Source: Methanomassiliicoccales archaeon UBA280
GTDB lineage: Archaea; Thermoplasmatota; Thermoplasmata; SG8-5
Assembly (NCBI GenBank): GCA_002499085.1
Contig: DAKD01000032.1
Coordinates: 1,315 to 65,314, forward strand
Direction of reading: 5' to 3'
DNA length: 64,000 bases
This document shows, in pieces, positions 1 to 64,000 of this stretch. Both the position numbers and the translations under genes were made by a program. The notes beneath the pieces were generated by a model, which searched no databases, was not told the origin of the DNA, and was given only the letters and a program-made list of their open reading frames with translations. How positions within the stretch are numbered: position 1 is the first letter of the stretch; every line of letters starts with the position of its first letter.

Positions 1-35
1 TTTCGCGCACGAAAATCCCCTATCAGCCGGGCGCT

Positions 36-188
36 CCAGCCAGTCTAAGCTATAGGCCCATGTTTGCGAATGATTTCTTGCCTATAGCTCGCTTGGCTGG
101 AGCTTGCTCCGAGACGGCGAAGCCGTCGAGGGACAGCCGAGCCCCGAAGGGGTTCGGCTAGGACCAGCCAGTCTAAGCTATAGGCCCA
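36..188. repeat. Local repeat cluster: 25-nt unit CCAGCCAGTCTAAGCTATAGGCCCA at 36-60 and 164-188, plus an imperfect inverted copy at 81-103 (long hairpin 33-56/81-103)
   Basis: Read directly. Arms of 10+9 complementary bp surround a 24-nt loop. Followed by small hairpins GACGGC-GAA-GCCGTC and GCCGAGCCCC-GAAG-GGGTTCGGC (113-158). Confidence 0.7.
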
Positions 189-299
189 TTAGAGCAGTTG
201 GCATACAGCTTATTCAATTTAAACATTGCCATAAGGCACATTCATCGGGAGTTGGATCGGCATTCTCAATCCATCAGCAGAGATCCGACGATGGCCCGT

Positions 300-428
300 C
301 TCCCGTTCTGACGGTTAAATCAGGGCCATGAATTGCCATCGATTTGATAGCAAGAGGTGAATGCGAGGACTGAATCCCATCAGCCAATAGCATTCGCCAT
401 GAATCAGCAACCCGATTCAAAATGATTC
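300..428. repeat. Dispersed ~130-bp intergenic repeat, copy 1 (copy 2 at 21384-21522)
   Basis: Shared blocks CTCCCG..TGACGG..AATCAGGGCCATGAA..AGCAAGAGGTGAATGCG.GGA.CTGAATCCC..AGCATTCGCCATGAAT..ATTCAAAA in the same order and orientation. Confidence 0.75.
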
Positions 429-474
429 AACCAGTGTTCGATAATTCCACCATGTTCGAAACAAAGAATTACCG

Positions 475-750
475 AAAAAAAGAGGGTGGTGTTATATGGC
501 ATAATTGCCTAGGTTGGACGAGAAAGATTTCCCTGGCATATTAATCCACAATCTTTCGAGCAAGCCGAATTTTCGAATGTAAATATATAAGGACTAAGAA
601 AACTCGGCGATGTCCCCAAACTAGCGGCTTTCTTCGATGTAAAGACGGAGTCTGTTTGGGGAGTTTAACAGCAACAACAGAACCACCCTCGCCTGGAAGC
701 AAATGATAAAAAAGAGGGTGGTGTTATTTGGCATAATTGCCTAGGTTGGA
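475..750. repeat. Direct repeat of a 43-bp unit AAAAAAGAGGGTGGTGTTAT(A/T)TGGCATAATTGCCTAGGTTGGA at 475-517 and 708-750
   Basis: Two copies with one mismatch, 233 bp apart, in a non-coding stretch. Each contains the small hairpin GGCA-TAAT-TGCC. Confidence 0.8.
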
Positions 751-1060
751 GAGAGTACACCACCCAAGTGGGGAAGAGTTTTCATCGTGATTTGCGAATG
801 TCCTTGGCTGGAGGTCACGTGTCCAGTGCACGGGAGGGAGGGTTCAGGCGTACATGGCGCTGAGCCAGGTTCTCAGGGATTCGTGGCCTGTCTCGCCGCG
901 GAGCCAGCATCTTAGGAGCTCGTGGTTCTGGCTTGTTTTCCCGTATTCCCTGAAGTTCCTGTACATCATTTTCTTTCCTTCCTATTGCCTGATAGGGGTT
1001 TCACAGTATATGTACATTAAGAAAAAGATTGTGAAAAGTTGTGAAATGTGCGGTTGAGGC

Positions 1061-1192
1061 CTACCTCTGAACCTCGACCTCGACCTTTCCTGTTCCGCCG
1101 CAGCCAGCGCACATATGCCCGTTCAGGGCATGACCCGAGCCCCCGCATGATCTGCAGGCTTGGATCTCTATCACGGTTACCAGTTTTACCAT
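1061..1192 (-). CDS. Small (43 aa) DnaJ-type zinc-finger protein; below the 60-aa cutoff of the ORF track
   Basis: Manual translation gives MVKLVTVIEIQACRSCGGSGHALNGHMCAGCGGTGKVEVEVQR, with two CxxCxGxG motifs. An A/T-rich TATA-like box (CATATACA on the coding strand) lies ~27 nt upstream of the ATG, consistent with a leaderless archaeal mRNA. Confidence 0.5.
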   Translation of the reverse strand: MVKLVTVIEIQACRSCGGSGHALNGHMCAGCGGTGKVEVEVQR

Positions 1193-1260
1193 GATGATGG
1201 AATTGGGTTTCAGTGTATATGAGGCTATTGAAAAGGGATGTGAAAGAATATGAAAAAAAC

Positions 1261-1683
1261 CTATGGATGCCTTGACATTTTCACATGCTCTATGCCGGCC
1301 TCCATGAACCTATCCCCCTCCGGAACGAAGCCCAGCCTGCGGTAGAAGGCCTCCGCCGATGTCTGGACATTGGCGTATACTGGCATGCCTTCGCCTGCCC
1401 TGCGCAACAGCCATTTCACAATCTCCCGCCCCAGGCCCTTCCCCCTGTAATCCCGGAGCACGGCCACTCTGCCCAGCTTCATGCCGTCGGGCATTTTCAC
1501 CAGCCGCCCTGTTCCGACAGGCTGGCCGTTCACCAGACAGAGCACATGTATTGCCTTGGAATCATATTCGTCCATCTCTATATCACTGGGCACGTTCTGT
1601 TCCCTGACGAAAACCTCGAGCCTGATGTGCTTGGCGGCTTCCAGGTCGAAACGGTCCTTTGCCTCCCTCAGGGCATGGTCCAT
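1261..1683 (-). CDS. GNAT family N-acetyltransferase
   Basis: Acetyl-CoA binding signature RGKGLGREIVKWLL and a GNAT-like beta-strand pattern. Start trimmed to the Met at 1683, because the 1740 start would run into the divergent hef upstream region. Confidence 0.8.
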   Translation of the reverse strand: MDHALREAKDRFDLEAAKHIRLEVFVREQNVPSDIEMDEYDSKAIHVLCLVNGQPVGTGRLVKMPDGMKLGRVAVLRDYRGKGLGREIVKWLLRRAGEGMPVYANVQTSAEAFYRRLGFVPEGDRFMEAGIEHVKMSRHP

Positions 1684-1789
1684 GCTCCCTTGACATGTGA
1701 GCGCGCATAAGAAAGTTGCTGTACTTTCGGCCATCCCCAAAACCTTCTTTATAAGATGCCTATTTACCGGCGTGTTTGTCAGTCATCAG

Positions 1790-4141
1790 ATGATTGTGCC
1801 GGATTCCCTGGAAGAGAGGCATTACCAGGTCGCCATAGCCGAGACCGCGTCCGGCATGTCCACGCTGGTTGTCCTGCCCACAGGGCTCGGGAAGACCATC
1901 ATCGCGGCGCTGGTCGTGGCCGAGACGCTGAGGACGAAGAAGGGCAAGATCCTGTTCCTCGCGCCCACCAAGCCGCTTGTGGAGCAGCATGCCAGGTTCC
2001 TCAGGAAGCATCTCATTGCCGAACCGCCTGCGGTCTTCACGGGGGAAACTGCCCCTGCGAAGCGCAGGCAGATGTGGGAGTCCAGCCAGATCGTTGCGGC
2101 CACCCCGCAGGTGATTTCCAATGACATTGTTTCCGGCCAGATTGACCTGAACGACGTGTCCCTCGTTGTGTTCGACGAGGCGCACAGGGCCGTGGGCGAT
2201 TACGCCTACGTATTCATCGGCGAGAGGTTCAGCAAGGTGAAAGGCGGCCTGGCCATGGGCATGACCGCGTCCCCAGGCAACGACCCGAACCACATTTTGG
2301 AAGTCTGCGGCAACCTGCGCATCCAGGCTGTGGAAATAAGGCATGAGTTCGACCCTGACGTCGTCAGATATGTCCATGACATCTACATCAAGTGGGTTGA
2401 GATTGACGTTCCGCCTGAGATGATGGCTGTGATCCAGCACCTGAAGAAGGCCCTGGACGAACAGGTGGTGAAGCTCAGGAAGGCCGGGTACCTGAAAAGG
2501 ACCGGGTTCGTCAGCATGAAGGACCTTCTCGCTGCCCAGCGCCAGGTCAGCGGGCAACTGCAGGCCTCAGGCAACCAGCCGTCGGCATTCCAGGCCGCGA
2601 CCTCGGTCGCGATTGCGATGAAGATAAACCATGCGCTGGAGCTTGCCGAGACCCAGGGAGTCGCGGCCCTGAAGGCCTATTTCGAGAGGCTGATCAAGGA
2701 TGCGGTGTCGAGGGGAGCCAGCCGGGCCTCGAAGGAGGCTATAGCCCTTCCCAAGGTCCAGCTTGCCATGAAGGCCGTTAACCTGCTTGAAGCCATATCT
2801 GTGGAATCGCCGAAGCTTGCCAGGGTGAAGAAGCTGGTGGTCGCGCAGCTGAACCAGAAGCCGGATGCCAGGATAATCGTGTTCACGCATTACAGGGACA
2901 CTGCGGAGCTTGTCTCGGGCGAACTGGCCAAGATAAGCATAGTCAAGCCTGCGAGATTCGTCGGCCAGGCGACCAAGGGCGCGGACAAGGGCATGAACCA
3001 GAAGAAGCAAGTGGATATCATCGACAGGTTCCAGGCAGGCGAGTTCAATGTGCTGGTGGCGACGAGCGTGGCCGAGGAGGGGCTTGACATCCCATCCACC
3101 GACCTTGTGATATTCTACGAGCCTGTTCCCTCGGAGATAAGGAGCATCCAGCGCCGGGGCAGGACAGGCAGGCACAGGACCGGGAAAGTATTCATCCTGG
3201 TTTCCAAGGGCACACGGGATGTGGCTTACCGATGGTCCGCGCATCACAAGGAACACAAGATGCACAGTGAGCTGGAGAAACTGAGAAAGGAGCTCCAGAA
3301 TGACCTGAAGGTGGGCGGCCCCACAGCCCCGAGCTTCGAGAGCGCGGCCGCCAGGATACTGGGGGCGGGACATCCCGCCGAACCGGAGGCCCAGGACAGG
3401 AGCCAGCGCACACTCGGGGAGTTTGCGCCCGGACCGAAGAAAGAGGATAGGCTGAAAATCATCGCAGACACCAGGGAGTTCAAGTCATCGGTAGTGAGGC
3501 ATCTCGCTGTCAGGGACATCATAGTGGAATCCAGGCAGCTGGACATAGGCGACTACCTTGTCTCGGAGCGCGTCGGCGTGGAGAGGAAGGAGGCTGTCGA
3601 TTTTGTGGCTTCTGTCATGGACGGGCGTCTGTTCCAGCAGGTCAAGGCCCTGAAGCGGGCTTACCAGTCGCCGCTGATCATCATCGAGGGGGACATCAGG
3701 TCCGGAAGGCTCTCGGCCGAATCAGTCCGCGGAACCCTGGCTTCGATCGCCGTGGACTTCGGGGTGCCGATAATGTTCACGGCCGACGATTCCGAGACTG
3801 CGGAGTTCCTCATAACGCTCGTCAAGAGGGAGGCACAGGAGGGCCGCACCCCGGGAATCAGGGGCGAGAAGGGCACGATGCTGGTCCAGGAAAGGCAGCA
3901 GTTCATACTAGAGGGGCTGCCCAATGTCTCGGGCGTGCTGGCCCAGAGGCTCCTGTCCCATTTCGGCAGCGTTCGCGCCGTCATGGAGGCCTCGGTGGAG
4001 CAGCTCCAGGAGGTCAAGGGCGTGGGCAAGGGCATAGCCAAGGGCATCAGGGAGACCATTGATGCGAAGTATTACTCCAAGGAGTCGGAGGAGAGTCCGA
4101 AGGAAAGAAAAGCAGCATCTCCGAATGAGATGGGGAGATAA
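1790..4141 (+). CDS. hef: Hef helicase/nuclease (FANCM/XPF-family: DEAH helicase + ERCC4 nuclease + HhH2)
   Basis: PTGLGKT Walker A, FDEAH, VATSVAEEGLDIP and QRRGRTGR helicase motifs. ERCC4 motif GDYLVSERVGVERK. C-terminal HhH repeats (LPNVSGVLAQRLL, VKGVGKGIAKGI). Start moved to the Met at 1790. Confidence 0.93.
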   Translation: MIVPDSLEERHYQVAIAETASGMSTLVVLPTGLGKTIIAALVVAETLRTKKGKILFLAPTKPLVEQHARFLRKHLIAEPPAVFTGETAPAKRRQMWESSQIVAATPQVISNDIVSGQIDLNDVSLVVFDEAHRAVGDYAYVFIGERFSKVKGGLAMGMTASPGNDPNHILEVCGNLRIQAVEIRHEFDPDVVRYVHDIYIKWVEIDVPPEMMAVIQHLKKALDEQVVKLRKAGYLKRTGFVSMKDLLAAQRQVSGQLQASGNQPSAFQAATSVAIAMKINHALELAETQGVAALKAYFERLIKDAVSRGASRASKEAIALPKVQLAMKAVNLLEAISVESPKLARVKKLVVAQLNQKPDARIIVFTHYRDTAELVSGELAKISIVKPARFVGQATKGADKGMNQKKQVDIIDRFQAGEFNVLVATSVAEEGLDIPSTDLVIFYEPVPSEIRSIQRRGRTGRHRTGKVFILVSKGTRDVAYRWSAHHKEHKMHSELEKLRKELQNDLKVGGPTAPSFESAAARILGAGHPAEPEAQDRSQRTLGEFAPGPKKEDRLKIIADTREFKSSVVRHLAVRDIIVESRQLDIGDYLVSERVGVERKEAVDFVASVMDGRLFQQVKALKRAYQSPLIIIEGDIRSGRLSAESVRGTLASIAVDFGVPIMFTADDSETAEFLITLVKREAQEGRTPGIRGEKGTMLVQERQQFILEGLPNVSGVLAQRLLSHFGSVRAVMEASVEQLQEVKGVGKGIAKGIRETIDAKYYSKESEESPKERKAASPNEMGR

Positions 4142-4144
4142 AAA

Positions 4145-5179
4145 ATGTTGGCACTGAGCGTGCCCAGCAGGAATGCAGAGGCTGTGCGCCTGCTCATGAC
4201 AGAGCACGGCATGCTTGACAAGCATCACAGGATATTCAGTTCCGGAGGCATCACAGAGATTCCGGCGCTGGCCATGCCCCTTCCCCCGCTGATGGACGAA
4301 CTGGGGAAGCTCGGCGCGGGCATCATCGACTCGCGGGATTACGAGTGGCGCGAGACATTCAAGGACCCATTCAGGGACATACTGGCAGACATCGGGATCC
4401 CCGAAGCCCTGAAGAAGAAACTTCCGAAGAGATGGGAGCAGCTGGGCCGTGTCCTTGTGCTGAAGCTCCCCAAGGAGCTGGAGCCCAGGAAAGGGGAAGT
4501 GGCGAGGGCCTATGCCAAGGTCCTGGAGGCAGACACAGTCCTGCGGGACACCGGAGGCATCAGGGGAAAGTACAGGGAGCCGGTCATGGAGCTGCTCCTG
4601 GGCAGGAACACGGAAACCATCCACGTGGAGAACCAAGTGAGATTCTCGCTTGACGCTGCCAGGCTCATGTTCTCATCCGGGAATGTGGACGAGCGCATAA
4701 GGATGGCCTCTGTGCCGAAGCCCGGGGAGATTGTCGTCGACATGTTCGCCGGAATCGGTTACTTCTCGGTCCCGATGGCGGTGCATTCCAAGCCAGCGAG
4801 GATAATTTCACATGAATTGAATCCGCTGGCTTTCGAATACCTGAAGAAGAACATCGCCCTGAACAATGTGGGGGATAGGATAACACCTGTCCTTGGGAAT
4901 TGCCTGGACGCCGAGGAAAATATCGCGGACCGGGTGGTGATGGGATATGTCCACACGACACACGAGTACCTGCCCAAGGCCATGAGAATTCTCCGGGGAA
5001 AGGGAATCATCCATTACCATGAGACATGCCCGAACAGGCTCCTCCCCAAAAGGCCGCGGGAGAGGGTGAGGGAGGCAGCGAGGGATGCGGGGAAGGAAGC
5101 CGAGATACTGGGGATGGTGAGGGTGAAGTCTTATGCGCCGGGAGTGGAGCATGTGGTGGTGGACGCAGAGATTTATTAA
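4145..5179 (+). CDS. Trm5/Tyw2 (Met-10+) family tRNA methyltransferase
   Basis: AdoMet-binding block VVDMFAGIGYFSVP followed by HELNP. Size and layout are typical of archaeal Trm5/Taw2. Confidence 0.8.
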   Translation: MLALSVPSRNAEAVRLLMTEHGMLDKHHRIFSSGGITEIPALAMPLPPLMDELGKLGAGIIDSRDYEWRETFKDPFRDILADIGIPEALKKKLPKRWEQLGRVLVLKLPKELEPRKGEVARAYAKVLEADTVLRDTGGIRGKYREPVMELLLGRNTETIHVENQVRFSLDAARLMFSSGNVDERIRMASVPKPGEIVVDMFAGIGYFSVPMAVHSKPARIISHELNPLAFEYLKKNIALNNVGDRITPVLGNCLDAEENIADRVVMGYVHTTHEYLPKAMRILRGKGIIHYHETCPNRLLPKRPRERVREAARDAGKEAEILGMVRVKSYAPGVEHVVVDAEIY

Positions 5180-5224
5180 TACTTCACTCAGGATTACCGC
5201 TCAGCAATAGAATATGGAGGAAGA

Positions 5225-6490
5225 ATGCGTAGAATACTCTATTCAACATTATACTTGTGCGCAATTTTCGTTCTGTTGACAAGCCAGTCCGGAACACCTC
5301 TGGGCTTAGAAACCAAAGGTGTGCCCTGTTATCGATTGAACCCGCAGCATACTGGCCAGAGCCCATATGATACAACCCATACGAATGGGGATGTATTATG
5401 GTCATATACCACCCCCAATGGCAATATTTATTCGCATCCAGTAATCACCACGGAAGGAAATCTTCTTTTCTTTTCATCCGACGGATGGCTATACTCCATC
5501 AATAAAAATGGCCAACAAAACTGGCAATATTTCACTGGGAGCGGTTCTGAACTTTGTGGTCCCGCAATTGGGGACGACGGGACAATATACTGTGGTGGTT
5601 CAAATAACACATTCTATGCATTGAATTCAAACGGTACTTTAAAGTGGAGTTATTCAGTGAATCTAACTTTAGCCACCACATTCCTGGCACCAATCCTTGA
5701 TGAGAATAACATTCTCTATACGGTATCTATATCAGATCATCTTCTCTATGCATTAGATTCCAATGGTAGTTTTTTATGGTCCCACAATATTGGAAATTTA
5801 CCAAAAATACCGTTCCCTCCCGTATTAAGTAATAATGGTGTGATATATGCAAGTGGAGGAGACGGTTTATTCGCCTTCTCTCCAAACGGTACTCAATTAT
5901 GGAATATATATCTTGGATTTTATGGGGGAAAGCAAGTATCCATCAGCTCAAGTGGGAACATATATTTAACCGCAGGCAATTTCCATTTGTATTCAATATA
6001 TCCAAATGGGACAATAGCTTGGTCATATATTATTCATGATTTAGCCAATGGTTCTCCCGCCATTAGTGACGATGGACTTGTATATACCGTCGCACAAGAT
6101 TATGGGCGGATATACATCTCGAATCTTGACGGTTCAAATTTAATTAATTGGACAATCAATGATTATATTTTGTCGCCAATTACAATTAGTAAAGAAGGTA
6201 CACTCTACTTTTCCTCTCGAGATTATTGGGGAAATTGCACAATTCACGCATTGAATCAGGATGGGACGGTAAAATGGGAATATCAGGTTGATGGAATCAG
6301 GTTGACATCATCCCCTGCTGTAATAGGAGAGGATGGTACGGTTTATATCACGATTGAGGATACAATGTACGCATTTAGCAATGAAGATTCCAATAGCCTT
6401 ATCCCATTGGTTGTCACTTGCATATTTGTAATGACTGTCGTTTATTTTATAATCTTCCACGTTATTCGCAAAATGAAAAAAGAGATTTGA
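5225..6490 (+). CDS. Secreted PQQ-like beta-propeller repeat protein with C-terminal membrane anchor
   Basis: Signal-peptide-like N-terminus. Repeated ~40-aa blades (G.LYA.d.NG...W.Y). C-terminal hydrophobic helix plus KMKKEI tail. Many N-x-S/T sequons. The gene is visibly AT-rich relative to its neighbours. Confidence 0.8.
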   Translation: MRRILYSTLYLCAIFVLLTSQSGTPLGLETKGVPCYRLNPQHTGQSPYDTTHTNGDVLWSYTTPNGNIYSHPVITTEGNLLFFSSDGWLYSINKNGQQNWQYFTGSGSELCGPAIGDDGTIYCGGSNNTFYALNSNGTLKWSYSVNLTLATTFLAPILDENNILYTVSISDHLLYALDSNGSFLWSHNIGNLPKIPFPPVLSNNGVIYASGGDGLFAFSPNGTQLWNIYLGFYGGKQVSISSSGNIYLTAGNFHLYSIYPNGTIAWSYIIHDLANGSPAISDDGLVYTVAQDYGRIYISNLDGSNLINWTINDYILSPITISKEGTLYFSSRDYWGNCTIHALNQDGTVKWEYQVDGIRLTSSPAVIGEDGTVYITIEDTMYAFSNEDSNSLIPLVVTCIFVMTVVYFIIFHVIRKMKKEI

Positions 6491-6621
6491 TTGTCGAGCA
6501 GACTGAGATGAGGTTTCTTTTTAAGGCCACATTATTCTTTGCTGAAACGAAACATGCGGAGAAAATTTCCTCAAAGAAAAAAAACGGGGGTGGAGCATGT
6601 CGTCATTGACGCCCGGATATC

Positions 6622-7269
6622 CTAGGCCTTTGAAGCCATCATCACAATCGACTCCCTCGGATATATCTGGCCTTCATGTCTCACTTTCCTCTCGATAATC
6701 TGGAAATGCCTGACAGAAAGTCCGGCGCCCTTGACCAACGAGTCAAGTTCCTGCCCGAGATAGAACCTCCAGACAAGGCCTTCTTCCCTGAGATAGGTGC
6801 GCGGGAATATCTCGGAGCCCTTGCCCGACCGCATGTCCGCCGGGGAAAAGACCTCGATGAGGACCATGCCCCTGGGCGCAAGAACCCTGGCCGTCTCCTT
6901 CAGAATGGCTTGGTCGTCGCCCGGGATAGCATGTGTGAGCACGTGCCTGGAGACGACAGCCGAGAACGAGTTGTCCCTGAAGGGAAGGTTCCTGGCATCG
7001 CCGACCACCCGATTGAACTTCGGATCCTTCATGAGGAAAGTCCGGAATGATTCGCGGGAGATGTCCAGGCAGACAAGGTTCCTGCAGTGCCGTTCGATTT
7101 CCGAGGCAGTGTTTCCGTCCCCCGAACCGAGTTCCAGGACATTTCCTGCGAGGTCAAGGAATTCGGAGTAGGCTGATAGATCAAATCCTCCGCGCCACTG
7201 AGTTCCTTTTCGGGCATAGGATGTATCCCAGGCCAGAGGATAGGTCTTTCGGTCGAGTTCAGCGTTCAT
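6622..7269 (-). CDS. Class I SAM-dependent methyltransferase
   Basis: Motif I VLELGSGDGN and post-I LDIS. Typical length. Confidence 0.85.
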   Translation of the reverse strand: MNAELDRKTYPLAWDTSYARKGTQWRGGFDLSAYSEFLDLAGNVLELGSGDGNTASEIERHCRNLVCLDISRESFRTFLMKDPKFNRVVGDARNLPFRDNSFSAVVSRHVLTHAIPGDDQAILKETARVLAPRGMVLIEVFSPADMRSGKGSEIFPRTYLREEGLVWRFYLGQELDSLVKGAGLSVRHFQIIERKVRHEGQIYPRESIVMMASKA

Positions 7270-7336
7270 CGTTCACCGCCGTTCCCGGTTCCGAAGTATG
7301 TCCAAATGTCCCGAAGGGACTTTGGATGCAGGAAAA

Positions 7337-7399
7337 ACCGCGCCACTGGGTGCCCTTCCTGGCGTAGGACTCGTTCCAGGCCAAGGGATACCGTTTCAT
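7337..7399 (-). pseudogene. Duplicated, diverged 5' end of the methyltransferase gene 6622-7269
   Basis: The minus-strand translation MKRYPLAWNESYARKGTQWRG matches codons ~8-28 of the intact gene (RKTYPLAWDTSYARKGTQWRGG). Most nucleotide differences are synonymous. The frame then runs into a repeat hairpin and stops at the real ATG. Confidence 0.7.
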
Positions 7400-7757
7400 G
7401 TCCAACTTTTCCGGGGAACCGCCCATGCACCCAATAAGCTGCTCATACGATATATCAGTTCCTCCGGGAACAACCGACCTTCAACATCTCATCGAACTCA
7501 TGAGAAACGAAAAAAGATAGAGAGAGTCGTTCCCATGCCAGAGCCTTCAAATTCGTACCCCGGCCTCACGGCCGAGGCTTTTTGTGTTGAGCTGCCCTCA
7601 TGAACGCTTTGCGAAGGGGCACTAGCTCACAAAATGATGTGAAACCCTGGCCTTACAGCCAGGGCATGCCGCTCAAAGTCGACGAACATGGCGCCAGGTA
7701 AGGCGGGGCAGGGTTGCCCCTTCACATTATATCTGAATCAGAAGTTTGGATACTGGA

Positions 7758-7964
7758 TTAATCCAACCAAGCCCCGTCTTCCTTGTATTCCTGGTACAGG
7801 CGCACGCCAGTGAGGCAGAGCAGGAGGACGAACAGTATCAGCAGGAGTACAGGCCCTGCGGACCAGTCGCCCCTGAGAACAAGCAGTACTATTGAAACAG
7901 TCCAGAGGGCTGCGGCGGACACGCTGGCGATGCGCCCCTTCGGGTTCAGGAGTATGACTGTCAT
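7758..7964 (-). CDS. Small membrane protein (68 aa, two hydrophobic helices)
   Basis: ATGA start/stop overlap with the upstream methyltransferase (7961-7964). Hydrophobic segments AAALWTVSIVLLVL and GPVLLLILFVLLLCL. Confidence 0.6.
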   Translation of the reverse strand: MTVILLNPKGRIASVSAAALWTVSIVLLVLRGDWSAGPVLLLILFVLLLCLTGVRLYQEYKEDGAWLD

Positions 7965-8698
7965 GGGGCCTCCTTCTCCAGCACCATCGCATATATCCCG
8001 TCCTTGCCGTTGAAGTATTTCCTCACCTTCCAGCCCGTACCGGAAAGGATGGCCTCCAGCTCCTGCTTGGACACCATCAGGTAATCGAACCAGGGCGTGC
8101 AGTACCTCTGGTAGCGGACGCGTATCCTGACCTGGCCCGACATCCTGCCCCTAGCGCGGTTCCTTGCCTGGTACTCCAGATGGTAGTCCCTGTCAGTCTG
8201 GTAGACATCGATGGTCTCGGCGATTATGTAGGCGTCCGGCGATGTCATCCCGTGGAAACGGCGCAGCAGCGTCTTGGCCCTCCTGGGGTTGGCGAACAGC
8301 CCGAAGTTGTTGCCCAGCATCAGAATGGTGTCGAAAGTGCCCAGGCCCGGTTTAATCTCGAGAATGTCCATGAGCATTGTCTTCTTCAGGCCCTGCTCAC
8401 GGCAGCATTTCAGGGCCATGGGCGAGTTGTCGATGCCCAGGATGTCCAGGCCTTTCGACTGGAGGTACAGCGAGTGCCTGCCCCCGCCGCAGCCTATGTC
8501 GAGGACACGGCCTTTCGCATGGCGGACAGCCCTCTGCAGGTGCACTGGCCAGTCCCCGAATTTTGCGAGATATGACTTGGGGCCCTCGGACACGTCGATG
8601 TAGCCGTCGTCCCTCTCGACCACTTCCTCCACGTCGATTCCGTGGAAATAGTCGTACATGCCGTACCCGAACGCGTCCTGGTGATCCTTCAGGGGCAT
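7961..8698 (-). CDS. Class I SAM-dependent methyltransferase
   Basis: Motif I VLDIGCGGGRHSLYL, with downstream ILGIDNS and ILMLGNNFG. Confidence 0.85.
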   Translation of the reverse strand: MPLKDHQDAFGYGMYDYFHGIDVEEVVERDDGYIDVSEGPKSYLAKFGDWPVHLQRAVRHAKGRVLDIGCGGGRHSLYLQSKGLDILGIDNSPMALKCCREQGLKKTMLMDILEIKPGLGTFDTILMLGNNFGLFANPRRAKTLLRRFHGMTSPDAYIIAETIDVYQTDRDYHLEYQARNRARGRMSGQVRIRVRYQRYCTPWFDYLMVSKQELEAILSGTGWKVRKYFNGKDGIYAMVLEKEAP

Positions 8699-8779
8699 CT
8701 TACACCGGGAGTGAATTCCCTTTGCATTATTTAAACACGACCCTGAGGCTTCGGACCCTGGCTTCCGAGGGAGTGTCTC

Positions 8780-11700
8780 TCAACCGGTCCCGGTTTCTTT
8801 GCGGCATCTCGACGCCCAAAAAGACTTGCCAAGGGCCTCGAAGCATTCGGCGGCCTTGAGGAAACTAGCTGCAGCCTTCGTGTCCTCTCCCATGGCTTTC
8901 CTCAGCATGCCAATCTCGAAATATACCAGGCCGGTTTGATCTCTGTCCGAGGCGGAGAGGACCAAATTTAAGGCCCTATCCAGCTCGCTTGCGGCACTGT
9001 CCCATTCGCCCTTCGCCCTGTGAATGGCGCCGAGGATTCTGCGCCCTGCCGCTTCCCCGCTGGTCGAGTTCAACTCAGAGGAGATTTCTATAGACTCCCT
9101 GGCGCATGACAGGGCTTCGGCTAGGTTGCCCAGCCCCAGATACGTTTCGGCCATTCCAATATTGAAAAACGCAAGCCCGTGCCTGCTTCCCAAATCTTTT
9201 TCGATGTCGAGGCCCCGCTTGTAGCGCTCAAGGGCTTCGAGCCATTCATGCCTGAGCCTGTGTGCCTCGCCCAGATCCCTGAGGGATTCGGACACCCCCG
9301 AAAGCTGGCCCAATTTCTCACGTATGGCCAGGCTGCGGCTGTGAAACTCGAGGGCCTTATCCAGTTCCCCGAGGTCCACATGTATATTTCCCATGTTGTG
9401 CAAGGACAGGGCTATTGCTTGCTGGTTCCCCAGCGCTTCGTGCATCCTGAGGCCGTTCATTGTGTGTTCCAACGCGCTGTCAAGGTTGCCGAGTCTGTGA
9501 TATATATCGCCGATATTGGTCAGGGATGTAGCTATGCCTGATTTATCCCCTATTGACTCGAGTATGGCAAGGCCCTGTTTGTGGAACTCGAGCGCTTTCA
9601 CGATATCGCATTTGGCAGTGTAGACATTGGCTATATTGCTCAGCGATGTAGCTATACCCTGCTTGTCACCGAGCTTTCTCCTGATCGCAAGACTGCGCTC
9701 GTAGCATTGTATGGACTCATCCAGCTCACATTTGTCCGAATACACGACACCGATATTATTTAGCGATGCTGAGATGCCTAGCTTATCCCCAATCTTTTCC
9801 CTGATCGCCAGACTCTCTTTATAATTCTGGAGGGCTTTGTCCAGCTCCCCTCTGCTATGATGCACTATCCCTATGATGTTGTGGGAATTTGCAACTGCCA
9901 ATTGGTCATTGGCCAGTTTCATCATTTTAAGGCTTTGCTCGGCGAACTGGAGTGCCGAGTTGAAATCGCCTCTGGCGATATATATCGGGCTCAAAGCCCG
10001 GAGTGCCTCACCCAAGTCGGCCTGGGAGTCCAGTTCCTTGAAAAGGTTTATCGCATCGTGGAATAATGGCATGGCCTTATCATAGTTCCCCTTCTTCCAT
10101 TGGACCGAGCCCTCGGCGAGCATTATGCGCCCCATCTCAAGGCACTTGACGCCGCCAAGGGAGTCCCTGGCAATCGCCAACGTCTGAAGGGCTTCTTCGA
10201 ATTCACCCCGCTTATCCAGAACAGTCCCTGTTTTTCGAAGGGACCTGGCCCGGGTTTCGGCTTCTGCCGAGGACTCCATCTCCCTCGAATAATATCGAAT
10301 GGCATTCTCGTAATCGCCTTCTATAGTATAGATGTCGGCAATTTTTTCAAATATTACAGGTTGTTCGTCCGGCCGTAGAAAGTCCAATGCATTCTCGTAC
10401 GATTGTATCGCGTCCTGGTTGACGAAAGCCTGTGCAGCCTTATCCCCGGCGAGAACAAGATATTGCCCTGCACGCTGGTCCCGGGCGCGTGAATAATGAT
10501 GGGCGATCTCTTCGATACGGTCCATCTCCCCGGCTTCCTGCAAGCCGACAAGTATATCGCCGACTTGCCTATGGTATTCGCTCCTCAACTCATCAGAAAT
10601 CTCCTGGTACAGCACCTCGCGGACCTTTGCATGGTCGAACCTATATTTGGATTTCATGGCATGTATCAGCCTATGGGTTCGCTCGATCTCACCCAGATGC
10701 TTCAGCAAAGGAATTTTCTTGACCTCGGAGATTCTTTCCAGCAGGTCGGCGGAGAACTCTTCGCCGATTACTGAGGCTAATCCGAGGAGGTCCCTCTGGT
10801 CGCCCGTGATCCTGTCCAGCCGCCGCTGCACGACGTCAACAATCTTAGTCGGCAGCGCCAAGCTGCCTGGGTCCTTTGCGACAATCCATCTGCCGGACCC
10901 GTCGCGCACGATCGCCCCCTCATCCGCCAGAACCTTCAGCACCTCGATGATGAAGAAGGGTGTGCCTCCCGTCTGCTTATGTATCCCATGAAGGAAATTC
11001 TCGTCGAACCCGTTCGGGCCCAAGGTGAAGGTGATGAGATTTCCAGTCTCATTCTCATTGAACCTCTCAAGTTCAATTCTGTGGAATAGCCCTTCCCTAC
11101 CCATGTTCTGCATTGCAGCTTCCAGGGGATTCGGTTTTCCGTCCCGGGCTCGTACTAAGTCCTCGGGGCGATAGGCCCCAAGAATTAATACCCTGTTTTC
11201 CCTCGTATTGCGGGCAATGTAATGCAACAGCCGCAGGCTTGTGGGGTCACACCATTGGAGATCATCCACAAAAATGATCAGAGGCCATTCTGATGAAAAC
11301 CTTTGCAGACCGATGAGGACGTTGTCGAACAGGTTCTCCTGCTTCAGGCGGGGTTTGTCCAGAATATTCGAACCATTGTACTTGCCTGAATCGATGAACC
11401 AGGCCAGCTTCGGGATTACGAACTCAGATTCGGAGGTATCACCGCGCCAGCCGTCCAGCTTTCCGTCCAATTTTATGAGCAGCTGTTTCATGTCATCGAT
11501 GAGGAATTCATTCTCCGTCCCCTCGAGCACCAGACTCAACGAGAGGGTGCCGCGCTTGCTGAGCATTATCTTGTACTGCCCGTAACCGATGGAGTTCAGG
11601 CTACCTTCCCGGGAGTGTGTCATTTTTGAGAGTGAGTCCCTCATGAAAGTGCCAACTGCGGACAGCATTGAGGCGAAAATCTCAGAGTCGAGGTCTGTAT

Positions 11701-12112
11701 CCCCCCTCTCGGCTTTCGCGAGCAGTATGCCGGCCTCGTTCATCAGGTAGACGGACAGTACCCTTGGTGTAGATACCTTGGAGATGAGATGGGCAAGACC
11801 TGCTGTCCGTAGCATTTCACTGAAGGGCATCAGGGGTTCGAGACTTTCGGCAAGACACCATCCTTTAAGGACCTTAAAGCTTGAGCACTTGGGATTGTTC
11901 TCCAGTTCAGACACAAGTCTGGTCTTTCCTATGCCAGCTTCGCCCGCAAGCAATATCATTGACCCATGCGACTCTATTGCGCTGTCCAGGGCAGCCTCAA
12001 GTCTAGAAATCTCTGATTTTCTCCCGATAAAATTCAGATTATCGCGAATCTCATCACTTTGCAGGAATCCCACCGAGGGAGAATACCATTTTTCCTTATT
12101 ATGCTTATGCAA
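8780..12112 (-). CDS. STAND-like P-loop ATPase with Roadblock/LC7-like insert and long C-terminal TPR array
   Basis: Walker A GEAGIGKTRL. Walker B LIIFVDDLQWCD lies ~200 aa later. The insert VLSVYLMNEAGILLAKAERG...FASMLSAVGTFMRDS...LSLSLVLEG resembles Roadblock/MglB. More than 12 TPR units follow (e.g. NIGVVYSDKCELDESIQCYERSLAIRRKLGD). Confidence 0.8.
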   Translation of the reverse strand: MHKHNKEKWYSPSVGFLQSDEIRDNLNFIGRKSEISRLEAALDSAIESHGSMILLAGEAGIGKTRLVSELENNPKCSSFKVLKGWCLAESLEPLMPFSEMLRTAGLAHLISKVSTPRVLSVYLMNEAGILLAKAERGDTDLDSEIFASMLSAVGTFMRDSLSKMTHSREGSLNSIGYGQYKIMLSKRGTLSLSLVLEGTENEFLIDDMKQLLIKLDGKLDGWRGDTSESEFVIPKLAWFIDSGKYNGSNILDKPRLKQENLFDNVLIGLQRFSSEWPLIIFVDDLQWCDPTSLRLLHYIARNTRENRVLILGAYRPEDLVRARDGKPNPLEAAMQNMGREGLFHRIELERFNENETGNLITFTLGPNGFDENFLHGIHKQTGGTPFFIIEVLKVLADEGAIVRDGSGRWIVAKDPGSLALPTKIVDVVQRRLDRITGDQRDLLGLASVIGEEFSADLLERISEVKKIPLLKHLGEIERTHRLIHAMKSKYRFDHAKVREVLYQEISDELRSEYHRQVGDILVGLQEAGEMDRIEEIAHHYSRARDQRAGQYLVLAGDKAAQAFVNQDAIQSYENALDFLRPDEQPVIFEKIADIYTIEGDYENAIRYYSREMESSAEAETRARSLRKTGTVLDKRGEFEEALQTLAIARDSLGGVKCLEMGRIMLAEGSVQWKKGNYDKAMPLFHDAINLFKELDSQADLGEALRALSPIYIARGDFNSALQFAEQSLKMMKLANDQLAVANSHNIIGIVHHSRGELDKALQNYKESLAIREKIGDKLGISASLNNIGVVYSDKCELDESIQCYERSLAIRRKLGDKQGIATSLSNIANVYTAKCDIVKALEFHKQGLAILESIGDKSGIATSLTNIGDIYHRLGNLDSALEHTMNGLRMHEALGNQQAIALSLHNMGNIHVDLGELDKALEFHSRSLAIREKLGQLSGVSESLRDLGEAHRLRHEWLEALERYKRGLDIEKDLGSRHGLAFFNIGMAETYLGLGNLAEALSCARESIEISSELNSTSGEAAGRRILGAIHRAKGEWDSAASELDRALNLVLSASDRDQTGLVYFEIGMLRKAMGEDTKAAASFLKAAECFEALGKSFWASRCRKETGTG

Positions 12113-12246
12113 AGTAAGTTGTCGGGGGTGCCAGGCTATGACCGTTAATTCTTTACCAGTGTCTTATAACCTCTAAAATTGGCCCAACCATTTATTAAAT
12201 AGAGATATTTATATATCTATAACACTATTAAGGGTCAGGTGTCAAA

Positions 12247-12621
12247 ATGACCGAAGAAAACACGGAAATGCTGGCAGAGCTGAAGAGGATAAGGAGGCTG
12301 CTCACGCCGGCCCCGGAGCCGAAAGGGCGCAAGGGGCTGATGGGCGAATTCCTTGACTTCGTTGGAAAGTACAAGATACTGGGACTTGCGGTAGCGTTTG
12401 TCATAGGCATGTACCTGGGCGAGGTCGTGAAAGGGCTGGTGCAGGGGCTGCTGATGCCTCTGATACAGCAAATCTTGGATCCAATGGTCCAAGGAGACCT
12501 TGTGGGAAGCTTCGATCCCTACAAACCCGGCCTGTTCATCATGGCTCTCATAACCTTCATCATCGTCTGCATCGTGGTCTTCATTGTGATGAAGATGGCC
12601 AAGAAATGGAAGATCGAATAA
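12247..12621 (+). CDS. mscL: Large-conductance mechanosensitive channel MscL family protein (with ~30-aa N-terminal extension)
   Basis: FLDFVGKYKILGLAVAFVIGMYLGEVVKGLVQGLLMPLI aligns by eye with the MscL TM1 consensus. A second TM helix and a basic tail follow. Confidence 0.7.
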   Translation: MTEENTEMLAELKRIRRLLTPAPEPKGRKGLMGEFLDFVGKYKILGLAVAFVIGMYLGEVVKGLVQGLLMPLIQQILDPMVQGDLVGSFDPYKPGLFIMALITFIIVCIVVFIVMKMAKKWKIE

Positions 12622-12713
12622 ACGTATATTCGATCCAAGGCAATGCGGTTTCACAGCGATGAAACTGCAAACGACATGCCCCGCCTGTGAGGGCGGGGTT
12701 TCATTTTAATAGC

Positions 12714-13048
12714 TGTATATGTGACAGGGCATTCTCAAGCATTTTGTTGCTCTGTATTTGGGGGCCTCGCCTGTAAGGGCGAGGGGGTCGGGTACTCACC
12801 TGACAGGCCTGAGTCAGGTGATATTTGAAGCTCTAACAAGACTTCGTCTCCCTCATCCTTCGAATTGCGCATTATAAACGAAGTTTGAAAAATCGTCCCC
12901 ATGCCAGAGCTGAGAAAATTCCTCCCCGGCCTTACAGATGAGGTTTCCTGTTAAAAACGCCCGAAAATGCACTCAACAAGCGCACTCAAAATGGGGTAAA
13001 TTTGAAACCCCGCCCTCCGTTCCAAATGTCCCGCAGGACTTTGGATGC
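12714..13048. repeat. Modular hairpin-rich dispersed intergenic repeat, copy X (related copies at 29592-30153, 7275-7670, 61657-61740)
   Basis: Shared blocks: TGTAT..GTGACAG.GCATT..TTTGTTGCTCT; GGGGCCTCGCCTGTA; GGGTC.GGTACTC + hairpin; TTCGTCTC.CTCATCCTTCG; AGTTTGAAA..TG.CAGAGC; CCGCCCTCCGTTCCAAATGTCCCGCAGGACTTTGGATGC. Confidence 0.8.
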
Positions 13049-13319
13049 CGCAAAAATGAGTGCTCCCCAAGCTAAAGCATGGGGTATCCATTAATTGTCT
13101 TCACCCTGAATTTCGTGATTATTTACCGCCAGTTACTCATTCAGGCAGATTCGAAAATGTTTGGAGCATACTGACATCGTGGGGAGCACTTTAATTGAAC
13201 AATTTCTCGCATTGGAATTGCATAAAAACGCCCTTATCCGCAGACTTAAAAGTCGCGGTATGCGGGCGAGAACATGTTCAATCATCCGGGGCATGCCGCA
13301 TTAGTATGTCCGAAAACGC

Positions 13320-15068
13320 CTATTTCTTCTGCATCTCGTAGAGCGCCAGCATCTCCTCGGAGTTGGTAGCGTCCTCCGGAGCCTTGTCCTTCCGTATGAT
13401 GCCAGTGAATCGGGGAAACCTGATGGCCAGGCCCGAACCTTTCCTCACGGCTTCCCACGCGCAGGTGTGTATGGGCGAGAGCGTTATCTCTGCGCCTTTG
13501 ACTTCCATCACCAGGCTGGGCTCGAACCAGAAGTCGGCCTTCATGGTGCTTCTGACCAGCCTGTGGGGCTTGCCTCCCTTCAGCGGCTCCAGCATCCCGG
13601 GCAGCGCTGCAAGCATTTCATCGTCGAAGCCGGTTCCGAGTTTTGTGACTGTCTCGAATCGCCCGTCTTCCCGGTTATACACTGCCATGAGCAGGGCCCC
13701 GTAAGCCCCGGCCCGCTTTCCCCTTCCGGAGAATCCTCCGACCGCGACAAGGTCGACAGTGTCGTTCATCTCCGATTTGTAGTCGCGCTTGAACTTTATC
13801 CAGTTCCAGCCCCTGGAGCCGGCGCGGTAGAACGAATCCTTGGCCAGGGATTTGGCCATCACACCCTCGCCGCCCTTGGCCACCACCTTGCTGAAGTACT
13901 CCTCGGCCTCTTCCGGGTCATCGGTGACAAGAACCTCGGCCAGCTTCACACGTTCCGACTCCCGGATACAGGACTCCAGTTTCTTCCGCCGGTTCGTGTA
14001 CGGGGTCTGCGTGAGGTCCTTTCCGTTGAGGTAAAGGCAGTCGAACAGGAACAGCATCACCGGAAAATCCTCCACAGCCGAAGTAAGTTCGTACTTGCGG
14101 CCCCTGCGGCGGCTGACAGTCTGGAAAGGCAGCATCTCCCCGGTGTTAACATCCACTGGCACGCATTCCCCTTCCAGGACCGCGGCCTTGCCTTTGAAGG
14201 CCTTGGCCAGAAGCCCGACCAGGTCCGGGAACTGGTCTGTCGTATTTTCCAGCTGCCTCGTGAACAATTCCACCTTCCCGCCCTTGATGTGGGCCTGTAT
14301 CCTGAGGCCGTCGTACTTGTACTCGAATGCGCATTTTCCGCCGAGCTTCTCCAATATCTCGGGTATGCCCGGAAGCCTTTCCGCCAGCATGGCCCTGAGA
14401 GGTATGCCGACCTCCAGCTCTATCTCATCCAGCCCGACGAGTCCCTTGGAGGCTAGAAGCTTCGCCACCCTGGCCAGGTCCGAGCAGGTGTTGTAGGCAT
14501 GCTCGACCCTGTCCCTGTCGTCCTTGGTGGCATAGGTCACGGCCAATGCGTCGATGAGCGTCATGTCGGCAATGCCGAGCCTCAGCTTTCCCGCAAGAGT
14601 CCGGGCTATGAATTTGGCTTCTACGGGTGAGGAATCGTGCATCAGCTTGGCCAGGAGCTTCAGCTTCAAATCCTGCGAGCCCGCGCCCGAGGCAGAGGAA
14701 ATATGAACCAAGCTGTCGAAGACATTGTCAACGCTCAGAGTGTCCGTGAAAAGGGAGGTCTGCTTCCTCCTGGACACTGCCTCGAAGGCCACTGTGCCCA
14801 GGTCGCCCTCCTTCTGCCATAATCTCTGGATTTCAGCTTCGCTGACGCGGGTGGCCTCGTAGATGGCCCTGAGGGCCAGCTTCTCGGCGATTCCGAGCTC
14901 CTGGCCTGCAAAATCGGGCGCGAGCTTGCCCTGGGTGAGGAGCACGACCTTCTCGATGTCGCCAGGCGGGATTTTCCTGAAAAGCTCCGCCAGCAGGTCG
15001 GTCATATCCAGGCGCTTGCTTGTGGCCTCGATTCTTGAGTAGGCTTGGGCAAGCGTGAGGTAGTCCAT
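13320..15068 (-). CDS. lig: ATP-dependent DNA ligase
   Basis: Adenylation motif EYKYDGLRIQAH (KxDG), plus EGVMAK and WIKFKRDY motifs. The 582-aa length is typical of archaeal Lig. Confidence 0.95.
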   Translation of the reverse strand: MDYLTLAQAYSRIEATSKRLDMTDLLAELFRKIPPGDIEKVVLLTQGKLAPDFAGQELGIAEKLALRAIYEATRVSEAEIQRLWQKEGDLGTVAFEAVSRRKQTSLFTDTLSVDNVFDSLVHISSASGAGSQDLKLKLLAKLMHDSSPVEAKFIARTLAGKLRLGIADMTLIDALAVTYATKDDRDRVEHAYNTCSDLARVAKLLASKGLVGLDEIELEVGIPLRAMLAERLPGIPEILEKLGGKCAFEYKYDGLRIQAHIKGGKVELFTRQLENTTDQFPDLVGLLAKAFKGKAAVLEGECVPVDVNTGEMLPFQTVSRRRGRKYELTSAVEDFPVMLFLFDCLYLNGKDLTQTPYTNRRKKLESCIRESERVKLAEVLVTDDPEEAEEYFSKVVAKGGEGVMAKSLAKDSFYRAGSRGWNWIKFKRDYKSEMNDTVDLVAVGGFSGRGKRAGAYGALLMAVYNREDGRFETVTKLGTGFDDEMLAALPGMLEPLKGGKPHRLVRSTMKADFWFEPSLVMEVKGAEITLSPIHTCAWEAVRKGSGLAIRFPRFTGIIRKDKAPEDATNSEEMLALYEMQKK

Positions 15069-15106
15069 GCTAAGCAGAAGGAAATGAGAATATTTAATCT
15101 ATGGCG

Positions 15107-15229
15107 TCAGAGCATTCCCGCCAACCTAGCCATGTCCGTCTCCGCGACATGTGTGTATATCTGGGTTGTCTTGAGGTCTTTGTGGCCGAGCAGTTTCTTG
15201 ATATGGACTGCACCCCTTTTCACGGACAC
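15107..15229 (-). pseudogene. Tyrosine recombinase/integrase, C-terminal ~40-aa remnant
   Basis: Translation VSVKRGAVHIKKLLGHKDLKTTQIYTHVAETDMARLAGML* contains the LLGH...TT..Y(T)H box with the catalytic Tyr. It is bounded upstream by an in-frame TAG, and no remainder of the gene is present. Confidence 0.75.
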
Positions 15230-15586
15230 CTATAATAGTGAATAACGCATGAAACGTGAAGATATACAAAACAGACACTTGAACGTCGAACCCCCCACGA
15301 CGGACGAACTGGACGACGAACCCCGTAAGAAAAAACTACGGCAACAACGGAATTTACGGCAGGGTTTCAAACTTCTTCGGCACTTCGTGCCTCGACCCCG
15401 CTGCGCTCTCGCTTCGCTCGGGAAAGATAACATGCGGCTATCTGGCTTCGGGGGTTGCACCCCCTACGACCCAAATTCCCCTTCGGGGAACTTCAGATAG
15501 CCCCACCCGTTATACGAAACCGTGGATGGGTGTTTATTAGCAACAATATATTAGGCGATACCGTGCATCCCATCCAATCAAAAGGA

Positions 15587-16333
15587 TCACAATGCATTAA
15601 TGACAAACTCGCACACGGTCCTGAATGATGGCGTTTCTCCCACCAGTTGAGCCATCTCGCTGTCCCATTTCCTTTCCAGTAACTTGCATTGTTTCATGAA
15701 ATTCTCACGATTGAATTCCAGGTCATAATATTGAAGCTTCTGGTTAACGGTGTCGAGATCGGGTTTCTTTCCTCCGAGCATGAGCATGTAGAGGTCATAC
15801 ATGTCCCTGGCCTTGCTCCTCGTCAGTATGGCGCGCACTTTCTCTGAGGCGATTTCTTCCGGATTCATGACCTCGATAATGTAAGGAAGTATGTCCGCGT
15901 AAGGCGGCGCGATTTCCTTCCGCTCGGGCTCTTCAAAGACTGATTCTCTCTTGCTTATTTCTATCCGCACCGAAGAAAGGCTCTCCGGCCCCTTGTAAAG
16001 CGGGCCTTGTATCAGCAGCCTGAAACCTATGGTTCTTTCATCATCCATAGTTCTGTCTGATTCAGATGGGTAGTTGTAGGCATCAAGTGCGCTTGTAACC
16101 GCCCTGCTCAGCCGCTCCATGGTCTGCGGTTTTCTTGCGGTGAAATCCAGGTCTTCGCTGAATCTTGTAACTATCCCTGTTTTTTGAAGAGCCGTACCTC
16201 CTTTGAATGTGATCTCGCCGCCCATGTTTCTGGAAATGGCCCCCAAAATAATATGCTGCAAATAGTCTTTCTCCACCTGGCCAAGCGAATGTCCGGTTAT
16301 TCCGATGTATTTTTTCAGTTCTTCCCTGTTCAT
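15587..16333 (-). CDS. abiEii: AbiEii/AbiGii-family nucleotidyltransferase toxin (type IV TA)
   Basis: Hallmark FKGGTAL...RFSEDLDF motifs. ATGA overlap with the upstream antitoxin gene. Confidence 0.88.
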   Translation of the reverse strand: MNREELKKYIGITGHSLGQVEKDYLQHIILGAISRNMGGEITFKGGTALQKTGIVTRFSEDLDFTARKPQTMERLSRAVTSALDAYNYPSESDRTMDDERTIGFRLLIQGPLYKGPESLSSVRIEISKRESVFEEPERKEIAPPYADILPYIIEVMNPEEIASEKVRAILTRSKARDMYDLYMLMLGGKKPDLDTVNQKLQYYDLEFNRENFMKQCKLLERKWDSEMAQLVGETPSFRTVCEFVINAL

Positions 16334-17055
16334 TCAATCACCGTGTTCACGATTATTCGCCACTTCGGGTCATACTTGCCTTGCTTCGGGTTTTTCGGGT
16401 CTAACGGAACATAAGTTTGAGATAATCCACCGAAGTCATACGGCTGGCAAGAGTATCCGGCTTTTTCCAGAAGGTACCCTGCCCGTTTCATCACCGATTG
16501 TTTCTCGCTTCTCTTTGCATATTCAATAATTTTTTCCGGTTCTATCGTGCTGGACATGGAAAAATAGACCTCGTCCAGCGAGATATAGTCCATGTATTGC
16601 AGGCTATCGATTATGGCCCGTTCTTTCTCAGCTATAAAGGCAATTTTGCCTTCTATTTTGACTTTCTTGATGCCATATATTTTTGAGGACGCGGTATTGA
16701 TGAACCTAATCTGGAAATTACCGGTTTCCAATTCGATCTTCAGAACACACGGCCTTTTAGTGCAGACCACATCCACCATTCTTGGCATCTGGGTTGTGGC
16801 TCCATAATATTCGAAAGCTTTCCATAGTGAAACATAAGACGGAAAGTAAATACTGGACGCTATGCAAAGAATATCAGTATCGGGCAGAGCGAATCTTCCC
16901 CGCATGATTCTGGTCAGTTCGTTCGCGCCAATCATCCGATTCAACAGGACGGCGGCATACGCACTATCTTTGCCCAATATCGCAGAGAATTGTTGCACTG
17001 TAAACACCGGTATTTGCATGTTTTCTAGCATTTTTACGACCGAAAGCCTGTTCAT
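16330..17055 (-). CDS. abiEi: AbiEi-family antitoxin / transcriptional regulator
   Basis: N-terminal wHTH (FTVQQFSAILGKDSAYAAVLLNRMIGANELTRIMRGRFAL). Position and coupling to abiEii. Start trimmed to the Met at 17055. Confidence 0.8.
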   Translation of the reverse strand: MNRLSVVKMLENMQIPVFTVQQFSAILGKDSAYAAVLLNRMIGANELTRIMRGRFALPDTDILCIASSIYFPSYVSLWKAFEYYGATTQMPRMVDVVCTKRPCVLKIELETGNFQIRFINTASSKIYGIKKVKIEGKIAFIAEKERAIIDSLQYMDYISLDEVYFSMSSTIEPEKIIEYAKRSEKQSVMKRAGYLLEKAGYSCQPYDFGGLSQTYVPLDPKNPKQGKYDPKWRIIVNTVIE

Positions 17056-17149
17056 CGAGTAGGATAGCACAATTATCATATATATGTCTTTTGATGTCAC
17101 CAGATTATCATAAATGTAATTTAGCGACAATAAAGTACATATATTATCA

Positions 17150-17299
17150 TGCAATTATCTCGTCCAGAACGATCCTGACCATCTCGACTTCGACTGCGAG
17201 TACCTGTTTGATTAATTCAACAAGAAGGTCAGTCATCTCCAGGCGCTTGCTGGTCGCCTCGATTCCCTCGTAGGTTCGGGCAAGGGTGAGGTAGTCCAT
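17150..17299 (-). pseudogene. Displaced, diverged 5' fragment of the DNA ligase gene
   Basis: MDYLTLARTYEGIEATSKRLEMTDLLVELIKQ compared with the intact lig MDYLTLAQAYSRIEATSKRLDMTDLLAELFRK. After ~32 codons similarity is lost and a stop follows. Confidence 0.8.
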
Positions 17300-17353
17300 G
17301 GCAGGGAGATTGGGCTGAGAATATTTAATTGTGAGGAATGCCATGCGCCCGCT

Positions 17354-17788
17354 ATGCTCAAGAAACTCGCAGACTCGGATGAGGGAAAAGCCGTTGCGGC
17401 CGCGCTGGAGAGGCTGAATCAGAGAGATCAGGCCCTCTGGGCTGCAGATTGCGCCGAGCATGTTCTCCCGTTTTTCGAGGCAAAGTGCCCCGGAGAGGTG
17501 AGGCCCCGGGAGGCAATCGAGGCGGCAAGAGCCTGGGCCCGGGGTGAAATTAGATGCGGCGCGGCCAGGAAGGCTGCCCTGGCTGCCCATGCTGCGGCCA
17601 GGGAGGCGGGGGATGGGGCTGCTGTCGCGGCAGCCAGGGCCGCCGGGCATGCTGCGGCAACCACCCATGTGGCCAGGCATTCTGCCGGCGCCGGGCTCTA
17701 TGCGGCGAAGGCGGCGTTCATTTCAGGCGGCCATGAGGGCCTCGACAGGGAAAGGAAATGGCAGCTGGAGAGGCTGGCGGACGGTTAG
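17354..17788 (+). CDS. Ala-rich helical protein resembling the 'putative immunity protein / Imm5-like' family (function unknown)
   Basis: The pattern ALWAADCAEHVLPFFE...PREAIEAARAWARGE...AALAAHAAAREA...AAARAAGHAAATTHVARHSAGAGLYAAKA is recalled from a widespread bacterial family. Very GC-rich, with competing ORFs in other frames. Confidence 0.5.
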   Translation: MLKKLADSDEGKAVAAALERLNQRDQALWAADCAEHVLPFFEAKCPGEVRPREAIEAARAWARGEIRCGAARKAALAAHAAAREAGDGAAVAAARAAGHAAATTHVARHSAGAGLYAAKAAFISGGHEGLDRERKWQLERLADG

Positions 17789-17904
17789 GTGCTCACCAGA
17801 TGATTGCACGCGCGCGCAGGCAGTTGCGGCAACCTGGCTCGCAAAAATCCACCCATGCCATTAAATACCCACCCGGTATGGGATTGGTAAAGAAGGAATG
17901 AATA

Positions 17905-19251
17905 ATGGGATGCGAAAATTTCTCAGAATTTAAACTCCTGGAGCCGCTCAACCGCGCCATCCGGGACGTAGGATACTCTGTGCCCACCCCGGTTCAGGTC
18001 CAATCGATTCCGCCGCTGATGGCGGGAAGGGACCTGCTCGGATGCGCGCAGACAGGAACAGGAAAGACGGCAGCATTCGCGCTGCCCATACTGCAGCACA
18101 TGGCTACGGTGAGGGGACAGAGGCGGAAGGGTTATGTCAGGGCGTTGATAGTCACTCCGACCCGCGAGCTTGCCGCCCAGATAGACCAGAGCATGAAGGA
18201 TTACTCCAGGTACACGAATGTCACGGGCGCCGTGATATTCGGCGGAGTGGGCCAGAACCCGCAGGTCAGGGCTTTGGAGAGGGGAGTCGACATACTTGTG
18301 GCGACGCCCGGACGCCTTCTGGACCTCATGAACCAGGGCCATTTACGTCTCGACAGCGTGGAGATATTCGTCCTGGACGAGGCGGACCGCATGCTGGACA
18401 TGGGCTTCCTCCCGGACATAAAGAGGATACTGGCCAAGCTGCCGGCGAAGCGCCAGACCATGTTCTTCTCTGCGACGATGCCTCCGGACATAGTCAGACT
18501 GGCAAGGACCATGGTCAGGGACCCGGTCAGCGTCGACGTGACGCCCGATATCCCGGTTGTGGAACTCATAGACCAGCGCCTGATGTTCGTCGAGCGCAAG
18601 GACAAGGTCGCGCTGCTGGAGCGCCTGCTCCGCGAGAACGGTGTGAACCGTTCGCTGGTGTTCACCAGGACCAAGCACGGCGCCAACAAGATTGTCAGGA
18701 TACTTGACCGCGCAGGAATACGCGCGCTTGCCATACACGGGAACAAGGCCCAGAGTGCCAGGACGAAGGCGCTCGAGGACTTCCGGACCGGAAGGGTGAG
18801 AGTGCTCGTGGCAACGGACATCGCAGCCAGGGGCATAGATGTTGAGGGCATAAGCCATGTCGTGAATTTCGACATACCGAATGTGCCTGAAACGTACGTT
18901 CACCGCATAGGCAGGACTGCCAGGGCGGGAAACGCAGGCATCTCTGTATCGTTCTGCGACTCCGAGGAGAGGTCCTATGTCAGGGACATCGAGAAGCTTC
19001 TCAGACATCCGATACCGGTGGTCAGTGACCATCCGTACCATTCCGAGGCTGCCGCAAAATCGACGCAGCTGGCGCCCCCGCAGGGACAGAGAGGACATGG
19101 CCGACCCCAGGGAGAGCGCAGGGCCAGACCGCAGAATCAACAGGGCAACAGGCGGCCCGGAAACCCGAGACGCAGCGAACGTTCCGGAGCCAGGCGGGGA
19201 AACTCGGACTTCAGGCAATCTCGTCCAGGTCAATCCCAGCCGACTCGCTGA
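17905..19251 (+). CDS. DEAD-box ATP-dependent RNA helicase (RhlE-like) with basic C-terminal tail
   Basis: Q-motif region, AQTGTGKTAAF, PTRELA, DEAD, SAT and HRIGRTARAG motifs. Confidence 0.93.
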   Translation: MGCENFSEFKLLEPLNRAIRDVGYSVPTPVQVQSIPPLMAGRDLLGCAQTGTGKTAAFALPILQHMATVRGQRRKGYVRALIVTPTRELAAQIDQSMKDYSRYTNVTGAVIFGGVGQNPQVRALERGVDILVATPGRLLDLMNQGHLRLDSVEIFVLDEADRMLDMGFLPDIKRILAKLPAKRQTMFFSATMPPDIVRLARTMVRDPVSVDVTPDIPVVELIDQRLMFVERKDKVALLERLLRENGVNRSLVFTRTKHGANKIVRILDRAGIRALAIHGNKAQSARTKALEDFRTGRVRVLVATDIAARGIDVEGISHVVNFDIPNVPETYVHRIGRTARAGNAGISVSFCDSEERSYVRDIEKLLRHPIPVVSDHPYHSEAAAKSTQLAPPQGQRGHGRPQGERRARPQNQQGNRRPGNPRRSERSGARRGNSDFRQSRPGQSQPTR

Positions 19252-19798
19252 GCTCACGGTGGAGTTTTTCCATCCTGGCGGCCTGTTTCTCGTGGCCTTT
19301 CCCGCGCTCCCGGGCGACAGCGTCAGCGACCTTCCAGCGCTTAGGGCCGCGCCCATCGTGGGTGAACAGGTTGTCCGCATGCGCCACTATCTTCTCGGCA
19401 GGTGTCTCGGGCATGTAGTTTCCAGGAGGAAGGCCGAGCTTCTCCGCTTCCTCAGTGTCTATCCCGGCTCCGATATGGCGCTCCACGATCCTGATTATGG
19501 CCCCGTCCAGGTTTCTTTTCCTGAGAATGTCGGCCCCGGCAACGGCATGGCCGATGCCATGGGTCTTGGCACGGCCGATGTCATGGAGGAGGGCTGCGCG
19601 GCTGATCATGTCCATCGCCTCTTGGCCGAGGTTCATCCTCCTGGCAATTTTCAGGGCCAGGTGCTCGACTGCCATGCAGTGGTCGATAACCGTGTTGGGG
19701 CAGTTCTCCTCCGCGAGGTAGGAAAGGCAGGTTTCTACCGAAGGGACTCTTCCGCGACAGGAGCATGAGTGAGCAGAGGCATCGGATGCATCATTCAT
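19211..19798 (-). CDS. HD-domain phosphohydrolase (small archaeal HD family)
   Basis: H...HDIGR...H..D pattern (DHCMAVEH, LLHDIGRAKTHG, VERHIGAG). Start overlaps the trm56 stop. Confidence 0.75.
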   Translation of the reverse strand: MNDASDASAHSCSCRGRVPSVETCLSYLAEENCPNTVIDHCMAVEHLALKIARRMNLGQEAMDMISRAALLHDIGRAKTHGIGHAVAGADILRKRNLDGAIIRIVERHIGAGIDTEEAEKLGLPPGNYMPETPAEKIVAHADNLFTHDGRGPKRWKVADAVARERGKGHEKQAARMEKLHRELSESAGIDLDEIA

Positions 19799-20297
19799 TT
19801 TCCAGCACCGTCTTTCCCCTGGGGTCCGGGACTATCTTCATCCGGCCGTCCGCGAAATCGGGCATCTTCTCCCCGCGGTACTTGTATAGGAACAGGGCCA
19901 GGGCCGCGACCTCGGAATGGGGCTGGTTTCCCACGGATATGTTGATCGTGGCCAGTTCATAGACCTCGCGCGGAACCTTCTCCGCCCCGACGACTATCAT
20001 GAGGTCTTTCTGCGGGTCCAGTGCCCCGAGTCCCTTTTCCAACTCCTCTCCGTACATTGTGAGATGCACAATCTGGCCCTTGAAGCCCTTCATCTGCTCG
20101 CGGTGCTTCACCCCGGTCTTTATCGAGACCTTCCCGCCCCATCTTTCGCAGGTCGAGACGAAATTCCTCTCGAGATCCGGGTCCCTGGTGTCCACGAGAA
20201 TCCGGTCGGCGCCGAAGGCCCTAGCGACGAGCGCGACATGGGTGGTTATCCGCTTGTCCCTCTCTGGCCTGTGGCCTATCCTCAGAACCGTTATCAA
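19791..20297 (-). CDS. trm56: tRNA (cytidine56-2'-O)-methyltransferase aTrm56 (SPOUT)
   Basis: The N-terminus MITVLRIGHRPERDKRITTHVALVARAFGA is characteristic of aTrm56. Typical ~170 aa. Confidence 0.85.
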   Translation of the reverse strand: MITVLRIGHRPERDKRITTHVALVARAFGADRILVDTRDPDLERNFVSTCERWGGKVSIKTGVKHREQMKGFKGQIVHLTMYGEELEKGLGALDPQKDLMIVVGAEKVPREVYELATINISVGNQPHSEVAALALFLYKYRGEKMPDFADGRMKIVPDPRGKTVLENE

Positions 20298-20301
20298 AAA
20301 A

Positions 20302-20811
20302 TCACTCTTCGTCGTGCAGCTCTATCCTGTGCCCGCGGTAATCGAACTTCGCGGACCGCTTCACAAGGCTCTTGAGCATGGTCTGGCTCAGCTTCAGCTC
20401 CTCTGCGACGTCGCCCGCGAACCTGCCCTCCTTGCCAATCGACTTGAGAATTTTGGCCTCCAGTTTCTTGAAGTCCTTGTCAGGCATGCCTGCGGCGGCG
20501 ATCACGTCGCTTATCTCGAACACCGAGCAGGATGTATTGATGTGGAACGCCGAGTAATACGTATGATAAGCTTTGACAGGCTTCTGCTGGCTTCCCTCCG
20601 GAGGCTGCTGCCACCTTGTCTCGACCAGCTTCATCTTGTTGAAGAGCCTGAGCACGACCGGGCCTTCCTCCCCGTACTTCTCCTCTATTTCCTGGGCAGT
20701 CTTCCAGCCCGCGGAGACTTCCTTGAATATCTCCCGCTTCATCTCCGTGTCCACGGCCCTGAATGTCGAAACCAGTTCGGAAGGGTCGTTCACAACCTTT
20801 ATCCTGTTCAT
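20302..20811 (-). CDS. Winged-helix (ArsR-like) transcriptional regulator
   Basis: wHTH-like N-terminal segment (FKEVSAGWKTAQEIEEKYGEEGPVVLRLFNKMKLVE) and a second HTH-like C-terminal segment. Start trimmed to the Met at 20811, because the longer ORF would overlap the tRNA on the other strand. Confidence 0.65.
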   Translation of the reverse strand: MNRIKVVNDPSELVSTFRAVDTEMKREIFKEVSAGWKTAQEIEEKYGEEGPVVLRLFNKMKLVETRWQQPPEGSQQKPVKAYHTYYSAFHINTSCSVFEISDVIAAAGMPDKDFKKLEAKILKSIGKEGRFAGDVAEELKLSQTMLKSLVKRSAKFDYRGHRIELHDEE

Positions 20812-20914
20812 ATGACCGCACCTATATGCTGATTTAAAGATATAAAGATGACACATTATTTGGATTGGCCTGAAACGACAAGGTTTTATAGGGTGTCCCA
20901 GATGCCCGGCATGT

Positions 20915-21068
20915 GCCGAGATGGCCCAGCCCGGTAAGGCGCAAGACTGGAAATCTTGTGTCCGCAAGGATGCGGGAGTTCAAAAGGGGCTCGGAGTCAT
21001 TTCATTATCTCCGAGCTGGCGAATCAGGTTGATTGGATTCGTGCCCCGTGGATATCTCCCTCTCGGCG
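20915..21068 (+). tRNA. tRNA-Ser (anticodon GGA) with a ~70-nt non-canonical intron in the T-loop (about 20985/6 to 21054/5)
   Basis: Acceptor GCCGAGA (20915-21) pairs perfectly with TCTCGGC (21061-67), discriminator G. Anticodon arm CAAGA-CTGGAAA-TCTTG. Long variable arm TCC-GCAA-GGA. T-stem GGGAG (20974-78) pairs with CTCCC (21056-60), but the T-loop TTCAAA is followed by ~70 nt containing two hairpins. TTTTATA box ~27 nt upstream and a T-run downstream. Confidence 0.8.
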
Positions 21069-21103
21069 CTTAGCTTTTTTATTGTTGGGATTCGCGCCTC
21101 GAG

Positions 21104-21312
21104 GTGCGGCGATGCTAAAAATTGTCACATGGATACGCCGCACCCTGCGCCGAATTGGACTGCAAAGTGATTTCACAATTCGGCTTGCTCGCGCTGACGC
21201 TTCCAAATTGCCAAGGAGCTACAGCGCTCGTCTCGGCGCTTTCCATGCAAGAGCATAGATAAGTAATAGAAGTGCGGCGATGCTAAAAATTGTCACATGG
21301 GTACGCCGCACC
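21104..21312. repeat. Direct repeat of a 41-bp hairpin unit GTGCGGCGATGCTAAAAATTGTCACATGG(A/G)TACGCCGCACCCTGCGCCGA at 21104-21144 and 21272-21312
   Basis: Two copies with one mismatch. Each folds as an 8-bp stem GTGCGGCG/CGCCGCAC around a 24-nt loop. Confidence 0.8.
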
Positions 21313-21383
21313 CTGCGCCGACTACCGTAATGTGTTGAATGCATCTGTTATCAGTTGATGGCTATGCATTCGACCATGGCCGG

Positions 21384-21522
21384 CTCCCGGGTTGACGGCT
21401 GAATCAGGGCCATGAAACATAAGCACTTGAAAGCAAGAGGTGAATGCGGGAACTGAATCCCGCAAAAAAAAAGCATTCGCCATGAATTGCCTATGAGATT
21501 GTTGCGCAATTCAAAAAAATTC
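21384..21522. repeat. Dispersed ~130-bp intergenic repeat, copy 2 (copy 1 at 300-428)
   Basis: Same ordered blocks as copy 1, in the same orientation. Confidence 0.75.
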
Positions 21523-21642
21523 GGTAATCAGCAATCTGGCAGCGCCATGATTACCGATAGATAGCTTTTAATACCGGCGCTGTCTAGATGCATTGTCCAG
21601 AAGATGAGAGATTCATCATCGTGGACAACAGGAGAAAAAACA

Positions 21643-21792
21643 ATGTATAACAGCGACAGAGAGATGCACAAGGCCACTTGTGCGGATTGCAAGCAGGAAT
21701 GCGAAGTGCCGTTCAAGCCTTCGGAAGACAGACCAGTATATTGCAGGGATTGCTTCCAGAAGCACAGGCCGCCGCGAAGGGACAGATATTGA
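21643..21792 (+). CDS. CxxC-x17-CxxC zinc-binding small protein
   Basis: MYNSDREMHKATCADCKQECEVPFKPSEDRPVYCRDCFQKHRPPRRDRY, giving CADC-x17-CRDC and a basic tail. Start trimmed to the Met at 21643. Confidence 0.75.
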   Translation: MYNSDREMHKATCADCKQECEVPFKPSEDRPVYCRDCFQKHRPPRRDRY

Positions 21793-21932
21793 GTTCGCCG
21801 AATTCGATTTTATTCTTTCACAGAATTCGAAATAATGAGGGGGCCAAAAGGCTCCCTTCCCTTTAACATCGCGGTTGTGAACTTGGCACCCGATACCAAA
21901 CGTTTTTAGATTTCCACCCGTTACCTTATCAC

Positions 21933-24080
21933 ATGTCCCCGGACAGAAACGCTCTGGAGAGCCTTTTCAATCCGAAATCAGTCGCGGTCATAGGCGCGTC
22001 AGCAAAGGAGGGCAGCATAGGCCACAGCCTTATCCAGAATCTGCTGGCTTCCGGCTACATGGGGAAGATCCTTCCTGTCAACCCGAAGTACACCGATATC
22101 CTGGGCGTGAAGTGCTGGCCCGGGATAGAGGCTCTTCCGCAGGCCCCTGATCTCACAGTTGTGGCGGTTCCGGCAGAGGCTGTCTCCCAGGTCGTCGAGA
22201 AGGCTTGCCAAGCCGGCGGCAGGATGTTCATCATCATTTCCAGCGGCTTCGACGAGGTGGGCAGGCATGACCTCACCCACGACCTCACGGCGGTGCTGAA
22301 GAGGCATCGGGCCAGGGCGCTCGGGCCGAATGTTTTCGGCGTGTTCTCGGCCAAGGCCGGGATGAACGCGACCTTCGGGCCCCGGGAGATTCGGGCGGGA
22401 AATGTTGGCCTGATATCGCAGAGCGGGGCTTTGGGAGTCGCCCTCATGGGCAAATCCGTCACTGACAGCATAGGCCTGTCCGCGGTCGTGAGCGTCGGCA
22501 ACGAGGCAGATATCACGGAGGCCGAGGCCCTCGAATACCTGGGTGACGACGAATCCACTTGTGTAATCCTGATGTACATGGAGGGATGCAGGAACGGCAG
22601 GCATTTCCTTGATGTCGCGACCAGGGTATCGCGCAAGAAGCCGATAGTCATCATCAAGTCGGGGAGCTCGGCCAGGGGAGCGCTTGCAGCCGCCTCGCAC
22701 ACAGGCTCCCTCGCGGGCTCCGACATGGTGTTCAGCGCCGCAATTAGGCAGGCCGGGGTGATAAGGGCCGACGACCTCACTGACGCTTTCAACTGGACAA
22801 GGGCGCTGGCCAACCTGCCCCTGCCCAAGGCGCCCGGCACGGTGATTGTCACGAACGGCGGCGGAGTCGGGGTCATGGCCTCGGACTCGGCAGAGAGGCA
22901 CAATGTCACGCTGAACTCGGACCTGGAGATGCTTGAAAGGGTGTTCCGCCCGACAATGCCCAAGTTCGGCAGCTCGAAGAACCCGATAGACGTAACTGGC
23001 CAGGCGAGGAACGAGGAGTATGGCATGGCGCTCAGGGCGTCGCTTGAGGAGGGAACCATACCTTCGGTCGTGGGCCTCTACTGCACGCCGGCCACGATGG
23101 ATGTCACCAAATTCGCAAAAACCGCCGTGCAATCCGCAGGCGAGCTCACGGGCATCAAGCCCATGGTGTTCTCCATAATAGGCGGGCAGGGAGTGGCCGA
23201 GGCCATTGCCATGCTCAACGCCAGCGGCATACCCTGTTACGGGACCCCGGACGAGGCCATGTCGGCAATGGGCGTGCTGTACCGAAGGATGAACTGGCTG
23301 GCCAAGAAGCAGGGCGCTCCCGAGGAATTCGACATGGACCTGGATGCGATCAGGGCCATTATTGACAGGGCCCTATCGAGGAATCAGACCCAGCTGCTGG
23401 AGAGCGACTGTGCCGAGATACTGAGGCTCGCCGGCCTGGAATTCCCCAAGACAGCGGTGGCCAGGACTATGGAAGAGGCAGTGAAGGCGGCCGAGTCAAT
23501 CGGCTACCCGGTTGTGATGAAGATCCTATCGGAGGAGATAGTTCACAAGACCGAGTACGGGTGCGTGAAGCTTGACCTGGAGGATGAGAGAGAGGTGAGA
23601 GTGGCCTACGAATCCATAATGGCCGAGGCAAGGCGCCATTTCCCCAAGGCAAGGATTGAGGGCGTCACAGTGACCGAGATGGTGATGGGCGCAACCGAGA
23701 TGATACTGGGATTCTCGGAGGACCGGTCGTTCGGGCCGGTCGTCATGTTCGGGATGGGGGGCATCTATGTCGAGGTCATGAAGGATGTGAGCTTCAGGGT
23801 GGCTCCAGTTTCCAGGCAGGAATGCGAATCCATGGTGAAGGCCATTAACTCATACCCAATCCTGATGGGTGCCAGGGGAAAGGCCGTGAGAGACATACCC
23901 AAGGCGGTCGACGCCATATCGAGAGTGTCATACCTGGCCACGCACACCAGGGACATACTGGAGCTGGACATCAACCCGCTCATGGTTCTGGCCAGGGGCA
24001 AGGGCTGCAAGGTCGTGGATTCAAGGATGACCATTAGAAAAGCTATTAATAGGGAAGAGATTACCGAGGAATTCCCATGA
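21933..24080 (+). CDS. acd: Acetate--CoA ligase (ADP-forming), fused alpha-beta (ACD)
   Basis: N-terminal CoA-binding domain (SVAVIGAS), succinyl-CoA-synthetase-like ligase domain with a phosphohistidine loop (AASHTGSLAG), and a C-terminal ATP-grasp domain (GYPVVMKI...). Confidence 0.9.
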   Translation: MSPDRNALESLFNPKSVAVIGASAKEGSIGHSLIQNLLASGYMGKILPVNPKYTDILGVKCWPGIEALPQAPDLTVVAVPAEAVSQVVEKACQAGGRMFIIISSGFDEVGRHDLTHDLTAVLKRHRARALGPNVFGVFSAKAGMNATFGPREIRAGNVGLISQSGALGVALMGKSVTDSIGLSAVVSVGNEADITEAEALEYLGDDESTCVILMYMEGCRNGRHFLDVATRVSRKKPIVIIKSGSSARGALAAASHTGSLAGSDMVFSAAIRQAGVIRADDLTDAFNWTRALANLPLPKAPGTVIVTNGGGVGVMASDSAERHNVTLNSDLEMLERVFRPTMPKFGSSKNPIDVTGQARNEEYGMALRASLEEGTIPSVVGLYCTPATMDVTKFAKTAVQSAGELTGIKPMVFSIIGGQGVAEAIAMLNASGIPCYGTPDEAMSAMGVLYRRMNWLAKKQGAPEEFDMDLDAIRAIIDRALSRNQTQLLESDCAEILRLAGLEFPKTAVARTMEEAVKAAESIGYPVVMKILSEEIVHKTEYGCVKLDLEDEREVRVAYESIMAEARRHFPKARIEGVTVTEMVMGATEMILGFSEDRSFGPVVMFGMGGIYVEVMKDVSFRVAPVSRQECESMVKAINSYPILMGARGKAVRDIPKAVDAISRVSYLATHTRDILELDINPLMVLARGKGCKVVDSRMTIRKAINREEITEEFP

Positions 24081-25117
24081 AATCCTTAACCATCACGTCC
24101 ACAAGGACTGCGGCAGGAAAGACGACAGTCGGTTTGGGCATTGCCCTGAACACCAAGCTGAAATGCGGCTTCTACAAGCCCTACGGTGACCATCTGGTCT
24201 ACAGCAAGAAGAACCTCCATGACCTCGACGCCATGGTCTTCCATAACTGGCTGGGCATGGACAATATAGTTCTGGAAAGCACGCTCGGCTTCGACGCTGA
24301 CAAGATAATATCCCACTGGAACCACAAGGAGCTGGACAGCGTTCTGAAGCGGAATTACGAGGCTGTTCGGGCCAAGCACGATCTCACCATAGTGGAGACT
24401 GCCAGGAATTACTCTTTCGGCGGGCACATGGACATGGATTCCATTTCCCTGGCGCAGAAATTCGACTCCGAGATACTCCTGGTCGCGGAGGGGGACGTGT
24501 CCCTCATCCTGGACAAGGTCCTGGCCATAGCCAAGTGCGCCGAGAACATCGCCAAGTTCAAGGGCATCGTCATAAACAAGGTCAGCGAGGAGGACTGGGA
24601 CAAGGTGAAGATCGAGGTCCCGCCGGTGCTGGAGAGGAAGGGCATAAAGCTCCTCGGCATGCTTCCCAAGCATCCCGAGCTTGAATGGGGCCACATGCGC
24701 CTGGTCCTGGAGAAGCTCAACGCCAAACTGATTGCGGGGGGCGACGGCATCGGCAAGGTCGTCAAGACTGTGCAGGTGGGTGCGCTGAGCGCCGAGCAGG
24801 CAATGAAGATGCCTAACTTCTTCCGGGAGAACAAGGTCCTCATCACGGGCGGCGACAGGATCGACCTGATCTACGCATGCCTGGCTCCCGAGACCGCTGG
24901 CATCGTTCTCACCAACAACATACTGCCGCATCCCAAGGTAATAGCGAAGGCCGACGACATGGACATTCCGATCCTCTCGGTGCACATGGACACCTACTCG
25001 ACAGCCAAGGCAGTCGAGAAGATCATCGCCGAGATTTCCCCGGATGAGGTTGACAAGAGAGAGCTGATCAAGAACATGGCTAAAAAGGAACTTGACCTGG
25101 ATGCCATTCTGGCATAA
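24077..25117 (+). CDS. Phosphotransacetylase-family N-terminal-domain protein (BioD-like P-loop + DRTGG), lacking a PTA catalytic domain
   Basis: P-loop TSTRTAAGKTTVGLG and DRTGG-type motif VLITGGDRIDL. 4-nt overlap with the acd stop. Confidence 0.75.
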   Translation: MKSLTITSTRTAAGKTTVGLGIALNTKLKCGFYKPYGDHLVYSKKNLHDLDAMVFHNWLGMDNIVLESTLGFDADKIISHWNHKELDSVLKRNYEAVRAKHDLTIVETARNYSFGGHMDMDSISLAQKFDSEILLVAEGDVSLILDKVLAIAKCAENIAKFKGIVINKVSEEDWDKVKIEVPPVLERKGIKLLGMLPKHPELEWGHMRLVLEKLNAKLIAGGDGIGKVVKTVQVGALSAEQAMKMPNFFRENKVLITGGDRIDLIYACLAPETAGIVLTNNILPHPKVIAKADDMDIPILSVHMDTYSTAKAVEKIIAEISPDEVDKRELIKNMAKKELDLDAILA

Positions 25118-25121
25118 TGTC

Positions 25122-26408
25122 TCACAATTCTTTGTTCACGTCATCCAGAAGCCGCTTCGCGCCTATCTCTTCGAAAAGGGCCTTCGCGTCAGCGAACATC
25201 TGTTTGGCCTTCTTCCTGTCGCCCTTGGCCTTGTACATCTTTCCCAAATCGAAAAGCAGCTGGCCCTTGTGATACTTGGATGAGAGGCCTTCGGTTATCT
25301 CCATGGCCTTTGCAAAGAGTTCCTCTGCCTTGGCCCAGTCCTTCTTCTTCGAATGTCCCATGGCCTGGAGCCTGATGGAGCCCTGTATGCCCATGGTGTC
25401 GTTCAGCGGCTCCAGCATCTTGAGGGCCTTATCGCCGCGGGTTATGGCCTCGTCCACCTCGTCAATGTTGAGAAGCGCCTCGCCCGAGTTGAACAGGCTC
25501 CAGCCTATGAACTGCTGGTTGTTGATCATCCTGGCGAATTCCTCGGATTTCTCGAAATGCGATATGGCCTTCTTCCATTCCTTCTGCTGCATGTAGGAAT
25601 CGCCGATGTTGTTGTAGACCCTGGAAAGCTGGCGGTGGTCCCTCACGCCCTCGAGCAGTGGTATGCTCCGGTCGAACCAGTCTATGGCCTTCACAAGGTC
25701 GCCCAGGTCGCTGTACACGAGCCCGAACTCGATCATGATCTGGCCAAGCAGTCCCTCGTCACCTGTTCTCTCTGCATTGGAATGGCCTTTCTCGAGCCAT
25801 TCCAGGGCGCGGCTGTAGTTGTTCCTGTGCCATTCGAGATGACCGAGCCACCTGGAGGCGTCCGCAATGCCCAGGGGATAATCGGCCGACTGCGATATGG
25901 AGAGGCCTTTGTTGAGGTACTCTATGGCTTCGTCCCACTTGTCATTTCTCTCGAATATCAGCCCTATGCCGATGTTGGCCTCGGCTTCCTTGAGCGGGTA
26001 GTCGGCCTTCTTCGCGTACCTGATGGCATTCCTGAAAGCCCTGTCGCCCTCGTCGAAATCACCTATGACCTGGCAGGCGGTGCCCAATGAAACATAGATG
26101 TCAGCGAAGCGCCTTGCCATGTTGGGGTCGCCTTCCTTGCCCTTGAGCGTGTCCAGCTCCATCTGGACCTTGAGCTTGCGAATCTGGTTGCCCACCTTCT
26201 GGGCTGTCTCGTCGCCCTTGGAGGGCCTGATGGCCCTGATGAGGGCCGGCGTGAGCCGGATAAGGTCGCTGACCTTTATCTCCTCGGGCCTGATGCTGAG
26301 CTCGGAGCACTGCGTGATGAAAACCGTCTGGCCAAACTCCGGCCCCAGCTCCGCATTGAGAATCCGCCTAATCTCGGATACGAGCTTGTAGCCAGGTTGT
26401 TCTATCAT
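25122..26408 (-). CDS. TPR repeat protein
   Basis: Eight or more TPR units (e.g. AEANIGIGLIFERNDKWDEAIEYLNKGLSI). Start trimmed to the Met at 26408. Confidence 0.8.
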   Translation of the reverse strand: MIEQPGYKLVSEIRRILNAELGPEFGQTVFITQCSELSIRPEEIKVSDLIRLTPALIRAIRPSKGDETAQKVGNQIRKLKVQMELDTLKGKEGDPNMARRFADIYVSLGTACQVIGDFDEGDRAFRNAIRYAKKADYPLKEAEANIGIGLIFERNDKWDEAIEYLNKGLSISQSADYPLGIADASRWLGHLEWHRNNYSRALEWLEKGHSNAERTGDEGLLGQIMIEFGLVYSDLGDLVKAIDWFDRSIPLLEGVRDHRQLSRVYNNIGDSYMQQKEWKKAISHFEKSEEFARMINNQQFIGWSLFNSGEALLNIDEVDEAITRGDKALKMLEPLNDTMGIQGSIRLQAMGHSKKKDWAKAEELFAKAMEITEGLSSKYHKGQLLFDLGKMYKAKGDRKKAKQMFADAKALFEEIGAKRLLDDVNKEL

Positions 26409-26497
26409 GCCGTCTTTCCCGGTACATAAATAACGGGGACTCTTAAAAAGGTATTGATACCGGGAACTTGTCAAGAATTCAGGGATATTGGGACAAG

Positions 26498-26687
26498 TTG
26501 CTAGGGTCTAGGGTCTGCGCCAATAATATGGGATAAAGGGTCTAGGGTCTAGGGGAGCTGGCTTGGTTTGGACAAGCCAGCAAATGCGATTTGGAGGCAC
26601 CCTATGACCCTATCGCTGAATCAGAGATTCGGCTCAGTCGCGACACTTTGTCGCTCCTAGCCCCTAGCCCCTAGACCCTATGACCCT
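26498..26687. repeat. MITE-like element built from TAGGGTC heptamers, copy A (copy B at 37567-37748)
   Basis: The 5' part has CTAGGGTCTAGGGTCT...AAAGGGTCTAGGGTCTAGGGGA. The 3' part has the complement CCTAGCCCCTAGCCCCTAGACCCTATGACCC. Internal hairpins are GCTGGCTTGG..CAAGCCAGC, GAATC-AGAG-ATTC and GTCGCGACA..TGTCGC. About 90% identical to copy B by eye. Confidence 0.85.
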
Positions 26688-26752
26688 GAACCAAAATATT
26701 CACCAAGAATTAGACAGACCCATACCAGCCCAAGTACGACGAATCGCGGCGC

Positions 26753-27142
26753 TCAGACAACATCCAGGCTGATTTCCCGGCCGTCCCGGGAATATGCCCG
26801 CCAGGAACCCATGTCATATGGATATCCGATGATTATGTGGACTGGCCCGGTCTGGGCGAAAAGCCTCAGGTCCTCGTCCGACGGATGGTTGTCTCCGGAC
26901 GGGTGCGAGTGTGCGGTGCCCACCCGCCTGAAATCTATGGGAAGATCATGAAGCCTGAGTATGGCATAGCGCTCGCTTGCTATCGTGCCCGGGCCAAGCC
27001 AGAACTCGAATATTATCCCGTCCTCCGCGATAAGGAAACAGGAGAATTCATGCGGTTGGGGCGATTCATAGGCCGATCTCGAGGCTGCGAGCAGGTCCGC
27101 GAGAAGCTTCCTGTTGATGGCAGTGACCTTCTTCCTGGGCAA
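26753..27142 (-). CDS. JAMM/MPN+ family metalloprotease (Mov34/PAD-1)
   Basis: JAMM motif HSHPSGDNHPSDED (HxHx7Sx2D) and an upstream Glu. Confidence 0.85.
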   Translation of the reverse strand: MPRKKVTAINRKLLADLLAASRSAYESPQPHEFSCFLIAEDGIIFEFWLGPGTIASERYAILRLHDLPIDFRRVGTAHSHPSGDNHPSDEDLRLFAQTGPVHIIIGYPYDMGSWRAYSRDGREISLDVV

Positions 27143-27146
27143 TGCC

Positions 27147-27950
27147 TCACATCCTCAGTTTCTTCCAGGCCCGGTCGTAGAAATCCTCCTGGAACCTCAC
27201 GAACCTTGCCGGGTTCTCGGAACGGCTCAGCCTGAGCACATCCTCCGGGTCTATCCGTATCTCGTCCTGACCGTCCAGCACCATCATGCACCTCTTCTTG
27301 TCCGCGTGCCTGACCTCGACCGTGCTGTTCGCCGGAATGACCAGCGGGCGAATCGCCAGGTTGAAGGGGGCTATGGGCGCCAGAACGAATGCATCGACCC
27401 GGGGGTCGATTATTGGGCCGCCTACGCTCATGGCATAGCTTGTCGAGCCTGTGGGCGTGGAGATTATGAGGCCGTCCGCTCTTACATTGAGGGCGGGCTT
27501 GCCGTCAACCAGGACGTCGAAATGGTGCATCTTGGAGACATGGCTGGTGTGCAGCACAGCCTCGTTGATGCAGTCGGGAAGCCTTGTCTCGTTGCGCATG
27601 ACCTTGAGACGCATCCTCTCCTCGACCGTGTACTGGCCGGAAAGTATCCTTTTCACCCGGGCAGTTATCTCGTCCCTCGGTATCTCGGTGAGGAAGCCAA
27701 GCTGGCCCGCGTTTATCCCGGCAATGACGTGATTGCATCTCTGGAGCGCATAGAGGATGGTGCCGTCCCCGCCTATGGTTATGAGCACGTCGATTTCCAT
27801 GGCTTCGAGGGGTTGGCCCTTCTTCCCGAGTTTCTTCGCAAGCTCGAATTCGTACACGATCTCGGCCCTGTCCTCCAGGACCGGGCACAGTTCTGCGAGG
27901 ACATTGTCCACATCCCTCAGCTTCGGATTTGCCAGTATCCCGATTCTCAT
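27147..27950 (-). CDS. nadK: NAD+ kinase
   Basis: GGDGTIL motif and NE..L/TPTGSTSY region. Start trimmed to MRIGIL at 27950 (ATGA overlap with the upstream gene). Confidence 0.9.
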   Translation of the reverse strand: MRIGILANPKLRDVDNVLAELCPVLEDRAEIVYEFELAKKLGKKGQPLEAMEIDVLITIGGDGTILYALQRCNHVIAGINAGQLGFLTEIPRDEITARVKRILSGQYTVEERMRLKVMRNETRLPDCINEAVLHTSHVSKMHHFDVLVDGKPALNVRADGLIISTPTGSTSYAMSVGGPIIDPRVDAFVLAPIAPFNLAIRPLVIPANSTVEVRHADKKRCMMVLDGQDEIRIDPEDVLRLSRSENPARFVRFQEDFYDRAWKKLRM

Positions 27951-28714
27951 GTCAGCAGCCTCCTGGCCTCTTCGGAGCCGGCCGCGCACATGTTCCTTCT
28001 CTCATCGAGGGACAATGGCATGTCCAGTATTTCATTATTTTCGTCCCAAGCCTGGCCGCCCGCCTCGCGCAGGACCAGGACTGCCGCGGCAATGTCGATG
28101 ATCCTCGGGCTCTTGCTGATATCCGGGTACCTCACTAGGAATGCGTCGGCCTGGCCGCTTGCCACGGAGCACAGCTCGAGCGCAGTGGAGCCAAGGCATC
28201 TCACCCTCTTGAACCTTGAAGCCACTGTGTGAACCAGTGGGTCGGCCGCGCCGCCCAGGTATGCCATCAGCAGCTTCTCGGCTCCCGGCTCTTTCACCCT
28301 TATCGACGCACCGTTCAGCGTGGCGCCCTTCCCCTTGGAAGCGTGGAATGCATCCCCGGTGACCAGGTTCATCACAAGGCCCTCGCGCATTCCTGAAAGC
28401 GAGTCCTTTCCCACTGCCAGCGATACGCTGTAGAACGGTATGCCTGCGCAGGCATTGTGCGTGCCGTCGATCGGGTCCGCGACCAGCACGTCCCCGAATC
28501 CGCGGTCGATGATCCCGGCTTCCTCGCTCAGAACATTGAGGCGGACATCCTTATCATCCAGGTACCGGAGGATGGCGTCCTCCGCGACCTTGTCGATGTA
28601 ACTTGTCGGCGTGCCGTCCGCGCCCATTCCGACGGACTTTGCCCTCTCTTCCAATGACAACGCTGAAACAGCTTGCCTGACTGCCCCGGCCATACCGAGG
28701 AGCTTTTCCCTCAT
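27947..28714 (-). CDS. suhB: Inositol monophosphatase / fructose-1,6-bisphosphatase family protein
   Basis: Motifs SEE, DPIDGT and WD..A(G/A). Coupled to nadK, as in archaeal NADK-IMPase pairs. Confidence 0.88.
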   Translation of the reverse strand: MREKLLGMAGAVRQAVSALSLEERAKSVGMGADGTPTSYIDKVAEDAILRYLDDKDVRLNVLSEEAGIIDRGFGDVLVADPIDGTHNACAGIPFYSVSLAVGKDSLSGMREGLVMNLVTGDAFHASKGKGATLNGASIRVKEPGAEKLLMAYLGGAADPLVHTVASRFKRVRCLGSTALELCSVASGQADAFLVRYPDISKSPRIIDIAAAVLVLREAGGQAWDENNEILDMPLSLDERRNMCAAGSEEARRLLT

Positions 28715-28745
28715 GATATGGCCCAGGCCGACTCATCATAAAAAA

Positions 28746-29006
28746 CTATCTGCCGAAAGGGAAAACAGAGGAGAGGCCATCCCCGGTTGCCCGGCTGATC
28801 AGCTTCCGGATGCTGAAGCTCTCCTCGAATTGACTGGCCAGCTTTTCGGCCAGCTTCCTGTCCATCCCGCCCCTGATCATGCCCTTCCTGAGCTTCCTGG
28901 CAGCCTTCTTTGCCCTGCGCTTGAACCTGAGGGCGGAGAAAACCAGCCTGATCGTCAGTCCGGGCACCCTGGCCAGGGCGGCCAGCGGGAGTTCACTCAT
29001 CTTCAA
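28746..29006 (-). CDS. Hypothetical small basic protein
   Basis: ORF only. 14-nt overlap with the upstream ORF in the same orientation. Confidence 0.45.
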   Translation of the reverse strand: MKMSELPLAALARVPGLTIRLVFSALRFKRRAKKAARKLRKGMIRGGMDRKLAEKLASQFEESFSIRKLISRATGDGLSSVFPFGR

Positions 29007-29388
29007 ACTTCCTTGCGATCTTGGCCTTGACTTTCTTCTCTATCTCGTCGCCCAGGTCATCATGGTTCCCGTGGCCGTGATTGCCTATGTTGATGCCGCC
29101 GCTCTCGCCCAGCACCTTGGATATCATGCCTCCGGGGCTGGAGCTGTCCATGAACTTCTGCGTGAGCTGGAAGGCCTTGTCCTCGTCCATTCCCGCGTCT
29201 ATCATCGACTTGTAGAACTTCGCGACCGCCATGCCGAAAGCCTCAGACTTCTCCGCGCTGAACAGCGCCTCGGTTATCTCGTTCAGCAGCTTGGGCACTG
29301 TCGAGCTTACTGCCTCCAGTATCTCTTTCACTTCCTGGGCGTCATTCTTGGAGCCCAGCACATCCTTCTCTATGTCGTCTTTTGCCAT
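28993..29388 (-). CDS. Hypothetical acidic helical protein
   Basis: ORF with a coherent helical, charged composition and a His/Gly-rich segment INIGNHGHGNHDD. Confidence 0.55.
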   Translation of the reverse strand: MAKDDIEKDVLGSKNDAQEVKEILEAVSSTVPKLLNEITEALFSAEKSEAFGMAVAKFYKSMIDAGMDEDKAFQLTQKFMDSSSPGGMISKVLGESGGINIGNHGHGNHDDLGDEIEKKVKAKIARKFEDE

Positions 29389-29591
29389 ATTTCATACCTC
29401 CTGCGAGCGGTTTTCCCGCTTCTGATACTCAATAGTTTGGGCAGAGTATTTAAATGAGGTGGAAAAATGTGAGCAGTTTGGGTGCAGTTGACTCGGGCAG
29501 TTCGGAGCCGTTGAAACGCATATTCGTGGCAGCATGCCCCGGCTGATGGCGGCAATTTCCGGATTGAAGGCCGGGGTCGTATATTCTCATC

Positions 29592-30153
29592 TGTATGGGT
29601 GACAGAGCATTTTAGGGCAGTTTGTTGCTCTATTCTCGGGGGCCTCGCCTGTACGAGCATCGTAGCTCCTAGGCAAATCCCAACATCGATGCGAGTGAGA
29701 CGAATGGCCCATGCGCTTGTAAACGCCATTCGTTGCAAGGGCGGATGGGTCAGGTACTCGCCCAGCCTGTGCGAGCTGGGTGAAATTACGGGCTCCTGCA
29801 GGGATTCGTCTCTCTCATCCTTCGCATTGTACATAAAAGTAAAGTTTGAAAGAAACGCATCTGTGCCAGAGCTTGGTTTATGCGCGACCGCCCTCCGTTC
29901 CAAATGTCCCGCAGGACTTTGGATGCTGCCTAAAACAGGCGGGGCATGCTGCTTGACTTTTTTCGAACCATTGGATATACGAAACTCTTGAAAGTTTGAA
30001 AGAGACGATTCTGTGCAAGAGTTGATAAATGTATACCCCGCCCTGACAGGCGGGGCTTCCTGGGCAGAAAATACATTTGCGCAGAGATGCCGCTCAAGCG
30101 CACCCGATGAGAAAATGCATTTAAACCCCACCCTGGCAGGTGGGGCATGCTGC
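29592..30153. repeat. Modular hairpin-rich dispersed intergenic repeat, copy Y (full unit 29592-29926 plus a second partial module to 30153)
   Basis: Collinear with 12714-13048 apart from two indels of ~85-100 bp. Downstream module AGTTTGAAAGAGACG...CCCCGCCCTGACAGGCGGGG...AAACCCCACCCTGGCAGGTGGGGCATGC parallels 12880-13015 and 7515-7670. Confidence 0.8.
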
Positions 30154-30178
30154 TTGGTAAATGCCTCTGGGTGATGAT

Positions 30179-30640
30179 TTATTTCATCACCCCCAGCAAT
30201 TTGAGCCATTTCTCTACAAGTTCGTCCGAGACCTTGTATTTCTTAACCTTCCTGTCCCCCACGACCTCGATGGCCCTGGCATCCTCCAGCTCCTTGAGCT
30301 TGTCCCGGACTGTTTTCCTGGACGATGTCCCGCGCTTCTCCTTCAGGATGTCGGCTATCTGGGAGATGTTCAGCTCCTTCTTCTCGAACAGTATGACCAG
30401 TATCTCCTGGGCGATAGGGTCCTTGACCGACGGGACCAGCATCTCCGGCGAGACTTTGCCGTGCTGCTGGTACAGGTTGATGATCTTCAGGTAGCCGGAG
30501 GCCATCTCGTTGAACTTGGCCATCAGGGACATCGCTTCCTGGTAGGGCTTCGCCATGTCGGATATCATGCCCTCGAGGTTGTCGATTTTATTGGATAGTC
30601 TCTCGATTTCCTTGTCCTTGTCCTTCTCCCTGCTGGTCAC
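30179..30640 (-). CDS. Winged-helix DNA-binding protein with N-terminal coiled coil
   Basis: The C-terminal segment LNISQIADILKEKRGTSSRKTVRDKLKELEDARAIEVVGDRKVKKYKV is wHTH-like. Confidence 0.65.
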   Translation of the reverse strand: MTSREKDKDKEIERLSNKIDNLEGMISDMAKPYQEAMSLMAKFNEMASGYLKIINLYQQHGKVSPEMLVPSVKDPIAQEILVILFEKKELNISQIADILKEKRGTSSRKTVRDKLKELEDARAIEVVGDRKVKKYKVSDELVEKWLKLLGVMK

Positions 30641-30684
30641 GGGAGAAGGTATCTATAATCGAATATTAGATAGTTATGAATGGT

Positions 30685-32753
<2,069 letters not shown>

Positions 32754-32832
32754 CCCGATATTTTTAAATATGCTGTTACTTATACATCATAGGTACATCA
32801 AAAGTACGTTTAAACGGATTAAAGGTGGAACT

Positions 32833-33561
32833 ATGGCGGAAGTCAGAGTGATAATCCCGGACGAGGTGGACAGGTACCTGGACAGCGTCATCAAGTCCGG
32901 AATGTTCGGAAACAAGGCCGAGCTGGCCAGGGCCGCGATAGTGCATTTTCTCAACACATTGGGGCCGGTATCGAAGGGCTATGACACAGAGACATCGTTC
33001 TCCCCGGACGGCAGGATCTTCCAGCTGGAGTATGCGAGGGAATCCGTGCAGAGGGGCAGGCCGGTCGTCGGGATCGTGTGCTCGGACGGCGCCGTGCTGG
33101 CAACCGAGAACCTGTCTAAGGGCCCAGACTCGCTGCTGGTCTCCAACCCGGGCATCAGGAGGATATCCGAGAACATAGCCATCGGATACTCGGGCCTGGC
33201 AGTGGACGCGATGATGGTGATGGACCACCTCAAGCCCCTGGACCTCAAGACTGAAGAGAAGGTCTTGACCGCCATAAGGGAGATGTACTGGAACCAGACC
33301 CTGAAAAGGGACACGAGGCCGCTCGGGGCGAGCCTGCTTGTGGCGACTTGCTTCTCGAGGCCGCGGCTGTTCGAGGTCGAGCCGGGCGGGATGATAAACG
33401 AGTGCTTGGCCGGGATAATAGGGGCCGGGAGCGAAGCCTCGAGGGCTTCCCTGGCTGCGGAATACAGGAAGACAGCGATAAAGAACACGGGAAAGCTCAT
33501 CGCCTCGATGCTGGGCGAGGGCAGGGAATACACGGTCGAGACATTGCTGGCAGGAGCGTGA
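32833..33561 (+). CDS. Proteasome alpha-type subunit with N-terminal ribbon-helix-helix (CopG-like) extension
   Basis: Residues 1-45 (MAEVRVIIPDEVDRYLDSVIKSGMFGNKAELARAAIVHFLNTL) fit a beta-alpha-alpha RHH pattern. YDTETSFSPDGRIFQLEYARESVQRG and a short, divergent alpha-type core follow. Start at the Met at 32833, after AAAGGTGG. Confidence 0.75.
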   Translation: MAEVRVIIPDEVDRYLDSVIKSGMFGNKAELARAAIVHFLNTLGPVSKGYDTETSFSPDGRIFQLEYARESVQRGRPVVGIVCSDGAVLATENLSKGPDSLLVSNPGIRRISENIAIGYSGLAVDAMMVMDHLKPLDLKTEEKVLTAIREMYWNQTLKRDTRPLGASLLVATCFSRPRLFEVEPGGMINECLAGIIGAGSEASRASLAAEYRKTAIKNTGKLIASMLGEGREYTVETLLAGA

Positions 33562-33565
33562 TTGC

Positions 33566-34333
33566 ATGGAGGACGACATCAGGATAACGGACAGGAAGGA
33601 CGTGAGCGTGAAAGGCGCGGTGCTGATCGAGGGATTTCCCAGCATCGGAATGGTGAGCTCGATTGTGGCCAATTACCTGATAAAGACACTCAACATGGAG
33701 TATATAGGCTCTGTCAGGTCCAAGAACTTCCAGCCTCTCTCCGTCATCTCCGGGGGCGTGCCGATGCCGCCTGTGAGAATATACGCGGGCCAGCCAGTCG
33801 AGAAGAAGGACTGCATATGCGAAAGATTGGTCGTGGTCACCTCCGAGTTCGCGCCACCGGCCGAGCTGATGCAGCCGCTTGCAGAGAGATTGCTGGAATG
33901 GTCCAAGGACAAGGGCATCAAGACCATCATTTCGATAGAAGGCATAATCAGCGAGAGCAAGGAACATGAGCAGCACAGCACCTATGCCATTGCCAGCTCG
34001 CCTGCGGCCAGGAAGCTCCTTGAGAACAGGAACATCAAGCCGATGCAGAACGGCATAATCACCGGAATTTCCGGAGTGCTGCTCCACGAGGCCGAAGCCA
34101 AGGGCCAGGATGTCATATGCCTGCTCTCGGACGCGAATCCCCAGATACCGGACGCGCGTGCGGCCGCAAGGCTCATCGAGCTTCTGGACGGATTCCTGCC
34201 CAAGATAAAGCTTGACCCGCAGCCCCTCATCAAGGAGGCGGAGAGATTGGAAGGATTGCTGAAGCAGTCCCTGGCCCATGCAGGCGCGATGAACGTTCCC
34301 GTGGGCAAGGAACAGCAGGTCATGTACGGCTGA
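33566..34333 (+). CDS. PAC2-family proteasome assembly chaperone-like protein
   Basis: N-terminal GFPSIGMVSSIVANYLI and overall PAC2 (PbaA/PbaB-like) pattern. Lies 4 nt after the alpha-type gene. Confidence 0.75.
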   Translation: MEDDIRITDRKDVSVKGAVLIEGFPSIGMVSSIVANYLIKTLNMEYIGSVRSKNFQPLSVISGGVPMPPVRIYAGQPVEKKDCICERLVVVTSEFAPPAELMQPLAERLLEWSKDKGIKTIISIEGIISESKEHEQHSTYAIASSPAARKLLENRNIKPMQNGIITGISGVLLHEAEAKGQDVICLLSDANPQIPDARAAARLIELLDGFLPKIKLDPQPLIKEAERLEGLLKQSLAHAGAMNVPVGKEQQVMYG

Positions 34334-34438
34334 GTGCTTTCTGTTACGGATTGCCCTGTTTTGCATCGGTGCATTCCATGGGCGGTTACAAACCTTAAAA
34401 TCCGACCTTGCATTCCGGGCAGAAAACGAGGTGTCTGA

Positions 34439-37159
34439 ATGCCAAAGAAGCTTATTTACCTCTTTTCCGAGGGAAAGGGGGACATGAAGGACCTGCTGGG
34501 CGGCAAAGGGGCGAATCTTGCGGAGATGACCAGGATAGGGCTCACTGTCCCGCCAGGGTTCGTGATCACGACAGAAGCATGCAACGCGTACAATGCCCAA
34601 GGAAAGAAACTGCCAGCCGGACTGATGCAGGATGCCAGGAAGGCGATGGCCTCCGTGGAAAAGGCCGCGGGCAAGAGGTTCGGGGACATGAAGAGGCCGC
34701 TACTGGTCTCGGTCCGCTCCGGCGCCAGGGTATCCATGCCGGGCATGATGGACACCATACTGAATCTGGGGCTGAATGACGGGACTGTCCGGGCCCTGGC
34801 CGCGGCCACGAGGAACGAGCGCTTTGCCTGGGACTGCTACCGCAGGTTCGTCCAGATGTACGGCGACGTCGTGATGGGCGTGCAGAAGCGCGCCGGCGAG
34901 GACCATGAGCCTTTCGAGGTTGCCATACACGATCTCAAGATCAAACGTTACGGGAAGGACATCGGCGACACCGAGCTTAAGGCCGATGACCTGAAGGCCC
35001 TGGTGGAGCAGTTCAAGGCACTCATCAAGGCCAGGACTGGAAAGGCGTTCCCGACAGACCCATGGAAGCAGCTGGAGGGCGCGATAGGGGCTGTCTTCGA
35101 CTCGTGGATGAACGACCGGGCCGTCGTGTACCGCAGGAAGTACGGCTACCCTGCAGACTGGGGCACGGCCGTGAATGTCCAGGCCATGGTCTTCGGCAAC
35201 ACTGGCAACAAGTCAGGCTCCGGGGTCGGGTTCACCAGGAACCCGGCGAGCGGCGAGAAAGAATTTTACGGCGAATTCCTCATGAACGCGCAGGGCGAGG
35301 ACGTGGTCGCGGGAGTGCGCACCCCCCAGCCCGTGTCGGAGCTTGCAAGGGTCATGCCCCCGGCATTCAGGGAGCTGGAGAGGGTCCGTGGCATCCTGGA
35401 GAAACACTTCAGGGACGTCCAGGACTTCGAGTTCACGATCGAGGACGGAAAACTGTACATGCTCCAGACAAGGAACGGCAAGCGCACAGCGCAGGCCGCC
35501 CTCAGGATCTCCATGGACCTGTTCGACGAGAAGCTGATAGACTGGAAAAGGGCGGTGATGCTCAACCCGGCCAACCAGTTCCATCATCTCCTTGCTCCGG
35601 TGTTCGACCCGGACGAGGTCAGGAAGACCAAGTCCATATGCTCCGGGCTGCCGGCCGGCCCGGGCGCGGCTTCGGGCCAGATCTATCTGAACGCTGACAG
35701 AGCCGCTGCGGCCGCGGGAAAGGGAAACAAGGTTCTGCTCGTGAGGTCGGAGACATCGCCCGAGGACCTCAGGGGCATGATCGCAGCCGAGGGGATACTG
35801 ACTGCAACAGGCGGGGTATCGTCCCATGCCGCGCTCGTAGCCAGGCAGATGGGCAAGGTATGCGTGTGCGGCGCCAGCGCATTGGCGATCGATTATTCGA
35901 AGAAGACCGTCAAGGTCGCGGGAAGGACATTCTCGGAAGGGGATTACCTGTCCATCGACGGTACCGCTGGGACAGTTTACCCGGCAAGGCTGAAGACCGT
36001 GCCCTCGGACATTGTCAGGGCGATTGTGAACCGGGACAAGAGCGCCGCGAAGACGGAGCAGTTCAGGAACTACTGCAGGCTCATGGACTGGTGCTCCAAG
36101 GCCTCCAGGATGAAAGTCAGGACGAACGCGGACAACCCGGAACAGACAGGCAACGCAGTGAGATTCGGCGCGCAGGGAATCGGCCTTTGCAGAACTGAAC
36201 ATATGTTCTTCGAGGGCGACCGCATCGACGCCATGAGGGAGATGATACTGGCAGAGAACGTCGCGGACAGGAAAAAAGCCCTGGCCAAGATCCTCCCCTA
36301 CCAGAGGAAGGACTTCATCGGCATATTCACCGAACTCAACGGCTACCCGGCGACGATTCGCCTGCTTGACCCGCCGCTGCACGAGTTCCTGCCCCATACC
36401 GAGGACCAGCAGAGGGATCTGTCAAGGAAGACAGGCATCTCCGTGGAAAGGATAAAGCACCGTGTGGAAGAACTTCACGAGTTCAACCCGATGCTCGGGC
36501 ACAGGGGCTGCAGGCTCGGGATAGCCTATCCCGAGATAACCGAGATGCAGGCCAGGGCGATTTTCGAGGCCGCGGCCGCGGTCCTGAAGAAGAAGATACC
36601 CGTGAAGCCCGAGGTCATGATACCGCTCGTGGGATTCGCGAAGGAATTGGCTCTCCAGGAGGAGATTGTCAGGAAGGTCGCTGCGGAGGTCATGAAGGAG
36701 CAGAAAGTCAAATTCGACTACCTGGTCGGAACCATGATAGAGGTCCCGAGAGGGGCGCTGACCGCGGACGAGATTGCCGGGGTCGCGGAATTCTTCAGCT
36801 TCGGCACGAACGACCTCACTCAGATGGGCATGGGCATCAGCCGCGACGACATGGGCCATTTCAAGGACTCGTACACGGAACTGGGAGTGTTCTCGAGGAA
36901 CCCGTTCGAATCCCTGGATATCTCGGGCATAGGCCAGCTAATGCAGATTGCCGTGGAGAAAGGCCGCAAAACAAGGCCGAAGATAAAGCTCGGGATCTGC
37001 GGGGAGCACGGCGGCGACCCGGACTCGGTGAGGTTCTGCCATCAACTCGGCCTGGACTACGTGTCATGCTCGCCCTTCAGGGTGCCCGTCGCAAGACTGG
37101 CAGCGGCGCAGGCGGCGATAGAGGACGGGCCCAAGGCCGGAAAATCGAAAAAACGCTGA
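34439..37159 (+). CDS. ppdK: Pyruvate, phosphate dikinase
   Basis: [15 protein letters not shown]-grasp start, phosphohistidine swivel [17 protein letters not shown], and C-terminal PEP-utilising TIM barrel ([19 protein letters not shown]). Confidence 0.95.
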
Positions 37160-37176
37160 TTTGCCATCCGGGAATA

Positions 37177-37476
37177 TCATGCCCCTAGGTCGCCGTCCAA
37201 CTGCCTTCTGGCGTCCTTAGACATGGCCAGCTCCTCCTCCCAATGCTCCAGCGTGTCGAGGGTCTCCTTGAGCTGTCTGAGGCAGTCTATGCAGACCCAC
37301 CTTTTTCCGACCATCTTGCCCGGAGTCTTCCGGTAGCAGATGGAGCCGCACATCCAGCAGGTGTTCATCTCCTTGGTGCGGTGCTCCGCGTAGGCCTCCA
37401 TCTTGCGGCCCTCGACTATTGACTCGATGACCATCCTGCGCCTGTCGGAATCCGGTTTTATCTCTGCTTTAGGCAT
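37177..37476 (-). CDS. Hypothetical zinc-ribbon protein
   Basis: CWMC...CIDC four-cysteine arrangement. ORF only. Confidence 0.55.
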   Translation of the reverse strand: MPKAEIKPDSDRRRMVIESIVEGRKMEAYAEHRTKEMNTCWMCGSICYRKTPGKMVGKRWVCIDCLRQLKETLDTLEHWEEELAMSKDARRQLDGDLGA

Positions 37477-37566
37477 TTACGTTCCCTATGTTTATGTGTA
37501 TAGGGTTGAGATATTTAGTGTTTTGGTGTTTGTGAGATTGTTATAATTTATTTGATATTGAGATTA

Positions 37567-37748
37567 TTGCTAGGGTCTAGGGTCTGCGTTTTCAAATTGG
37601 GATAAAGGGTCTAGGGTCTAGGGGAGCTGACTTGGTCTGGACAAGCCAGCAAATGCGATTTGGAAGCACCCTATGACCCTATCGCCGAATCGGAGATTCG
37701 GCTTAGTCGCGACACATGTGTCGCTCCTAGCCCCTAGACCCTAGATCC
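37567..37748. repeat. MITE-like TAGGGTC-heptamer element, copy B; its last heptamer provides the arcS stop codon
   Basis: Collinear with 26498-26687. The CTA at 37741-37743 (TAG on the minus strand) lies inside the terminal CCCTAGACCCTAG block. Confidence 0.85.
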
Positions 37749-39456
37749 TGTGCCTTATCCGCACTGCCTCGCCCCTGTCGGACTGGGCCATCTCCTCGCC
37801 TGGCATCCTGGCTGTTCCGGAGGCTGCCAGCTTCCCTGACCTGAGAATTGCGACCTCGTCGCCGACGCGTATCTGAGGGTCGGCCGACTCGACGCCGACC
37901 GCGAACAGGTTGCCCGTGAGCTCGAACTCTGACATGTGCACCGTGTGGATGCCGGCTCCGGCCAGGAGCTCCGCGCCTGCCAGGGTCGGAACCAGCATGC
38001 CATTGGCCTGGGATATGCTGGCCACCTGCTTCCTGTCCCTCAGAATCTTCACATTGGGATACCGCCCGGCAAGGGCGCAGCCCGAGAATATTTCCCCGGC
38101 CGGAAGCCCGAACTGGAACCCGGCCATGGAGGCTATTTCCTCGGATGAGCGGGATTTCCAGTCCTGGCGGTCCGGGGCCAATTCAGTAAGGGCTCGGGTC
38201 AGCGCTGCCAGGGACTCGTCCGATGTGGGGTTGGTGCCGCCGGTGACCCGGGCGTCGATGCCCTCCAGGAGCCTTGGGTCTCCGAGATGGTTTATTATGT
38301 GTGAATAATTATTAATTTTCAAATATTCTTTTAAGAGGATATTAATCATTCGCTTCTCGTCCTCGAACCAGTGGCCTGTTACGGGAATATCGTAATGCTG
38401 GGCCGGGAAGAACAGCTCCAGCTCCCTGGGCACCAGGCCAAGGGGGGAGGTGACTATGACCTCGTGGATTCGGGGGCCTGCGCGGCTCTGCTCGATTGCC
38501 CGCGCGAAGAAACCGTGGCTCTTGGACTGGGAATATGGCTTCCTGGCCGAGCACGGCAGAAGGACCAGGATATCGGGCGTCGGCGGCTTCCTGTACCTCT
38601 CCAGGACACGGTCCCTGAACCGGACTATGTCGGGCCTGCCCAGGGAAAGCCTGGTCGTGGCTGCAAATTTTCCGGAAACCAGGGGGAACCTGGATTCCTG
38701 ATAATGGTAGTGCTGCATGTCCAGGTGCCGGAGCATCTCAACCAGCTTGGGGGATGTCTTCGACCTGTATTCCACGAACTCGCGGATCGTGCCGTTGGCA
38801 ATCCTGGCCCGGGTGCGCAGGAGCTCGGAATGGAGGGCGGCAGTGTTGTGCGCATACAGGTTTCCCCCGGAACAGGCCTCGCAGGGGCACGGCTCCCTCT
38901 CCCCGCCCGCACTGAGCCATGCACCGTCCTGGGTCATGAACCAGCCCTCCGAGGAGAGAATCGCGACTCTGGCCGTGTCCAGGATATCCGCGCCCATATA
39001 GGCCAGGAGCGAGACGTTATTGGGCAATGCCACGGCCGGAAGGTACAGTGCGGCCTGGTAGCCGATGGCGTCCCTCACCCTCGCGACCGTGTCGATAAAT
39101 AACTTTGCATTATTATATAATTCAATTGAATTTTCCAAGATGAATAAATCTGCCTGGCCCCGCAGGGCTTTCAATGCCTCGGGATGGGCATTGAGCCTGA
39201 GAAGGCATGTGCGCTCGTGGAGAATAGGTTCGGCTCCAGCGTCCGAAGAATGCGGGTATCCGGAAAAATCCGGCAGGGAGATCTCCGTGCCCCCGGCCGA
39301 GACGGCATTGGCATCATTCCTCCTGGCCAGTGTAACCCCCGCACCGGGGAACCTCTCCGTGTCCAGCAACAGAACTGCGGGCGTGTCGATTCTCAGATCG
39401 CCCTCGGAATACCGCCCGATGCGGCCGCAGCCCGCCCTGGATATGACTTCGAACAT
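37741..39456 (-). CDS. arcS: Archaeosine synthase ArcS (TGT-like N-domain, Zn-binding CPCxxC, C-terminal PUA)
   Basis: TGT-like start (RIGRY...IDTPAVL), EPCPCEAC, a DUF5591-like middle and a PUA-like C-terminus (IRVGDEVAIL). Confidence 0.8.
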   Translation of the reverse strand: MFEVISRAGCGRIGRYSEGDLRIDTPAVLLLDTERFPGAGVTLARRNDANAVSAGGTEISLPDFSGYPHSSDAGAEPILHERTCLLRLNAHPEALKALRGQADLFILENSIELYNNAKLFIDTVARVRDAIGYQAALYLPAVALPNNVSLLAYMGADILDTARVAILSSEGWFMTQDGAWLSAGGEREPCPCEACSGGNLYAHNTAALHSELLRTRARIANGTIREFVEYRSKTSPKLVEMLRHLDMQHYHYQESRFPLVSGKFAATTRLSLGRPDIVRFRDRVLERYRKPPTPDILVLLPCSARKPYSQSKSHGFFARAIEQSRAGPRIHEVIVTSPLGLVPRELELFFPAQHYDIPVTGHWFEDEKRMINILLKEYLKINNYSHIINHLGDPRLLEGIDARVTGGTNPTSDESLAALTRALTELAPDRQDWKSRSSEEIASMAGFQFGLPAGEIFSGCALAGRYPNVKILRDRKQVASISQANGMLVPTLAGAELLAGAGIHTVHMSEFELTGNLFAVGVESADPQIRVGDEVAILRSGKLAASGTARMPGEEMAQSDRGEAVRIRHRI

Positions 39457-39504
39457 CGCTTGCCAATGGCCCCGGGGAATATTAAGGTTTCACATAGCCA
39501 TTCG

Positions 39505-39517
39505 AAAATATTATATA
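39505..39517 (+). promoter_or_regulatory. TATA-like box for the 5S rRNA gene
   Basis: AAAATATTATATA is centred ~28 nt upstream of the 5S 5' end. Confidence 0.5.
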
Positions 39518-39540
39518 CCGAACCCCTATGCTAGGCTTGG

Positions 39541-39662
39541 TTTGACGGTCAGAGCGGTGGGGCCACACCCGGTCTCATTCCGAACCCGGAAGTTAAGCCC
39601 ACCTGCGTTCTGCGCAGTACTGTGGTGCGAGAGCCCACGGAAAACGCAGAACGCTGTCAGCC
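39541..39662 (+). rRNA. rrf: 5S ribosomal RNA (stand-alone, not linked to 16S/23S in this window)
   Basis: Conserved core GGTGGGGCCACACCCGGTCTCATTCCGAACCCGGAAGTTAAGCCCACCTGCG. The terminal helix pairs UGACGG (5') with CUGUCA (3'). End coordinates are +/- 3 nt. Confidence 0.9.
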
Positions 39663-39717
39663 ACTTTTTTCTTTGGTTTCGAGCTGCGCTGGATTGCCCT
39701 CGGCAAAGAAAAAAGTG
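39662..39717 (+). terminator. T-run plus 14-bp perfect inverted repeat immediately 3' of 5S rRNA
   Basis: CACTTTTTTCTTTG (39662-75) pairs with CAAAGAAAAAAGTG (39704-17) around a 28-nt loop. Confidence 0.5.
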
Positions 39718-39896
39718 TATAAAAAAGCCATTAAAATTCTAACATAGAAACCTCGGGCAACCCTGCTCGCTCGAAAGACGACGGCGCAATCGCCGGGGCG
39801 ATTGCTCTTGGCCTTTGGTTGCAGGTCTCCCGCACTCTTTCCTCTGCATAACATTGAAATACATATATGGCATATTAGCCCCAAGGATGTGATGCA

Positions 39897-40601
39897 TTGG
39901 TCTCGGCACTGAACATTATAGGCAGCGACAAGAGCCTCCAGGATCACTGGGTGAAGCGATTCGTCGCCATTCTGATTGATTACATAATATTCTGGGTCAT
40001 CAGCACCATCGCGTTCTGGCTCATAATCATCCCCAGGGCTGCGGACCTGCCGTTTGTCTGGACAGTGTTCCAGCCGGGTCTTGCCGGCCTTTTCATGTTC
40101 CTGTACTCCACCATAATGGAGTCCATGGAGGGCGGCGCCACAATAGGCAAGCGCGTGATGAGCCTGAGGGTCATGGCCCTGGACGGAAATCTGGACATGG
40201 GGAAGGCCCTCATCCGCAATGTCTCCAAGGTTTACAGCCTCTTCCTGCTGCTTGACTGGCTTGTGGGCTTCGTCTCTGAGGGCGACCCGAAGCAGAAGTG
40301 GCTCGACAGGGTGGGCGGGACAACGGTCATCATAACGACGGCGCTCACGGACCAGGAGCAGCATATCTACCAGTCCCAGCAGTCCAAGTACGCGCCCCCG
40401 CCGCAGGAGCAGTACACGACCAGGCACGATTCTGCCTACCAGTACCCTCCGCCGCCACCGCCGAGCTCGGCCCCGCAGCAGCCCGCCGCCCAGGCAGCCC
40501 CGGCCCCGGACAATCAGCCGAAGTGCATAAGCTGCGGCGCCAGGGTGACCGAGACAGGCGCCGGCAGGCTGAAATGCATCAGGTGCGGCAAGATCCAGTA
40601 G
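39897..40601 (+). CDS. RDD-family membrane protein with Pro/Gln-rich linker and C-terminal zinc ribbon
   Basis: RDD-like WVKRFVAILIDYIIF...GATIGKRVMSLRV. C-terminal CISCG...CIRCG. Only a TTG start is available in frame. Confidence 0.7.
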   Translation: MVSALNIIGSDKSLQDHWVKRFVAILIDYIIFWVISTIAFWLIIIPRAADLPFVWTVFQPGLAGLFMFLYSTIMESMEGGATIGKRVMSLRVMALDGNLDMGKALIRNVSKVYSLFLLLDWLVGFVSEGDPKQKWLDRVGGTTVIITTALTDQEQHIYQSQQSKYAPPPQEQYTTRHDSAYQYPPPPPPSSAPQQPAAQAAPAPDNQPKCISCGARVTETGAGRLKCIRCGKIQ

Positions 40602-40609
40602 GACTTACA

Positions 40610-41380
40610 ATGATTGACGATGTCGAGGTGACCAGGAAGATTTTCGAGCGCTATTCCAGGGAGTTCCTGGGCCTCACCCGAACGGATGTGGTTGTGGCCG
40701 GCGCGGGTCCTGCAGGCCTCACAGCCGCAAGGATACTTGCCCGGGCGGGAAAGAGAGTGCTGATAATAGAGAGAAAACTTGCCCCAGGCGGAGGCATGTG
40801 GGGCGGCGGGATGAACTACCCGGTCATTGTCATCCAGCCCGAGTCAAAGCACCTTCTCGAGGACGTGAATGTGAAGGTCGAGGATGCGGGAAACGGGTAT
40901 TACACTGCCGATTCCGTGGAATGCGTCGCCAAGCTACTGGCTGCGGCAATCGACGCAGGCGCCAAGGTCTGGAACGCCGTCACCGTGGAGGACGTGATGC
41001 TGCGCCGGGGAAGGATCTGCGGCGTGGTCATGAACTGGACCGGCGTGAGCCTGGCCAAGATGCACGTGGACCCTCTGAGCATAGGCGCGGAATATGTCAT
41101 CGATGGCACGGGCCATGATGCCAGCGTCTGCACGGTCGCGCGCAGGAAGGCAGGAAAGCTGGACACGCCCAACGGCGATGTGATGGGCGAGCGTTCCATG
41201 TGGGCCGAGGTCGGGGAGCAGACTGTGGTCGAGAACACGAAAGAGGTGTTCCCCGGGCTGATAGTGGTGGGAATGGCCGCGAACGCTGTCATGGGCGCGC
41301 CCAGGATGGGGCCGATTTTCGGGGGCATGCTCCTGTCGGGCGAGAAGGCTGCCAACCTGATACTTTCCAGGCTCGGATGA
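40610..41380 (+). CDS. thi4: Thiazole synthase Thi4 (archaeal ADP-thiazole synthase)
   Basis: FAD/NAD fold VVVAGAGPAGLTAA, GGGMWGGGM and IDGTGHDA motifs. Start trimmed to MIDDVEV at 40610. Confidence 0.9.
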   Translation: MIDDVEVTRKIFERYSREFLGLTRTDVVVAGAGPAGLTAARILARAGKRVLIIERKLAPGGGMWGGGMNYPVIVIQPESKHLLEDVNVKVEDAGNGYYTADSVECVAKLLAAAIDAGAKVWNAVTVEDVMLRRGRICGVVMNWTGVSLAKMHVDPLSIGAEYVIDGTGHDASVCTVARRKAGKLDTPNGDVMGERSMWAEVGEQTVVENTKEVFPGLIVVGMAANAVMGAPRMGPIFGGMLLSGEKAANLILSRLG

Positions 41381-41427
41381 CCAAAGTTTTATAGTGAGGG
41401 CGGCTATTCGCGGGACAGAGTGCATAC

Positions 41428-41814
41428 ATGACTGACGACATAGAGATGCTTGCAAGGCGCCTTCGCGAGACACCGGACAGGCCCATTTCAGTGCCTGACC
41501 TGGCAGCAGAGTTCGGGCTTTCAGAGCCCAGGATGGCCATGGGGGTCGGGGACCTGATGAAGCGCAAGGGCTTTTACGACCTGGGTGAGGGCAGGGTCAT
41601 GTTCACGGGAAATGCAGACCTTGCGGCATTCGAGATCTTCAGGACCGCGGCAATGCACATCACATTCGACGAGTATATCCGGTACAGGGACCAGCCCCAT
41701 GTGCTGATGAGGATGTCCAGGGACAGGGAAGTGGCCCACGGCTCGGAACCCGAGCAGCTTCTCAAGGATGCTGTCAGGGAGAAGGAAAGACCAAGGGGGA
41801 GTAAGTTTAGCTAA
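41428..41814 (+). CDS. Hypothetical protein (wHTH-like N-terminus)
   Basis: ORF. Overlaps the next ORF by 47 nt in a different frame. Confidence 0.5.
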   Translation: MTDDIEMLARRLRETPDRPISVPDLAAEFGLSEPRMAMGVGDLMKRKGFYDLGEGRVMFTGNADLAAFEIFRTAAMHITFDEYIRYRDQPHVLMRMSRDREVAHGSEPEQLLKDAVREKERPRGSKFS

Positions 41815-41902
41815 CCACCGGTCCCCCAGGCCGAGGCAGGCGCCGGACAGGCGGCCCAGGAGGGTGCAGACCCCCAAGAAGAAGCGCCTGAACCTGAGGC
41901 GC

Positions 41903-42118
41903 ATGATCGAATTCAAGTATGAGCTGAGCAAGATACTTGCCCCTCTTCCGGAGAACATCACGGGCACCATGAAGGGCTCGATAATCGCCAAGGCAGACAA
42001 GATGGACATGGACGCGGCCATGGACTTCATCGACCAGAAGACTGACGACAAGACCATATCGGAAGAGACGCGCGAGGAACTTTACAAGCTTCTGAAATAT
42101 TTCTGCGTCTACCGCTAA
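41903..42118 (+). CDS. Hypothetical small acidic protein, or the C-terminal part of a frameshifted gene starting at 41428
   Basis: The ORF remains open upstream to 41768 across a highly basic stretch. The first Met after the basic stretch is at 41903. Confidence 0.45.
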   Translation: MIEFKYELSKILAPLPENITGTMKGSIIAKADKMDMDAAMDFIDQKTDDKTISEETREELYKLLKYFCVYR

Positions 42119-42164
42119 TTTTTAATTCTCTCAGGAGATACAGTACTCAAAGGGAGGCATCAGA

Positions 42165-42809
42165 ATGCTGATAAGGTGGCACGGGCATTCCTGTTTCGAG
42201 ATAGGGAGCGACAGCGGGATCACCCTGGTGACAGACCCGCATGACGGCAAGTCCATAGGCATCAAGCAGCCGGTCGTGGCTGCCAACATTGTCCTGATGA
42301 GCCATGACCATTTCGACCACAACTGCGAGCGGATAGTTCAGGGCCTGGACAAGAAGCTGGTCACCAAGGCCGGCTCCCACACAGCCAGGGAAATCCCAAT
42401 TTTGGGAGTGGCCACATGGCATGACGAGGAGGAGGGGAAGAAGCGCGGCCAGAACATCGCGTTCAGGTTCGAGGTCGACGGGATGAGGCTCTGCCACCTC
42501 GGGGACCTGGGCCAGGTCCTGGACGATGCCCAGTCGGAGAAAATCGGCCCCGTTGACATTCTGTTCATACCGGTCGGCGGTACCTTCACGCTGGACGCGG
42601 AAATGGCATGGAAGGTCGTGAGGAAGCTGAAGCCCAGAATCGTGATACCGATGCATTTCAGAATCGGCGGGCTCTCCCTTTCCATTGCACCGGTCGACGG
42701 GTTCCTGGCGAAGGCCAGGAAGGACTCGGTCGTGAAGGTGGGAAACGAGATAGAGATGACAACGGAAGATTTGCCTCAGGAACAAGAGATATGGGTTTTC
42801 AGCCTGTAA
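42165..42809 (+). CDS. MBL-fold metal-dependent hydrolase (UPF0173-like)
   Basis: SHDHFDH metal-binding motif and a beta-lactamase-fold pattern. Confidence 0.85.
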   Translation: MLIRWHGHSCFEIGSDSGITLVTDPHDGKSIGIKQPVVAANIVLMSHDHFDHNCERIVQGLDKKLVTKAGSHTAREIPILGVATWHDEEEGKKRGQNIAFRFEVDGMRLCHLGDLGQVLDDAQSEKIGPVDILFIPVGGTFTLDAEMAWKVVRKLKPRIVIPMHFRIGGLSLSIAPVDGFLAKARKDSVVKVGNEIEMTTEDLPQEQEIWVFSL

Positions 42810-42852
42810 TTCCATAACCATTCCGCTTTCAAATCGCCGGTTACGGAATTAC
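42806..42852 (+). terminator. Hairpin overlapping the stop codon of the MBL hydrolase gene
   Basis: GTAATTCCATAACC (42806-19) pairs with GGTTACGGAATTAC (42839-52): 14 bp with one mismatch. Confidence 0.45.
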
Positions 42853-43140
42853 AGAAATTGTTGAATGAATTTGTTGCGAGATTGCTCATTCAAGGCGAAC
42901 GCCTTTATTTTCCATCCGAAGTCCTTTCCCTCCATCCGAGGCCTTCGGCACTCGGAACGATTCAGCTCCGGCGTTCACCGATTGCTCATAGGATGTTGCG
43001 AGCCGCATGGCCGCTCGAATCCGCTAAAATTCAATGCCGCGCCATGGTCGAACCTCTGCGCAGATGTGTCGGTGGGCGGTTCAACTTTCGTAAGGTGTTC
43101 ATGATAACATATGAACACTTTCGGCAACCCCCCGTCAATG

Positions 43141-43148
43141 TTTAAATA
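43141..43148 (+). promoter_or_regulatory. TATA box of the cas operon (leaderless cas6 mRNA predicted)
   Basis: TTTAAATA is centred ~26 nt upstream of the cas6 ATG (43170). Confidence 0.45.
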
Positions 43149-43169
43149 CCCTCCAACCGATTAGGGTGT

Positions 43170-43886
43170 ATGCACGTCACGGTGCAGTTGAATAGAGTAG
43201 GGGGGAAAGACGCGTCCTACGACCACAACTTCCATCTCGGAAGCGCGGTCTACACATTATTGAAAGAAAACGGGGACGGCGCAGCGGAAGCACTCCATGA
43301 GTCACATTATCGTTCAGCTTATGTTTTATCGGAAATTCACAGGGTCGGCGGAAAGCCAGGCGAGGCCTGGTTCCGGGTAGGGACAGAAAATGATGCGGTC
43401 CTCAAGATAATATCTAGGGCACTGCCTTCCAGCCAGAAACTCCATGTAGGCGGAGCTGAGTTCGTGGTCACAGGCCAAAATTTGGATGACCCGGTCGTCC
43501 GCCCAGGGGAGTTCATCACCCTCAGCCCCATCCTCCTGCGGGACAGGGAAACGGGCAAGAGCATCGTGCATGACACCCCGGGTTACAAAGAAACCCTGGA
43601 AGCGGCAATCAACGCCCAGATAAAGAATTACATGAAAGTCGATGGAACCGTAAAGCTCATACACTTCGAGCCCCAGGCTGTCAGGAAGCGCACAATCAAG
43701 GAGAAAACGGTTCTGGCGCAGAAGGGCCGGTTGCTGCTGGACGGGGAGGAGGAGCAGTTGCGGTTCTTGGTGAACCATGGCGTGGGGTTGAGCCCGGCGT
43801 TGGGGTTCGGGATGGTGGTGGGAGCCAATGATAGGTGTACTTACAACGATGAGGAAGATATATATCATTATCACAGGGGTGAATGA
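43170..43886 (+). CDS. cas6: CRISPR endoribonuclease Cas6 (stand-alone)
   Basis: Dual-RRM-sized protein with a C-terminal glycine-rich loop GVGLSPALGFGMVV typical of Cas6. GC-rich like the host. Confidence 0.8.
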   Translation: MHVTVQLNRVGGKDASYDHNFHLGSAVYTLLKENGDGAAEALHESHYRSAYVLSEIHRVGGKPGEAWFRVGTENDAVLKIISRALPSSQKLHVGGAEFVVTGQNLDDPVVRPGEFITLSPILLRDRETGKSIVHDTPGYKETLEAAINAQIKNYMKVDGTVKLIHFEPQAVRKRTIKEKTVLAQKGRLLLDGEEEQLRFLVNHGVGLSPALGFGMVVGANDRCTYNDEEDIYHYHRGE

Positions 43887-46696
43887 TGTCCCAAGTGAGT
43901 TCACCTAACAATACACAAAAATGGATTGCTGGTGCATTAGGATTGAAAAATAATGATTCCCCGTTTTCATGGCAAATGAGGCTCTTTGAAAACTTCAAGA
44001 AAGGTGAAATTCCTCGCTTACTCGATATCCCCACAGGACTTGGCAAAACTGGTGTTATGGCCATATGGCTCGTAGCACGGGCTATCGGCGCACCAATGCC
44101 TCGTCGACTTGTCTACATCGTGGATAGGCGAGCCGTTGTAGATCAGGCAACGGAAGTGGCGCTTAACATTCGGACCTTCGTGGAAAATACGCCAGAATTG
44201 AAAAAAAATCTCGATTTGGAGGCACATGCACTTCCAATCTCCACCCTCCGCGGTAAATTTGTAGATAACAAGGAATGGCTAGAAAATCCAGTTTCACCCG
44301 CAATTATCGTTGGGACCATTGACATGATTGGTTCTCGACTTTTATTTGAGGGATATAATGTTTCACGCAGGATGCGACCGTTTCATGCAGCCCTCCTCGG
44401 AACAGATTCACTCATTGTCCTTGACGAGGCTCATTTAGTACCGCCTTTCGAGAAACTTCTTGAAACTATTGATGATGGCAAGAATGTTTTTGGCCCATAC
44501 AAAGAGGAACAGAAAATAATTATACCCACATTCAAACTTATTGCATTGTCTGCCACAGGCCAGTCAGATTCGGGAACTATTTTCAATATCGATAATGCAG
44601 ATTTGAAAGTTGGCACTGTCACTTCTCAACGTCTTAATGCTAAAAAACAAATTGTTATTGAGGACATCGAAGATGGAAAGGAATTATCAGAGGCCCTAGC
44701 AAAGAATGCCTGGAAACTCTCTGAAAATGGCAAACTCGCTGTTAAAATTGTTGTATTCTGCGATAAACGCGAAGATGCTGAGAAAGTTAAGAAAGCCATT
44801 GAGAAGCACTCGATGGGCGTTAATAAGAAAGAAAAACCACCCATTGAACTCCTTGTTGGTAGTCGTCGTGTATACGAAAGGGAGAAAGTTGCACAATGGC
44901 TAAAAATTCATGGTTTCGCAGATAAAGATATAAATGTGGAGGAGCCCACATTTTTAGTTGCGACTTCTGCTGGTGAGGTTGGAGTTGATCTTGATGCGGA
45001 CCATATGGTTTCCGACCTTGTCGCTTGGGAGCGCATGGTACAACGCCTTGGACGGGTGAATCGATTTGGCAATGGTGCTGCTCGCGTGAATATAATAGTG
45101 TCATACGACAAAAAGGCACCAGACGCATATAAGAAAACACCAGAAATTCGTAATGAAAATGAACAAGAATTAGCAGAAAAATACGAGAGGTTAATAGCGA
45201 CACGTGAACTACTCGCCAAATTGCCTAAAATTAATGGAGGTTATGATGGCAGTCCAATAGCATTATGCAACCTAAAGAATATGGCAAATAACAATGATGA
45301 ATTAAAATCCCTTTTCGATAAAGCTATTACGCCATCGCCCCTAAGGCCAGCCCTTACACGGCCTTTAGTGGATGCTTGGTCTATGACATCCCTCAAGGAA
45401 CATACAGGGCGACCAGAGATTGGTCCCTGGTTGCGCGGATGGGTAGATGATAAACCGCGAGTGTCGGTTATCTGGCGAAAGTACCTACCTGTTCGTTGGT
45501 CAGGGGACAGACGGGTTAGTGTTTCAGCAAGCGAGACAGAAGCTTTTTTTGAAGCCGCACCACCTCATATGAGTGAAATGCTCGAAACAGAATCATATCG
45601 AGTCGTTGAATGGCTCAAGAAACGTGCAAAAATTATTGAACCACCCCAGTTTGTCGGTTCTTCTGCAGACACCGACAATGAAGATCAAGATATTCATTAT
45701 CTCATTCAAGAAGATGATATAGTGGCTAATGTTTTGTCACCAGCTCATGAAATTAAAAAACTCCTCACATTGAGCAATCTTCTGCAAGAAAAAGAGGAAC
45801 TGGATGATTTATCATCGGGTTGCATTATTGTCCTTGACGCACGTATTGGAGGGCTGAGTGATGGACTTCTCGATAAAGATAAAAAATCAACTCCGCGAAC
45901 AGCCGACGATGGTCAACTGTGGACGCAAGTAGGTTCAGAAAATGCGCAGTCCACACCAGTTGTTCATTTTCGTATCAGAAAAATGAATGAAGAATTGGAC
46001 GAAGATGTTAATGAAGAGTGGCACGAAAGCCTTAGATTTCCCACGAAAGTCATGGAAGATGGGGAGTCATCTGAGTGGCTTATTATCGAAAAATGGCATG
46101 GCTCCTCCGAAACAGAAGAAAGTCGCTCAACTGGATATCTCCAACTTCTGGACAATCACAAAGAAGAGGTGGAGAAAAAGGTGCAATTCATCGCGGACAA
46201 ACTGAGCTTTCCTGAGGAATATGCAAACATGCTTCGCATCACGGCGAGACTACATGATGAAGGTAAAAGGGTCAATTGTTGGCAGCAGGCATTTAACGCA
46301 CCCAAAGATGGAAGAACCTATGCCAAGACGAAAGGACCCATAGATCAGGACATTCTAAACAAATACCGACATGAACTTGGTTCTCTATTATTTGCAGAGA
46401 AAGACCCTGAACTTTTGGCTCTTCCAGAAGATAAGCGCGAGTTAGCACTTCATATGATTACAGCCCATCATGGATTCGCCCGTCCAGTCATAACCACACA
46501 TGGCTGTGAGGAAGCACCGCCATCGTTGTTGAATGAAAAATCAAAGGAGATTGCCTTACGCTTTGCACGATTACAGAAACAATGGGGACCGTGGGGTCTC
46601 GCCTGGTGGGAAACAGTACTCAGGGCAGCAGATCAACAGGCATCACGTGTTGATGAAGAAACTATTAACACGAATGGAGGAAAACGCGATGGCTGA
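43883..46696 (+). CDS. cas3: Cas3 helicase with C-terminal HD nuclease (type I-G/I-U architecture)
   Basis: Walker A PTGLGKTGV and DEAH box VLDEAHL. The HD domain is at the C-terminus (RLHDEGKR...HELGS...ITAHHG). ATGA overlap with cas6. AT-rich. Confidence 0.9.
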   Translation: MMSQVSSPNNTQKWIAGALGLKNNDSPFSWQMRLFENFKKGEIPRLLDIPTGLGKTGVMAIWLVARAIGAPMPRRLVYIVDRRAVVDQATEVALNIRTFVENTPELKKNLDLEAHALPISTLRGKFVDNKEWLENPVSPAIIVGTIDMIGSRLLFEGYNVSRRMRPFHAALLGTDSLIVLDEAHLVPPFEKLLETIDDGKNVFGPYKEEQKIIIPTFKLIALSATGQSDSGTIFNIDNADLKVGTVTSQRLNAKKQIVIEDIEDGKELSEALAKNAWKLSENGKLAVKIVVFCDKREDAEKVKKAIEKHSMGVNKKEKPPIELLVGSRRVYEREKVAQWLKIHGFADKDINVEEPTFLVATSAGEVGVDLDADHMVSDLVAWERMVQRLGRVNRFGNGAARVNIIVSYDKKAPDAYKKTPEIRNENEQELAEKYERLIATRELLAKLPKINGGYDGSPIALCNLKNMANNNDELKSLFDKAITPSPLRPALTRPLVDAWSMTSLKEHTGRPEIGPWLRGWVDDKPRVSVIWRKYLPVRWSGDRRVSVSASETEAFFEAAPPHMSEMLETESYRVVEWLKKRAKIIEPPQFVGSSADTDNEDQDIHYLIQEDDIVANVLSPAHEIKKLLTLSNLLQEKEELDDLSSGCIIVLDARIGGLSDGLLDKDKKSTPRTADDGQLWTQVGSENAQSTPVVHFRIRKMNEELDEDVNEEWHESLRFPTKVMEDGESSEWLIIEKWHGSSETEESRSTGYLQLLDNHKEEVEKKVQFIADKLSFPEEYANMLRITARLHDEGKRVNCWQQAFNAPKDGRTYAKTKGPIDQDILNKYRHELGSLLFAEKDPELLALPEDKRELALHMITAHHGFARPVITTHGCEEAPPSLLNEKSKEIALRFARLQKQWGPWGLAWWETVLRAADQQASRVDEETINTNGGKRDG

Positions 46697-47558
46697 ATAT
46701 TCAATTCCTGTTGATATTTTCAACCCTGGCCAAGTATTCGCGTCGCTGGGGTTTCTGGAAGCGGCAGATGTACTTCTTGGTGATGTAGAAGGTGGCTTTG
46801 ATTGGACTGATTATACAAATGTACGCTTCATACTTCGTACGGGGAATGATAGAAATCCATTCAAAGAAGTACTTGAATTTATTGCGAATGCAAATATGGT
46901 TTGTTTAGCTCCACCAAATTATAAAACATCTAAATCCAGGTCAATTCGAATATCTGAATGTTTTCCATCAAAACATATTAAGGATAAGGAATTTCCATGC
47001 AGATTCGAGAAAAATGGTTTTGCAATCAACATCAGTCATTGGGCTGACAGTTCAAGTCGAGATAATTTCAAGCAATTTGCTGGAAACCAAAATCCAAGTG
47101 AAACCATTCTACCTCAATTGCAGAGCGGTATTAAGGAATTGTTGAAATGTGATACTTATTTTATCGAGAATCCGTTCGAGAGTATGCTGCCAATTGGGCG
47201 CATAAGCTGGAAACTAGATGCACGTTCGGCGTGGACCGCTAGAGATGTGGGGTACTCTCTTGAAGACCAGAAGTATGCTTTAATGTCATCTCCTGTAGTG
47301 GAACTTTATGCAGCTATCGGTTTCGAAAACGCTAGGCCTTTCGTCGATTTGAATAACAAATTAAAGGTTAGTTATGGTGTTTGGAGCACTGTTGTTGCTC
47401 CACTATTATGTCGTCCTGTTATAGGCGGCATCAATACGGGTATACCAACACGTATCTTCGAGTTTATTCGAAATAAATCTGGAAAAAACGGAGAATATAA
47501 ACAAACGACATATGCAAACGAAGTAACCATAGAAAATAATGGAGTTGATGAAAAATGA
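46689..47558 (+). CDS. csb3: Csb3/Cas8u1-like protein in the large-subunit slot of type I-G (289 aa)
   Basis: Position between cas3 and csb1. The N-terminal IPVDIFNPGQVFASLGFLEAADVL matches my recollection of the Csb3 (Dpsyc subtype) signature. 8-nt overlap with cas3. Confidence 0.6.
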   Translation: MAEYSIPVDIFNPGQVFASLGFLEAADVLLGDVEGGFDWTDYTNVRFILRTGNDRNPFKEVLEFIANANMVCLAPPNYKTSKSRSIRISECFPSKHIKDKEFPCRFEKNGFAINISHWADSSSRDNFKQFAGNQNPSETILPQLQSGIKELLKCDTYFIENPFESMLPIGRISWKLDARSAWTARDVGYSLEDQKYALMSSPVVELYAAIGFENARPFVDLNNKLKVSYGVWSTVVAPLLCRPVIGGINTGIPTRIFEFIRNKSGKNGEYKQTTYANEVTIENNGVDEK

Positions 47559-48658
47559 ATAAAGAAAAAGATAGCGAAGAACTTGTGGTGGACGAGGCGA
47601 TGTTGAATGATTGGGCAACGAACCCAAAGGGGCCCGTCGCCCTTGTTTTAAAGGAGAAATTAATGCCAGTCGAGGGCGAAAGGGGAATTATTTTCCCTCC
47701 AACGTATGCAGATATCGGTTACAACATTGACGAGTTGTCAGATGGGAAAAAGATCGCAACAATAGATAGTGTAGGGTCTCAGGCCAACCGAATGGAACCT
47801 TTGTTCAAAGAGGAATCACTTAAAGACCTTGTGCCACAGATTGATATAAAAATTAACGAAGAAAAAATAATATCCATTTTTGATATTGGGCATCGACTGG
47901 GGGATGCACTTATACGTTGTAGTGATTTTTCAGCCGAAGCTAAAGAGGCATTCGAGAATTGGCGGGAAGGGGACGCTTTCAAACTAGCCAAACTTGCGCC
48001 TACTTCGATAGTGTTCGGTGCTTGGGATTCTCGGGATACAGCAGCCAAATTACCTCGTATAGTTCAATCAGTAATCCGTGCATGGGATGTTACAGAACTA
48101 AAACGTTCTGCAACATATGTTCCACCAGTGGATTACTCAAAACTCGACATATTTTCTGAAGAAGATAAGGCAAAAGCCGAAGGAGATACGAAAAATCCTT
48201 TAGCAAAGCGTGGCTTCGTGCATGTCCCTGCAGGAAAAGTACCTGGTGGTGTGATAGCTAATGGCCCTATTTACCGCGATGTCACGGTGAATCTGGTTGC
48301 TCTGCGTCAGATTAAATCCAAAGAAAAGAGAGATGAGCTTCGTAAGTATATTCTTGGCTTGTCGTTAACTGTTGCAATCCAGCCACTCGATGGATTCCTG
48401 CGGCAGGGTTGCCTTCTTACGCTAGATCCAACGGTGAAAGAGTCTTGGATTGTAGTTAATCGTGATGGCACCCGTCAATCCGTAACAATCAAAGAACAAA
48501 CAGTACTCGATTACGCAAAGAAATCATCTAATAATTTTGGTGTTGGTAAGTCAAAAAAAGCAGAGTTTGACAAAAAGAAGGCTAAGGAAGATTCACAGAA
48601 AGATAAGAAGAAAAAGAAGGGAAAAGATAAGGAAAATGAGGAAAAAAAAGACCAATAA
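47555..48658 (+). CDS. csb1: Csb1 / Cas7 of type I-G (GSU0053 family RAMP) with Lys-rich C-terminal tail
   Basis: IFPPTYA...IDSVGSQANRMEPLF and FGAWDSRDT motifs are typical of Csb1. Tail KKKAKEDSQKDKKKKKGKDKENEEKKDQ. ATGA overlap with csb3. Confidence 0.8.
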   Translation: MNKEKDSEELVVDEAMLNDWATNPKGPVALVLKEKLMPVEGERGIIFPPTYADIGYNIDELSDGKKIATIDSVGSQANRMEPLFKEESLKDLVPQIDIKINEEKIISIFDIGHRLGDALIRCSDFSAEAKEAFENWREGDAFKLAKLAPTSIVFGAWDSRDTAAKLPRIVQSVIRAWDVTELKRSATYVPPVDYSKLDIFSEEDKAKAEGDTKNPLAKRGFVHVPAGKVPGGVIANGPIYRDVTVNLVALRQIKSKEKRDELRKYILGLSLTVAIQPLDGFLRQGCLLTLDPTVKESWIVVNRDGTRQSVTIKEQTVLDYAKKSSNNFGVGKSKKAEFDKKKAKEDSQKDKKKKKGKDKENEEKKDQ

Positions 48659-48661
48659 TCG

Positions 48662-50179
48662 GTGTTCACAATGTTGAGAAACCTTCTTATCAAAGTCAAT
48701 TTTCACGATGGACGATTCCATGGATCGAATGACTGGCCACCGTCCCCAGCTAGGCTGTTTCAAGCATTGGTTGCTGGTGAGGGTGTTGGTGGACCGATTT
48801 CGGATATGAAAAAAGCGACTTATCAATGGTTAGAATCCCTCGTTGCTCCAATTATATTGGCACCAATAGCTAAGAAAGGAAGCAAAGTGACTTTTTTCGT
48901 CCCGAGAAACGACTTTGATTTTGTCAAAGGAGATTTCAATAAAGTGAATGAAATCCGATACCCAAAGACAATCACACCCTGGTTGTTCGATGCTGCGCAT
49001 CCAACTATCTATATCTGGGAATTCCAAGATGAAGATGTGGAACAAGCAAAAAATGTATGCCAATTCGCCGAGAGTTTATATCAACTCGGCCACGGGGTTG
49101 ATATGGCATGGGCCACCGGGGAAATCATTGAACCTGAAAAGGTGGATGAAATATTGAGAAACTACCCAGGACAAGTTTATCGCCCAACAGCCAGAACGGG
49201 TTCCACCGAAAGATGGGCGTGCCCTTGTCTCGGTACATTCGAAAGCCTTGAGAAACGTTACAATACTGTACGATTCCGAAATGAGAATGGTGGGCAAGTG
49301 TTACGCCCCCCCTCAGCTAAATTTGCGATGATTGCCTACAACGCCCCTCCCAATCGTTGTTTGTTTGAGCTTCGAAAAGTCACCGATAACAGGCAGTTTA
49401 ACTCTATACCACTTTATAAATCTGCGAACCTTGTCATTAAAATACGCGACGCTGCAATCCAGAAACTGCTTAGTGTATTTCCCCAAGAAGAAAATCATGT
49501 GAAAAATGCATTGAACAGTAAAGTACATAATAGCAATCGTGGAATGAAAGATAATTCTCAAGTGAATATCATCCCACTTCCCTCTATTGGCCACCGTTAC
49601 GTTGATTGTGATATCAGGCGCATTCTCGTCGAGGTTCCTCTCAATTGTCAGTTAAATGCCGAAGATGCATTTTGGGCATTTTCAGGGCTCACCCTTGCAG
49701 CAACTGATATGAAAGGAGAACTGGAAACGATTCTCACGCGAATCAGGGTGGGTGGCAAACAGAATATGCTTGCCCATTACGGTGTAATTGATAAATCAAA
49801 ATTCAAGATATGGCACACAGTGACCCCCGCTGCATTGCCAGATGAAGCAAAAAGGCGGCGCATTGACCCCACACGAGGTCATGAGGAATCAAAGTCTGGG
49901 TCGGAACGTGCTGGTGAAGAGATGCAAGCAGCTGTCGCAATTTTCCATGAATTGCGTAATGTCCGTATGCTACCACAAATCGAATCAATCCATGTGCAAC
50001 GCGAACCGTTTCAGAGCAGGGGAATGCGTGCGGAGGCATTCAGTATCGGTACGGAATTTGCGAAAGAACAACTTTGGCACGTTGAAATTGCGTTTAAAGA
50101 ACCTGTTGATGGCCCACTTCTGATTGGCAATGGCCGTTTCCTCGGCCTTGGAGTTATGGCACCTGTAAGGAATGCATGA
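48662..50179 (+). CDS. csb2: Csb2 / Cas5(-Cas6 fusion) of type I-G (GSU0054 family)
   Basis: N-terminal signature FHDGRFHGSNDWPPSPARLFQALVAG. The ~500-aa size fits the Csb2 family. GTG at 48662 or ATG at 48671. Confidence 0.85.
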   Translation: MFTMLRNLLIKVNFHDGRFHGSNDWPPSPARLFQALVAGEGVGGPISDMKKATYQWLESLVAPIILAPIAKKGSKVTFFVPRNDFDFVKGDFNKVNEIRYPKTITPWLFDAAHPTIYIWEFQDEDVEQAKNVCQFAESLYQLGHGVDMAWATGEIIEPEKVDEILRNYPGQVYRPTARTGSTERWACPCLGTFESLEKRYNTVRFRNENGGQVLRPPSAKFAMIAYNAPPNRCLFELRKVTDNRQFNSIPLYKSANLVIKIRDAAIQKLLSVFPQEENHVKNALNSKVHNSNRGMKDNSQVNIIPLPSIGHRYVDCDIRRILVEVPLNCQLNAEDAFWAFSGLTLAATDMKGELETILTRIRVGGKQNMLAHYGVIDKSKFKIWHTVTPAALPDEAKRRRIDPTRGHEESKSGSERAGEEMQAAVAIFHELRNVRMLPQIESIHVQREPFQSRGMRAEAFSIGTEFAKEQLWHVEIAFKEPVDGPLLIGNGRFLGLGVMAPVRNA

Positions 50180-50700
50180 TAATGAACAAAGAATCCACGA
50201 CCATAACACATGATGCTATAACCCCCTCCGGCAAAGCCGCCTTCTACCTCCATTCCTGCCCGGTCCTGACCTGGCTATACCTCCACGGACAACTCGTCGT
50301 CAGCCCGAGCCATGTATACATCCAGAGCGGAAAAGAACTCGACGCCCAGCGCTTCTCCAACAAGCGCTCCATCGACCTCTCCCCCTATGGGAAAGCGGAC
50401 TGGGTCACCGGCACCCAAACAAGTCCAGTAATCCACGAGGGCTCGCGCGGCAAGCGGCACAATGAGCCGAAGCGCGCCCAGCTCCGCCATTACCTGTGGG
50501 CCGCCAAGCAACTCTACAACATCGACGCGGTCGGCGAACTTCACCTGAAACAGGGCAACGTGGAGAGAGTCGAACCTGACCACGAATCGGTGGAAAAAGA
50601 CCATGCCAGGCTGCTGGAGATAATGAACGGCCCGATGCCTGAGCCGAAGAAAATCCCGATATGCAAGGGTTGCACGAACAGGGACTGGTGCTGGGGTTGA
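50176..50700 (+). CDS. cas4: Cas4 (RecB-like nuclease with Fe-S cysteines), stand-alone
   Basis: N-terminal Cys (HSCPVLTW), QxxxY (AQLRHY) and C-terminal CKGCTNRDWC. ATGA overlap with csb2. GC-rich again. Confidence 0.8.
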   Translation: MIMNKESTTITHDAITPSGKAAFYLHSCPVLTWLYLHGQLVVSPSHVYIQSGKELDAQRFSNKRSIDLSPYGKADWVTGTQTSPVIHEGSRGKRHNEPKRAQLRHYLWAAKQLYNIDAVGELHLKQGNVERVEPDHESVEKDHARLLEIMNGPMPEPKKIPICKGCTNRDWCWG

Positions 50701-50791
50701 TGCTTAAGGGGGCTTCGCATGTCAAGTGACAAAAAACACAATTAGTGTCTTATAGCGAGCGAAGCCTTTATATAGAATACTTTTCATACAG

Positions 50792-52018
50792 GTGATTATG
50801 ACGGAAGAGATACTGAGACAATTCAATCCCTGGTGGGAGAGGGAATACGAATCGCCCGGCATTCCGAGGCCGGATTACATCAGAAAGATTCGGGACGCCC
50901 TCGCCCGGCAGAATGTGGCGATTCTGTATGGCCTGCGCCGTGTCGGTAAGACCACCATAATGAGGCAGTTCGTCGCCCAAACGCTTGGAACCTTGCCGCC
51001 CGACAGGATATATTTCGCTTCCATGGACCACCCGGACCTCGGGAGAACGTCCATCATCGAAATCCTGAGGGAGTTCAGAAGGATCACCTCCGCCAGGACT
51101 GACGAGAAAGTGTTATTACTGTTGGATGAAGTTCAGCACAGGAAAGGGTTTGAGAAGGAGATCAAGGCCATCGTCGATATGGACGAGAAGGTCCAGATTA
51201 TTGCGTCAGGGTCTTCAAGCCTTGCCCTGGCTCACGCAAGCCCTTATCTGACAGGCAGATATAGCCGTGTTCCGGCCCGGCCTTTGAGTTTCCTAGAATT
51301 TATCTCCTTCAGGGCACAGAAGTACTTGGAACATGAGCCGCAACTCATGGAAGCGCTGATGGATGAGTACCTAGTCACCGGGGGAATGCCGAAATACGTC
51401 ATGACTGGCGACCCGTTGATTATCACAGAAATAATCGAAGATGTCATTTATAAGGACATATACGGCCAGTATGAAATACAGGATCCACAACTGCTCAAGG
51501 AACTCTACTACCTACTCATGGTGCGGGTGGGAAAACCGCTTAGTTTCCGCAAGATGGGAAGGCTAATAGATATGAGTGTTGACACGGCCAGAAGGTATGT
51601 AGGGTATTTCCAAGAGGCATTCCTAATAGATGTGGTGGAGAGGGAAGGGTCGCCCAACGTTCGCAAGGCTTCGCCCAGGAAATGCTATGCTCCAGATACT
51701 GGAATTCGTGCAGTCATTGCGGGTGAAAGCAACATTGGCTCCCTCGCTGAAAATGCGGCTTATCTCAAGCTCAAAGAGGAGGGGCCCGTGAGATACCTGT
51801 CTGAGAAGAACGGGGAGATAGATTTCCTAATCGGCGGAAAGGCCGTAGAGGTCAAATACTGGGACCGGGTGGAAAAGGAACAAATTCCGTATCTTGTCAA
51901 GTTCAAAGGAAGGCAGGTGAAGGATAAAATTGTCGTGTCCAGGAGGGTCAGTCCGGACATCGGGAGAATCAAGAACGTACCTTTATGGCGCTTCCTGGTC
52001 GACGAGAGGGAACGATGA
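50792..52018 (+). CDS. AAA+ ATPase of the COG1373 / AAA_14 + DUF4143 family (C-terminal PD-(D/E)xK-like motif), embedded in the adaptation module
   Basis: FNPWWE start, Walker A GLRRVGKTT, Walker B LLLLDEVQ, a wHTH-like middle, and C-terminal GEIDFLI...AVEVKY. Its stop overlaps the cas1 start (ATGA at 52015). Confidence 0.85.
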   Translation: MIMTEEILRQFNPWWEREYESPGIPRPDYIRKIRDALARQNVAILYGLRRVGKTTIMRQFVAQTLGTLPPDRIYFASMDHPDLGRTSIIEILREFRRITSARTDEKVLLLLDEVQHRKGFEKEIKAIVDMDEKVQIIASGSSSLALAHASPYLTGRYSRVPARPLSFLEFISFRAQKYLEHEPQLMEALMDEYLVTGGMPKYVMTGDPLIITEIIEDVIYKDIYGQYEIQDPQLLKELYYLLMVRVGKPLSFRKMGRLIDMSVDTARRYVGYFQEAFLIDVVEREGSPNVRKASPRKCYAPDTGIRAVIAGESNIGSLAENAAYLKLKEEGPVRYLSEKNGEIDFLIGGKAVEVKYWDRVEKEQIPYLVKFKGRQVKDKIVVSRRVSPDIGRIKNVPLWRFLVDERER

Positions 52019-53010
52019 AGGACTACTACATATTCCAGAACTGCAAGCTGGACGCGGACGAACACGTTCTCCACATCGAAGGCGATAAAAGCCGCAGATT
52101 GCCGGTGGAGGAGATCGCCGGGCTGCATCTTCTCTCCGGGTACTCAATCACCAGCGGCGTCATCGACCTGGCCGCGAAGCACAACATACCGATACACGCC
52201 TATAATTTTCATGGAATCTATCATGGAACATTCTTCCCGCCGCCTGTGGAGCCGACCGGCTCCATTCTCATTGGCCAGGTGAAGAGCAGGTTGGACGAGG
52301 GCAGGAGATTGGAACTGGCAAGGTGCATCCTGGAAGCATCCAACCGTTCGACAAATGCCCTGTTGAAACCTTTCGAACTGGAATTGTCCTGCGCAATCGA
52401 GGGAGACAATGTTGAGATGTTCATGCTCTCGGAAGCGCGGGTCCGAAAGGAATACTATGCCCTGCTGGACACCATACTTCCGGCATTCTGGAGCATTGTC
52501 AAGAGGGAGCGCCAGCCCCCGAGAAGGCCTGCCGATGCGGTGCTGGGGTTCGCCAACGGTATTCTGTATGCGAAAATGGCAGGCTGGATTCATCGGGCGG
52601 GACTTGATCCCAGGATAAGCTACATCCACGGGGAAAGCCGCGCTAGAAACCCTCTCGCGCTAGACCTAGCCGAGGTTATGAAGGCGCCTCTTTCGGAAGC
52701 AATATTATTGGAAATCGCTGCCAGCGGCTCCGAGAGGAGCCTGATAACGGAAGTGGGGGAGGGTGTTTATCTGAACGAAAAGGGCAGAAAAATAATCATC
52801 CAGTTCATAGAAGAAGCTCTTAAAAAATCAGTGCGCCCTCCCGGAAAGGACCGAGAGGATATCGTCGAAGCGTGGGGAAGTTCGGTCCCGAGAAAGCTCC
52901 ATAGATGCCTCGTGGAGGATAATAATCCTAACTTACCGGTGATGCCATGTACGTTGTCGTCGTCTACGATGCGGACCCTCATGAACGAGAGATCATCCGT
53001 GCCGTACTGA
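52015..53010 (+). CDS. cas1: Cas1 integrase
   Basis: Typical N-terminus (YIFQNCKLDADEHVLHIEG...IPIHAYNFHG) and catalytic region (SEARVRKEYY...NGILYAKMA...GLDPRISYIHG...RNPLALDLAE). Confidence 0.9.
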   Translation: MKDYYIFQNCKLDADEHVLHIEGDKSRRLPVEEIAGLHLLSGYSITSGVIDLAAKHNIPIHAYNFHGIYHGTFFPPPVEPTGSILIGQVKSRLDEGRRLELARCILEASNRSTNALLKPFELELSCAIEGDNVEMFMLSEARVRKEYYALLDTILPAFWSIVKRERQPPRRPADAVLGFANGILYAKMAGWIHRAGLDPRISYIHGESRARNPLALDLAEVMKAPLSEAILLEIAASGSERSLITEVGEGVYLNEKGRKIIIQFIEEALKKSVRPPGKDREDIVEAWGSSVPRKLHRCLVEDNNPNLPVMPCTLSSSTMRTLMNERSSVPY

Positions 53011-53198
53011 TGCCGAAGTTGCACTGGATACAGAACAGCGTCTTTGCAGGTGAGATAAATCAAGTGGCTGCGAAGGACCTTCAGAAATCATTGACAGATT
53101 TTGTGCGAGATTCTAAGGTCACTTTCTGGCTATTCGATAAAAAGCCGGAGACTTTCCAGATTGGCTCACAGGATGATGGCGAATCGATTTTCTTGTGA
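52947..53198 (+). CDS. cas2: Cas2
   Basis: MYVVVVYDAD...IQNSVFAGE... ferredoxin-like Cas2 pattern, 83 aa. Confidence 0.9.
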   Translation: MYVVVVYDADPHEREIIRAVLMPKLHWIQNSVFAGEINQVAAKDLQKSLTDFVRDSKVTFWLFDKKPETFQIGSQDDGESIFL

Positions 53199-53302
53199 GC
53201 CAAAAATCATATAAACAGGAAGTAATATATATGACCTGAAGAAAAGGCCAGACCTGAAACATAACCAATCCGAAAGCTTTTTAAATGATGAGTCAAGGTC
53301 TT
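53199..53302 (+). promoter_or_regulatory. CRISPR leader (AT-rich, 104 bp between cas2 and the first repeat)
   Basis: AT-rich sequence with ATATATATGA and TTTTTAAATGATGA boxes directly upstream of repeat 1. Confidence 0.6.
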
Positions 53303-55924
53303 GTCGCTCCCGCCCGCCTACGAGGCATTGAAACACGCTCCCGGACCTGGAGGGCAGGCTGAGCGCAAGTCGCTCCCGCCCGCCTACGAGGCATTGAAAC
53401 CGAAGTACTTCTGAAGGATCGCGGTTTTTTCCTCGTCGCTCCCGCCCGCCTACGAGGCATTGAAACGTAGAGTGACGGGACATCGCACCCCAGCACCCCC
53501 GTCGCTCCCGCCCGCCTACGAGGCATTGAAACCTGGGCGAGCAGGGCCTGGAGCTTCAGCATGATCGTCGCTCCCGCCCGCCTACGAGGCATTGAAACTT
53601 CTTGTTGAAGGTTATCGAGGTCTTGCATTCCTGTCGCTCCCGCCCGCCTACGAGGCATTGAAACGATAGAGCTAACCTACAGCGATGCCATGGGTAATGT
53701 CGCTCCCGCCCGCCTACGAGGCATTGAAACTGTCAATCCGAAGATAGAATCACTCTAGCCCCGAGTCGCTCCCGCCCGCCTACGAGGCATTGAAACTGCA
53801 ACAGAAGCTTGTCCTCCTGGAGCTCGGCCCGTCGCTCCCGCCCGCCTACGAGGCATTGAAACAAAATATCGGGCACACCCAGCGCCATACTGTACAGTCG
53901 CTCCCGCCCGCCTACGAGGCATTGAAACACGACGCAGTTCATGAAGTACGTCAACCCGACATGTCGCTCCCGCCCGCCTACGAGGCATTGAAACACGACA
54001 ACAGGATCAGCTCCGCAATCAACCAGACAGGTCGCTCCCGCCCGCCTACGAGGCATTGAAACCACACTATACGCCAGCAGACTACTGCATGAAATCGGGT
54101 CGCTCCCGCCCGCCTACGAGGCATTGAAACGATGAAACCGCCATTGACTGTTGAGATTGTGGCATGTCGCTCCCGCCCGCCTACGAGGCATTGAAACAAT
54201 GTCTCTAGGTGCTTCAGCTGCCTCTGGGAGCCGAGTCGCTCCCGCCCGCCTACGAGGCATTGAAACAAGGTCAGCTGGAACCACACGAAGCTGGCGAAGC
54301 GTCGCTCCCGCCCGCCTACGAGGCATTGAAACTTGGAAAAGGACAATTTCATGGGCATTGCAATCCGTCGCTCCCGCCCGCCTACGAGGCATTGAAACCT
54401 GTTGGCTGAGGAATTCTGCCCGATAGTATTTTGTCGCTCCCGCCCGCCTACGAGGCATTGAAACCAGAAATGATTAGAAGTTCCCCCAATCAGTTATCGT
54501 CGCTCCCGCCCGCCTACGAGGCATTGAAACGAGCGCATGCCGGGGAACCTGAACATCTGTTTGAGTCGCTCCCGCCCGCCTACGAGGCATTGAAACAAGT
54601 GTAATGTCCAACCAGGCCCAGCCATAACGGGTCGCTCCCGCCCGCCTACGAGGCATTGAAACGTGGTCATGGGGATTGCCCCCTCTGAGGTTCGGGAGTC
54701 GCTCCCGCCCGCCTACGAGGCATTGAAACCAGGTTGTCCGCGTATGTGTCAATGGCGCTCTTGGTCGCTCCCGCCCGCCTACGAGGCATTGAAACTGCAG
54801 GACCTTGTTGTACGTCGACACGACGGCCAGTCGCTCCCGCCCGCCTACGAGGCATTGAAACGACAGATCCAGCGGGGATATGACCAATCCGACGGGTCGC
54901 TCCCGCCCGCCTACGAGGCATTGAAACGCCAAGTCATCCGCCGACATGCTGATCAGAACTAGTCGCTCCCGCCCGCCTACGAGGCATTGAAACGTATAAG
55001 GTGGCCACGAATCAGAAACTCATGGCTGCGTCGCTCCCGCCCGCCTACGAGGCATTGAAACACGGGCCTCTCCTGGCTGCACACCGAACCCATCAGTCGC
55101 TCCCGCCCGCCTACGAGGCATTGAAACATGCCCTTGGCTATTTCTCTGGCCGTTTGCCCCGGTCGCTCCCGCCCGCCTACGAGGCATTGAAACAAGGTCC
55201 TGTTAGTCTATCATAACGACAGACTAAGGTCGCTCCCGCCCGCCTACGAGGCATTGAAACGACTATTGCACCAGCAACGCGACCGGCCACAACTGTCGCT
55301 CCCGCCCGCCTACGAGGCATTGAAACAATCGACTCTGGGCGGGTGTTCGCTGGAATACTCGGTCGCTCCCGCCCGCCTACGAGGCATTGAAACTTAAATG
55401 CGCAAGGTGTTGTAAGGTATCCAGATATGGTCGCTCCCGCCCGCCTACGAGGCATTGAAACGATTTTGAAACGATAAGTTGTAAAGTAAGTACATGTCGC
55501 TCCCGCCCGCCTACGAGGCATTGAAACAACCAATTACCTCAAGATACCGATGTACCTCAGCGTCGCTCCCGCCCGCCTACGAGGCATTGAAACAAAGCTG
55601 GCGGGATAATACAGACGCCCGTACCAGGTCGCTCCCGCCCGCCTACGAGGCATTGAAACAATAAAAATAAACTGGTGTTCCCGACCCCATAGGGTCGCTC
55701 CCGCCCGCCTACGAGGCATTGAAACGAGCATGCGATAGAGTACACCAGCACAGACGGGTTGTCGCTCCCGCCCGCCTACGAGGCATTGAAACAGTATCCA
55801 GCCCACCCCATCCATGCAATTCACATGTCGCTCCCGCCCGCCTACGAGGCATTGAAACTGAAATAAGGGAGCGCGGCGCCCGCGATTACTCCGTCGCTCC
55901 CGCCCGCCTACGAGGCATTGAAAC
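53303..55924 (+). CRISPR. CRISPR array: 40 copies of the 32-nt repeat GTCGCTCCCGCCCGCCTACGAGGCATTGAAAC, with 39 spacers of 34-37 nt
   Basis: All repeats were located by hand (first at 53303-53334, last at 55893-55924). No variant repeat was noticed. The GTCGC...ATTGAAAC repeat type is shared with I-C/I-G-like families. Orientation is inferred from the ATTGAAAC 3' end and the leader next to cas2. Confidence 0.98.
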
Positions 55925-56586
55925 TAATAAAGGTGCAGCCCGTCCTCTACCTTGCCCAGCTCGATCGGCGTCGTGCGCTCCCCGACCATCGCGCCCTTCG
56001 AGTTGGCTATCATGCAGGCCCCCACCTGGCCCGTGCCGTAATTGGCCGTGCATATTGCCGGCTTGAGGCCCAGCACCCGTTCCATGAGTTCCATCTCGGC
56101 CGATGACGTGTGCGGGTGGCATATCAGTCCCTTGTTCGTGGCCACGGCTGCCGAGCCGACTGTGCTGTATCCTGCGACTGTGCCCCTTTCGACGGGAACG
56201 CCGAGCGCTTTGGAAATCAGGTTTATGGTGGAGTCCTCGAAATCCGGATGCACTATCGCGCCGTTGTCATTGGCCAGAATGTTGTTGCCCATGGCATTGT
56301 GCCTTTCCGCAATCCTTGTTACCTTGACATGCTGCGCGATCCTCTTTATCTCGTCGTCGAACATGGATTGGGCGGCCACCGCGCCGTTGGAGTTCATGCG
56401 GATGAGCGAGCCCAGCGTGCTGCTGCCGTCCACGGACATCCTGATCACGTTTTCCACTCCGAGGTACTTTGAGACTCTCTCGGGAAAATCAGCCTGCGTG
56501 GCATGCGGGACAACGGCAAGCGTCTCACTCGAGGCGCAGAAAACACCCACATAGGGGTTGCCGAAAATCATTCCCTTGCCCAGCAT
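55924..56586 (-). CDS. eif6: Translation initiation factor 6 (aIF6)
   Basis: FGNPYVGVF start and five-fold pseudo-symmetric repeats (SNGAVV, NDNGAIV, TNKGLICHP, NSKGAMVG). Confidence 0.92.
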   Translation of the reverse strand: MLGKGMIFGNPYVGVFCASSETLAVVPHATQADFPERVSKYLGVENVIRMSVDGSSTLGSLIRMNSNGAVAAQSMFDDEIKRIAQHVKVTRIAERHNAMGNNILANDNGAIVHPDFEDSTINLISKALGVPVERGTVAGYSTVGSAAVATNKGLICHPHTSSAEMELMERVLGLKPAICTANYGTGQVGACMIANSKGAMVGERTTPIELGKVEDGLHLY

Positions 56587-56597
56587 GAGAGAATCGC

Positions 56598-56882
56598 CTA
56601 CTCGTCAGGCAGCAGAACTTCCACCAGGTCCTCGCCCTCCACCCATGCGACCTTGAGCGTGACCTTGTTCGGGGGGTTCTCTATTCCCCTGGCCCATATC
56701 ATCTCATTGACTTCCTTGTCGATCCAGACGTTCTCGGGCTCTGCCTTCCTGTGCCTCACGACATATTCCCTGATGAGCTTGATGGCCTTCGGGGCCCTCT
56801 TTGTCCTGGGACATCTCAGAAGGTCGCGCAGCGGGATGGTGTAAACCTGTTCCTTGAATTCCTTTTCTTTGTCGTCTGCCAT
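56598..56882 (-). CDS. rpl31e: 50S ribosomal protein L31e
   Basis: YTIPLR...RTKRAPKAIKLIREYVVRH...VWIDKEVNEMIWARGIENPP. Confidence 0.93.
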   Translation of the reverse strand: MADDKEKEFKEQVYTIPLRDLLRCPRTKRAPKAIKLIREYVVRHRKAEPENVWIDKEVNEMIWARGIENPPNKVTLKVAWVEGEDLVEVLLPDE

Positions 56883-56892
56883 TTCAATCCCT

Positions 56893-57048
56893 CTAGACCT
56901 TCAGCCTGTTCCTCCGCCACGACCTCTGCTTGGGATGGCGCATGAACCTGCGGTTCGTCCTCTGGATCACCCATGCCGGAACGCGCCTGTTCGAGTTTGT
57001 GGCCTTGCAGAGCCTCAGTTTCCTTGCGAATGGTTTGTTTCTTGCCAT
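56893..57048 (-). CDS. rpl39e: 50S ribosomal protein L39e (51 aa; below the ORF-track cutoff)
   Basis: Manual translation gives [51 protein letters not shown]. Located in the conserved S19e-L39e-L31e-aIF6 cluster. Confidence 0.9.
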
Positions 57049-57057
57049 CTTATCCCT

Positions 57058-57402
57058 CTATCTTCTTGTTATCTTGATCTCCCGTTTCTCGGGCGTGAGC
57101 CTTTCCAGGATCTGGACGAGGCTTGCATCGTCAATCACCGCATGCAGTTTTCCCTGCTGCGCCAGCATTATCAGCTGGTTCTCCACGGCCACGGCGAAGT
57201 CCGCTCGGGCCGTCCTCAGCCTTGCCAGGCGCTCCCTGGCATCGGGGGCGAGTATCTGCCGCAGGACCGCCTGCCTCTGCGCCTCGTACTGGGCATCGGC
57301 CTGGGCCTGTGCGGCCTGCTGGACCCCGTCGTCAGCCTGGTCCTGCTGGAGGGCCTCGAGCTTCCTGCGCCTTATCTCCTGAAGCTCCTTGTCGTCGTCC
57401 AT
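57058..57402 (-). CDS. PDCD5/TFAR19-like DNA-binding protein
   Basis: LRQILAPDARERLARL...ENQLIMLAQQGKL...IDDASLVQILERL, plus its conserved position between S19e and L39e. Confidence 0.85.
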   Translation of the reverse strand: MDDDKELQEIRRRKLEALQQDQADDGVQQAAQAQADAQYEAQRQAVLRQILAPDARERLARLRTARADFAVAVENQLIMLAQQGKLHAVIDDASLVQILERLTPEKREIKITRR

Positions 57403-57410
57403 ACGACCGC

Positions 57411-57869
57411 CTACATTCGGTATTTTGCGAGCCTTGGGTTATCCTTGGCCTGCTCGGTGAATATGGCATGGGATGTGTTGTCCAGCAGCTTCTGACCCTG
57501 GGCAGTGATCATGCGGCCTTTCTTCTTCTGGTTGGATACCAGGCCGGATGATTCAAGTTGCTGCAACGAGAGCCTGATTATGGACCTGCTTCCGGACCAG
57601 GCATGGTACGGGGACGAGCCCTTGTCCACAGGGCCGCCGAACTCGGCTGCCAGCTTTTCCGTGCCGATGGGGCCCATCATGTAGACCTTCCTGAGCACGG
57701 CCGCAACGCGGGTGTACCACCAGTCCGGCGTTTCCGGAGCCTTCTCCCTGTGAATGCCTGTCTTTACGAAGGCGGACCATTCGGGCGGCTGAATCGTGTC
57801 CTTCTTCTTGAGCTCCTCTGCTATGCTCGAAATGAGCTTGTCCGCGGGTACATCGTAAGCGGTGGTCAT
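57411..57869 (-). CDS. rps19e: 30S ribosomal protein S19e
   Basis: TAYDVPADKLI...PPEWSAFVKTG...WWYTRVAAVLRKVY. Confidence 0.93.
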   Translation of the reverse strand: MTTAYDVPADKLISSIAEELKKKDTIQPPEWSAFVKTGIHREKAPETPDWWYTRVAAVLRKVYMMGPIGTEKLAAEFGGPVDKGSSPYHAWSGSRSIIRLSLQQLESSGLVSNQKKKGRMITAQGQKLLDNTSHAIFTEQAKDNPRLAKYRM

Positions 57870-58106
57870 TTTTTCCCCCAGTATATTATATATGGACTGG
57901 AAGTAGTGCCCCTAAAGAGCATGGGGTATTTTATGTTTGTCCTGTTCCATGCGTATTTGGACCTGTGTGTCGGGCAGCATGGCATCTTAAATATTAAGTA
58001 TTCGTCTGGCAATCAGGGTCGCACAGAAGGGATGCCTGAGGGATGCGCGGCAATGGATCCCCATTGGCCGGCACGTCAGGCCCCGGACATTGCTCTGGGG
58101 TGACAC

Positions 58107-60116
58107 ATGACAGATATCGCCGAGAAGCTGGGCAAGCAGCAGAAAGAGATTTCCATAGCGGAATTTTTCGAGAAGAACAAGCAGATACTGGGCTTCGACT
58201 CCCAGACCAAGTCTCTGATAACGGCCGTCAAGGAGGGAGTGGACAACTCGCTGGACGCCTGCGAGGAGGCAAGGATCCTTCCCGACATTATCGTCGAGGT
58301 CACCGAGACAGAGAAGGGCGAGTTCAAGATCGTCATAGAGGACAACGGCCCCGGAATAGTGAAGAAGCAGATTCCCAATGTTTTCGGCAGGCTTCTCTAC
58401 GGCTCAAGGTTCCATGCCATACGCCAGTCGAGGGGACAGCAGGGAATCGGCATTTCCGCGGTGGTCATGTACAGCCAGCTTACGACGGGCAAGCCCGCAT
58501 TTATAATGTCCAAGATCGGGACCGAGGAAGTGGCCCATTATGTGAAGCTGGTTCTGGATATAAAGAAGAACAGGCCGGACATCATAGAGGAGGACTTCAG
58601 GATGTGGGACGGCAAGGCCCACGGCACCAGGCTGGAGGTCTATGTCAAGGGCAGGTACATCACAGGCAAGCAGTCCATTCTTGAGTATCTCAGGGCCACG
58701 GCCATAGTCAATCCCCATGTCCAGATAACGTTCAGAGACCCCATGGGCGGTGTCATCAGCCTGCCGCGGGTGAGCGAGGATCTGCCCAAGGAGACGGTCG
58801 AATCAAAGCCCCATCCGGAAGGGATAGAATTGGGCCAGCTCATGAGCATGGCCAAGGTCAGCGAGCACCGCAAGCTCACTGCCTTCCTGACGCATGAATT
58901 CTCGAGGGTGAGCCCGCGTGTGGCCAAGGAGATCTGCGACAAGGCCCTGGTGCCGGAGAACAGGAGCCCGAAACGCATGTCCCTGGAGGAGGGAGCCGCA
59001 TTGCTGAAGGCGATAGGGGAAGTCAAGATAATGGCGCCGAAGGCTGACTGCCTCACTCCGATCGGCGATGTGCTTATCAGGAAAGGCCTCAGGAACGTCC
59101 TGGAGGGTCTCAAGCCCGGATTCTACGCGCCCCCCATTTCCAGGGAGCCGAAAGTCTACTCAGGCCACCCGTTCCTCATAGAAGTGGGGATCGTTTACGG
59201 CGGGCAGCTTCCAAAGGATGCGCAGGTCGACATTCTCAGGTTCGGAAACAGAGTGCCGCTGCTCTACCAGCAGGGCGCCGACGTCATAACGAAAGCAATT
59301 GCGGAGGTAGACTGGCGCAGGTACGGGCTTGAGCAGAGGGGCGGCAAAGGCTTACCTTTCGGGCCTGCGATAATTCTGGTGCATGTGGCATCGAGCCAGC
59401 TGCCTTTCACGTCCGAAGCCAAGGAGGCGATAGCCAACCTGGACCCGATAAGGGAGGAGATAGTCAGGGCGCTCAGGCTGTGCGCCCGGAACCTGAAAGT
59501 GCATCTGGGCAAGAAAGCCAGGCGCTCCAAGACCCAGGAGAAGTTCGACATCGTCCAGCTTCTCATCCCGGAGATTGCCAAGAAGGCGGCCAGCATTGTC
59601 GGCAAGCCTGTTCCTGCGCTCGGGAAGACAGTGACTGGCATCATGAACGTTATATGGATCGATGACAAGGTGGAATACGCCAAGGGCCGCCACAAAGTGA
59701 CCATCAACATACACAACTACATGGCCACGGGCCAGAAGTTCAGCGTGCACAGCATTGTCCCGGGGGCCAACCTGGACAGGAAGAAGATGTCACCGGAGCC
59801 AGACAGCGTGAACGGGGATAAACTCACTTGGAACCTCAAGAGGCTGGCCACGACAGAAATCCAAACGATAACCTTTGAACTCGCGGGTCTGGACCAGGAC
59901 GGATACCAGGAGGCCGAGATATTTGTCAGCGGAATAGACCATTCCAAGGTGATAGGCGCCGAACCCCTTCCGGGAGACTGGGACCTGGACGGCACAGGCC
60001 AGTATTCGCTGTTCTCATTCGGGGAAGAGGCTGAGGAGGAGGTCGCCGAAGAGGAGGACGACGAGAACGGCGTGGACTATGACGAACAAACCGAGGTGAT
60101 CTCCGATGATGAATGA
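58107..60116 (+). CDS. top6B: DNA topoisomerase VI subunit B
   Basis: [17 protein letters not shown] start and Bergerat-fold motifs ([21 protein letters not shown]). Acidic C-terminal tail. Confidence 0.95.
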
Positions 60117-61209
60117 CCCGAGGAACCACAGGGCCGTGGAGGAGCTGTACAAGATAGCGGACGAGATATACAACCAGATCGACAGGGGCCAGATACCCAG
60201 GATGAGCATACCCCTCAGGTCCAAGAAGAACATACAGTTCGCACCGCGGAAAGGTGTCTGGAAGTACGGAAACCTGCACGGGGTGAGAAGCGCCAAGAAG
60301 ATGACGGGCGCCTACATGCTCCTCAGGACGATGTACATGCTGGAGTTCATCAAGGACATGATAAAGGACCAGAAATCGTCCACGCTCAGGGAGATGTACT
60401 ACATCTCGGAGGGCTGGGGCCATGCCAAGTTCGGCTCCCAGGACGAGAGCAACAACCTGGCAGAGGACCTGGAGATTGTGACCACATGCATGAGGGAGGA
60501 CTTCAAGCTGCGGCCCGAGGAGGACGGGGCCAGGGTGATTGGCAACCTCACGCTGATGGAGACCAACCGAAAGGGAGAGAAGAAGAAGATCAACCTCAGG
60601 GACGACGTCGGGGATTCGGGCTACGGCATTCCCTTCAACGTCGAGAAGGACAAGATCAACCTGCTGGAAACCGACGCCAAGTTCGTTATCGCCATAGAAA
60701 CGGGCGGTATGTTCGACAGGCTGGTGGAGAACGGTTTCGACGAGGATTTCAACGCGATCATCCTGCATCTGAAAGGCCAGCCCGCCCGCTCGACCAGGCG
60801 GTTCATGAAGCGCCTCAACGAGGAGCTGAACCTCCCGATAGTGGTATTCACCGACGGAGACCCATGGTCCTTCAGGATATTCTCCTCCATCGCTTACGGC
60901 GCCATCAAGACCGCCCACATCTCGGAATACCTTGCCACGCCCACGGCCATGTTCGTGGGCATAACCAGCTCGGACATAATGAATTACGAGCTCCCCACCG
61001 ACAAGCTGAACGACAAGGACATAAAGGCTCTGCAGTCCGAGCTAACTGACCCAAGGTTCAAGGACCGGTTCTGGAAGGACGAGATAGAGCTCATGCTGAA
61101 GATTGGCAAGAAGGCGGAACAGCAGGCGCTGGCGAAGTACGGTTTGGATTTCGTGACCGATAAATATTTGCCCGAGAAGCTTACGGAATTGGGCATCCTC
61201 AAGCAATAG
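60106..61209 (+). CDS. top6A: DNA topoisomerase VI subunit A (Spo11 family)
   Basis: STLREMYY (catalytic Tyr region) and Toprim IAIETGGMF...FTDGDPWS. 11-nt overlap with top6B. Confidence 0.95.
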
Positions 61210-61387
61210 CCTGCATGGTCTTATGCAGGCAGGATGTACCGAGCGAGCATGCGAGGGCGAGTTTTCTCCGAAGATGGCGAAGCCGTCGAGGCCCCGCCGA
61301 CATCCGAAGGATTCGGTGAGGGTTTTGCTGAATATTTTTCTTTTGGAGCCCGAGCCGGCGCAGCGAGGTTAAAAGAAAAATACTCAG

Positions 61388-61483
61388 GCCGAGCAGCAGG
61401 CATTGGCGAAATACGGTCTCGACTTCGTTACGGACAAATACCTGCCTGAGAAGCTCACAGAATTGGGCATTCTGAAAGCATGA
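61388..61483 (+). pseudogene. Second, synonymously diverged copy of the last 31 codons of top6A
   Basis: Translates as [31 protein letters not shown], against [31 protein letters not shown] in the intact gene. About 17 nucleotide differences, nearly all at third positions. Confidence 0.8.
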
Positions 61484-61898
61484 TGTTGCAGCATGCCCCG
61501 GGTGTGCAACGAATTGCGAGCGAAATCGAATATTGGCAATTCGTCTTACTCACATTGATGCTGGAATCTGCTATTGGCTACAATGTTCGTGAGCCCGGGG
61601 TTGAGATTTCTCGCACCCTAAGTGCGCGTTTCACAGCGTGCATAGAATCCCTTCAAGCCTCGCCTGGCATTCAATTGCATTTTATTAGGGCGAGGTACTA
61701 TTTTCTTGGCTCTAGCACAGATTCGTCTCTCTCATCCTTTTCTACCAATCAACCACCCATACCGTGTCCGCGAGTTTTTCTTTTTGAGCTCCGAACTGTG
61801 CTGGCCAGCCCTGCGCAAAAAGAAAAATTCATTAATAGAAAAACTCCGGGCTGGCCTGCTCGTTCTCCGCAATGCTAGCGTTCAAGGAAACGCCAGTT

Positions 61899-64000
61899 TT
61901 ACCAATCCACAGTCCAAACGCTATCCGCGACAACATGCACCCAGTACCCCTGCCCCGGCATCATGTACTCGCCCGGCCCCATCTCCCTGAGGAGGCTTGG
62001 GCCTGAGGGGTCGAACGCCTCCACGCGGTCCGCGCCAGTGCCCCAGAGGGCTTCCGCGACCGTCCGGGAGGTCTGCGCCGGGTAACCGACCAGGTTCCAG
62101 CCGGCGTGAAGCGGTATCTGCGTGGTTTGGGGAATTTCCCCGAACACAGTGAGCGTGCAGTTCTCCAGAGCGTAGAGCCAGAATCCCATGGCATTGTCTG
62201 CTCCGGTCAAGTCGTTCGAGGTTCCGTTCGCCCGATAGGTCTTCCAGGGGTCTGCGGTGTCCAGAGAATCGTAGTATTTGGCCACGCTCCATTTGCCGGA
62301 GATGGAGGAAAGAACACTTTCAAAGGATCTGTCGGTCAGAATGAGGGGGATTGATATTAGATTCCAGCCGGCGGAAATGCTGATGTTGAAGGACGAGATA
62401 TAAGGTTCCCTGACTGCATTGATGTTGCCATCCTCGCCGGCGACATTCTGGGCCTCCACGACGTACCACCACAATATCAAGTCGGCCCGGCCTCTGTTCA
62501 TGTCAACAAAGGTGAAAGTGTTCCCGGGAACGCTGTCAACGTATTCCCAGGGCCCGGTATCGGATTCAGACCTGTAGATGTTGAACCGGTCCACGAACCC
62601 GGAGCCGTCATGGGTCCAGTTGAGGGTGTTGTGCTCGTAAGGGTTGCCTTCGCCCCAGTGCTCCACCGTTAAGTTAGCGGGGGATGTGGGTGGGGTATGG
62701 GGTGCTCCAGTGATGCTCGAGGGCGTGGAATTGTGGTCAAAACCGAGTACGAACTCCGGAAGTACATGCCAGGTCACTTGCACGTTGTCATACATGCCTC
62801 GGAAGGTGCTTAAACTCATACCGGGAGTTGTGGCCCTTGCGGCTATCTTCAGGTAATATGTGGATGCAGAATTCACATGCTCGCTGACGTCGAGCGGCCC
62901 GACTGTTACCCATGGGCTCCAGCCCGATATGGAGGAGCTCCATATGGCGCTGTTTACACTGGGGGTGCCTGAGAATGTATCGATGAACACATAGAAATTT
63001 GCACCATAAATGTTATAGTAGTTACTGCACGTCCAACTAAAGTTCAGTGACACAGAGCTTGGAGCCGATGACGGAGTGAAAGCCTGTTGCCAATAGCCGC
63101 CCTGTTCCAACAGAACAGGCAGCATATCATTGCGATTGACATCTATGCTCGCTGCACCAGAAACCCAACTGCTTGTCCCGCCCCCCCAATTGAAGAAAGT
63201 CCACCCATCAGTGCCGTCTGCGAAATCTGGGTTCACTGTGCTTTCAGTAATCGCACCGCCGTATCTCTCGGCGTCCAGCCATATCTCCACGTAATACCTG
63301 TCACCCGTATCTAACATGATGTCAGGTGCCTCGTGTGCCCAAGTGAAGCTGTGATATGTTTCGAACGCGCTCACATTTTCGTCGTCCCTGCCTGTCTCGA
63401 ATAGCAGCTCCCCGGTGCTTTCCTTATACACACTGGCAAACAGGTGCCCGCCTAGTACCGAGCTGTTCGTCACATATCCGTACATGTCAAATGTCCACGT
63501 TCCAGCTATGCTTGCGGAGTGAGTGAGCGGGTCGCTTATCCATTTGTTCTGGAGTATGTGTTCTCCGCTTTGGAGTATTGCCCCTGTGCTGGCAATCTGT
63601 ATGCCGGTCTCGAATGGCTCGTTGCTCAGGTTCTTGTAGCCAGGAACAATGGAATTCTGAACCTGCAGGTATTGCCGAACCAACTCGGGCGTACCCCACG
63701 GTTCCATCAGCGGGTAGTTGTCCTGCGCCCCCATGCCTCCCTCGATATCCGTGTACGGCGTGTCCCCGATTCCATCCGCGCCCGGGATGTCCTGGTCCGG
63801 GCCGGAATATTCATCTGTACCGTTGAAATCAGACCAGTAGTTGCCGCCCGAGGGGTAGCTGTCGTTCCAGATGTTGCTTCCGGTGTCATCGTAAGCTTGG
63901 ACAGTATTGTTAATAAAATTGTTATTAACGATTATGTTGCAATCAGAGAAGGTGAGGTCCAAACCATAATCGTTGTTTGAAATGGTATTGTTGAATACCG
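61899..64000 (-). CDS. Large secreted surface protein, partial (N-terminus beyond the window): right-handed beta-helix (NosD-like) repeats, FN3-like domain and conserved C-terminal domain
   Basis: NNFINNTVQAYDDTGSNIWNDSYPSGGNYWSDF...GADGIGDTPY beta-helix signature. FN3-like PANLTVEH...FNIYRSESDTGPWEYV. The ORF is still open at position 64000. Confidence 0.75.
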   Translation of the reverse strand, partial: VFNNTISNNDYGLDLTFSDCNIIVNNNFINNTVQAYDDTGSNIWNDSYPSGGNYWSDFNGTDEYSGPDQDIPGADGIGDTPYTDIEGGMGAQDNYPLMEPWGTPELVRQYLQVQNSIVPGYKNLSNEPFETGIQIASTGAILQSGEHILQNKWISDPLTHSASIAGTWTFDMYGYVTNSSVLGGHLFASVYKESTGELLFETGRDDENVSAFETYHSFTWAHEAPDIMLDTGDRYYVEIWLDAERYGGAITESTVNPDFADGTDGWTFFNWGGGTSSWVSGAASIDVNRNDMLPVLLEQGGYWQQAFTPSSAPSSVSLNFSWTCSNYYNIYGANFYVFIDTFSGTPSVNSAIWSSSISGWSPWVTVGPLDVSEHVNSASTYYLKIAARATTPGMSLSTFRGMYDNVQVTWHVLPEFVLGFDHNSTPSSITGAPHTPPTSPANLTVEHWGEGNPYEHNTLNWTHDGSGFVDRFNIYRSESDTGPWEYVDSVPGNTFTFVDMNRGRADLILWWYVVEAQNVAGEDGNINAVREPYISSFNISISAGWNLISIPLILTDRSFESVLSSISGKWSVAKYYDSLDTADPWKTYRANGTSNDLTGADNAMGFWLYALENCTLTVFGEIPQTTQIPLHAGWNLVGYPAQTSRTVAEALWGTGADRVEAFDPSGPSLLREMGPGEYMMPGQGYWVHVVADSVWTVDW

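Follow-up and report, generated by a model that had tools for sequence, protein, structure and literature searches.

A predicted T-loop intron at position 59/60 of a tRNA-Ser(GGA) gene in a Methanomassiliicoccales archaeon

Results

The segment 20915-21068 of the window very probably represents a single functional tRNA-Ser(GGA) gene, interrupted at tRNA position 59/60 by an intron that is spliced by EndA and RtcB. The window is the whole stretch of DNA that was analysed, 64,000 nt of Methanomassiliicoccales archaeon UBA280 (GCA_002499085.1, contig DAKD01000032.1, positions 1,315-65,314). This kind of intron is already known; the lineage in which it occurs, uncultured Thermoplasmata with an EndA of the type that reviews describe as strict, is unexpected. 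Related metagenome-assembled genomes (MAGs) are labelled at NCBI either Methanomassiliicoccales or Thermoplasmata.

A Split Gene Overlooked by tRNA Finders

Joining the exons in silico yields an 84-nt class II tRNA-Ser(gga) for which ARAGORN draws a full cloverleaf, close to the ~85 nt that an earlier note on this DNA had anticipated. With the insert removed, the cloverleaf is canonical and the acceptor and T stems are intact (Table 1). A long variable arm separates the anticodon arm from the T-stem, and the spliced product displays G73, U8, A14, GG in the D-loop, U33, and TTCAAAT, with GCGGGAGTTCAAATCTCCCTCTCGGCG as the predicted junction sequence. CCA is absent from the gene-encoded 3' end.

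The earlier note had proposed a tRNA-Ser(GGA) with a T-loop intron at this site, a reading supported by the acceptance of the spliced 84-mer and by an insert-less orthologue joined at the predicted site (see below). All the parts it had listed are present, including the CTCCC, TCTCGGC, and G that match the T-stem and the 7-bp acceptor only at 21056-21068. Its boundaries required adjustment: exon 1 ends at 20984 rather than 20985, the intron is exactly 70 nt long, and T21055, as nucleotide 60, belongs to exon 2.

The expectation that standard annotation would miss the gene proved correct, in that the unspliced locus receives no ARAGORN call and no Rfam match at the gathering score; a permissive Rfam search returns only a partial match of 21.7 bits. 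Likewise, the minus-strand open reading frame that had been flagged as spurious (20302-20967) covers the 5' part of the tRNA. A plausible start for that frame is an internal ATG at ~20811.

No other tRNA-Ser(GGA) gene was found in the assembly. ARAGORN did report a "tRNA-Ser(gga)" at C24:1266-1374, but this call does not represent another copy. The locus is a miscalled tRNA-Ile(GAT) that bears a canonical intron: the tRNA belongs to class I, is 77 nt long, and has the loop CT-GAT-A, and in the Rfam alignment an insert of 33 nt follows the anticodon loop. The other calls made by ARAGORN in intron mode (Pyl, SeC, Tyr with a 1351-nt intron, His(atg), and Asn(att)) were treated as false positives and not used.

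The intron itself is single-copy, as a local BLAST search of the genome found no second copy, and it matches no Rfam family either at the gathering score or in a permissive search, even at E <= 1. C/D-box guide RNAs are found in tRNA-Trp introns; none was seen by eye in the 70-nt insert, which has no C or D boxes.

Table 1. Features of the tRNA-Ser(GGA) locus (window coordinates)
Feature	Position	Strand	Basis or remark
TATA-box-like TTTTATA	20884-20890	+	~25-30 nt 5' of tRNA start; sequence read; putative archaeal promoter
Exon 1, tRNA-Ser(GGA)	20915-20984	+	ARAGORN cloverleaf of spliced sequence
Acceptor 5' strand, GCCGAGA	20915-20921	+	Exon 1; sequence read
Anticodon GGA	20948-20950	+	Loop CTGGAAA; anticodon arm 3' of D-arm
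T-stem 5' strand, GGGAG	20974-20978	+	Exon 1
T-loop nucleotides 54-59, TTCAAA	20979-20984	+	End of exon 1
Central BHB helix (4 bp), 5' strand U54 U55 C56 A57	20979-20982	+	Pairs with 21049-21052; by hand
5' splice-site bulge, A58 A59 / A	20983-20985	+	Relaxed: 3 nt versus 1 unpaired G (21048)
Intron, 70 nt, tRNA position 59/60	20985-21054	+	Missing from the G004 orthologue
Distal BHB helix (5 bp), GGGGC with GCCCC	20986-20990 with 21043-21047	+	RNAfold of T-arm plus intron
Hairpin P2, GCTCGGAG ... CTCCGAGC	20989-21016	+	Folds of precursor and of T-arm plus intron
Hairpin P3, GCGAATC ... GATTCGT	21019-21042	+	21019-21025 with 21036-21042; sub-fold
Central BHB helix, 3' strand UGGA	21049-21052	+	Pairs with 20979-20982; geometry comparison
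3' splice-site bulge, U A / U60	21053-21055	+	Canonical 3 nt; adjoins T-stem
Exon 2	21055-21068	+	U60 + CTCCC (T-stem 3' strand, 21056-21060) + TCTCGGC + G73
Acceptor 3' strand, TCTCGGC	21061-21067	+	Exon 2; closes 7-bp acceptor stem
Discriminator G73	21068	+	Exon 2
T6 run	21075-21080	+	Directly 3' of gene; putative archaeal terminator
Second copy of final 11 tRNA bases + trailer, TCTCGGCGCTT	21231-21241	+	170 nt downstream, outside gene

Conservation of the Split Locus

Inserts of 63-143 nt are present at exactly position 59/60 of tRNA-Ser(GGA) in seven genomes of the genus, that is, the host and six congeners. In a further congener, G004, the gene lacks the insert and its exons are joined at the predicted junction, GGGAGTTCGAA being followed directly by TCTCCCTCTCGGCG. 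The outgroup genera also have tRNA-Ser(GGA) without an insert, while one genome of another family, G021, again carries an insert at 59/60. A second Ser(GGA)-like match in G021 (contig C151) was rejected, as it is an intron-less pair of Ser(GCT) and Ser(TGA) genes.

Exon 1 is 98.6% identical to that of the five congeners compared, and exon 2 is 100% identical to those of the same five and of G021. In contrast, the Ser(GGA) inserts share only 40-75% identity. This disparity suggests that the exons are under selection and that the insert evolves fast. The 5' and 3' flanks of the orthologous loci are conserved, and the genes there are likewise followed by T-runs.

The host genome is a MAG of 37 contigs that is 77% complete, and a split gene in such an assembly might be thought an artefact of assembly or binning. 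Given that six further genomes of the genus, each assembled independently, show the same architecture at the orthologous locus, with conserved flanks, and that some of these MAGs stem from different studies, the probability of such an artefact is practically negligible.

Bulge-Helix-Bulge Geometry at the Splice Junctions

The earlier note had asked for manual folding to look for a bulge-helix-bulge (BHB) motif at both junctions. A BHB-like motif is present in relaxed form, with a strict 3' site, a slightly relaxed 5' site, and the T-stem as its outer helix. Its recurrence was assessed in a set of 15 inserts at 59/60, comprising eight from Ser(GGA) genes (the host, six congeners, and G021) and seven from other host tRNAs, and the BHB-like geometry was found in all 15. 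Of the 60 possible pairs of the central helix across the set, 58 are formed (shuffles: mean 25.7, maximum 38, n=2000), and in the distal helix the pairs total 85 (shuffles: mean 32, maximum 49). Central pairing of the UUCR/YGAR form is complete, with all four pairs, in 13 of the 15 inserts, the other two retaining three pairs. The commonest form of the 5' site, with one intron nucleotide unpaired and one extra nucleotide opposite, occurs in 9/15. On the 3' side, two intron nucleotides and then T60 precede the 3' strand of the T-stem in every insert. The distal helices of related inserts differ in sequence, and the helices at the junctions and within the inserts covary.

Folding of the T-arm plus intron recovers the proposed helices, among them the two intron hairpins and the GGGGC/GCCCC pairing (20986-20990/21043-21047) of the earlier note; only two of the four central pairs appear, in a register shifted by one. 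In this sub-fold, P2 comprises 6 bp (20991-20996/21009-21014) and is extendable to 20989-20996/21009-21016. When six Ser(GGA) inserts from the genus are compared, 93.8% of P2 cells are paired and two pairs are changed on both sides. In the unconstrained minimum free energy structure of the whole 154-nt precursor (RNAfold), the acceptor stem and P2 are kept and the tRNA body is misfolded; this fold was left out as evidence in either direction.

Related Inserts in Other tRNAs and Free Cassettes

An insert interrupts position 59/60 in at least eight host tRNA genes: Leu-CAG, Ser-GCT, Ser-CGA, Ser-GGA, Arg-CCT, Arg-TCG, Ala-TGC, and initiator Met. The scan for split genes covered position 59/60 only, and its loose version, which gave mostly false positives, was usable after an ARAGORN filter. 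With this many tRNA genes interrupted, splicing would have to work in the host. Canonical 37/38 introns occur in Ile-GAT, initiator Met, and Ala-TGC, so that the latter two genes contain two introns each. The 5' side of the 37/38 introns in tRNA-Ile and the initiator is imperfect to a degree comparable with the 59/60 inserts; the junction in Ala-TGC could not be placed reliably.

The 59/60 inserts of sister tRNAs measure 33-37 nt. Inserts of greater length make up an RNA family with three hairpins (P2, P3, and P4) that was seen only in the host's order and from which a covariance model, R1, was built. The 70-nt insert of the window does not match R1. It has the P2 common to the long Ser(GGA) inserts of congeners and a short P3, which by alignment is the counterpart of the long P3 in inserts of 120-140 nt, and it lacks P4; we infer that it is a reduced derivative of the three-hairpin T-loop family. 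Related intron sequences are present in unrelated tRNAs, which would point to spread from gene to gene, and we propose that the three-hairpin family has spread among many tRNA genes.

Modules related to the longer inserts also stand alone next to tRNA genes, as cassettes that are each accompanied by a duplicate of a tRNA end. Downstream copies of tRNA 3' ends lie behind Arg-CCG, Gly-GCC, Asp, Arg-TCT, Ile, Glu-TTC, and Ser-GCT. Behind tRNA-Ser(GGA), the copy at 21231-21241 is followed by two 53-nt hairpin modules, and the clearly dead relic behind tRNA-Ile combines a partial T-arm with a truncated module and an exon 2 copy. In so repeat-rich a setting, a mobile module or an integration at the 3' end might have broken the T-loop and left a disrupted gene without a functional tRNA product, as the earlier note had itself envisaged. 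Yet neither direct repeats nor a target-site duplication surround the insert, it contains no ORF, and no integrase lies between the repeats. The conservation described above, of intact exons around a fast-evolving insert and of BHB geometry in every Ser(GGA) orthologue, argues further against a remnant. The same kind of insert also interrupts essential single-copy tRNAs such as the initiator, and the assembly has no other Ser(GGA) gene to read UCC and UCU codons. We therefore regard a dead gene as very unlikely and retain the reading of a functional, intron-containing tRNA-Ser(GGA).

Splicing Enzymes of the Lineage

RtcB is encoded in the host (PF01139, G000:C8:23953-25260, 613 bits). EndA was detected in the 77% complete host assembly neither as a PF01974 match nor by tblastn. 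The gene that adjoins EndA is missing as well, and the region is therefore probably unassembled rather than lost. All seven congeners have EndA, and one EndA was found in 22 of the 26 genomes searched, the host being among those searched; in the relatives that have it, EndA is a single gene with no separate beta subunit.

The EndA of congeners is a chain of ~352 residues with the order N-C-N-C and the catalytic pattern only in the C-terminal repeat, features that would assign it to the two-repeat alpha'2 type. Alignment to 3P1Z_B, which bears on crenarchaeal-type insertions only, indicates that the catalytic repeat lacks the ~10-residue insertion of the Aeropyrum pernix alpha subunit, which we read from the literature as the Crenarchaea-specific loop. 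The enzyme is of neither the (alpha-beta)2 nor the epsilon2 form, and it lacks a specificity loop of the crenarchaeal kind.

According to reviews, alpha4 and alpha2 EndA are strict, non-canonical introns are cut by the (alpha-beta)2 and epsilon2 forms only, and euryarchaeal tRNA genes contain one intron only, at the canonical position; the earlier note's remark that introns of the 59/60 type are rare in euryarchaeal lineages agrees with this literature. For an alpha'2 enzyme without the loop and a relaxed 5' site, the published rule predicts poor cleavage. This leaves some room for the insert to be removed or tolerated without EndA and RtcB, through self-splicing, a new endonuclease, or cooperating half-molecules. 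At 70 nt, however (33-37 nt in sister tRNAs), the insert is far too small for a group I or group II intron and, as noted, no Rfam intron family matches it. The junction geometry is exactly as expected for EndA, and the similarly imperfect 37/38 introns of tRNA-Ile and the initiator are substrates with which the resident enzyme, one gene without a separate beta subunit in the relatives that have EndA, must cope anyway. Processing by some route other than EndA and RtcB is thus highly improbable.

Discussion

In the proposed model, the locus would be transcribed into a 154-nt precursor. As sequence and comparison show, the T-stem, the U54-A57/UGGA helix, and the GGGGC/GCCCC helix assemble into a BHB-like motif. 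In structural terms, position 59/60 of the T-arm corresponds exactly to the canonical 37/38 site of the anticodon arm, with a 5-bp stem, a 7-nt loop, and an intron after the sixth loop base in either case. EndA would cut after A59 (20984) and after A21054, RtcB would join the halves into the 84-nt tRNA, and CCA addition would follow. The insert would represent a shortened member of an order-specific, structured T-loop intron family.

Taken by itself, the Ser(GGA) locus mainly adds one more well-documented case. The wider setting of at least eight split tRNAs, two of them with double introns, inserts of up to 143 nt in the order, and a plain alpha'2 enzyme contrasts with the rule given in reviews. 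Either alpha'2 EndA can handle BHB motifs on the T-arm along with 5' sites that are slightly relaxed, or another factor contributes.

The occurrence of the module both as intron and as cassette, and the varying presence of the insert within the genus, provide material on the movement of introns between archaeal tRNA genes. A broader proposal, that the host's order has been colonised by a mobile 59/60 intron and cassette module and that its relaxed introns are cut by loop-less alpha'2 EndA, is tentative, and we consider it somewhat less probable than its negation. If it were true, the differences in insert presence and the relic behind tRNA-Ile would be traces of introns gained and lost in the DNA itself through recombination at tRNA ends, and the processing of relaxed non-canonical introns by alpha'2 EndA would break the rule of intron and endonuclease co-evolution.

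For annotation, standard finders appear to miss a large share of the tRNA genes in this genus. In congeners of 89-93% completeness, the Rfam tRNA model reports 23-28 tRNAs, compared to 35-43 in most other near-complete genomes of the class. Because split tRNAs are missed, estimates of decoding capacity and completeness for these uncultured archaea are distorted.

A limited literature search found no report of T-loop or other non-canonical tRNA introns in Thermoplasmata or Methanomassiliicoccales. The closest parallel is provided by ARMAN-2 (Ca. Micrarchaeum acidiphilum), where BHB introns reside at 59/60 of pre-tRNA-Cys(GCA) and pre-tRNA-Pro(GGG) (Fujishima et al. 2011, PMC3239211). The two systems share the T-loop site, the T-stem as outer helix, motifs of the relaxed hBH or strict BHB type, and genes that are invisible to ordinary tRNA finders. 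ARMAN-2 differs in its three-unit epsilon2 EndA with a broad-specificity loop (PMC3239211), as opposed to the present lineage's two-repeat alpha'2 enzyme, whose catalytic repeat lacks the crenarchaeal-type insertion, and the inserts described here reach 143 nt and belong to a conserved three-hairpin family.

Multiple and non-canonical tRNA introns, for which intron transposition was proposed, are known from Thermoproteales (Sugahara 2008; Fujishima 2010; both as related in PMC4090602). As far as that account extends, the resemblance lies in the many tRNAs affected, in the presence of two introns in some of them (here initiator Met and Ala-TGC), and in related introns within unrelated tRNAs. 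Within the same account, the Thermoproteales are Crenarchaeota with (alpha-beta)2 EndA and many intron positions, whereas position 59/60 is the only one in our set, which comes from a scan of that position only; the family described here is, moreover, confined to one order of Thermoplasmata, and its module also occurs as tRNA-flanking cassettes.

Among Euryarchaeota, Methanopyrus kandleri offers an exception with a non-canonical intron, located within the pre-tRNA-Glu(UUC) D-loop and accompanied by (alpha-beta)2 EndA (Kaneta et al. 2018, PMC5829648). Among solved structures, a fused construct of the M. kandleri enzyme (PDB 5x89) comes closest to the EndA of this lineage (4.1e-39). In M. kandleri the alpha and beta subunits are separate and the intron lies in the D-loop, in contrast to the single alpha'2 polypeptide and T-loop introns of the present lineage. 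The 37/38 BHB introns of Euryarchaeota, served by alpha4 or alpha'2 EndA, involve the same type of enzyme as found here. Beyond the stem and loop dimensions given above, they share with the 59/60 introns the pairing of four loop bases with the 3' end of the intron and the 3-nt bulges, and they differ in that the motif is built on the anticodon arm rather than on the T-arm.

A tRNA-Ser(GGA) Gene Interrupted in the T-Loop

Seventy bases separate exon 1 of the tRNA-Ser(GGA) gene from exon 2, which closes both the T-stem and the 7-bp acceptor stem and supplies G73, the discriminator base expected for tRNA-Ser. Joining 20915–20984 to 21055–21068 yields an 84-mer that ARAGORN accepts as a complete tRNA-Ser(gga); on sequence and comparative grounds, the identity of the gene and its exact exon borders are established. 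The unspliced locus gives no ARAGORN call and no Rfam match at gathering thresholds, and a permissive Rfam search returns a partial match on the 5' part only (21.7 bits). The earlier note had recognized the tRNA parts, with borders one base off: the last base of exon 1 is 20984, and exon 2 begins with T21055. It rightly held that a minus-strand ORF (20302–20967) overruns the tRNA. Transcription would start from a putative promoter, a TATA-like element at 20884–20890.

A second Ser(GGA) gene is absent from the assembly, as judged by ARAGORN intron-mode calls and BLAST. What ARAGORN reports as 'Ser(gga)' at the contig start is in fact tRNA-Ile(GAT), whose anticodon loop carries an ordinary intron.

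Coordinates of features (window positions unless a contig, C, or locus, L, of this genome is given; exon 1 parts up to the variable arm were read from the sequence)
Feature	Position	Strand	Remarks
Acceptor 5' strand GCCGAGA, then U8	from 20915	+	
D-arm	exon 1	+	GG in its loop
Anticodon arm	exon 1	+	loop CTGGAAA, anticodon GGA
Variable arm	exon 1	+	long
T-stem 5' strand GGGAG	20974–20978	+	
T-loop TTCAAA	20979–20984	+	end of exon 1
Exon 2: T, CTCCC, TCTCGGC, G	21055, 21056–21060, 21061–21067, 21068	+	
BHB outer helix GGGAG/CTCCC	T-stem		
BHB central helix U54 U55 C56 A57/UGGA	20979–20982 with 21049–21052		
BHB 5' bulge	A58, A59, A20985		
BHB 3' bulge U, A, U60	21053–21055		
BHB distal helix GGGGC/GCCCC	20986–20990 with 21043–21047		
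T6 run	21075–21080		
53-nt module, two copies	21101–21153 and 21269–21321		96% identical, 168 nt apart; hairpin GTGCGGCG...CGCCGCAC
11-nt copy of tRNA 3' end plus trailer	21231–21241		TCTCGGCGCTT; 170 nt downstream of real end
Dispersed repeats	21396–21560		recur on C11, C12 (several copies), C13, C14, C16, C22, C35, C7, and near the start of C24
tRNA-Leu(CAG)	C8:3097–3313		T-loop insert 133 nt; no other intron
tRNA-Ser(GCT)	C15:8648–8848		T-loop insert 118 nt; no other intron
Initiator tRNA-Met	C16:69831–70063		T-loop insert 128 nt; 30 nt at canonical site
tRNA-Ala(TGC)	C22:66328–66500		T-loop insert 66 nt; 33 nt at canonical site
tRNA-Ser(CGA)	C23:5363–5478	-	T-loop insert 33 nt; no other intron
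tRNA-Arg(CCT)	C33:8337–8448		T-loop insert 37 nt; no other intron
tRNA-Arg(TCG)	C36:4881–5089	-	T-loop insert 135 nt; no other intron
tRNA-Ile(GAT)	1–59, running beyond window; L055:368–474	-	canonical 32–33-nt intron
Relic behind intact tRNA-Ile	L055:205–327 = C24:1104–1226, just outside window start	-	
R1 module upstream of tRNA-Asn	C37:13530–13640	-	then leader and first ~22 nt of tRNA-Asn
R1 modules, tandem pair	C20:53–166 and 189–293		each then a duplicated tRNA 5' end piece; tandem array
R1 module	C7:46007–46075		downstream of Leu-like tRNA

A Conserved BHB-Like Fold at the Junctions

In strand order, a bulge–helix–bulge (BHB) motif runs through an outer helix, four central bases, a 3-nt bulge, and the other helix. 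In keeping with the splicing proposed in the earlier note, a BHB-like motif can be folded at both junctions, its sole imperfection being G21048, unpaired opposite the 5' bulge. When the T-arm and insert were folded together, RNAfold reproduced both internal hairpins along with the distal helix and T-stem, and only two of the four central pairs, with the register off by one; the minimum-free-energy fold of the full-length precursor kept the acceptor stem, with a misfolded body, and was given no weight as evidence. Judged by geometry, the 59/60 site would match canonical 37/38 in structure, each with a 5-bp stem, a 7-nt loop, and the intron after the sixth loop base.

The geometry was compared across 15 inserts at 59/60, from eight Ser(GGA) genes and seven other tRNAs of this genome. 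Of 60 possible pairs in the central helix, 58 form; 2000 shuffles of the inserts gave 25.7 on average and never more than 38. The distal helix contributes 85 pairs summed over the 15 inserts (shuffles: mean 32, maximum 49). Distal helix sequences vary (GGGGC/GCCCC, AGAU/AUCU, CAUCC/GGAUG, CGAAG/CUUCG, and others), which amounts to covariation. In the Ser(GGA) inserts of six genomes, pairing in the first hairpin amounts to 93.8%, and two of its pairs have changed on both sides. The comparison establishes the predicted BHB-like fold and its conservation among the 15 inserts.

About 620 nt upstream of the tRNA lies a gene (19791–20297, minus strand) for Trm56, the tRNA C56 2'-O-methyltransferase (2.4e-59; 200 bits, just below the curated cutoff of 223). 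Its target, C56, is among the bases paired in the central helix of the BHB-like motif, probably by coincidence.

The Locus in Related Genomes

The locus was searched by BLAST against 60 relatives, and the sequence after the end of each match was then read genome by genome. Many matches break off precisely where exon 1 does, at query base 70. The insert at 59/60, 70 nt in this genome, measures 72, 143, 133, 127, 63, and 80 nt in the congeners G003, G007, G002, G006, G001, and G005, respectively. The congener G004 has none and reads ...GGGAGTTCGAA directly followed by TCTCCCTCTCGGCG, exactly the predicted spliced junction, in the orthologous gene, as its similar flanks show. Beyond the genus, in further genera and families of its order and class, the Ser(GGA) genes read lack the insert, except in G021, from another family of the order (140 nt). 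The G021 insert is of a 'CGAAGA' subtype seen in other tRNAs of the present genome, and its congeners G015 and G018 carry no Ser(GGA) insert, which suggests an independent gain.

Among the congeners compared, exons are 98.6–100% identical and inserts only 40–75%, a pattern that marks a functioning gene whose intron evolves fast, not a decaying pseudogene. The region 3' of the tRNA contains, in order, a T6 run, a 53-nt hairpin module, an 11-nt tRNA copy, a second module copy, and dispersed repeats. Within this genome the 53-nt module is confined to the Ser(GGA) locus, and related sequence lies downstream of the orthologue in G004 and G007. Similar 3'-end copies, starting at position 60, stand behind Arg-CCG, Gly-GCC, Asp (two copies), Arg-TCT, Ile, Glu-TTC, and Ser-GCT. 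The repeats show that recombination has been active at the end of this tRNA, as at those of many others in the genome, and could be taken to mean that the locus itself is the remnant of an integration. However, the tRNA-end copy, the modules, and the repeats all lie outside the gene, the 70-nt insert has neither flanking direct repeats nor an ORF, and the exons are under strong constraint, so that a remnant is very improbable and an intron within a working gene is the preferred reading.

The long Ser(GGA) inserts of G002 and G006 (L005 and L006) hold an A7...T7 hairpin. A T7 run within an archaeal transcription unit might terminate transcription, a problem for exon 2 expression unless read-through is efficient.

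Between the repeat region and an ADP-forming acyl-CoA ligase gene, a 62-aa protein with a CxxC-x17-CxxC zinc-ribbon domain (TIGR04272, 1.5e-20) is encoded at 21604–21792 (+). A 5S rRNA gene (97 bits) occupies 39541–39662 (+), and no further rRNA gene scored above threshold within the window.

Split tRNA Genes and a Shared Insert Family

A custom scan of the 59/60 site sought a T-stem with TTCRAN, an insert, a complementary T-stem, and a closing acceptor stem; the exons of each candidate were then joined in silico, and those whose product ARAGORN rejected were discarded. Eight genes of this genome are split there, none but the present one being Ser-GGA. Six of the seven others (L048–L054) are undetected by ARAGORN and the Rfam tRNA model, and Ser-CGA is partly detected, by a truncated Rfam match (32 bits) and an overlapping ARAGORN call with wrong borders. 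Because essential single-copy tRNAs carry 59/60 inserts, the organism must splice them. The Rfam model finds 19–22 tRNAs in this genome, depending on cutoff, 23–28 in congeners that are 89–93% complete, and 35–43 in most other near-complete genomes of the class, with a deficit also in a few other families. Near-complete Thermoplasmata outside the order (G030, G042, and G053 of family f13, G031, and G056) have 25–28 by the same model and may hide interrupted tRNA genes of other kinds.

Inserts of 120–140 nt share a three-hairpin architecture, aligned from Leu-CAG, Ser-GCT, Arg-TCG, and initiator Met of this genome and Ser-GGA of G021, G007, G002, and G006; 19 of 30 predicted pairs are preserved through changes on both sides. 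R1, a covariance model built from this alignment, has 10 copies in this genome and matches in 15 of the 22 genomes searched from the order (up to 13 per genome). At a stricter cutoff it is confined to 14 genomes of the order, with matches in 0 of 179 other genomes of the class, so the family is order-specific. On this evidence the phenomenon is widespread in both genome and order. R1 gives no match to the window's 70-nt insert, which is single-copy in this genome; since its hairpin P2 recurs in the long Ser(GGA) inserts of congeners and its P3 is short, it would be a reduced derivative. Inserts turn over at a fixed site, as the Ser(GCT) gene carries a 37-nt hairpin in G003 and ~118 nt in G000 (this genome) and G007.

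Some R1 copies are not introns and adjoin tRNA genes; after each of them the 5' or 3' end of the tRNA in question is repeated. The tRNA-Ile relic comprises, in order, the degenerate 5' half of a T-stem plus GTTCAAA, an R1-type module that stops after the second hairpin, an exact exon 2 copy (TCTCTTTAGGCCCA), and a T-run. It resembles the displaced 3' portion of an earlier gene version that had a T-loop intron and may be the footprint of intron loss by recombination.

Splicing Machinery and Comparison with Known Systems

The precursor would be cut by the endonuclease EndA and the halves joined by the ligase RtcB. RtcB is encoded in this genome; EndA was not found in the assembly, which is 77% complete, and its region is probably unassembled, because the congeners' neighbor of EndA is missing as well. 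EndA is encoded by exactly one gene, whose single frame holds two tRNA_int_endo domains, in all seven congeners and in 22 of the 26 genomes searched, this genome included among the 26. The congener protein (~352 aa) has an N-C-N-C layout, and its closest solved structures are the fused M. kandleri enzyme 5x89 (4.1e-39) and A. fulgidus α'2 1r0v (1.6e-28). The Tyr/His/Lys catalytic pattern, as read from the sequence, is kept only in the C-terminal repeat. In alignment this repeat lacks the ~10-residue insertion of the A. pernix α subunit, which in our reading of the literature is a Crenarchaea-specific loop; that gap is absent against M. jannaschii α4, and only small gaps appear against A. fulgidus α'2. 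Given the two-repeat layout with one catalytic repeat and the missing crenarchaeal-type insertion, the primary structure identifies the lineage's EndA as a plain α'2 enzyme. The canonical introns of tRNA-Ile and the initiator in this genome have a comparably imperfect 5' side (the Ala-TGC junction was not reliably placed), and their splicing enzyme should therefore handle the T-loop introns as well.

The genome comes from an uncultured order of Thermoplasmata whose MAGs are labeled Methanomassiliicoccales or Thermoplasmata archaeon at NCBI, and no report of T-loop introns in this order was found in the searchable literature. The kind of intron seen in Ser(GGA) was already known; what makes the case of broader interest is that it does not fit the rule tying intron type to endonuclease type, and that introns are linked here to cassettes beside tRNA genes. 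According to PMC5829648, non-canonical introns are cut only by (αβ)2 and ε2 enzymes. The α4 and α2 enzymes are strict, and Euryarchaeota that have them carry a single, canonically placed intron in a gene (PMC4090602). In ARMAN-2, 59/60 introns are documented, and the enzyme is ε2 (PMC3239211). Both ARMAN-2 and the present lineage have introns at 59/60, but the enzyme is ε2 in the former and α'2 in the latter.

Follow-up and report, generated by a model that had tools for sequence, protein, structure and literature searches.

Results

Two copies of one repeat upstream of gene starts

The window analysed, that is, the whole 64,000-nt stretch of contig DAKD01000032.1 from Methanomassiliicoccales archaeon UBA280, carries two copies (A and B) of a repeat, each just upstream of a gene start, a position that had been noted in a preliminary description and that became the key feature of the family, which targets the upstream edge of predicted core promoters. 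Both sequences are present where they had been reported (26498-26687 and 37567-37748), in the same orientation and with 90% identity over the core, close to the ~90% claimed, and tandem TAGGGTC heptamers, complementary CCTAGMC heptamers and three hairpins were found in both. The bounds of ~185 bp had been drawn too narrowly: the unit is larger, and copy A extends from 26464 to 26721, with terminal inverted repeats (TIRs) of ~25 nt and flanking 8-bp target-site duplications (TSDs). No open reading frame of at least 60 aa was found within 26464-26721. The features at copy A are:

26440..26455, minus strand: predicted BRE/TATA-like core promoter of the TPR gene (gene strand AATACCTTTTTAAGAG; ATG at 26408), matching the flank-derived promoter profile at offset 0
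26456..26463, no strand: left TSD GATACCGG, 6/8 match to the right duplication
26464..26501, plus strand: L-type TIR and short spacer (GAACTTGTCAAGAATTCAGGGATATTG GGACAAGTTGC), common to the left end of all bounded copies
26502..26555, plus strand: G-rich arm, (TAGGGTC)2, a 21-nt spacer ending ATGGGATAAA, then GGGTCTAGGGTCTAGGGG; heptamers conserved across genera
26557..26581, plus strand: hairpin H1 (GCTGGCTTGG..CAAGCCAGC), outer 7 bp invariant, pairs 8 and 9 compensated between species
26600..26613, plus strand: inner C-rich heptamer arm (CCCTATGACCCTAT)
26614..26656, plus strand: nested H2/H3 hairpin cassette (GCTGAATCAGAGATTCGGC; GTCGCGACACTTTGTCGC), missing from the 184-236-bp forms
26657..26687, plus strand: outer C-rich heptamer arm, (CCTAGMC)n
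26688..26721, plus strand: R-type TIR (..ATATTCACCAAGAATTAGACAGACCC)
26722..26729, no strand: right TSD (ATACCAGC)

The 6/8 match between the two duplications is that of ATACCGGG with ATACCAGC, with a 1-nt boundary shift. A distance of 47 nt separates the L end from the ATG of the TPR gene, and the downstream gene next to the R end encodes a JAB-domain protein. Furthermore, the promoter block CTTAAAAAGGTATT at the empty site of copy A is kept in five of five sister species, and copy A sits exactly at the upstream edge of this block. Copy A represents an old and complete insertion at the TPR promoter. The suggestion that the unit can fold back on itself was borne out for copy A, whose single strand gave a predicted folding energy of -54.8 kcal/mol, compared with -31.5 ± 3.9 kcal/mol for shuffled sequences (z = -5.95).

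Copy B extends from 37534 to about 37748, with the following features:

37512..37525, minus strand: predicted BRE/TATA-like promoter of a 99-aa gene (gene strand CAAAACACTAAATA; ATG at 37476), at offset 0 after the left TSD, the register of the family
37526..37533, no strand: surviving left target-site copy (GTGTTTGT), its partner lost together with the right end
37534..37570, plus strand: decayed L-type TIR (GAGATTGTTATAATTTATTTGATATTGAGATTATTGC), alignment score 44/74
37571..37748, plus strand: core with G-rich arm, H1 (37626-37650), H2/H3 cassette (37683-37726) and truncated C-rich arm; R-type TIR missing
37741..37743, minus strand: TAG stop of a 571-aa TGT/DUF5591/PUA gene (domains from Pfam), inside the heptamer array

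The 571-aa protein ends ..RIRHRI* in this genome and ..RVRHKAH* or ..RIRHRVHSESK* in sister species, in which just ~60 nt separate its stop from the next ATG at the copy B site. The simplest reading is that one deletion took the R-type TIR, the duplication and the last TGT/PUA codons, and that the in-frame stop provided by the heptamers made this loss tolerable. Indeed, TAG occurs in all three frames, reading inward from the R end, in 18 of 23 copies, and an array of this kind can rescue a gene truncated by a deletion. Three independent metagenome assemblies share an identical copy B, one of them with SNPs in the flanking gene, and the insertion is therefore fixed. A stand-alone 5S rRNA gene (97 bits; window 39541-39662, plus strand) was also detected ~1.8 kb from copy B, with no adjoining 16S or 23S gene in the window.

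A dispersed family with terminal inverted repeats

The host assembly (G000) is an archaeal metagenome-assembled genome of 1.75 Mb in 37 contigs, 77% complete, with 54.7% G+C, an archaeal 16S fragment and ~90% coding sequence by a crude ORF call. The copy number of two that had been described holds for the window and not for the genome, in which a BLAST search gave ~48 matching loci and a stricter count, based on heptamer clusters, gave 43. One L and one R end are kept at 30 of the 43 loci, one locus lies at a contig end, and the other 12 are decayed or have lost ends. Elements are 166-309 bp long (typically ~250 bp), below the ~600 bp taken as the upper size of MITEs, and all copies are intergenic and non-coding. 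Runs of N were observed inside several copies (e.g., C29:17101-17272, C15:25236-25450, and C6:3408-3573), and these were left out of the identity calculations.

When copies were aligned together with their flanks, imperfect TIRs of ~25 nt and of two types were recognised, L (GAGCTTGTCAAGAATTCAGTGATATTG) and R (reverse-complemented, GAGTCTGTCAACTTCTTGGTGATTG), sharing the common core GAGnyTGTCAA....GTGAT; apparently TIR-less copies of this genome retain TIR remnants. The exact TIR pattern had 22 matches here and at most two (0-2) in any of the 21 other genomes of the order, and, judged by these matches, the TIR-bounded form is amplified only in this genome among the 22. Moreover, the closest copies are only 91% identical, denoting an old burst of transposition and no recent activity.

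Evidence for transposition

The TSDs that had been proposed as a check were found at the bounded copies: all eight bases match in 11/30, at least seven in 20/30 and at least six in 28/30, compared with 0/30 at six or more in an offset control, and the perfect cases show no extension to 9 bp. Perfect 8-bp TSDs were also identified elsewhere (GTCTACAT in genome G001 and AATACGCA in G007). In addition, the joined flanks of copy A and of copy B align contiguously in four to five sister species, and the base-level alignments reveal that the element is absent from them. Given the TIRs, the 8-bp TSDs, the many copies and the empty orthologous sites of sister species, the lead reading of the repeat as a non-autonomous MITE-like mobile element was upheld: the family consists of MITEs, non-autonomous DNA transposons with two distinct ends and empty sites in relatives.

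Heptamer arms, hairpins and nested cassettes

Short forms of 184-236 bp, five of them with perfect 8/8 TSDs, all lack H2/H3 and present the order TIR-L; 1-4 units of GGGTCTAGGGTC plus a ~22-nt spacer ending ATGGGATAAA; further heptamers; H1 (GCTGGCTTG..CAAGCCAGC); a spacer of two variants; 3-6 contiguous CCTAGMC heptamers; and TIR-R. The ~34-nt unit of the G-rich arm is repeated 1-4 times among family copies. Full-length forms contain an extra H2/H3 cassette of ~43-52 nt in the C-rich arm, between CCCTAT and CCTAG, and the 293-309-bp forms contain additional cassettes. Since the short forms without H2/H3 have perfect TSDs, these hairpins are dispensable for transposition. The same H2/H3 hairpins are shared by further dispersed repeats and by cassette arrays of the host genome, and were found in G004 and G006 as well; they probably represent a separate cassette nested into the C-rich arm, and the family would illustrate how repeat modules nest within one another. 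Two other groups of loci in the host assembly were recorded:

C2:26930, C4:48819, C5:97189, C7:21463, C12:26286, C16:64334, C22:66021, C37:10268: separate dispersed family of at least eight copies, built around the same H2 hairpin (..CATTTTGAGATTTCAAAATGGGTTTGCCGAATCnnnGATTCGGCATATAACTGCCCTATGGTAAACTTCCAGCCC..)
C5:31967, C16:64273, C16:85709: tandem hairpin-cassette arrays

A second genus (G012) has the same combination of TIRs, heptamers and H1 with different spacers, and the conservation of the heptamers with TIRs and H1 across two genera, while spacers diverge, suggests that the heptamers are functional. The arms are asymmetric, with spaced heptamer dimers on the left and contiguous heptamers on the right. 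No multi-site heptamer clusters were detected elsewhere in the host genome, and no heptamer array there bounds a long element. The inverted TAGGGTC arms would most likely be putative subterminal transposase-binding sites, and the iteron-like protein binding that had been suggested for them is possible only in the form of such transposase sites or of host-factor sites, both putative. A mini element of ~105 bp in G005 (L119, G005:C32:~2646-2757) has L- and R-type TIRs (GAGGCTGTCAAGTCTTTAGTGATAT / GAGGTTGTCAATATATTAGTGATTT) and lacks heptamers, H1 and a clear duplication; since this TIR-only form exists, the heptamers may not be essential.

H1 pairs were counted directly on the H1 sequences. The outer 7-bp stem is invariant, and the covariation check found the next two pairs compensated between species: T·A/G·C in the host genome (23 of 26 distinct H1 sequences), G·C/T·A in G002 (8/8) and T·A/T·A in G004, which amounts to only two or three events. 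The compensated hairpin changes described between A and B were not recovered, as the two copies differ only by loop, uncompensated or wobble stem changes, and compensation is confined to H1 between species. H1 would be a conserved internal feature. The alternative description as a structured sRNA gained no direct support, as Rfam gave no match at the gathering threshold or at E<=1, and a known RNA family was rejected. An internal promoter was likewise discarded, with a promoter-like motif in only 3/23 elements. Putative G-quadruplex motifs, of which the whole genome has 180, were detected in 19/23 right arms but in only 12/23 left arms, and since they are also missing from some cross-genus copies, they were rejected as a conserved property.

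Most heptamer cores of G002 (~14) lack TIRs. Among these, L035, L056, L058, and L067, together with the TIR-less L037 of G006, begin exactly at, or include, the TAG stop of the upstream gene. At L058, a duplicated gene 3' end (..LLGVMK* twice) is split by a hairpin-bearing insert of ~170 bp. Other G002 cores (L057, L061-L063, L065, and L066) often adjoin another conserved repeat, rich in AATCTAAAATC / TAGATTTTAGATT, an adjacency that suggests nests of several repeat families.

Insertion at the upstream edge of predicted core promoters

Copies of the host genome have no orientation bias with respect to genes. Pre-insertion sites were reconstructed in order to read the target motif, and directly outside one duplication lies (A/C/G)AAA, followed by two variable bases and a 7-bp A/T block (vAAA-NN-W7), with A at +2 in 18/23 and at +3 in 19/23 sites and 83-100% A/T at +6 to +12. 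By a simple rule for the BRE+TATA-like motif, it starts at offset 0 from the TSD in 22 of 30 copies (the other eight lack it at this offset), compared with 5.1% of 20,000 random intergenic points (binomial P = 1.4e-22). The motif faces the L end 12 times and the R end 11 times, so either end of the element can face the promoter. Since a symmetric DNA target consensus would not give such one-sidedness, the one-sided motif points to an external, one-sided landmark.

A weight matrix built from the flanks matches 21.3% of gene-upstream windows in sense orientation, 12.2% in antisense, 9.5% of windows downstream of genes and 2.8% of intragenic windows, and motif starts peak at -40 to -36 from start codons, where the BRE is expected for leaderless or short-leader mRNAs. 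This enrichment, together with a position that matches the expected place of the BRE, indicates that the flank motif is the general BRE+TATA signal of the organism. In archaeal core promoters, BRE is bound by TFB and TATA by TBP, the homologues of eukaryotic TFIIB and TBP. As predicted from motif, position and conservation, the element would sit at about -37 relative to transcription start. In ~16 of 22 cases, a gene start lies on the motif side, at a distance of 25-79 nt. Moreover, the same register was found in copies of G007, G002, G012, and G004, with no clear register in three of seven TIR-bearing copies of other species. Insertion is non-random, with the 8-bp duplication immediately next to the upstream border of the predicted BRE+TATA.

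The downstream genes encode UbiA prenyltransferase, dihydropteroate synthase, FKBP isomerase, NOG1 GTPase, RpiA, enoyl-CoA hydratase, AMP-ligase, and the TPR protein. They share no functional theme, and the idea of a regulon was rejected; such unrelated neighbours are as expected for a selfish element.

Search for a partner transposase

The earlier statement that no transposase is nearby was correct, and the DDE_Tnp_1 genes of the assembly are all on other contigs. An autonomous partner would be expected to have the termini GAGCTTGTCAA... and ...TTGACAGACTC with an 8-bp TSD, and the recommended search for a cognate transposase with the same termini found none in the host genome, 21 other genomes of the order, JGI metagenome contigs or IMG/VR. 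TIR pairs more than 450 bp apart were absent from the host genome and from the 22 genomes of the order; the TIR-L pattern gave just two chance matches inside a coding gene in the JGI metagenome scan; and the TIR-L and heptamer-unit patterns gave 0 matches in IMG/VR. A self-megablast of the host genome for collapsed IS copies retrieved only paralogous surface-protein genes, with C29:61132-62861, C33:30368-32097, and C13:18364-19824 being 84-89% identical parts (1.5-1.7 kb) of very large surface-protein-like genes that are not mobile.

Transposase families were further compared through Pfam scans (IS1595, IS6/IS240, rve, ISL3, IS256, and IS66) across the genus, family or order. The host genome has two DDE_Tnp_1 genes, both for SWIM-finger IS903-like transposases. 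The complete one belongs to a cargo transposon on C16 (C16:~71823-75644; 3.8 kb), with the 9-bp TSD GTTGATTGC and ends GGCGTTGCACYTAAAGTC. IS903-group elements have 9-bp TSDs and GGC.. termini, and the IS5 family/IS903 group was rejected on this basis, as the MITE has an 8-bp TSD and GAG.. termini, compared with 9 bp and GGCGTTGCAC in the C16 element. SWIM-DDE transposons of the host genome and nine relatives elsewhere were also discarded, sharing neither ends nor heptamers with the family.

In the ISBst12 group of IS66, the TSD is 8 bp and termini are GTAAG..; the TSD length fits, and the group was rejected since the copies in G011 and G017 end GGTAAGCC and GGCGTAAGAG and have no MITE TIR pattern. 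IS256 elements generate 8-9-bp TSDs, and the sole IS256 in genomes of the family (G005) has the TIR GGGAGTGTTCGAAATTCTGTGTCA, so it was rejected. The IS1595, IS6, and ISL3 families have 8-bp TSDs; in the Pfam scans, IS1595 was absent from the lineage, IS240/IS6 gave nothing above the cut-off, and ISL3 was rejected, represented by one broken fragment without the MITE TIR. IS3 elements, with an rve transposase, TG..CA ends and 3-4-bp TSDs, were rejected as well, the rve matches being OrfA/OrfB elements of IS3 type with TGGACTGACCCC ends. One rve gene beside a heptamer match in G007 was not accepted as a partner, belonging to an IS3-family element inserted into a core copy: at L114 (G007:C134), positions 1150-2500, this element (110-aa OrfA plus 298-aa rve OrfB, end TGGACTGACCCC) cuts the heptamer core just past H1.

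Discussion

Taken as a whole, the best explanation, which we consider quite probable, is a family of MITEs mobilised in trans and inserted at promoter edges. As far as the TSDs and TIRs indicate, a DDE-type transposase supplied in trans would have made 8-bp staggered cuts, possibly positioned by a one-sided landmark of the core promoter, either the BRE/TATA DNA or bound TBP/TFB, and by landing at the promoter edge the element would occupy a safe site without damage to the promoter. The partner transposase was not found in the 77%-complete assembly, and may be extinct in this organism.

Other explanations have to be weighed against this one. The elements could be host-functional modules (insulator, terminator, nucleoid or regulatory site, or structured small RNA), with transposition merely the means of spread. 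Conservation of heptamers and H1 stem in two genera with divergent spacers, the strong fold, a constant spacing from the downstream promoter, in the region where archaeal regulators bind, the fixed copy B, identical in independent samples, and the abundance of putative G-quadruplex motifs in the arms in relation to the whole genome would all suit such a role. Nevertheless, the downstream genes lack a functional theme, sister species have empty orthologous sites, decay or truncation affects many copies, heptamer copy number and G-quadruplex potential vary, and neither an Rfam match nor an internal promoter-like motif (beyond the 3/23 elements) was obtained, so we regard a host function as unlikely.

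Another proposal takes the heptamer-bounded core (arms plus H1) as the primary mobile unit, moved by site-specific or single-strand recombination at CTAG/TAG, with the TIR form as a secondary capture by an unrelated MITE. It draws on the TIR-less cores of G002, several of which start exactly at the TAG stop of a gene, on the hairpin cassettes that nest precisely between CCCTAT and CCTAG and are found in other families, and on the TIR-only mini form of G005. On the other hand, the apparently TIR-less copies of the host genome keep recognisable TIR remnants, the duplications flank the TIRs and not the heptamers, and TIR, heptamers and H1 stay associated in two genera, which makes this proposal improbable.

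Near-random intergenic insertion followed by purifying selection, in which only insertions that spare the BRE/TATA and its link to the gene survive, would be favoured by a compact genome, by tiny gaps such as that at the copy B site in relatives, and by old copies that gave selection time to act. Selection, however, would allow any position upstream of the BRE, yet 22/30 copies are exactly at offset 0, the far side of many elements offers tens to hundreds of free bases, and the register is the same in four other species. Selection alone is a poor explanation because the offset is exact despite free intergenic DNA on the far side, and we consider it very unlikely. Finally, segmental duplication of the local region as the origin of both window copies, suggested by nothing beyond the similarity of A and B, is refuted by unrelated flanks outside the element, by 43 dispersed loci instead of only two copies, and by the separate empty site of each window copy in relatives.

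Returning to MITE insertion at the promoter edge, a more specific and rather doubtful extension is that the transposase docks on TBP/TATA, TFB/BRE or their bend and integrates at the upstream border of the complex (~-37), with possible co-regulation through the shared arrays. If so, ~40 promoters would have gained identical heptamer arrays at a fixed upstream distance, the polarity of the array would be the same whichever end faces the promoter, and a single heptamer-binding protein could co-regulate otherwise unrelated genes. In the literature searched, no published promoter-edge targeting by archaeal IS elements or MITEs was found. Mobile DNA with safe landing guided by the transcription machinery has been worked out mainly for eukaryotic retroelements, and precise integration at promoter edges would add archaea to the short list of hosts in which mobile DNA reads the transcription machinery or its DNA signature. 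It would also imply an undescribed transposase specificity for the BRE/TATA region. Furthermore, the element edges would mark predicted core promoters at base resolution in an uncultured archaeon, whose compact genome tolerates ~40 insertions with zero in genes and all predicted promoters intact.

Comparison with known systems

Prokaryotic MITEs, such as Sulfolobus SM1-SM4 and the Correia elements of Neisseria, offer the closest frame for this family (PMC10969869; PMC11602168). Like them, the present elements are small, non-coding, TIR-bounded, TSD-flanked, multi-copy and intergenic, fold back, and would be mobilised in trans; they differ in that no partner IS was found, in their unlike L and R ends, long subterminal heptamer arrays and nested hairpin cassette, and in their fixed register against a BRE/TATA core promoter. 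The section on insertion-site preference in one of these sources contains no archaeal case of a fixed promoter register (PMC10969869).

Within the host genome, the C16 cargo transposon is also an archaeal DDE element and adjoins a TATA-like tract (GATAAATATAAATA), whereas its TSD is 9 bp, it lacks heptamers and carries genes, and its relatives elsewhere have no MITE-like ends. REP/BIME sequences and IS200/IS605-derived PATEs are likewise structured, intergenic and multi-copy. They have no TIRs and no TSD and are mobilised via subterminal hairpins, and assignment of the present element to them was rejected, since it has both TIRs and TSDs; the nested H2/H3 cassettes may nevertheless belong to something REP/BIME- or PATE-like.

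Multiple subterminal transposase-binding repeats are known in Tn7 (three spaced on the left, four contiguous on the right), Mu, IS21, and eukaryotic hAT/CACTA elements. As in Tn7-type ends, short repeats in inverted orientation lie inside each end of the present element, spaced on one arm and contiguous on the other. Tn7 and Mu differ by their 5-bp duplications and TG..CA tips, such transposase genes were not found in this study, and the heptamer sites proposed here are putative.

In eukaryotes, Ty3 integrates at Pol III start sites via TFIIIB (TBP plus Brf1), and TRE5-A of Dictyostelium inserts upstream of tRNA genes. These are retroelements with integrases, while the present element is an archaeal DNA transposon with an 8-bp TSD, and a protein landmark is only hypothesised for it, direct recognition of DNA being equally possible. 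If docking on the promoter complex were true, the family would be the archaeal DNA-transposon counterpart of Ty3 docking on TFIIIB. Both kinds of element lie at a fixed distance from a promoter of the type bound by TBP and TFIIB-like factors, a safe haven that spares coding DNA.

Follow-up and report, generated by a model that had tools for sequence, protein, structure and literature searches.

A ribbon-helix-helix domain fused to a divergent proteasome alpha-type subunit in archaea, encoded behind a conserved operator-like repeat array

Few structural proteins of archaea and eukaryotes are as conserved as the alpha subunits of the proteasome, whose N-terminus forms the gate of the particle. 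The locus described here, within a 64,000-nucleotide stretch of Methanomassiliicoccales archaeon UBA280 (the window), raises the question of what a domain of DNA-binding type does at that gate position. A folded DNA-binding domain there, long kept beside a normal alpha subunit, is unexpected for specialists. The gene, which we call RHH-alpha (32833-33561; all window features given below lie on the + strand), encodes a 242-residue protein made of a 48-residue N-terminal domain, a short linker and a divergent proteasome alpha-type core. The about 48 extra N-terminal residues that an earlier sequence-only reading had described are present, with residues 1-48 standing before G49-Y50-D51 and the downstream signature FSPDGRIFQLEYA.

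Whether these residues are translated was examined through the start codon and its surroundings. A Shine-Dalgarno-like GGTGGA (32824-32829) can be read from the sequence, and relatives of the gene carry GGTGGA or GGAGG at the same distance from their start. An upstream in-frame ATG at 32770 falls within the TATA box, and the N-terminal extension that would begin there is found in no homolog. Codons 1-48 display 13-26 synonymous against 5-9 non-synonymous codon differences, which shows that the RHH region is translated and that the start is not internal; from codon 25 to codon 127 the gene contains no ATG or GTG. An internal start or an untranslated leader is ruled out by N-terminal conservation, the synonymous pattern and the placement of the Shine-Dalgarno and TATA elements, and the fusion therefore holds as a translated protein.

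The N-terminal domain (32833-32976, residues 1-48) comprises a strand at about residues 3-8 (EVRVII), helix A at 10-21, a turn at G26-N27-K28 and helix B at 28-43. AF2 models of the full-length protein and of the domain by itself agree on ribbon-helix-helix (RHH) topology, with residues 1-9 extended and helices at 10-21 and 28-43, the domain-only model reaching a pLDDT of 83. This prediction is further strengthened by Foldseek against the PDB, where 42 of 42 matches to the N-terminal domain were RHH proteins (TM 0.5-0.75, about 0.7), every E-value exceeding 0.5 owing to the shortness of the domain; NikR chains took ranks 1, 3, 5, 6 and 7 and ParD2 rank 2. A PDB sequence search with the RHH profile returned only noise, and a fold-level search was required. 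Pfam RHH_1 (PF01402) matched weakly in 5 of 20 family members (best E 4e-4) and other members matched ParD, VapB or RHH_8, whereas the window protein's 48 residues alone matched no Pfam RHH model; NCBIfam ParD matched the window protein at E 0.012. The profile of the N-terminal domain also pulled genuine RHH_1 proteins out of 1.8 billion representatives, with P0151 (46.7 bits), P0190 and P0124 above the RHH_1 cut-off. No part of the family is better conserved than residues 1-48, whose mean column identity over three phyla is 66%, and E3, R5, N27, K28 and R33 are invariant or almost so; by analogy with Arc, MetJ and CopG, we take these to be the base-contact (strand) and phosphate-contact (start of helix B) positions of an RHH domain. 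The proposal of an RHH/CopG-type module fused to an alpha-type core is borne out by the predicted strand-helix-helix structure, the Foldseek matches and the profile retrieval, and on these models we regard the RHH fold as real.

The core (32977-33561, residues 49-242 and stop) carries the YD motif (Y50, D51) of alpha subunits together with their H0 helix signature, FSPDGRIFQLEYA, matching Pfam Proteasome (PF00227) with 68.9 bits over residues 72-215 and Proteasome_A_N (PF10584) with 31.3 bits against a cut-off of 27.7 over residues 54-70. Its scores against the archaeal alpha equivalog TIGR03633 (87 bits, cut-off 287.35) and NF003075 (97 bits, cut-off 219) stay far below threshold, which marks the core as divergent. 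The family profile, from position 48 onward, matches archaeal alpha subunits in the PDB at 1e-48 to 1e-53; the AF2 model of the core has a pLDDT above 90, and its best Foldseek matches are alpha subunits (E 1e-17, 28-30% identity). The alpha signature YD..FSPDGR..QxEYA and the H0 helix are present and the catalytic Thr1 is missing; Y50, D51, P58, G60, R61, Q64, E66, Y67 and A68 are conserved. Among these, Y50, D51, P58 and Y67 correspond to Y8, D9, P17 and Y26, which stabilise the open gate in real 20S particles, and the whole H0 helix is kept as well. In the column of K66 (T. acidophilum numbering), the lysine of the HbYX pocket, the alignment is uncertain; as aligned, the residue is Gly in the window protein, Lys in 17 of 27 members from Thermoplasmata and Gln or Glu in those from Bathyarchaeia and Asgard archaea, with an Arg two positions further on common in the family. 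The shortened, compressed core of about 195 residues that had been noted earlier is confirmed by alignment to canonical alpha, in which RHH-alpha lacks about 9 residues between H1 and H2 and about 25-30 at its C-terminus, and it is a trait of the Thermoplasmata subfamily only; the members from Bathyarchaeia and Asgard archaea have full length.

The fusion is not peculiar to this genome. We collected 430 RHH-alpha homologs, conserved in Thermoplasmata (about 240 residues) and in Bathyarchaeia and Asgard archaea (about 280 residues), and a full-text search of limited coverage found no literature description of the fusion. In phylogeny the family forms a single clade (support 97/83) that groups with alpha, not beta, subunits and is separate from and sister to canonical alpha (98/98), which indicates one old fusion event kept by selection. 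Carriers make up 18 of 22 genomes in the window's order and about 2% elsewhere. Canonical psmA and psmB were both found in the window's own genome, so that RHH-alpha is an additional paralog beside the true PsmA of the cell; each of the nine carrier genomes checked retains its canonical alpha and beta genes, and RHH-alpha is thus dispensable as a structural alpha subunit.

The promoter offers a further line of evidence. A TATA-box-like TTTAAATA (32763-32770), 63-70 nt before the ATG, is the predicted promoter of the RHH-alpha/PAC2 operon. Between it and the ATG, across a transcription start expected near 32793-32797, lies an operator-like array (32783-32818) of TACAT (32783-87), TACAT (32794-98) and TACGT (32805-09) at 11-bp spacing, the last unit of which forms part of an imperfect palindrome, TACGT-TTAA-ACGGA (32805-32818). 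Relatives have similar A/T-rich boxes upstream of their repeat arrays, and the position of the array is kept in Thermoplasmata, Bathyarchaeia and Asgard loci in intergenic DNA that is otherwise unalignable. Of 36 related loci, 12 have an array of at least three TAC[AG] units ahead of the ortholog, and the remaining 706 kb of these loci contain none; the palindrome T[AC]C[AG]T-N4-A[CT]G[GT]A precedes the ortholog in 18 of the 36, compared with 5 matches in the other 355 kb. The motif pattern was derived from the same, phylogenetically non-independent loci on which it was scored, so that these enrichments are optimistic. The family promoters share a conserved operator-like element of TACAT/TACGT units spaced 11 bp and closed by the palindrome, which is new in this analysis. 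At loci from Bathyarchaeia and Asgard archaea, palindrome and Shine-Dalgarno sequence (ATGGAGG) overlap, which makes an mRNA hairpin acting on translation a possible alternative there, and another factor than RHH-alpha could occupy the repeats. For the option of a regulator raised by the sequence-only reading, the conserved array in the family's own promoters provides indirect support for its DNA-binding part, which is putative.

The predicted regulon is narrow. The window array is the sole one of at least three such units in the 1.75-Mb genome assembly, and the regions ahead of psmA, psmB and the second PAC2 gene have none. An intergenic look-alike occurs at C13:31703, on another contig of the assembly, and is not promoter-placed. 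Scanning the genome with the palindrome gave 30 matches against about 18 expected, mostly within genes. A wider regulon was discarded, the repeat-array scan having returned only the promoter of the RHH-alpha gene, and judging from sequence patterns the regulon seems limited to that gene itself.

Downstream, after a 4-nt spacer (TGA 33559-33561, ttgc, ATG), follows a PbaA-like PAC2-family gene for 255 residues (33566-34333; PF09754 149.5 bits, cut-off 25.8) with the C-terminal tail V-M-Y-G. A GGAG lies 10 nt before its ATG, inside the 3' end of the RHH-alpha gene, and the two genes are probably co-transcribed. The nearest solved structure to its product is PbaA (3wz2, 1e-28), with PbaB (3vr0) at 6e-07; the HbYX-type MYG tail (V/A/S-M-Y-G) is conserved in 8 of 8 orthologs and also ends a second PbaA-like paralog, 42% identical, which lies elsewhere in the genome. 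The pairing of RHH-alpha with PAC2 proposed earlier stands for the window but is not general: with phmmer and jackhmmer, PAC2 adjoins RHH-alpha in 9 of 36 loci, all close relatives and often with a 4-nt overlap, and is missing next to it in the 27 others, which include a sister family from within the order and every locus from Bathyarchaeia and Asgard archaea. Family-wide pairing is thereby ruled out, the arrangement being restricted to the window's immediate clade. The downstream genes of the other loci encode MFS transporters, an SNO amidotransferase, a Mut7-C RNase and a giant cadherin-like protein, and eight other carrier genomes have 3-4 PAC2 genes each, all away from RHH-alpha.

The explanation towards which we lean, with confidence a little better than even, is an accessory alpha paralog that has become a DNA-binding autorepressor, its alpha domain serving as a NikR-like oligomerisation or sensing module. 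The RHH domains of two subunits would pair, and the pair would bind the TACAT/TACGT repeats, which share one face of the DNA in the stretch from the TATA box to the gene's own start codon. Binding would repress the operon, which in the window's order includes the PbaA-like, HbYX-bearing proteasome assembly factor. The alpha-type domain would act as the C-terminal domain of NikR or PutA does, joining RHH dimers for cooperative occupancy of the in-phase repeats, and may in addition report the assembly state of the proteasome or of alpha rings. That RHH-alpha is the binder of the repeats, that its binding represses, and that it has any link with the 20S particle, we infer. RHH domains dimerise obligately, alpha rings are heptameric, and this stoichiometry is counted against the autorepressor. 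The kept gate residues and H0 helix, which have no obvious use in a pure oligomerisation module, argue for some continued life in alpha rings.

Such a life is central to two readings that we consider unlikely. According to the first, RHH-alpha is a moonlighting feedback sensor: the free protein represses the operon, and entry into an alpha ring, or capture by the PbaA-like protein, removes it from DNA. Expression would then track the demand of ring assembly, in the manner of PutA and, functionally, of the yeast Rpn4 loop. This reading would account at once for the operator, for the kept ring and gate residues and for an operon shared with an assembly factor; it is wholly inferential, is confronted with psmA, psmB and a second PAC2 gene that have no operator-like array upstream, and leans on a PAC2 linkage confined to one clade. 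An alpha paralog that is also a transcription factor, its RHH dimers sitting on its own promoter while free and, as alpha rings are built or PbaA-like chaperones capture it, leaving the DNA or entering rings and capping the pore, is similarly doubtful.

According to the second, which we hold to be about equally improbable, the protein is an alternative alpha subunit of 20S alpha rings, alone or with PsmA, and the RHH domain does not bind DNA and serves as a pore plug, gate regulator or docking platform. The RHH domain, about 6 residues from the YD gate motif, would be paired over the pore, and the co-transcribed PbaA-like factor would chaperone the special ring through its HbYX tail. The Y/D/P/Y gate cluster and H0 helix, kept as in functional alpha subunits, are consistent with this, as are the alpha-subunit fold of the core and the translational coupling of an HbYX-bearing PbaA-like gene in the window's clade. 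Left unexplained are the in-phase repeats in the gene's own promoter and the invariant strand residues E3 and R5; further points against it are the uncertainly aligned K66 column, where the window protein has Gly and the members from Bathyarchaeia and Asgard archaea have Gln or Glu, a Thermoplasmata subfamily that has lost part of the H1-H2 loop and of the C-terminal helix region, and a PAC2 linkage absent from most of the family.

Least probable by a wide margin, and effectively refuted already, is an artefact, in which either translation begins at an internal codon and leaves the RHH-like stretch as an untranslated leader, or the likeness to RHH is due to chance: the window protein's 48 residues have no Pfam match by themselves, but its N-terminus is the best conserved part across more than 100 homologs of three phyla, its codons 1-48 change mostly synonymously, the Shine-Dalgarno and TATA elements are positioned to suit a start at 32833, codons 25 to 127 offer no ATG or GTG, and structure prediction and profile searches agree on RHH.

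If promoter binding is true, this would be the first proteasome subunit of the core-particle type known to us to have been recruited as a transcription-factor module, and if ring entry is also true, the system would provide a simple model, in archaea, of how proteasome assembly feeds back on expression. In eukaryotes, as far as we know, such feedback runs only by way of dedicated factors such as Rpn4 and Nrf1; under the combined transcription-factor and ring reading, archaea, including Asgard lineages, would possess a direct physical form of it for the 20S particle. With a small protein, a predicted operator and a defined set of candidate partners (PsmA, PsmB and the PbaA-like protein), the question is directly testable in vitro.

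Among known systems, canonical PsmA (Thermoplasma acidophilum 1PMA, Archaeoglobus 1J2P, Methanocaldococcus 3H4P) shares with RHH-alpha the fold, the YD motif, the FSPDGR reverse turn and the H0 QxEYA. RHH-alpha differs in forming a sister clade that coexists with canonical PsmA and scores below the equivalog cut-off, in carrying a folded RHH domain instead of a free gate tail, in having (K/R)(K/R)DxRPLG in place of the conserved YGGVRPFG loop, in not conserving K66 (in a region of uncertain alignment), and, in Thermoplasmata, in an H1-H2 loop and C-terminus that are cut back. The downstream gene resembles PbaA/PbaB (P. furiosus PbaA 3WZ2 and PbaB 3VR0, T. acidophilum Ta1441 3GAA) in its PbaA-type sequence and HbYX-type C-terminus. 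PbaB is a proteasome activator, and we know of no published PbaA partner that is alpha-type. The known PbaA partner PF0014 is reported (PMC6992696) to be without similarity to proteasome subunits; identity of RHH-alpha with PF0014, which is smaller, was ruled out on that description. RHH-alpha stands to the 20S core subunits as a divergent prokaryotic homolog, as do Anbu, BPH, connectase and the families catalogued by Fuchs, Alva and Lupas in 2021; those 22 proteasome-homolog families were found by conserved active-site residues (PMC8665760), whereas RHH-alpha is a non-catalytic protein of alpha type joined to a DNA-binding domain, and that catalogue makes no mention of ribbon, RHH, DNA-binding or PAC2.

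With CopG/Arc/MetJ/omega/ParD-type proteins (PF01402, PF03693) the N-terminal domain shares its strand-helix-helix order and the G-x-N/S/T turn ahead of helix B, and the predicted operator, like those of CopG, MetJ and omega, consists of short repeats in helical phase. Those are small stand-alone proteins or antitoxins, unlike RHH-alpha with its 195-residue proteasome-type domain and no toxin partner. A type II antitoxin (ParD/CopG-type) was rejected for that C-terminal part and for the neighbours, a PrsW protease and PAC2; no toxin family lies beside the gene among the downstream neighbours in the ten loci inspected. Parallels in architecture are NikR (E. coli 2HZA, 3OD2) and PutA, which likewise join an N-terminal RHH to a larger C-terminal domain, there an ACT-like nickel-binding domain or a proline dehydrogenase and in RHH-alpha a proteasome alpha (Ntn-hydrolase fold) domain. 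In NikR and PutA the C-terminal domain multimerises and can sense a signal, and both regulate through operators near the promoter; by this resemblance, the working principle of RHH-alpha may be like theirs.

The RHH-alpha gene spans 32833-33561 on the + strand (conserved start ATG 32833, stop TGA 33559-33561) and encodes P0001, a 242-aa protein in which a ribbon-helix-helix (RHH) stretch precedes a proteasome alpha-type core; the sequence-only reading of the locus was correct in every checkable point (open reading frame, N-terminal stretch, alpha core, and a PAC2-family gene 4 nt on). The core matches Pfam Proteasome at residues 72-215 (68.9 bits) and the alpha-specific signature Proteasome_A_N at residues 54-70 (31.3 bits), and is alpha-type but divergent, since it scores only 87 bits against the NCBIfam archaeal alpha equivalog (cut-off 287). 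From position 48 on, the profile of the family finds archaeal alpha subunits of known structure (1e-48 to 1e-53), and the structure model superposes on alpha subunits at 28-30% identity. A genome search, proposed in the same reading, found canonical PsmA (236 aa) and PsmB as two further Proteasome-family genes elsewhere in the source assembly (77% complete), and canonical alpha and beta genes were present in 8/8 other fusion-carrying genomes checked (2 Bathyarchaeia, 3 Asgard, 3 Thermoplasmata). In a maximum-likelihood tree of alpha domains with the RHH removed (34 fusion proteins, 10 canonical alpha subunits from those genomes, beta outgroup), the fusion proteins formed a single clade (97/83), split into Thermoplasmata and Bathyarchaeia plus Asgard, and sister to the canonical subunits (98/98). 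The C-terminal part of RHH-alpha is thus an alpha-subunit paralog and not the cell's alpha subunit, which upholds the paralog half of the suggested "non-proteasomal paralog". Two other alpha genes were observed: a second canonical-type paralog on a long branch and without RHH in a Promethearchaeota genome (L074, G003 C19:57277-57786), and one on a very long branch, with an open frame of 340 aa, in a Thermoplasmata genome (L064, G008 C5:73236-73745).

The compressed core that had been described holds for the Thermoplasmata subfamily, including the window's protein, with about 9 residues missing from the H1-H2 loop and about 25-30 from the C-terminus, but not for Bathyarchaeia and Asgard members, which are full length (about 278-287 aa). 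Compared with canonical alpha subunits, R10 is not kept in the family, the YGGVRPFG loop becomes (K/R)(K/R)DxRPLG, and Lys66 of the pocket for HbYX docking tails is not kept throughout, in a column of uncertain alignment (Gly in P0001, Lys in 17/27 Thermoplasmata members, Gln/Glu in Bathyarchaeia and Asgard). Kept throughout are the entire H0 helix and Y50, D51, P58 and Y67, which are equivalent to Y8, D9, P17 and Y26, residues stabilising the 20S open gate. Because this gate cluster and H0 are retained, two readings stay alive beside the DNA-binding one developed below: an alternative ring subunit whose RHH domain caps the pore, which we consider improbable, and a moonlighting sensor shuttling between DNA and rings, likewise an unlikely explanation.

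The family has a patchy distribution, although it is old and under selection. The N-terminal domain occurs in 18/22 species genomes of the window's own order, always in single copy, while an even sample of its phylum gave 7/401 matches, comprising six full-length fusions (five besides the window's genome) and one 88-aa stand-alone RHH-type frame; an evenly drawn sample of the class to which one Bathyarchaeia carrier belongs gave 4/201, one of them a 52-aa fragment. Scanning one genome per species yielded 36 full matches, in Thermoplasmata, Bathyarchaeia, Hodarchaeota and Promethearchaeota. One Thermoplasmata MAG (G008) holds a broken copy (L035 6001-6459; L072 and L078, C2:213094-213553), with a 152-aa frame and separate Proteasome-domain fragments, apparently either a pseudogene or the product of a frameshift or assembly error. 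A contig labelled "Nitrospirae bacterium" (L030, VBOD01000062.1) carries an RHH-alpha gene near-identical to one found in an archaeal MAG of the same study (L029, VBLR01000107.1) and is most likely mis-binned. Source databases name the homologs "20S proteasome alpha/beta subunit", "peptidase" or "hypothetical". Regulators with an RHH and paralogs of the proteasome alpha subunit are each known; no description of the two fused was found in the literature searched (a limited full-text collection), and the available portions of a proteasome-homolog catalogue (PMC8665760) and an archaeal fusion survey (PMC11237513) do not mention it.

The downstream PAC2-family gene (33566-34333, +; 255 aa, 149.5 bits) begins 4 nt past the RHH-alpha stop, with GGAG 10 nt upstream of its ATG, within the 3' end of RHH-alpha. 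Among solved Pba structures its product is closest to PbaA (3wz2, 1e-28), ahead of Ta1441 (2e-13) and PbaB (6e-07), and it ends in an HbYX-type tail, VMYG, kept in 8/8 orthologs. The proposed linkage is borne out in the window and its close relatives (9 loci, often with a 4-nt overlap) but does not extend to a sister family within the window's order or to any more distant member; the operon is therefore real here, but a lineage-specific addition. In 8 other carrier genomes the PAC2 genes all sit elsewhere, at 3-4 matches per genome, exceeding the PbaA/PbaB pair usually discussed. The source genome has a second PbaA-like paralog on another contig (C4:42107-42769; L080 1438-2223, minus strand; 261 aa, 42% identity, tail SMYG). 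PMC6992696 describes PbaA's known partner (PF0014) as unrelated to proteasome subunits. Directly upstream of RHH-alpha lies a PrsW-family intramembrane metalloprotease gene (32040-32753, +; PF13367, 109.9 bits), making three successive proteolysis-related genes; several close relatives have a + strand frame of 165-242 aa at the equivalent position. The longest frame of the adenylosuccinate synthetase gene (30685-32130, -) overlaps the PrsW start by about 90 nt, and the real purA start is probably an internal Met, because the Pfam match begins only at residue 57.

Alignments of 24 and 118 homologs (430 were returned by database search) show RHH-alpha to be best conserved at its N-terminus, where M1, E3, R5, P9, D13, L16, G23, N27, K28, A29, E30 and R33 are invariant or nearly so. 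An artefactual, internal start is essentially excluded by this conservation of codons 1-48 and by differences from 11 relatives that are mostly synonymous (13-26 synonymous, 5-9 non-synonymous codon changes); a longer in-frame frame from 32770 would start within the TATA box and adds residues absent from all homologs. Pfam RHH_1 is matched by 5/20 family N-termini (best E 4e-4), others match ParD, VapB or RHH_8, and P0001 residues 6-36 weakly match NCBIfam ParD. A 49-column N-terminal profile, searched against 1.84 billion representative proteins, gave 96 matches, with the fusion family on top and small stand-alone proteins next, several of them curated RHH_1 members (e.g., P0190 and the tandem-RHH P0151, 46.7 bits). 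AlphaFold2 predicted, both from the full alignment (pLDDT 86.6) and for the isolated domain (pLDDT 83), an extended segment (1-9), helix 10-21, a G26-N27-K28 turn, helix 28-43 and a low-confidence linker (44-52). When the domain model was compared with the PDB by Foldseek, each of the 42 matches was an RHH protein (NikR, ParD, Arc, CopG, PutA-RHH, omega, MazE6; TM about 0.5-0.75), every E-value exceeding 0.5, the domain being so short. A sequence-only PDB search with the domain was uninformative. Residues 1-48 are, by alignment and predicted fold, a translated, conserved RHH domain, as had been proposed.

Helically phased short units lie in the 130 nt before the start codon: TACAT (32783-87), TACAT (32794-98) and TACGT (32805-09), each 11 bp from the last, with the final unit forming an imperfect palindrome, TACGT-TTAA-ACGGA (32805-32818). 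This + strand array lies between a TATA-like TTTAAATA (32763-32770) and a Shine-Dalgarno-like GGTGGA (32824-32829), covering the expected transcription start. Archaeal repressors that block polymerase recruitment bind at this position, downstream of the TATA box and over the transcription start. A related locus (L016) has five units (TACGTCAAACA TACGTGATTAA TACGTTAAACA TACGTTAAAAA TACGT...), and TCCAT-N4-ATGGA stands at exactly -24 in Bathyarchaeia and Asgard loci. With patterns defined after inspecting these same, mutually related loci, arrays of at least three TAC[AG] units at 10-12 bp spacing precede the gene in 12/36 loci (0 in the other 706 kb of these loci, both strands), and the palindrome T[AC]C[AG]T-N4-A[CT]G[GT]A lies within 90 nt upstream in 18/36 (5 in the other 355 kb of these loci). 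At least six deep clades, from three phyla, share the element in intergenic DNA that otherwise cannot be aligned. The RHH-alpha array is the sole one of at least three units in the source assembly; psmA, psmB and the second PAC2 gene have none upstream. The palindrome alone is unspecific in that assembly (30 matches vs about 18 expected). An intergenic nested palindrome resembling the half-sites, CTCCATgaaaaaTACGTTTTAATGGAG, was seen at C13:31689-31718 (outside the window), between two minus-strand frames and far from a start codon. The element, newly described here, is a putative operator conserved in the family's own promoters.

The best-supported mechanism, towards which we lean modestly, makes RHH-alpha a DNA-binding paralog that regulates its own gene. 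In it, RHH dimers would read TNCRT units via the invariant strand residues E3 and R5, and the alpha domain would hold several dimers together for cooperative binding. Such a design would be of the same architectural type as NikR and PutA, in which an RHH is combined with a domain that joins dimers.

Follow-up and report, generated by a model that had tools for sequence, protein, structure and literature searches.

A bacterial-style type I-G interference cassette in an I-B/I-D-serving CRISPR-Cas scaffold of a Thermoplasmatota archaeon

In the literature searched, type I-G systems of the Csb1/Csb2/Cas3g kind are described from bacteria. The canonical systems of Geobacter sulfurreducens (GSU0051-0054/0057-0058) and Thioalkalivibrio sulfidiphilus share Cas3g, Cas8g2, Csb1 and Csb2 with the locus studied here and have no cas11. 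Cas4 and Cas1 are fused in described I-G systems, as an earlier note on this DNA had stated; sampled bacterial I-G loci (L038, L042 and L043) carry the fusion, in operons without cas6. In T. sulfidiphilus, Csb2 binds a 36-nt repeat with a 7-bp hairpin. The cas3-cas8u2-cas7-cas5/6 genes of G. sulfurreducens alone provide interference in E. coli (PMC6547450), and some GSU0054-type Csb2 may thus need no partner.

Swapping of effector modules is already known in archaea. Adaptation modules that are almost identical were described in Methanocaldococcus next to type I interference modules of three kinds (2014, PMC3973734). The locus presented here is another instance of the same process. It differs by a module of the Csb1/Csb2/Cas3g type, I-G in the current classification, and by breakpoints mapped at the nucleotide level inside cas6 and cas4. 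The term 'I-G' as used in 2014 for the Methanocaldococcus example appears to follow an older, different naming scheme.

Gene content of the locus

The window, the whole 64,000-nt stretch of DNA that was analysed, encodes archaeal eIF-6, topoisomerase VI A and B and Hef. Relatives of its Cas6 carry the names of Thermoplasmatota or Methanomassiliicoccales MAGs. The host is a Thermoplasmatota (Methanomassiliicoccales-like) archaeon and the locus lies on its chromosome.

Nine genes on the forward strand precede a leader and a CRISPR array (Table 1). Profile searches recovered all the genes that the earlier note had named from the sequence (cas6, cas3 with its HD domain, csb1, csb2, cas4, an AAA ATPase gene, cas1 and cas2) with one correction: its csb3 is a member of the GSU0052 family, Cas8g2, which scored above the TIGR04106 cutoff and occupies the large-subunit slot. 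The stop/start chaining was observed as ATGA at 43883, 47555 and 50176 and as an 8-nt overlap at 46689, but csb1 and csb2 do not overlap and are separated by 12 nt. The HD domain of Cas3g is C-terminal (residues 761-901), as in type I-G. Models for Csb1/Cas7g, Csb2 and Cas8g-type proteins scored above their cutoffs, cas11 is absent, and besides the effector genes no further ORF was found between cas3g and cas4. TIGR02165 covered Csb2 over model positions 2-492 of 492. An alternative GTG start lies at 48662; the gene call on the JGI and Logan contigs gives 502 aa.

Table 1. Features of the CRISPR-Cas locus (positions in the window)
Feature	Position	Strand	Basis
Candidate archaeal TATA box TTTAAATA, ~22 nt before the cas6 start codon	43141..43148	+	sequence; putative function
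cas6, stand-alone crRNA endoribonuclease, scaffold part	43170..43886	+	Pfam Cas6_C PF01881 44.8 bits, cutoff 23
Left cassette boundary	43805..43861	.	alignment, blastn, ML GC change point
cas3g, type I-G helicase-nuclease	43883..46696	+	TIGR02621 596.5 bits, cutoff 400
cas8g2, GSU0052-type subunit, 289 aa	46689..47558	+	TIGR04106 151.7 bits, cutoff 125
csb1/cas7g, backbone subunit	47555..48658	+	TIGR02570 141.7 bits, PF09617 134.8 bits
csb2, 502 aa, ATG start	48671..50179	+	TIGR02165 248.8 bits
cas4, unfused, scaffold part, 174 aa	50176..50700	+	PF01930 69.9 bits
Right cassette boundary	50222..50242	.	alignment, blastn start points, GC3 step
AAA_14 + DUF4143 ATPase gene, scaffold accessory	50798..52018	+	PF13173 95 bits, PF13635 49 bits
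cas1, unfused, 331 aa	52015..53010	+	TIGR00287 173 bits
cas2, 83 aa, overlaps the cas1 end	52947..53198	+	PF09827 47 bits
Leader, TATA-like TTTTTAAATG ~20 nt before the first repeat	53199..53302	+	
CRISPR array, 40 identical 32-nt repeats GTCGCTCCCGCCCGCCTACGAGGCATTGAAAC	53303..55924	+	

Profile models and gene layout agree with the earlier description of I-G effectors next to a stand-alone cas6 and separate cas4 and cas1 genes. This sets the locus apart from the canonical I-G systems. A cas6, absent from the I-G architecture as described so far, heads the operon. The ATPase gene separates cas4 and cas1, and the Cas4g/Cas1g fusion model gave only 80 bits with the Cas1 of the window (cutoff 560). 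Cas1 is nearest to the I-B model Cas1b, TIGR03641, whose score of 189.8 bits is below the cutoff of 304.1 for an assignment to type I-B. The 83-aa form of Cas2 aligns over its full length with Cas2 of sister loci. The host is an archaeon, the repeat is shorter than the canonical 36 nt and nearly unstructured where that has a 7-bp hairpin, and spacers have 34 nt. The array holds 39 spacers, all unique, with 34-37 nt and mostly 34 nt.

One scaffold with different interference cassettes

The locus has two components: a scaffold, comprising the cas6 core, the cas4 core, the ATPase gene, cas1, cas2, the leader and the 32-nt repeat, and an interference cassette, cas3g-cas8g2-csb1-csb2, in a slot flanked by cas6 and cas4. 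The scaffold is that of Thermoplasmatota I-B and I-D loci: cas6, cas4, cas1, cas2, leader and repeat are orthologous and in the same order. The locus L009/L014 of Methanomassiliicoccales archaeon UBA147 and other I-B/I-D loci of Thermoplasmatota have 79-91% identical scaffold proteins and use the same slot. Between cas6 and cas4, I-B relatives encode cas8b-cas7-cas5-cas3 and I-D relatives (L021, L015 and L027) cas10d-csc2-csc1-cas3', versus the I-G cassette in the window. Further I-G cassettes are present in L007/L012, L013 together with L040, L026, L035 and L039, and the MAG S2_100 has an I-G and an I-D locus together. A bacterial-style I-G cassette sits where close relatives hold I-B or I-D, a clear natural effector-module swap. 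The suggestion of the earlier note that the cassette was swapped into a cas6...cas4-cas1-cas2-array scaffold is supported by these relatives.

Scaffold and cassette are incongruent in their protein identities. The Cas6 of the window shares 79-84% identity with Cas6 of I-B, I-D and I-G loci, Cas4 75-89% and Cas1 80-91% with the sister loci. For the I-B locus L009/L014, the values are 84% (Cas6), 81% (Cas4) and 89% (Cas1). Cas6 cores of an I-G (L007), an I-B (L009) and an I-D locus (L021) are mutually 92-93% identical. The ATPase gene is found in the same slot in the I-B locus L011, with 70% identity, and after the array in L040, with 76% identity. L007 shares 80-91% identity with the window in its scaffold proteins and just 46-69% in its effectors. 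L026 has the nearest Cas3g (73%) yet a more distant Cas6 (66-69%). L007 and L013 share 95% nucleotide identity over cas6 and cas3g; after cas3g, cas8g and csb1 fall to 50-63% protein identity.

The boundaries of the cassette were mapped inside the flanking genes. On the left side, homology to I-B and I-D loci ends at 43820, 63 nt inside the cas6 3' end and directly past the codons of the Cas6 motif GLSPALGFGMVV. This is the end point of blastn alignments with L009, L011 and L021 and of a nucleotide alignment of seven loci. Homology to these loci returns at about 50222, 47 nt inside cas4, at the Cas4 residues P-S/T-G-K-A-A-F-Y-L-H-S-C-P; blastn alignments start at 50222 for L011 and at 50242 for L009. 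Nucleotide homology up to the breakpoints is 72-83%. Since homology ends inside cas6 and restarts inside cas4, neither break coincides exactly with a gene junction. The Cas6 tail varies in sequence with the cassette type, and the first ~16 codons of cas4 are variable between loci and cassette types.

Repeat and leader track the scaffold, not the effector. The repeat of the window matches the repeat of L009/L010 (I-B) in all but 1 of its 32 positions and the repeat of L040 (I-G) in all but 2; these I-B and I-G sister loci both have 34-nt spacers. The leader resembles the leaders of L010 (I-B) and of L007 and L040 (I-G).

Cas6 and Csb2 as candidate enzymes of crRNA maturation

The first gene of the operon encodes a Cas6. 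The match to the Pfam family was accompanied by a TIGR01877 score of 48 bits, which is under the cutoff of 58.65, and by a sequence match to the archaeal Cas6 structure 5yi6 (E 8.5e-6). An AF2 model had a pLDDT of 88.6, with residues 224-238 below 50. Foldseek placed it next to the archaeal Cas6 structures 5yi6, 3qjj and 3pkm (TM 0.70-0.74, with E 2e-16 at TM 0.74). As expected for a Cas6, the protein folds as two RRM domains with a G-rich loop, GLSPALGFG, towards its C-terminus, and has the family-invariant residues H19 and H43. These best structural matches, from P. furiosus (3pkm), P. horikoshii (3qjj) and M. jannaschii (5yi6), process unstructured repeats. The Cas6 of the window shares 16-20% sequence identity with them and has an extra tail of 21 residues. 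Residues 1-217 form the conserved core; residues 218-238 are predicted to be disordered and depend on the cassette.

The Csb2 of the window consists of a Cas5-like domain and one Cas6-like domain, without a third 'X' domain. About 80% of the bacterial Csb2 relatives have a third Cas6-like domain, either fused or in a next-door gene; an extra C-terminal domain was found in 119 of the 150 best Csb2 cluster representatives. The X domain and the Cas6-like domain of Csb2 are homologues by hhalign (probability 88%, E 3e-6), and X scores 57-76 bits against TIGR02165 positions 252-491. The G-loop residue of X is a histidine in 127 of 193 sequences. Five bacterial loci with a short Csb2 were sampled; in three of them, the next gene encodes the X domain. 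In L041, also bacterial, a short Csb2 occurs with neither an X gene nor a cas6. No X-like ORF was found anywhere in the window and no X domain in the archaeal I-G loci. Judged from sequence, Cas6 seems to take the place of the X domain, the third and Cas6-like domain of most bacterial Csb2 relatives.

The closest bacterial relatives are 44-49% identical to the Csb2 of the window. The C-terminal domain is the best conserved part of the protein. It has the G-rich loop IGNGRFLGLG, and the invariant His473 (LWHVE) adjoins the loop, twenty residues upstream of loop position Phe493. All family-invariant residues including His473 are kept; therefore, Csb2 may still cut or bind the repeat. The catalytic His520 of the B. 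animalis Csb2 is located in the G-loop GQSRHFGGG, as read from mutagenic primers (GQSR-H520-FGGGLLIPM-D530). In the window, the loop is IGNGR-F493-LGLGVMAPV-R503, and a short motif alignment places Phe493 and Arg503 opposite H520 and D530. The catalytic histidines of both B. animalis and T. sulfidiphilus were placed on Phe493 by this short motif, not by a full alignment. Among the ~270 closest Csb2 sequences, this position is nearly always F, Y or W and never His.

According to the earlier note, cas6 was redundant. It could be a leftover of a replaced I-B or I-D system, with Csb2 alone maturing the crRNA by way of its Cas6-like domain, as known from described I-G systems, and cas6 persisting through linkage alone or serving another system elsewhere in the genome. 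Csb2 matches its family model end to end with all invariant residues, the Csb2 proteins of T. sulfidiphilus and B. animalis cleave their own repeats unaided and the four-gene cassette of G. sulfurreducens functions in E. coli. The predicted 8-nt handle of the window, AUUGAAAC, is close to the I-G handle of T. sulfidiphilus, AUUGAAGC, from which it differs by one base. A redundant cas6 is nevertheless unlikely, although it deserves some weight. The gene is intact and under purifying selection (dN/dS ~0.13). It is kept in all six archaeal I-G loci despite deep divergence, with identities down to 58% for Cas6 and down to 49% for Csb2, and all six are without the X domain found in most bacterial relatives. 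The repeat has only a weak 4-bp stem, does not outperform shuffled controls in folding energy and does not form the stable hairpin bound by characterised Csb2. By motif alignment, Phe and Arg stand where experiments defined the catalytic His and Asp in the Csb2 of B. animalis. In the I-B sister loci, a Cas6 with 84% identity to that of the window is the sole recognisable candidate for the processing nuclease. Cas6 is probably needed rather than redundant.

Base composition and assembly

The earlier note had seen the base composition switch exactly at two gene junctions. The GC profile confirmed the steps, not their exact position. GC3 is 0.66 for cas6 and drops to 0.36 for cas3g, 0.30 for cas8g2, 0.36 for csb1 and 0.40 for csb2. 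It is 0.74 for cas4, 0.63 for the ATPase gene, 0.65 for cas1 and 0.56 for cas2. The 27 long ORFs of the window outside the locus have a mean GC3 of 0.69 (sd 0.12). The scaffold is host-like, in comparison to the cassette with 0.36, which is 2.5-3 sd under this mean. A two-breakpoint likelihood model (gain 50 log-likelihood units) located the left change point at 43826, with a support interval of 43805-43861, ~60 nt inside cas6. At the csb2/cas4 junction, GC3 rises from 0.35 to 0.65-0.8, and the break in homology is inside cas4.

As a signature of the swap, the GC step did not hold up: it is not specific to an I-G import, and most sister loci have it, including those of types I-B and I-D, while others are without a step or show the reverse. 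In a comparison of 20 loci, the difference between cassette and scaffold GC3 ranged from -0.30 to +0.11. The scaffold was richer in 16 of the 20 loci, which covered three subtypes and included homogeneous loci; in GC-rich homogeneous loci, the difference was still -0.09 to -0.11. Therefore, part of the step may be gene-intrinsic and not a trace of transfer.

Taken further, this would mean that fast-evolving effectors drift AT-ward, conserved and frequently recombining scaffold genes stay GC-rich, and the locus could be a vertically inherited unit. The persistence of the step at a synonymous divergence of about 1 between sister scaffolds fits such a process. This divergence also indicates that the locus is not a fresh, unameliorated insertion. 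All synonymous distances are at least 0.8 and near saturation and thus give no relative dating of scaffold and cassette. Vertical inheritance with an intrinsic GC difference is, however, quite unlikely. The step varies widely in size, with a reversal in L029 and several flat loci, three effector subtypes adjoin nearly identical Cas6 cores, homology breaks sharply at both boundaries and identity is mosaic, as between L007 and L013. Subtype variety, sharp breakpoints and mosaic identity can only be explained by exchange, irrespective of the origin of the GC difference. An intrinsic GC difference and cassette exchange can both apply.

A chimera assembled from the reads of two organisms, a GC-rich archaeon and an AT-rich partner, is hardly credible. 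The window is metagenome-derived and five Logan contigs share a start at about 42937, but contigs from one JGI assembly (3300001580) and from several independent Logan assemblies, made from other runs (SRR5036787, SRR1313287 and SRR1313285), cross both junctions with 100% identity, so that the junctions are no assembly artefact. Reading frames overlap across the junctions, and no fewer than five further, divergent loci repeat the architecture.

Proposed function and meaning for Thermoplasmatota

The locus is likely an apparently intact hybrid type I system, in which a scaffold that serves I-B and I-D modules holds an exchanged I-G cassette and Cas6 is needed. The exchange may have occurred by homologous recombination anchored in the conserved cas6 and cas4 cores, so that the 21 terminal codons of cas6 and about 16 initial codons of cas4 would move with the cassette. 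The AT-rich cassette may stem from a gene pool with less GC than the host.

In the proposed function, transcription of the array would be driven by the leader. The stand-alone Cas6 would cleave the repeats 8 nt from their 3' end and leave the crRNA 5' handle AUUGAAAC. This step is modelled on the I-B sister locus, whose only candidate nuclease is the 84% identical Cas6 and whose repeat is 31/32 identical. The repeats of P. furiosus, P. horikoshii and M. jannaschii likewise end in an 8-nt tag of the AUUGAAA(C/G) type. Csb1 (Cas7g), Csb2 and Cas8g2 would build the complex on the crRNA, target DNA would be degraded by Cas3g, and new spacers would be acquired by the unfused Cas4, Cas1 and Cas2.

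A wider proposal is that the cas6 and cas4 cores are the fixed flanks of a cassette-exchange system, in which Cas6 has functionally replaced the catalytic third RAMP domain of the bacterial Csb2 lineage and its tail docks the effector. It is tentative and rather doubtful. If true, Thermoplasmatota would rotate I-B, I-D and I-G modules under one scaffold and one spacer archive, and sub-modules would be exchanged too, for example cas3g versus cas8g-csb1. The cassette-specific disordered tail of Cas6 would dock onto whichever effector complex is present. Module rotation would perhaps let populations escape anti-CRISPR proteins.

Gene content of the locus

Profile searches with Pfam and NCBIfam models identified a complete CRISPR-Cas locus on the plus strand (window 43170-55924). 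The ATGA and 8-nt overlaps between genes, claimed in the earlier note, are present in the sequence. The product of the first gene had been proposed as Cas6; it was recognised by the Pfam model and scored below the cutoff of the NCBIfam model. Its AlphaFold model (pLDDT 88.6) had the Cas6 enzymes of M. jannaschii, P. horikoshii and P. furiosus as top PDB matches (TM 0.70-0.74). The gene initially called csb3 occupies the same slot and belongs to another family, Cas8g2.

Features of the CRISPR-Cas locus (window positions) and loci of the additional Cas6-like domain X (positions in the comparison loci)
Feature	Position	Strand	Evidence
cas6	43170-43886	+	Pfam Cas6_C 44.8 bits (cutoff 23); NCBIfam TIGR01877 48 bits (below cutoff 58.65)
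cas3g, type I-G	43883-46696	+	596 bits; HD domain at residues 761-901
cas8g2, GSU0052 family	46689-47558	+	152 bits (cutoff 125)
csb1/cas7g	47555-48658	+	profile search
csb2	48671-50179	+	249 bits; model covered end to end
cas4	50176-50700	+	profile search
AAA_14/DUF4143 ATPase gene	50798-52018	+	profile search
cas1	52015-53010	+	best subtype model I-B Cas1b, not the I-G fusion model
cas2	52947-53198	+	profile search
CRISPR array	53303-55924	+	40 identical 32-nt repeats GTCGCTCCCGCCCGCCTACGAGGCATTGAAAC; 39 unique spacers
X-type loci, outside the window	L037 10529-11218; L038 10750-11676, 17036-17845; L042 9659-10618

The effector module belongs to type I-G; the architecture of the whole locus is not the one described for this type. 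Sampled bacterial I-G loci encode a Cas4-Cas1 fusion of 561-579 amino acids in an operon without cas6, whereas in the window cas4 and cas1 are separate and cas6 is present. The earlier note was right in singling out this departure. A literature search found no paper on type I-G in Methanomassiliicoccales or Thermoplasmatota and no I-G locus with a stand-alone Cas6 plus unfused Cas4 and Cas1. The text of the updated 2025 classification mentions neither type I-G nor Csb2.

The host is an archaeon by its marker genes: eIF-6, topoisomerase VI A and B, Hef and Thi4 are all encoded in the window. On the chromosome, the locus is flanked by Thi4/metallo-beta-lactamase on one side and eIF-6 on the other. 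All Cas6 relatives originated from Thermoplasmatota or Methanomassiliicoccales-type MAGs. A sigma-70 promoter and terminator scan was set aside as inapplicable to an archaeal host. In the window and in the I-B locus L011 (17047-18264), the ATPase gene separates cas4 from cas1. It follows the array in L040 (4587-5807) and is missing from L007 and L009. In L039, a MazE-PIN toxin-antitoxin pair (7708-8393) occupies its slot.

In a search for protospacers and a PAM, the 22-nt seeds of the three leader-proximal spacers had no match in IMG/VR viral contigs; the PAM of type I-G systems is TTN. Searches of the spacers against the window and the fetched loci gave no match except the identical contig L001 and one weak match in the L009 array (24 nt, 92%). 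Tandem Repeats Finder periods of 132 and 198 had pointed to related spacers; no pair was more alike than shuffled controls.

Scaffold, cassettes and breakpoints

The key comparison was that of the genomic contexts of the closest Cas6 homologues. It separates a scaffold (cas6 and cas4 cores, ATPase gene, cas1, cas2, leader and repeat) from an interference cassette in the slot between cas6 and cas4. L009/L010/L014, from Methanomassiliicoccales archaeon UBA147 and metagenomes, share 84% Cas6, 81% Cas4 and 89% Cas1 identity with the window and have a type I-B cassette, cas8b-cas7-cas5-cas3, in this slot. A type I-B cassette is also present in L011, where the ATPase gene of the window recurs in its slot between cas4 and cas1. 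Type I-D cassettes (cas10d-csc2-csc1-cas3') are present in L015, L021, L027, L029, L030, L019 and L020, and type I-G cassettes resembling that of the window in L007/L012/L023, L013 with L040, L026, L035 and L039. The Cas6 cores of L007 (I-G), L009 (I-B) and L021 (I-D) are 92-93% identical to each other. The MAG S2_100 has both an I-G locus (L012, contig VMTD01000007) and an I-D locus (L021, VMTD01000078), with near-identical Cas6 cores (93% for L007, the equivalent of L012, versus L021). Thus, the proposal that an I-G cassette sits in a pre-existing scaffold is borne out by related archaea in which the same scaffold holds I-B or I-D cassettes. The repeat of the window differs at one of 32 positions from that of an I-B locus and at two of 32 from that of the I-G locus L040; spacer length is equal and the leaders are similar among the three. 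In these alignments, the repeat tracks the scaffold and not the effector. Just 5' of cas6, L021 carries a 175-nt remnant (9665-9838) similar to window 50635-50809, the cas4 3' end and the sequence following it.

Nucleotide homology of the window to the I-B and I-D loci (77-83%) ends at 43820, directly 3' of the codons for the Cas6 motif GLSPALGFGMVV, and is back at 50222-50242, which encodes the Cas4 residues P-S/T-G-K-A-A-F-Y-L-H-S-C-P. Judged by these breakpoints, the C-terminal 21 residues of Cas6 and the N-terminal ~16 residues of Cas4 are part of the cassette. The Cas6 tail is alike within a cassette type, unlike between types, and predicted to be disordered.

Exchange has been repeated and has affected the cassette itself as well. 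L007 (9948-13667) and L013 (6697-10416) share 95% nucleotide identity over cas6, cas3g and the initial ~200 nt of cas8g. Beyond the cas8g start, protein identity drops to 50% for Cas8g and 63% for Csb1, a sign that recombination broke within the effector cassette. The scaffold proteins of the window are 80-91% identical to those of L007, the effector proteins only 46-69%. L026 has the most similar Cas3g (73%), yet its Cas6 is more distant (66-69%). The closest pair of loci is not the same for every scaffold gene.

A large step in composition was confirmed. From 0.66 in cas6, GC3 falls to 0.36 in cas3g, 0.30 in cas8g2, 0.36 in csb1 and 0.40 in csb2; it is 0.74 in cas4, 0.63 in the ATPase gene, 0.65 in cas1 and 0.56 in cas2. 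The other 27 long ORFs of the window have a mean GC3 of 0.69 (sd 0.12); the scaffold genes are therefore host-like and the cassette lies 2.5-3 sd lower. The earlier note had placed the switch exactly at two gene junctions. GC3 rises sharply at the csb2/cas4 junction. A two-breakpoint model set the left change point at 43826 (support interval 43805-43861), inside cas6. With breakpoints inside cas6 and cas4, the switch is thus near the gene junctions, but not exactly there.

The step is not specific to an I-G import, as it also occurs in I-B and I-D sisters. In 20 loci, the GC3 of the cassette minus that of the scaffold spans -0.30 to +0.11: the window and I-B/I-D sisters such as L011, L021 and L015 have strongly negative values, L019, L020, L030 and L034 values near zero, and L029 a positive one. 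Two I-G loci, L035 and L039, have a high GC content over their whole length. Such decoupling is consistent with movement of cassettes and scaffolds among hosts of unlike GC content. The negative sign in 16 of the 20 loci points to an intrinsic contribution as well.

Sister scaffolds have already diverged by ~1 at synonymous sites, which argues for an old hybrid arrangement and against a fresh insertion. Dating the exchange by dS was dropped: Nei-Gojobori values were at least 0.8 everywhere and saturated for most effector genes, too high to put the events in order. The locus is not an assembly chimera, as contigs that were assembled independently, in JGI 3300001580 and in several Logan assemblies of SRR runs, match it with 100% identity across both junctions. 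Five independent Logan contigs start within 4 nt of each other (window 42933-42937), ~235 nt 5' of cas6, where the JGI contig is continuous. The assembly graphs may branch at this point, e.g., through strain variation or repeated sequence.

Elsewhere in the window, a PQQ-like beta-propeller gene (5225-6490, plus strand; GC3 0.36) is probably also foreign, because its GC3 is as far below that of the host as the I-G cassette. An AbiEii toxin/AbiEi antitoxin pair (15587-17154, minus strand) is embedded in an island of low GC (0.42-0.48). The product of 8780-12112 (minus strand), an AAA_16 ATPase of 1110 aa with numerous TPR repeats and a STAND-like architecture, could be a defence or signalling NTPase.

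Maturation of the crRNA

Catalytic residues of Csb2 are H503 in T. sulfidiphilus (WP_012638992.1) and H520 and D530 in B. animalis. Translation of the B. animalis mutagenic primers gave GQSR-H-FGGGLLIPM-D, which places the catalytic histidine within a glycine-rich loop. In a short motif alignment, the loop of the window Csb2, IGNGR-F-LGLGVMAPV-R, has phenylalanine and arginine at the positions of the B. animalis His and Asp. Among the ~270 closest Csb2 proteins scanned, none has His at the position of the catalytic His, which is nearly always taken by F, Y or W. Another invariant histidine, H473, is retained in the window Csb2. The substrate of the T. sulfidiphilus enzyme is a 36-nt repeat that forms a 7-bp hairpin; the window repeat has only a 4-bp stem and folds no better than shuffled controls. 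The PDB sequence set contained no Csb2, and a search with an OCR-derived N-terminus of the B. animalis Csb2 gave no match. With hhalign, either Csb2 domain aligned to the stand-alone Cas6 family in the glycine-rich loop alone (probability 0.2%).

An Asp-to-Asn change in the loop (GDGRF to GNGRF) was considered as a marker of lost catalysis and rejected. Residue 490 (codon ~50138-50140) is Asn in the AT-rich archaeal clade (window, L007, protein P0080) and Asp in ~92% of close relatives. The GC-rich archaeal L039 keeps Asp next to a cas6, so the change does not track cas6 presence, and four bacterial sequences have Asn.

Most bacterial relatives have a further domain. Among the 150 best Csb2 cluster representatives, 119 (~80%) are ~700-775 aa long and carry an extra C-terminal domain, X. 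By hhalign, X is a homologue of the Cas6-like Csb2 domain (probability 88%, E 3e-6), and it matches TIGR02165 at positions 252-491 with 57-76 bits. No Pfam model matched X, and the only NCBIfam match was the C-terminal half of the Csb2 model. The G-loop residue of X is His in 127 of 193 sequences, and X ends with LGRSRHLGGGLF (e.g., P0082, P0129, P0171). Five bacterial loci with a short csb2 were sampled. The next gene encodes X in three of them (L037, L038, L042); the fourth, L043, has a second Csb2 with an X-like domain, and the fifth, L041, lacks X. One X copy adjoins a type III-A cassette. L043 (299-15609) has tandem I-G effector sets, csb1-csb2 followed by cas3g-cas8g-csb1-csb2, then a second Cas3 and a Cas4-Cas1 fusion; its first Csb2 has the X-like domain instead of the C-type domain. 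None of the archaeal I-G loci encodes X, and csb2 directly abuts cas4 wherever it is seen in full. Most members of the GSU0054-like branch thus have an additional Cas6-like domain, either fused to Csb2 or encoded next to it, and the accepted view of Csb2 as a crRNA-processing Cas5-Cas6 fusion seems incomplete for this branch. The archaeal loci may substitute Cas6 for this domain.

The scaffold Cas6 rather likely cuts the repeat and stands in for the missing X domain, as it is co-inherited with the repeat, is under purifying selection (dN/dS ~0.13) and occurs in archaeal loci without X. Cas6-type processing would cut the repeat between C24 and A25 and produce the 8-nt 5' handle AUUGAAAC. The main caveat is the four-gene G. 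sulfurreducens cassette that works in E. coli (PMC6547450). The cas6 gene, described as redundant in the earlier note, probably is not: its product would replace X, and it is kept upstream in all six archaeal I-G loci.

Module exchange and compatibility

Module exchange in archaea is a known process; it is well documented in Methanocaldococcus, where near-identical adaptation modules occur with three type I subtypes (Vestergaard et al., PMC3973734). More original leads are the nucleotide-level breakpoints within cas6 and cas4, the three effector types on one repeat and scaffold, and the substitution of X by Cas6.

Work on the type I-G Cascade has so far been confined to its native setting of a Cas4-Cas1 fusion and hairpin repeats. 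Here, nature has retained it alongside a canonical Cas6, a repeat of the I-B/I-D kind with almost no structure, and an unfused Cas4/Cas1/Cas2 adaptation module, all three foreign to it. The same Cas6, repeat and Cas4/Cas1/Cas2 also serve I-B and I-D effectors. For engineering, they point to pairings of effector and adaptation modules that nature has already validated. They raise the questions of which parts of the repeat are truly required by the I-G complex, and how one Cas4-Cas1-Cas2 chooses PAMs acceptable to three different large subunits.
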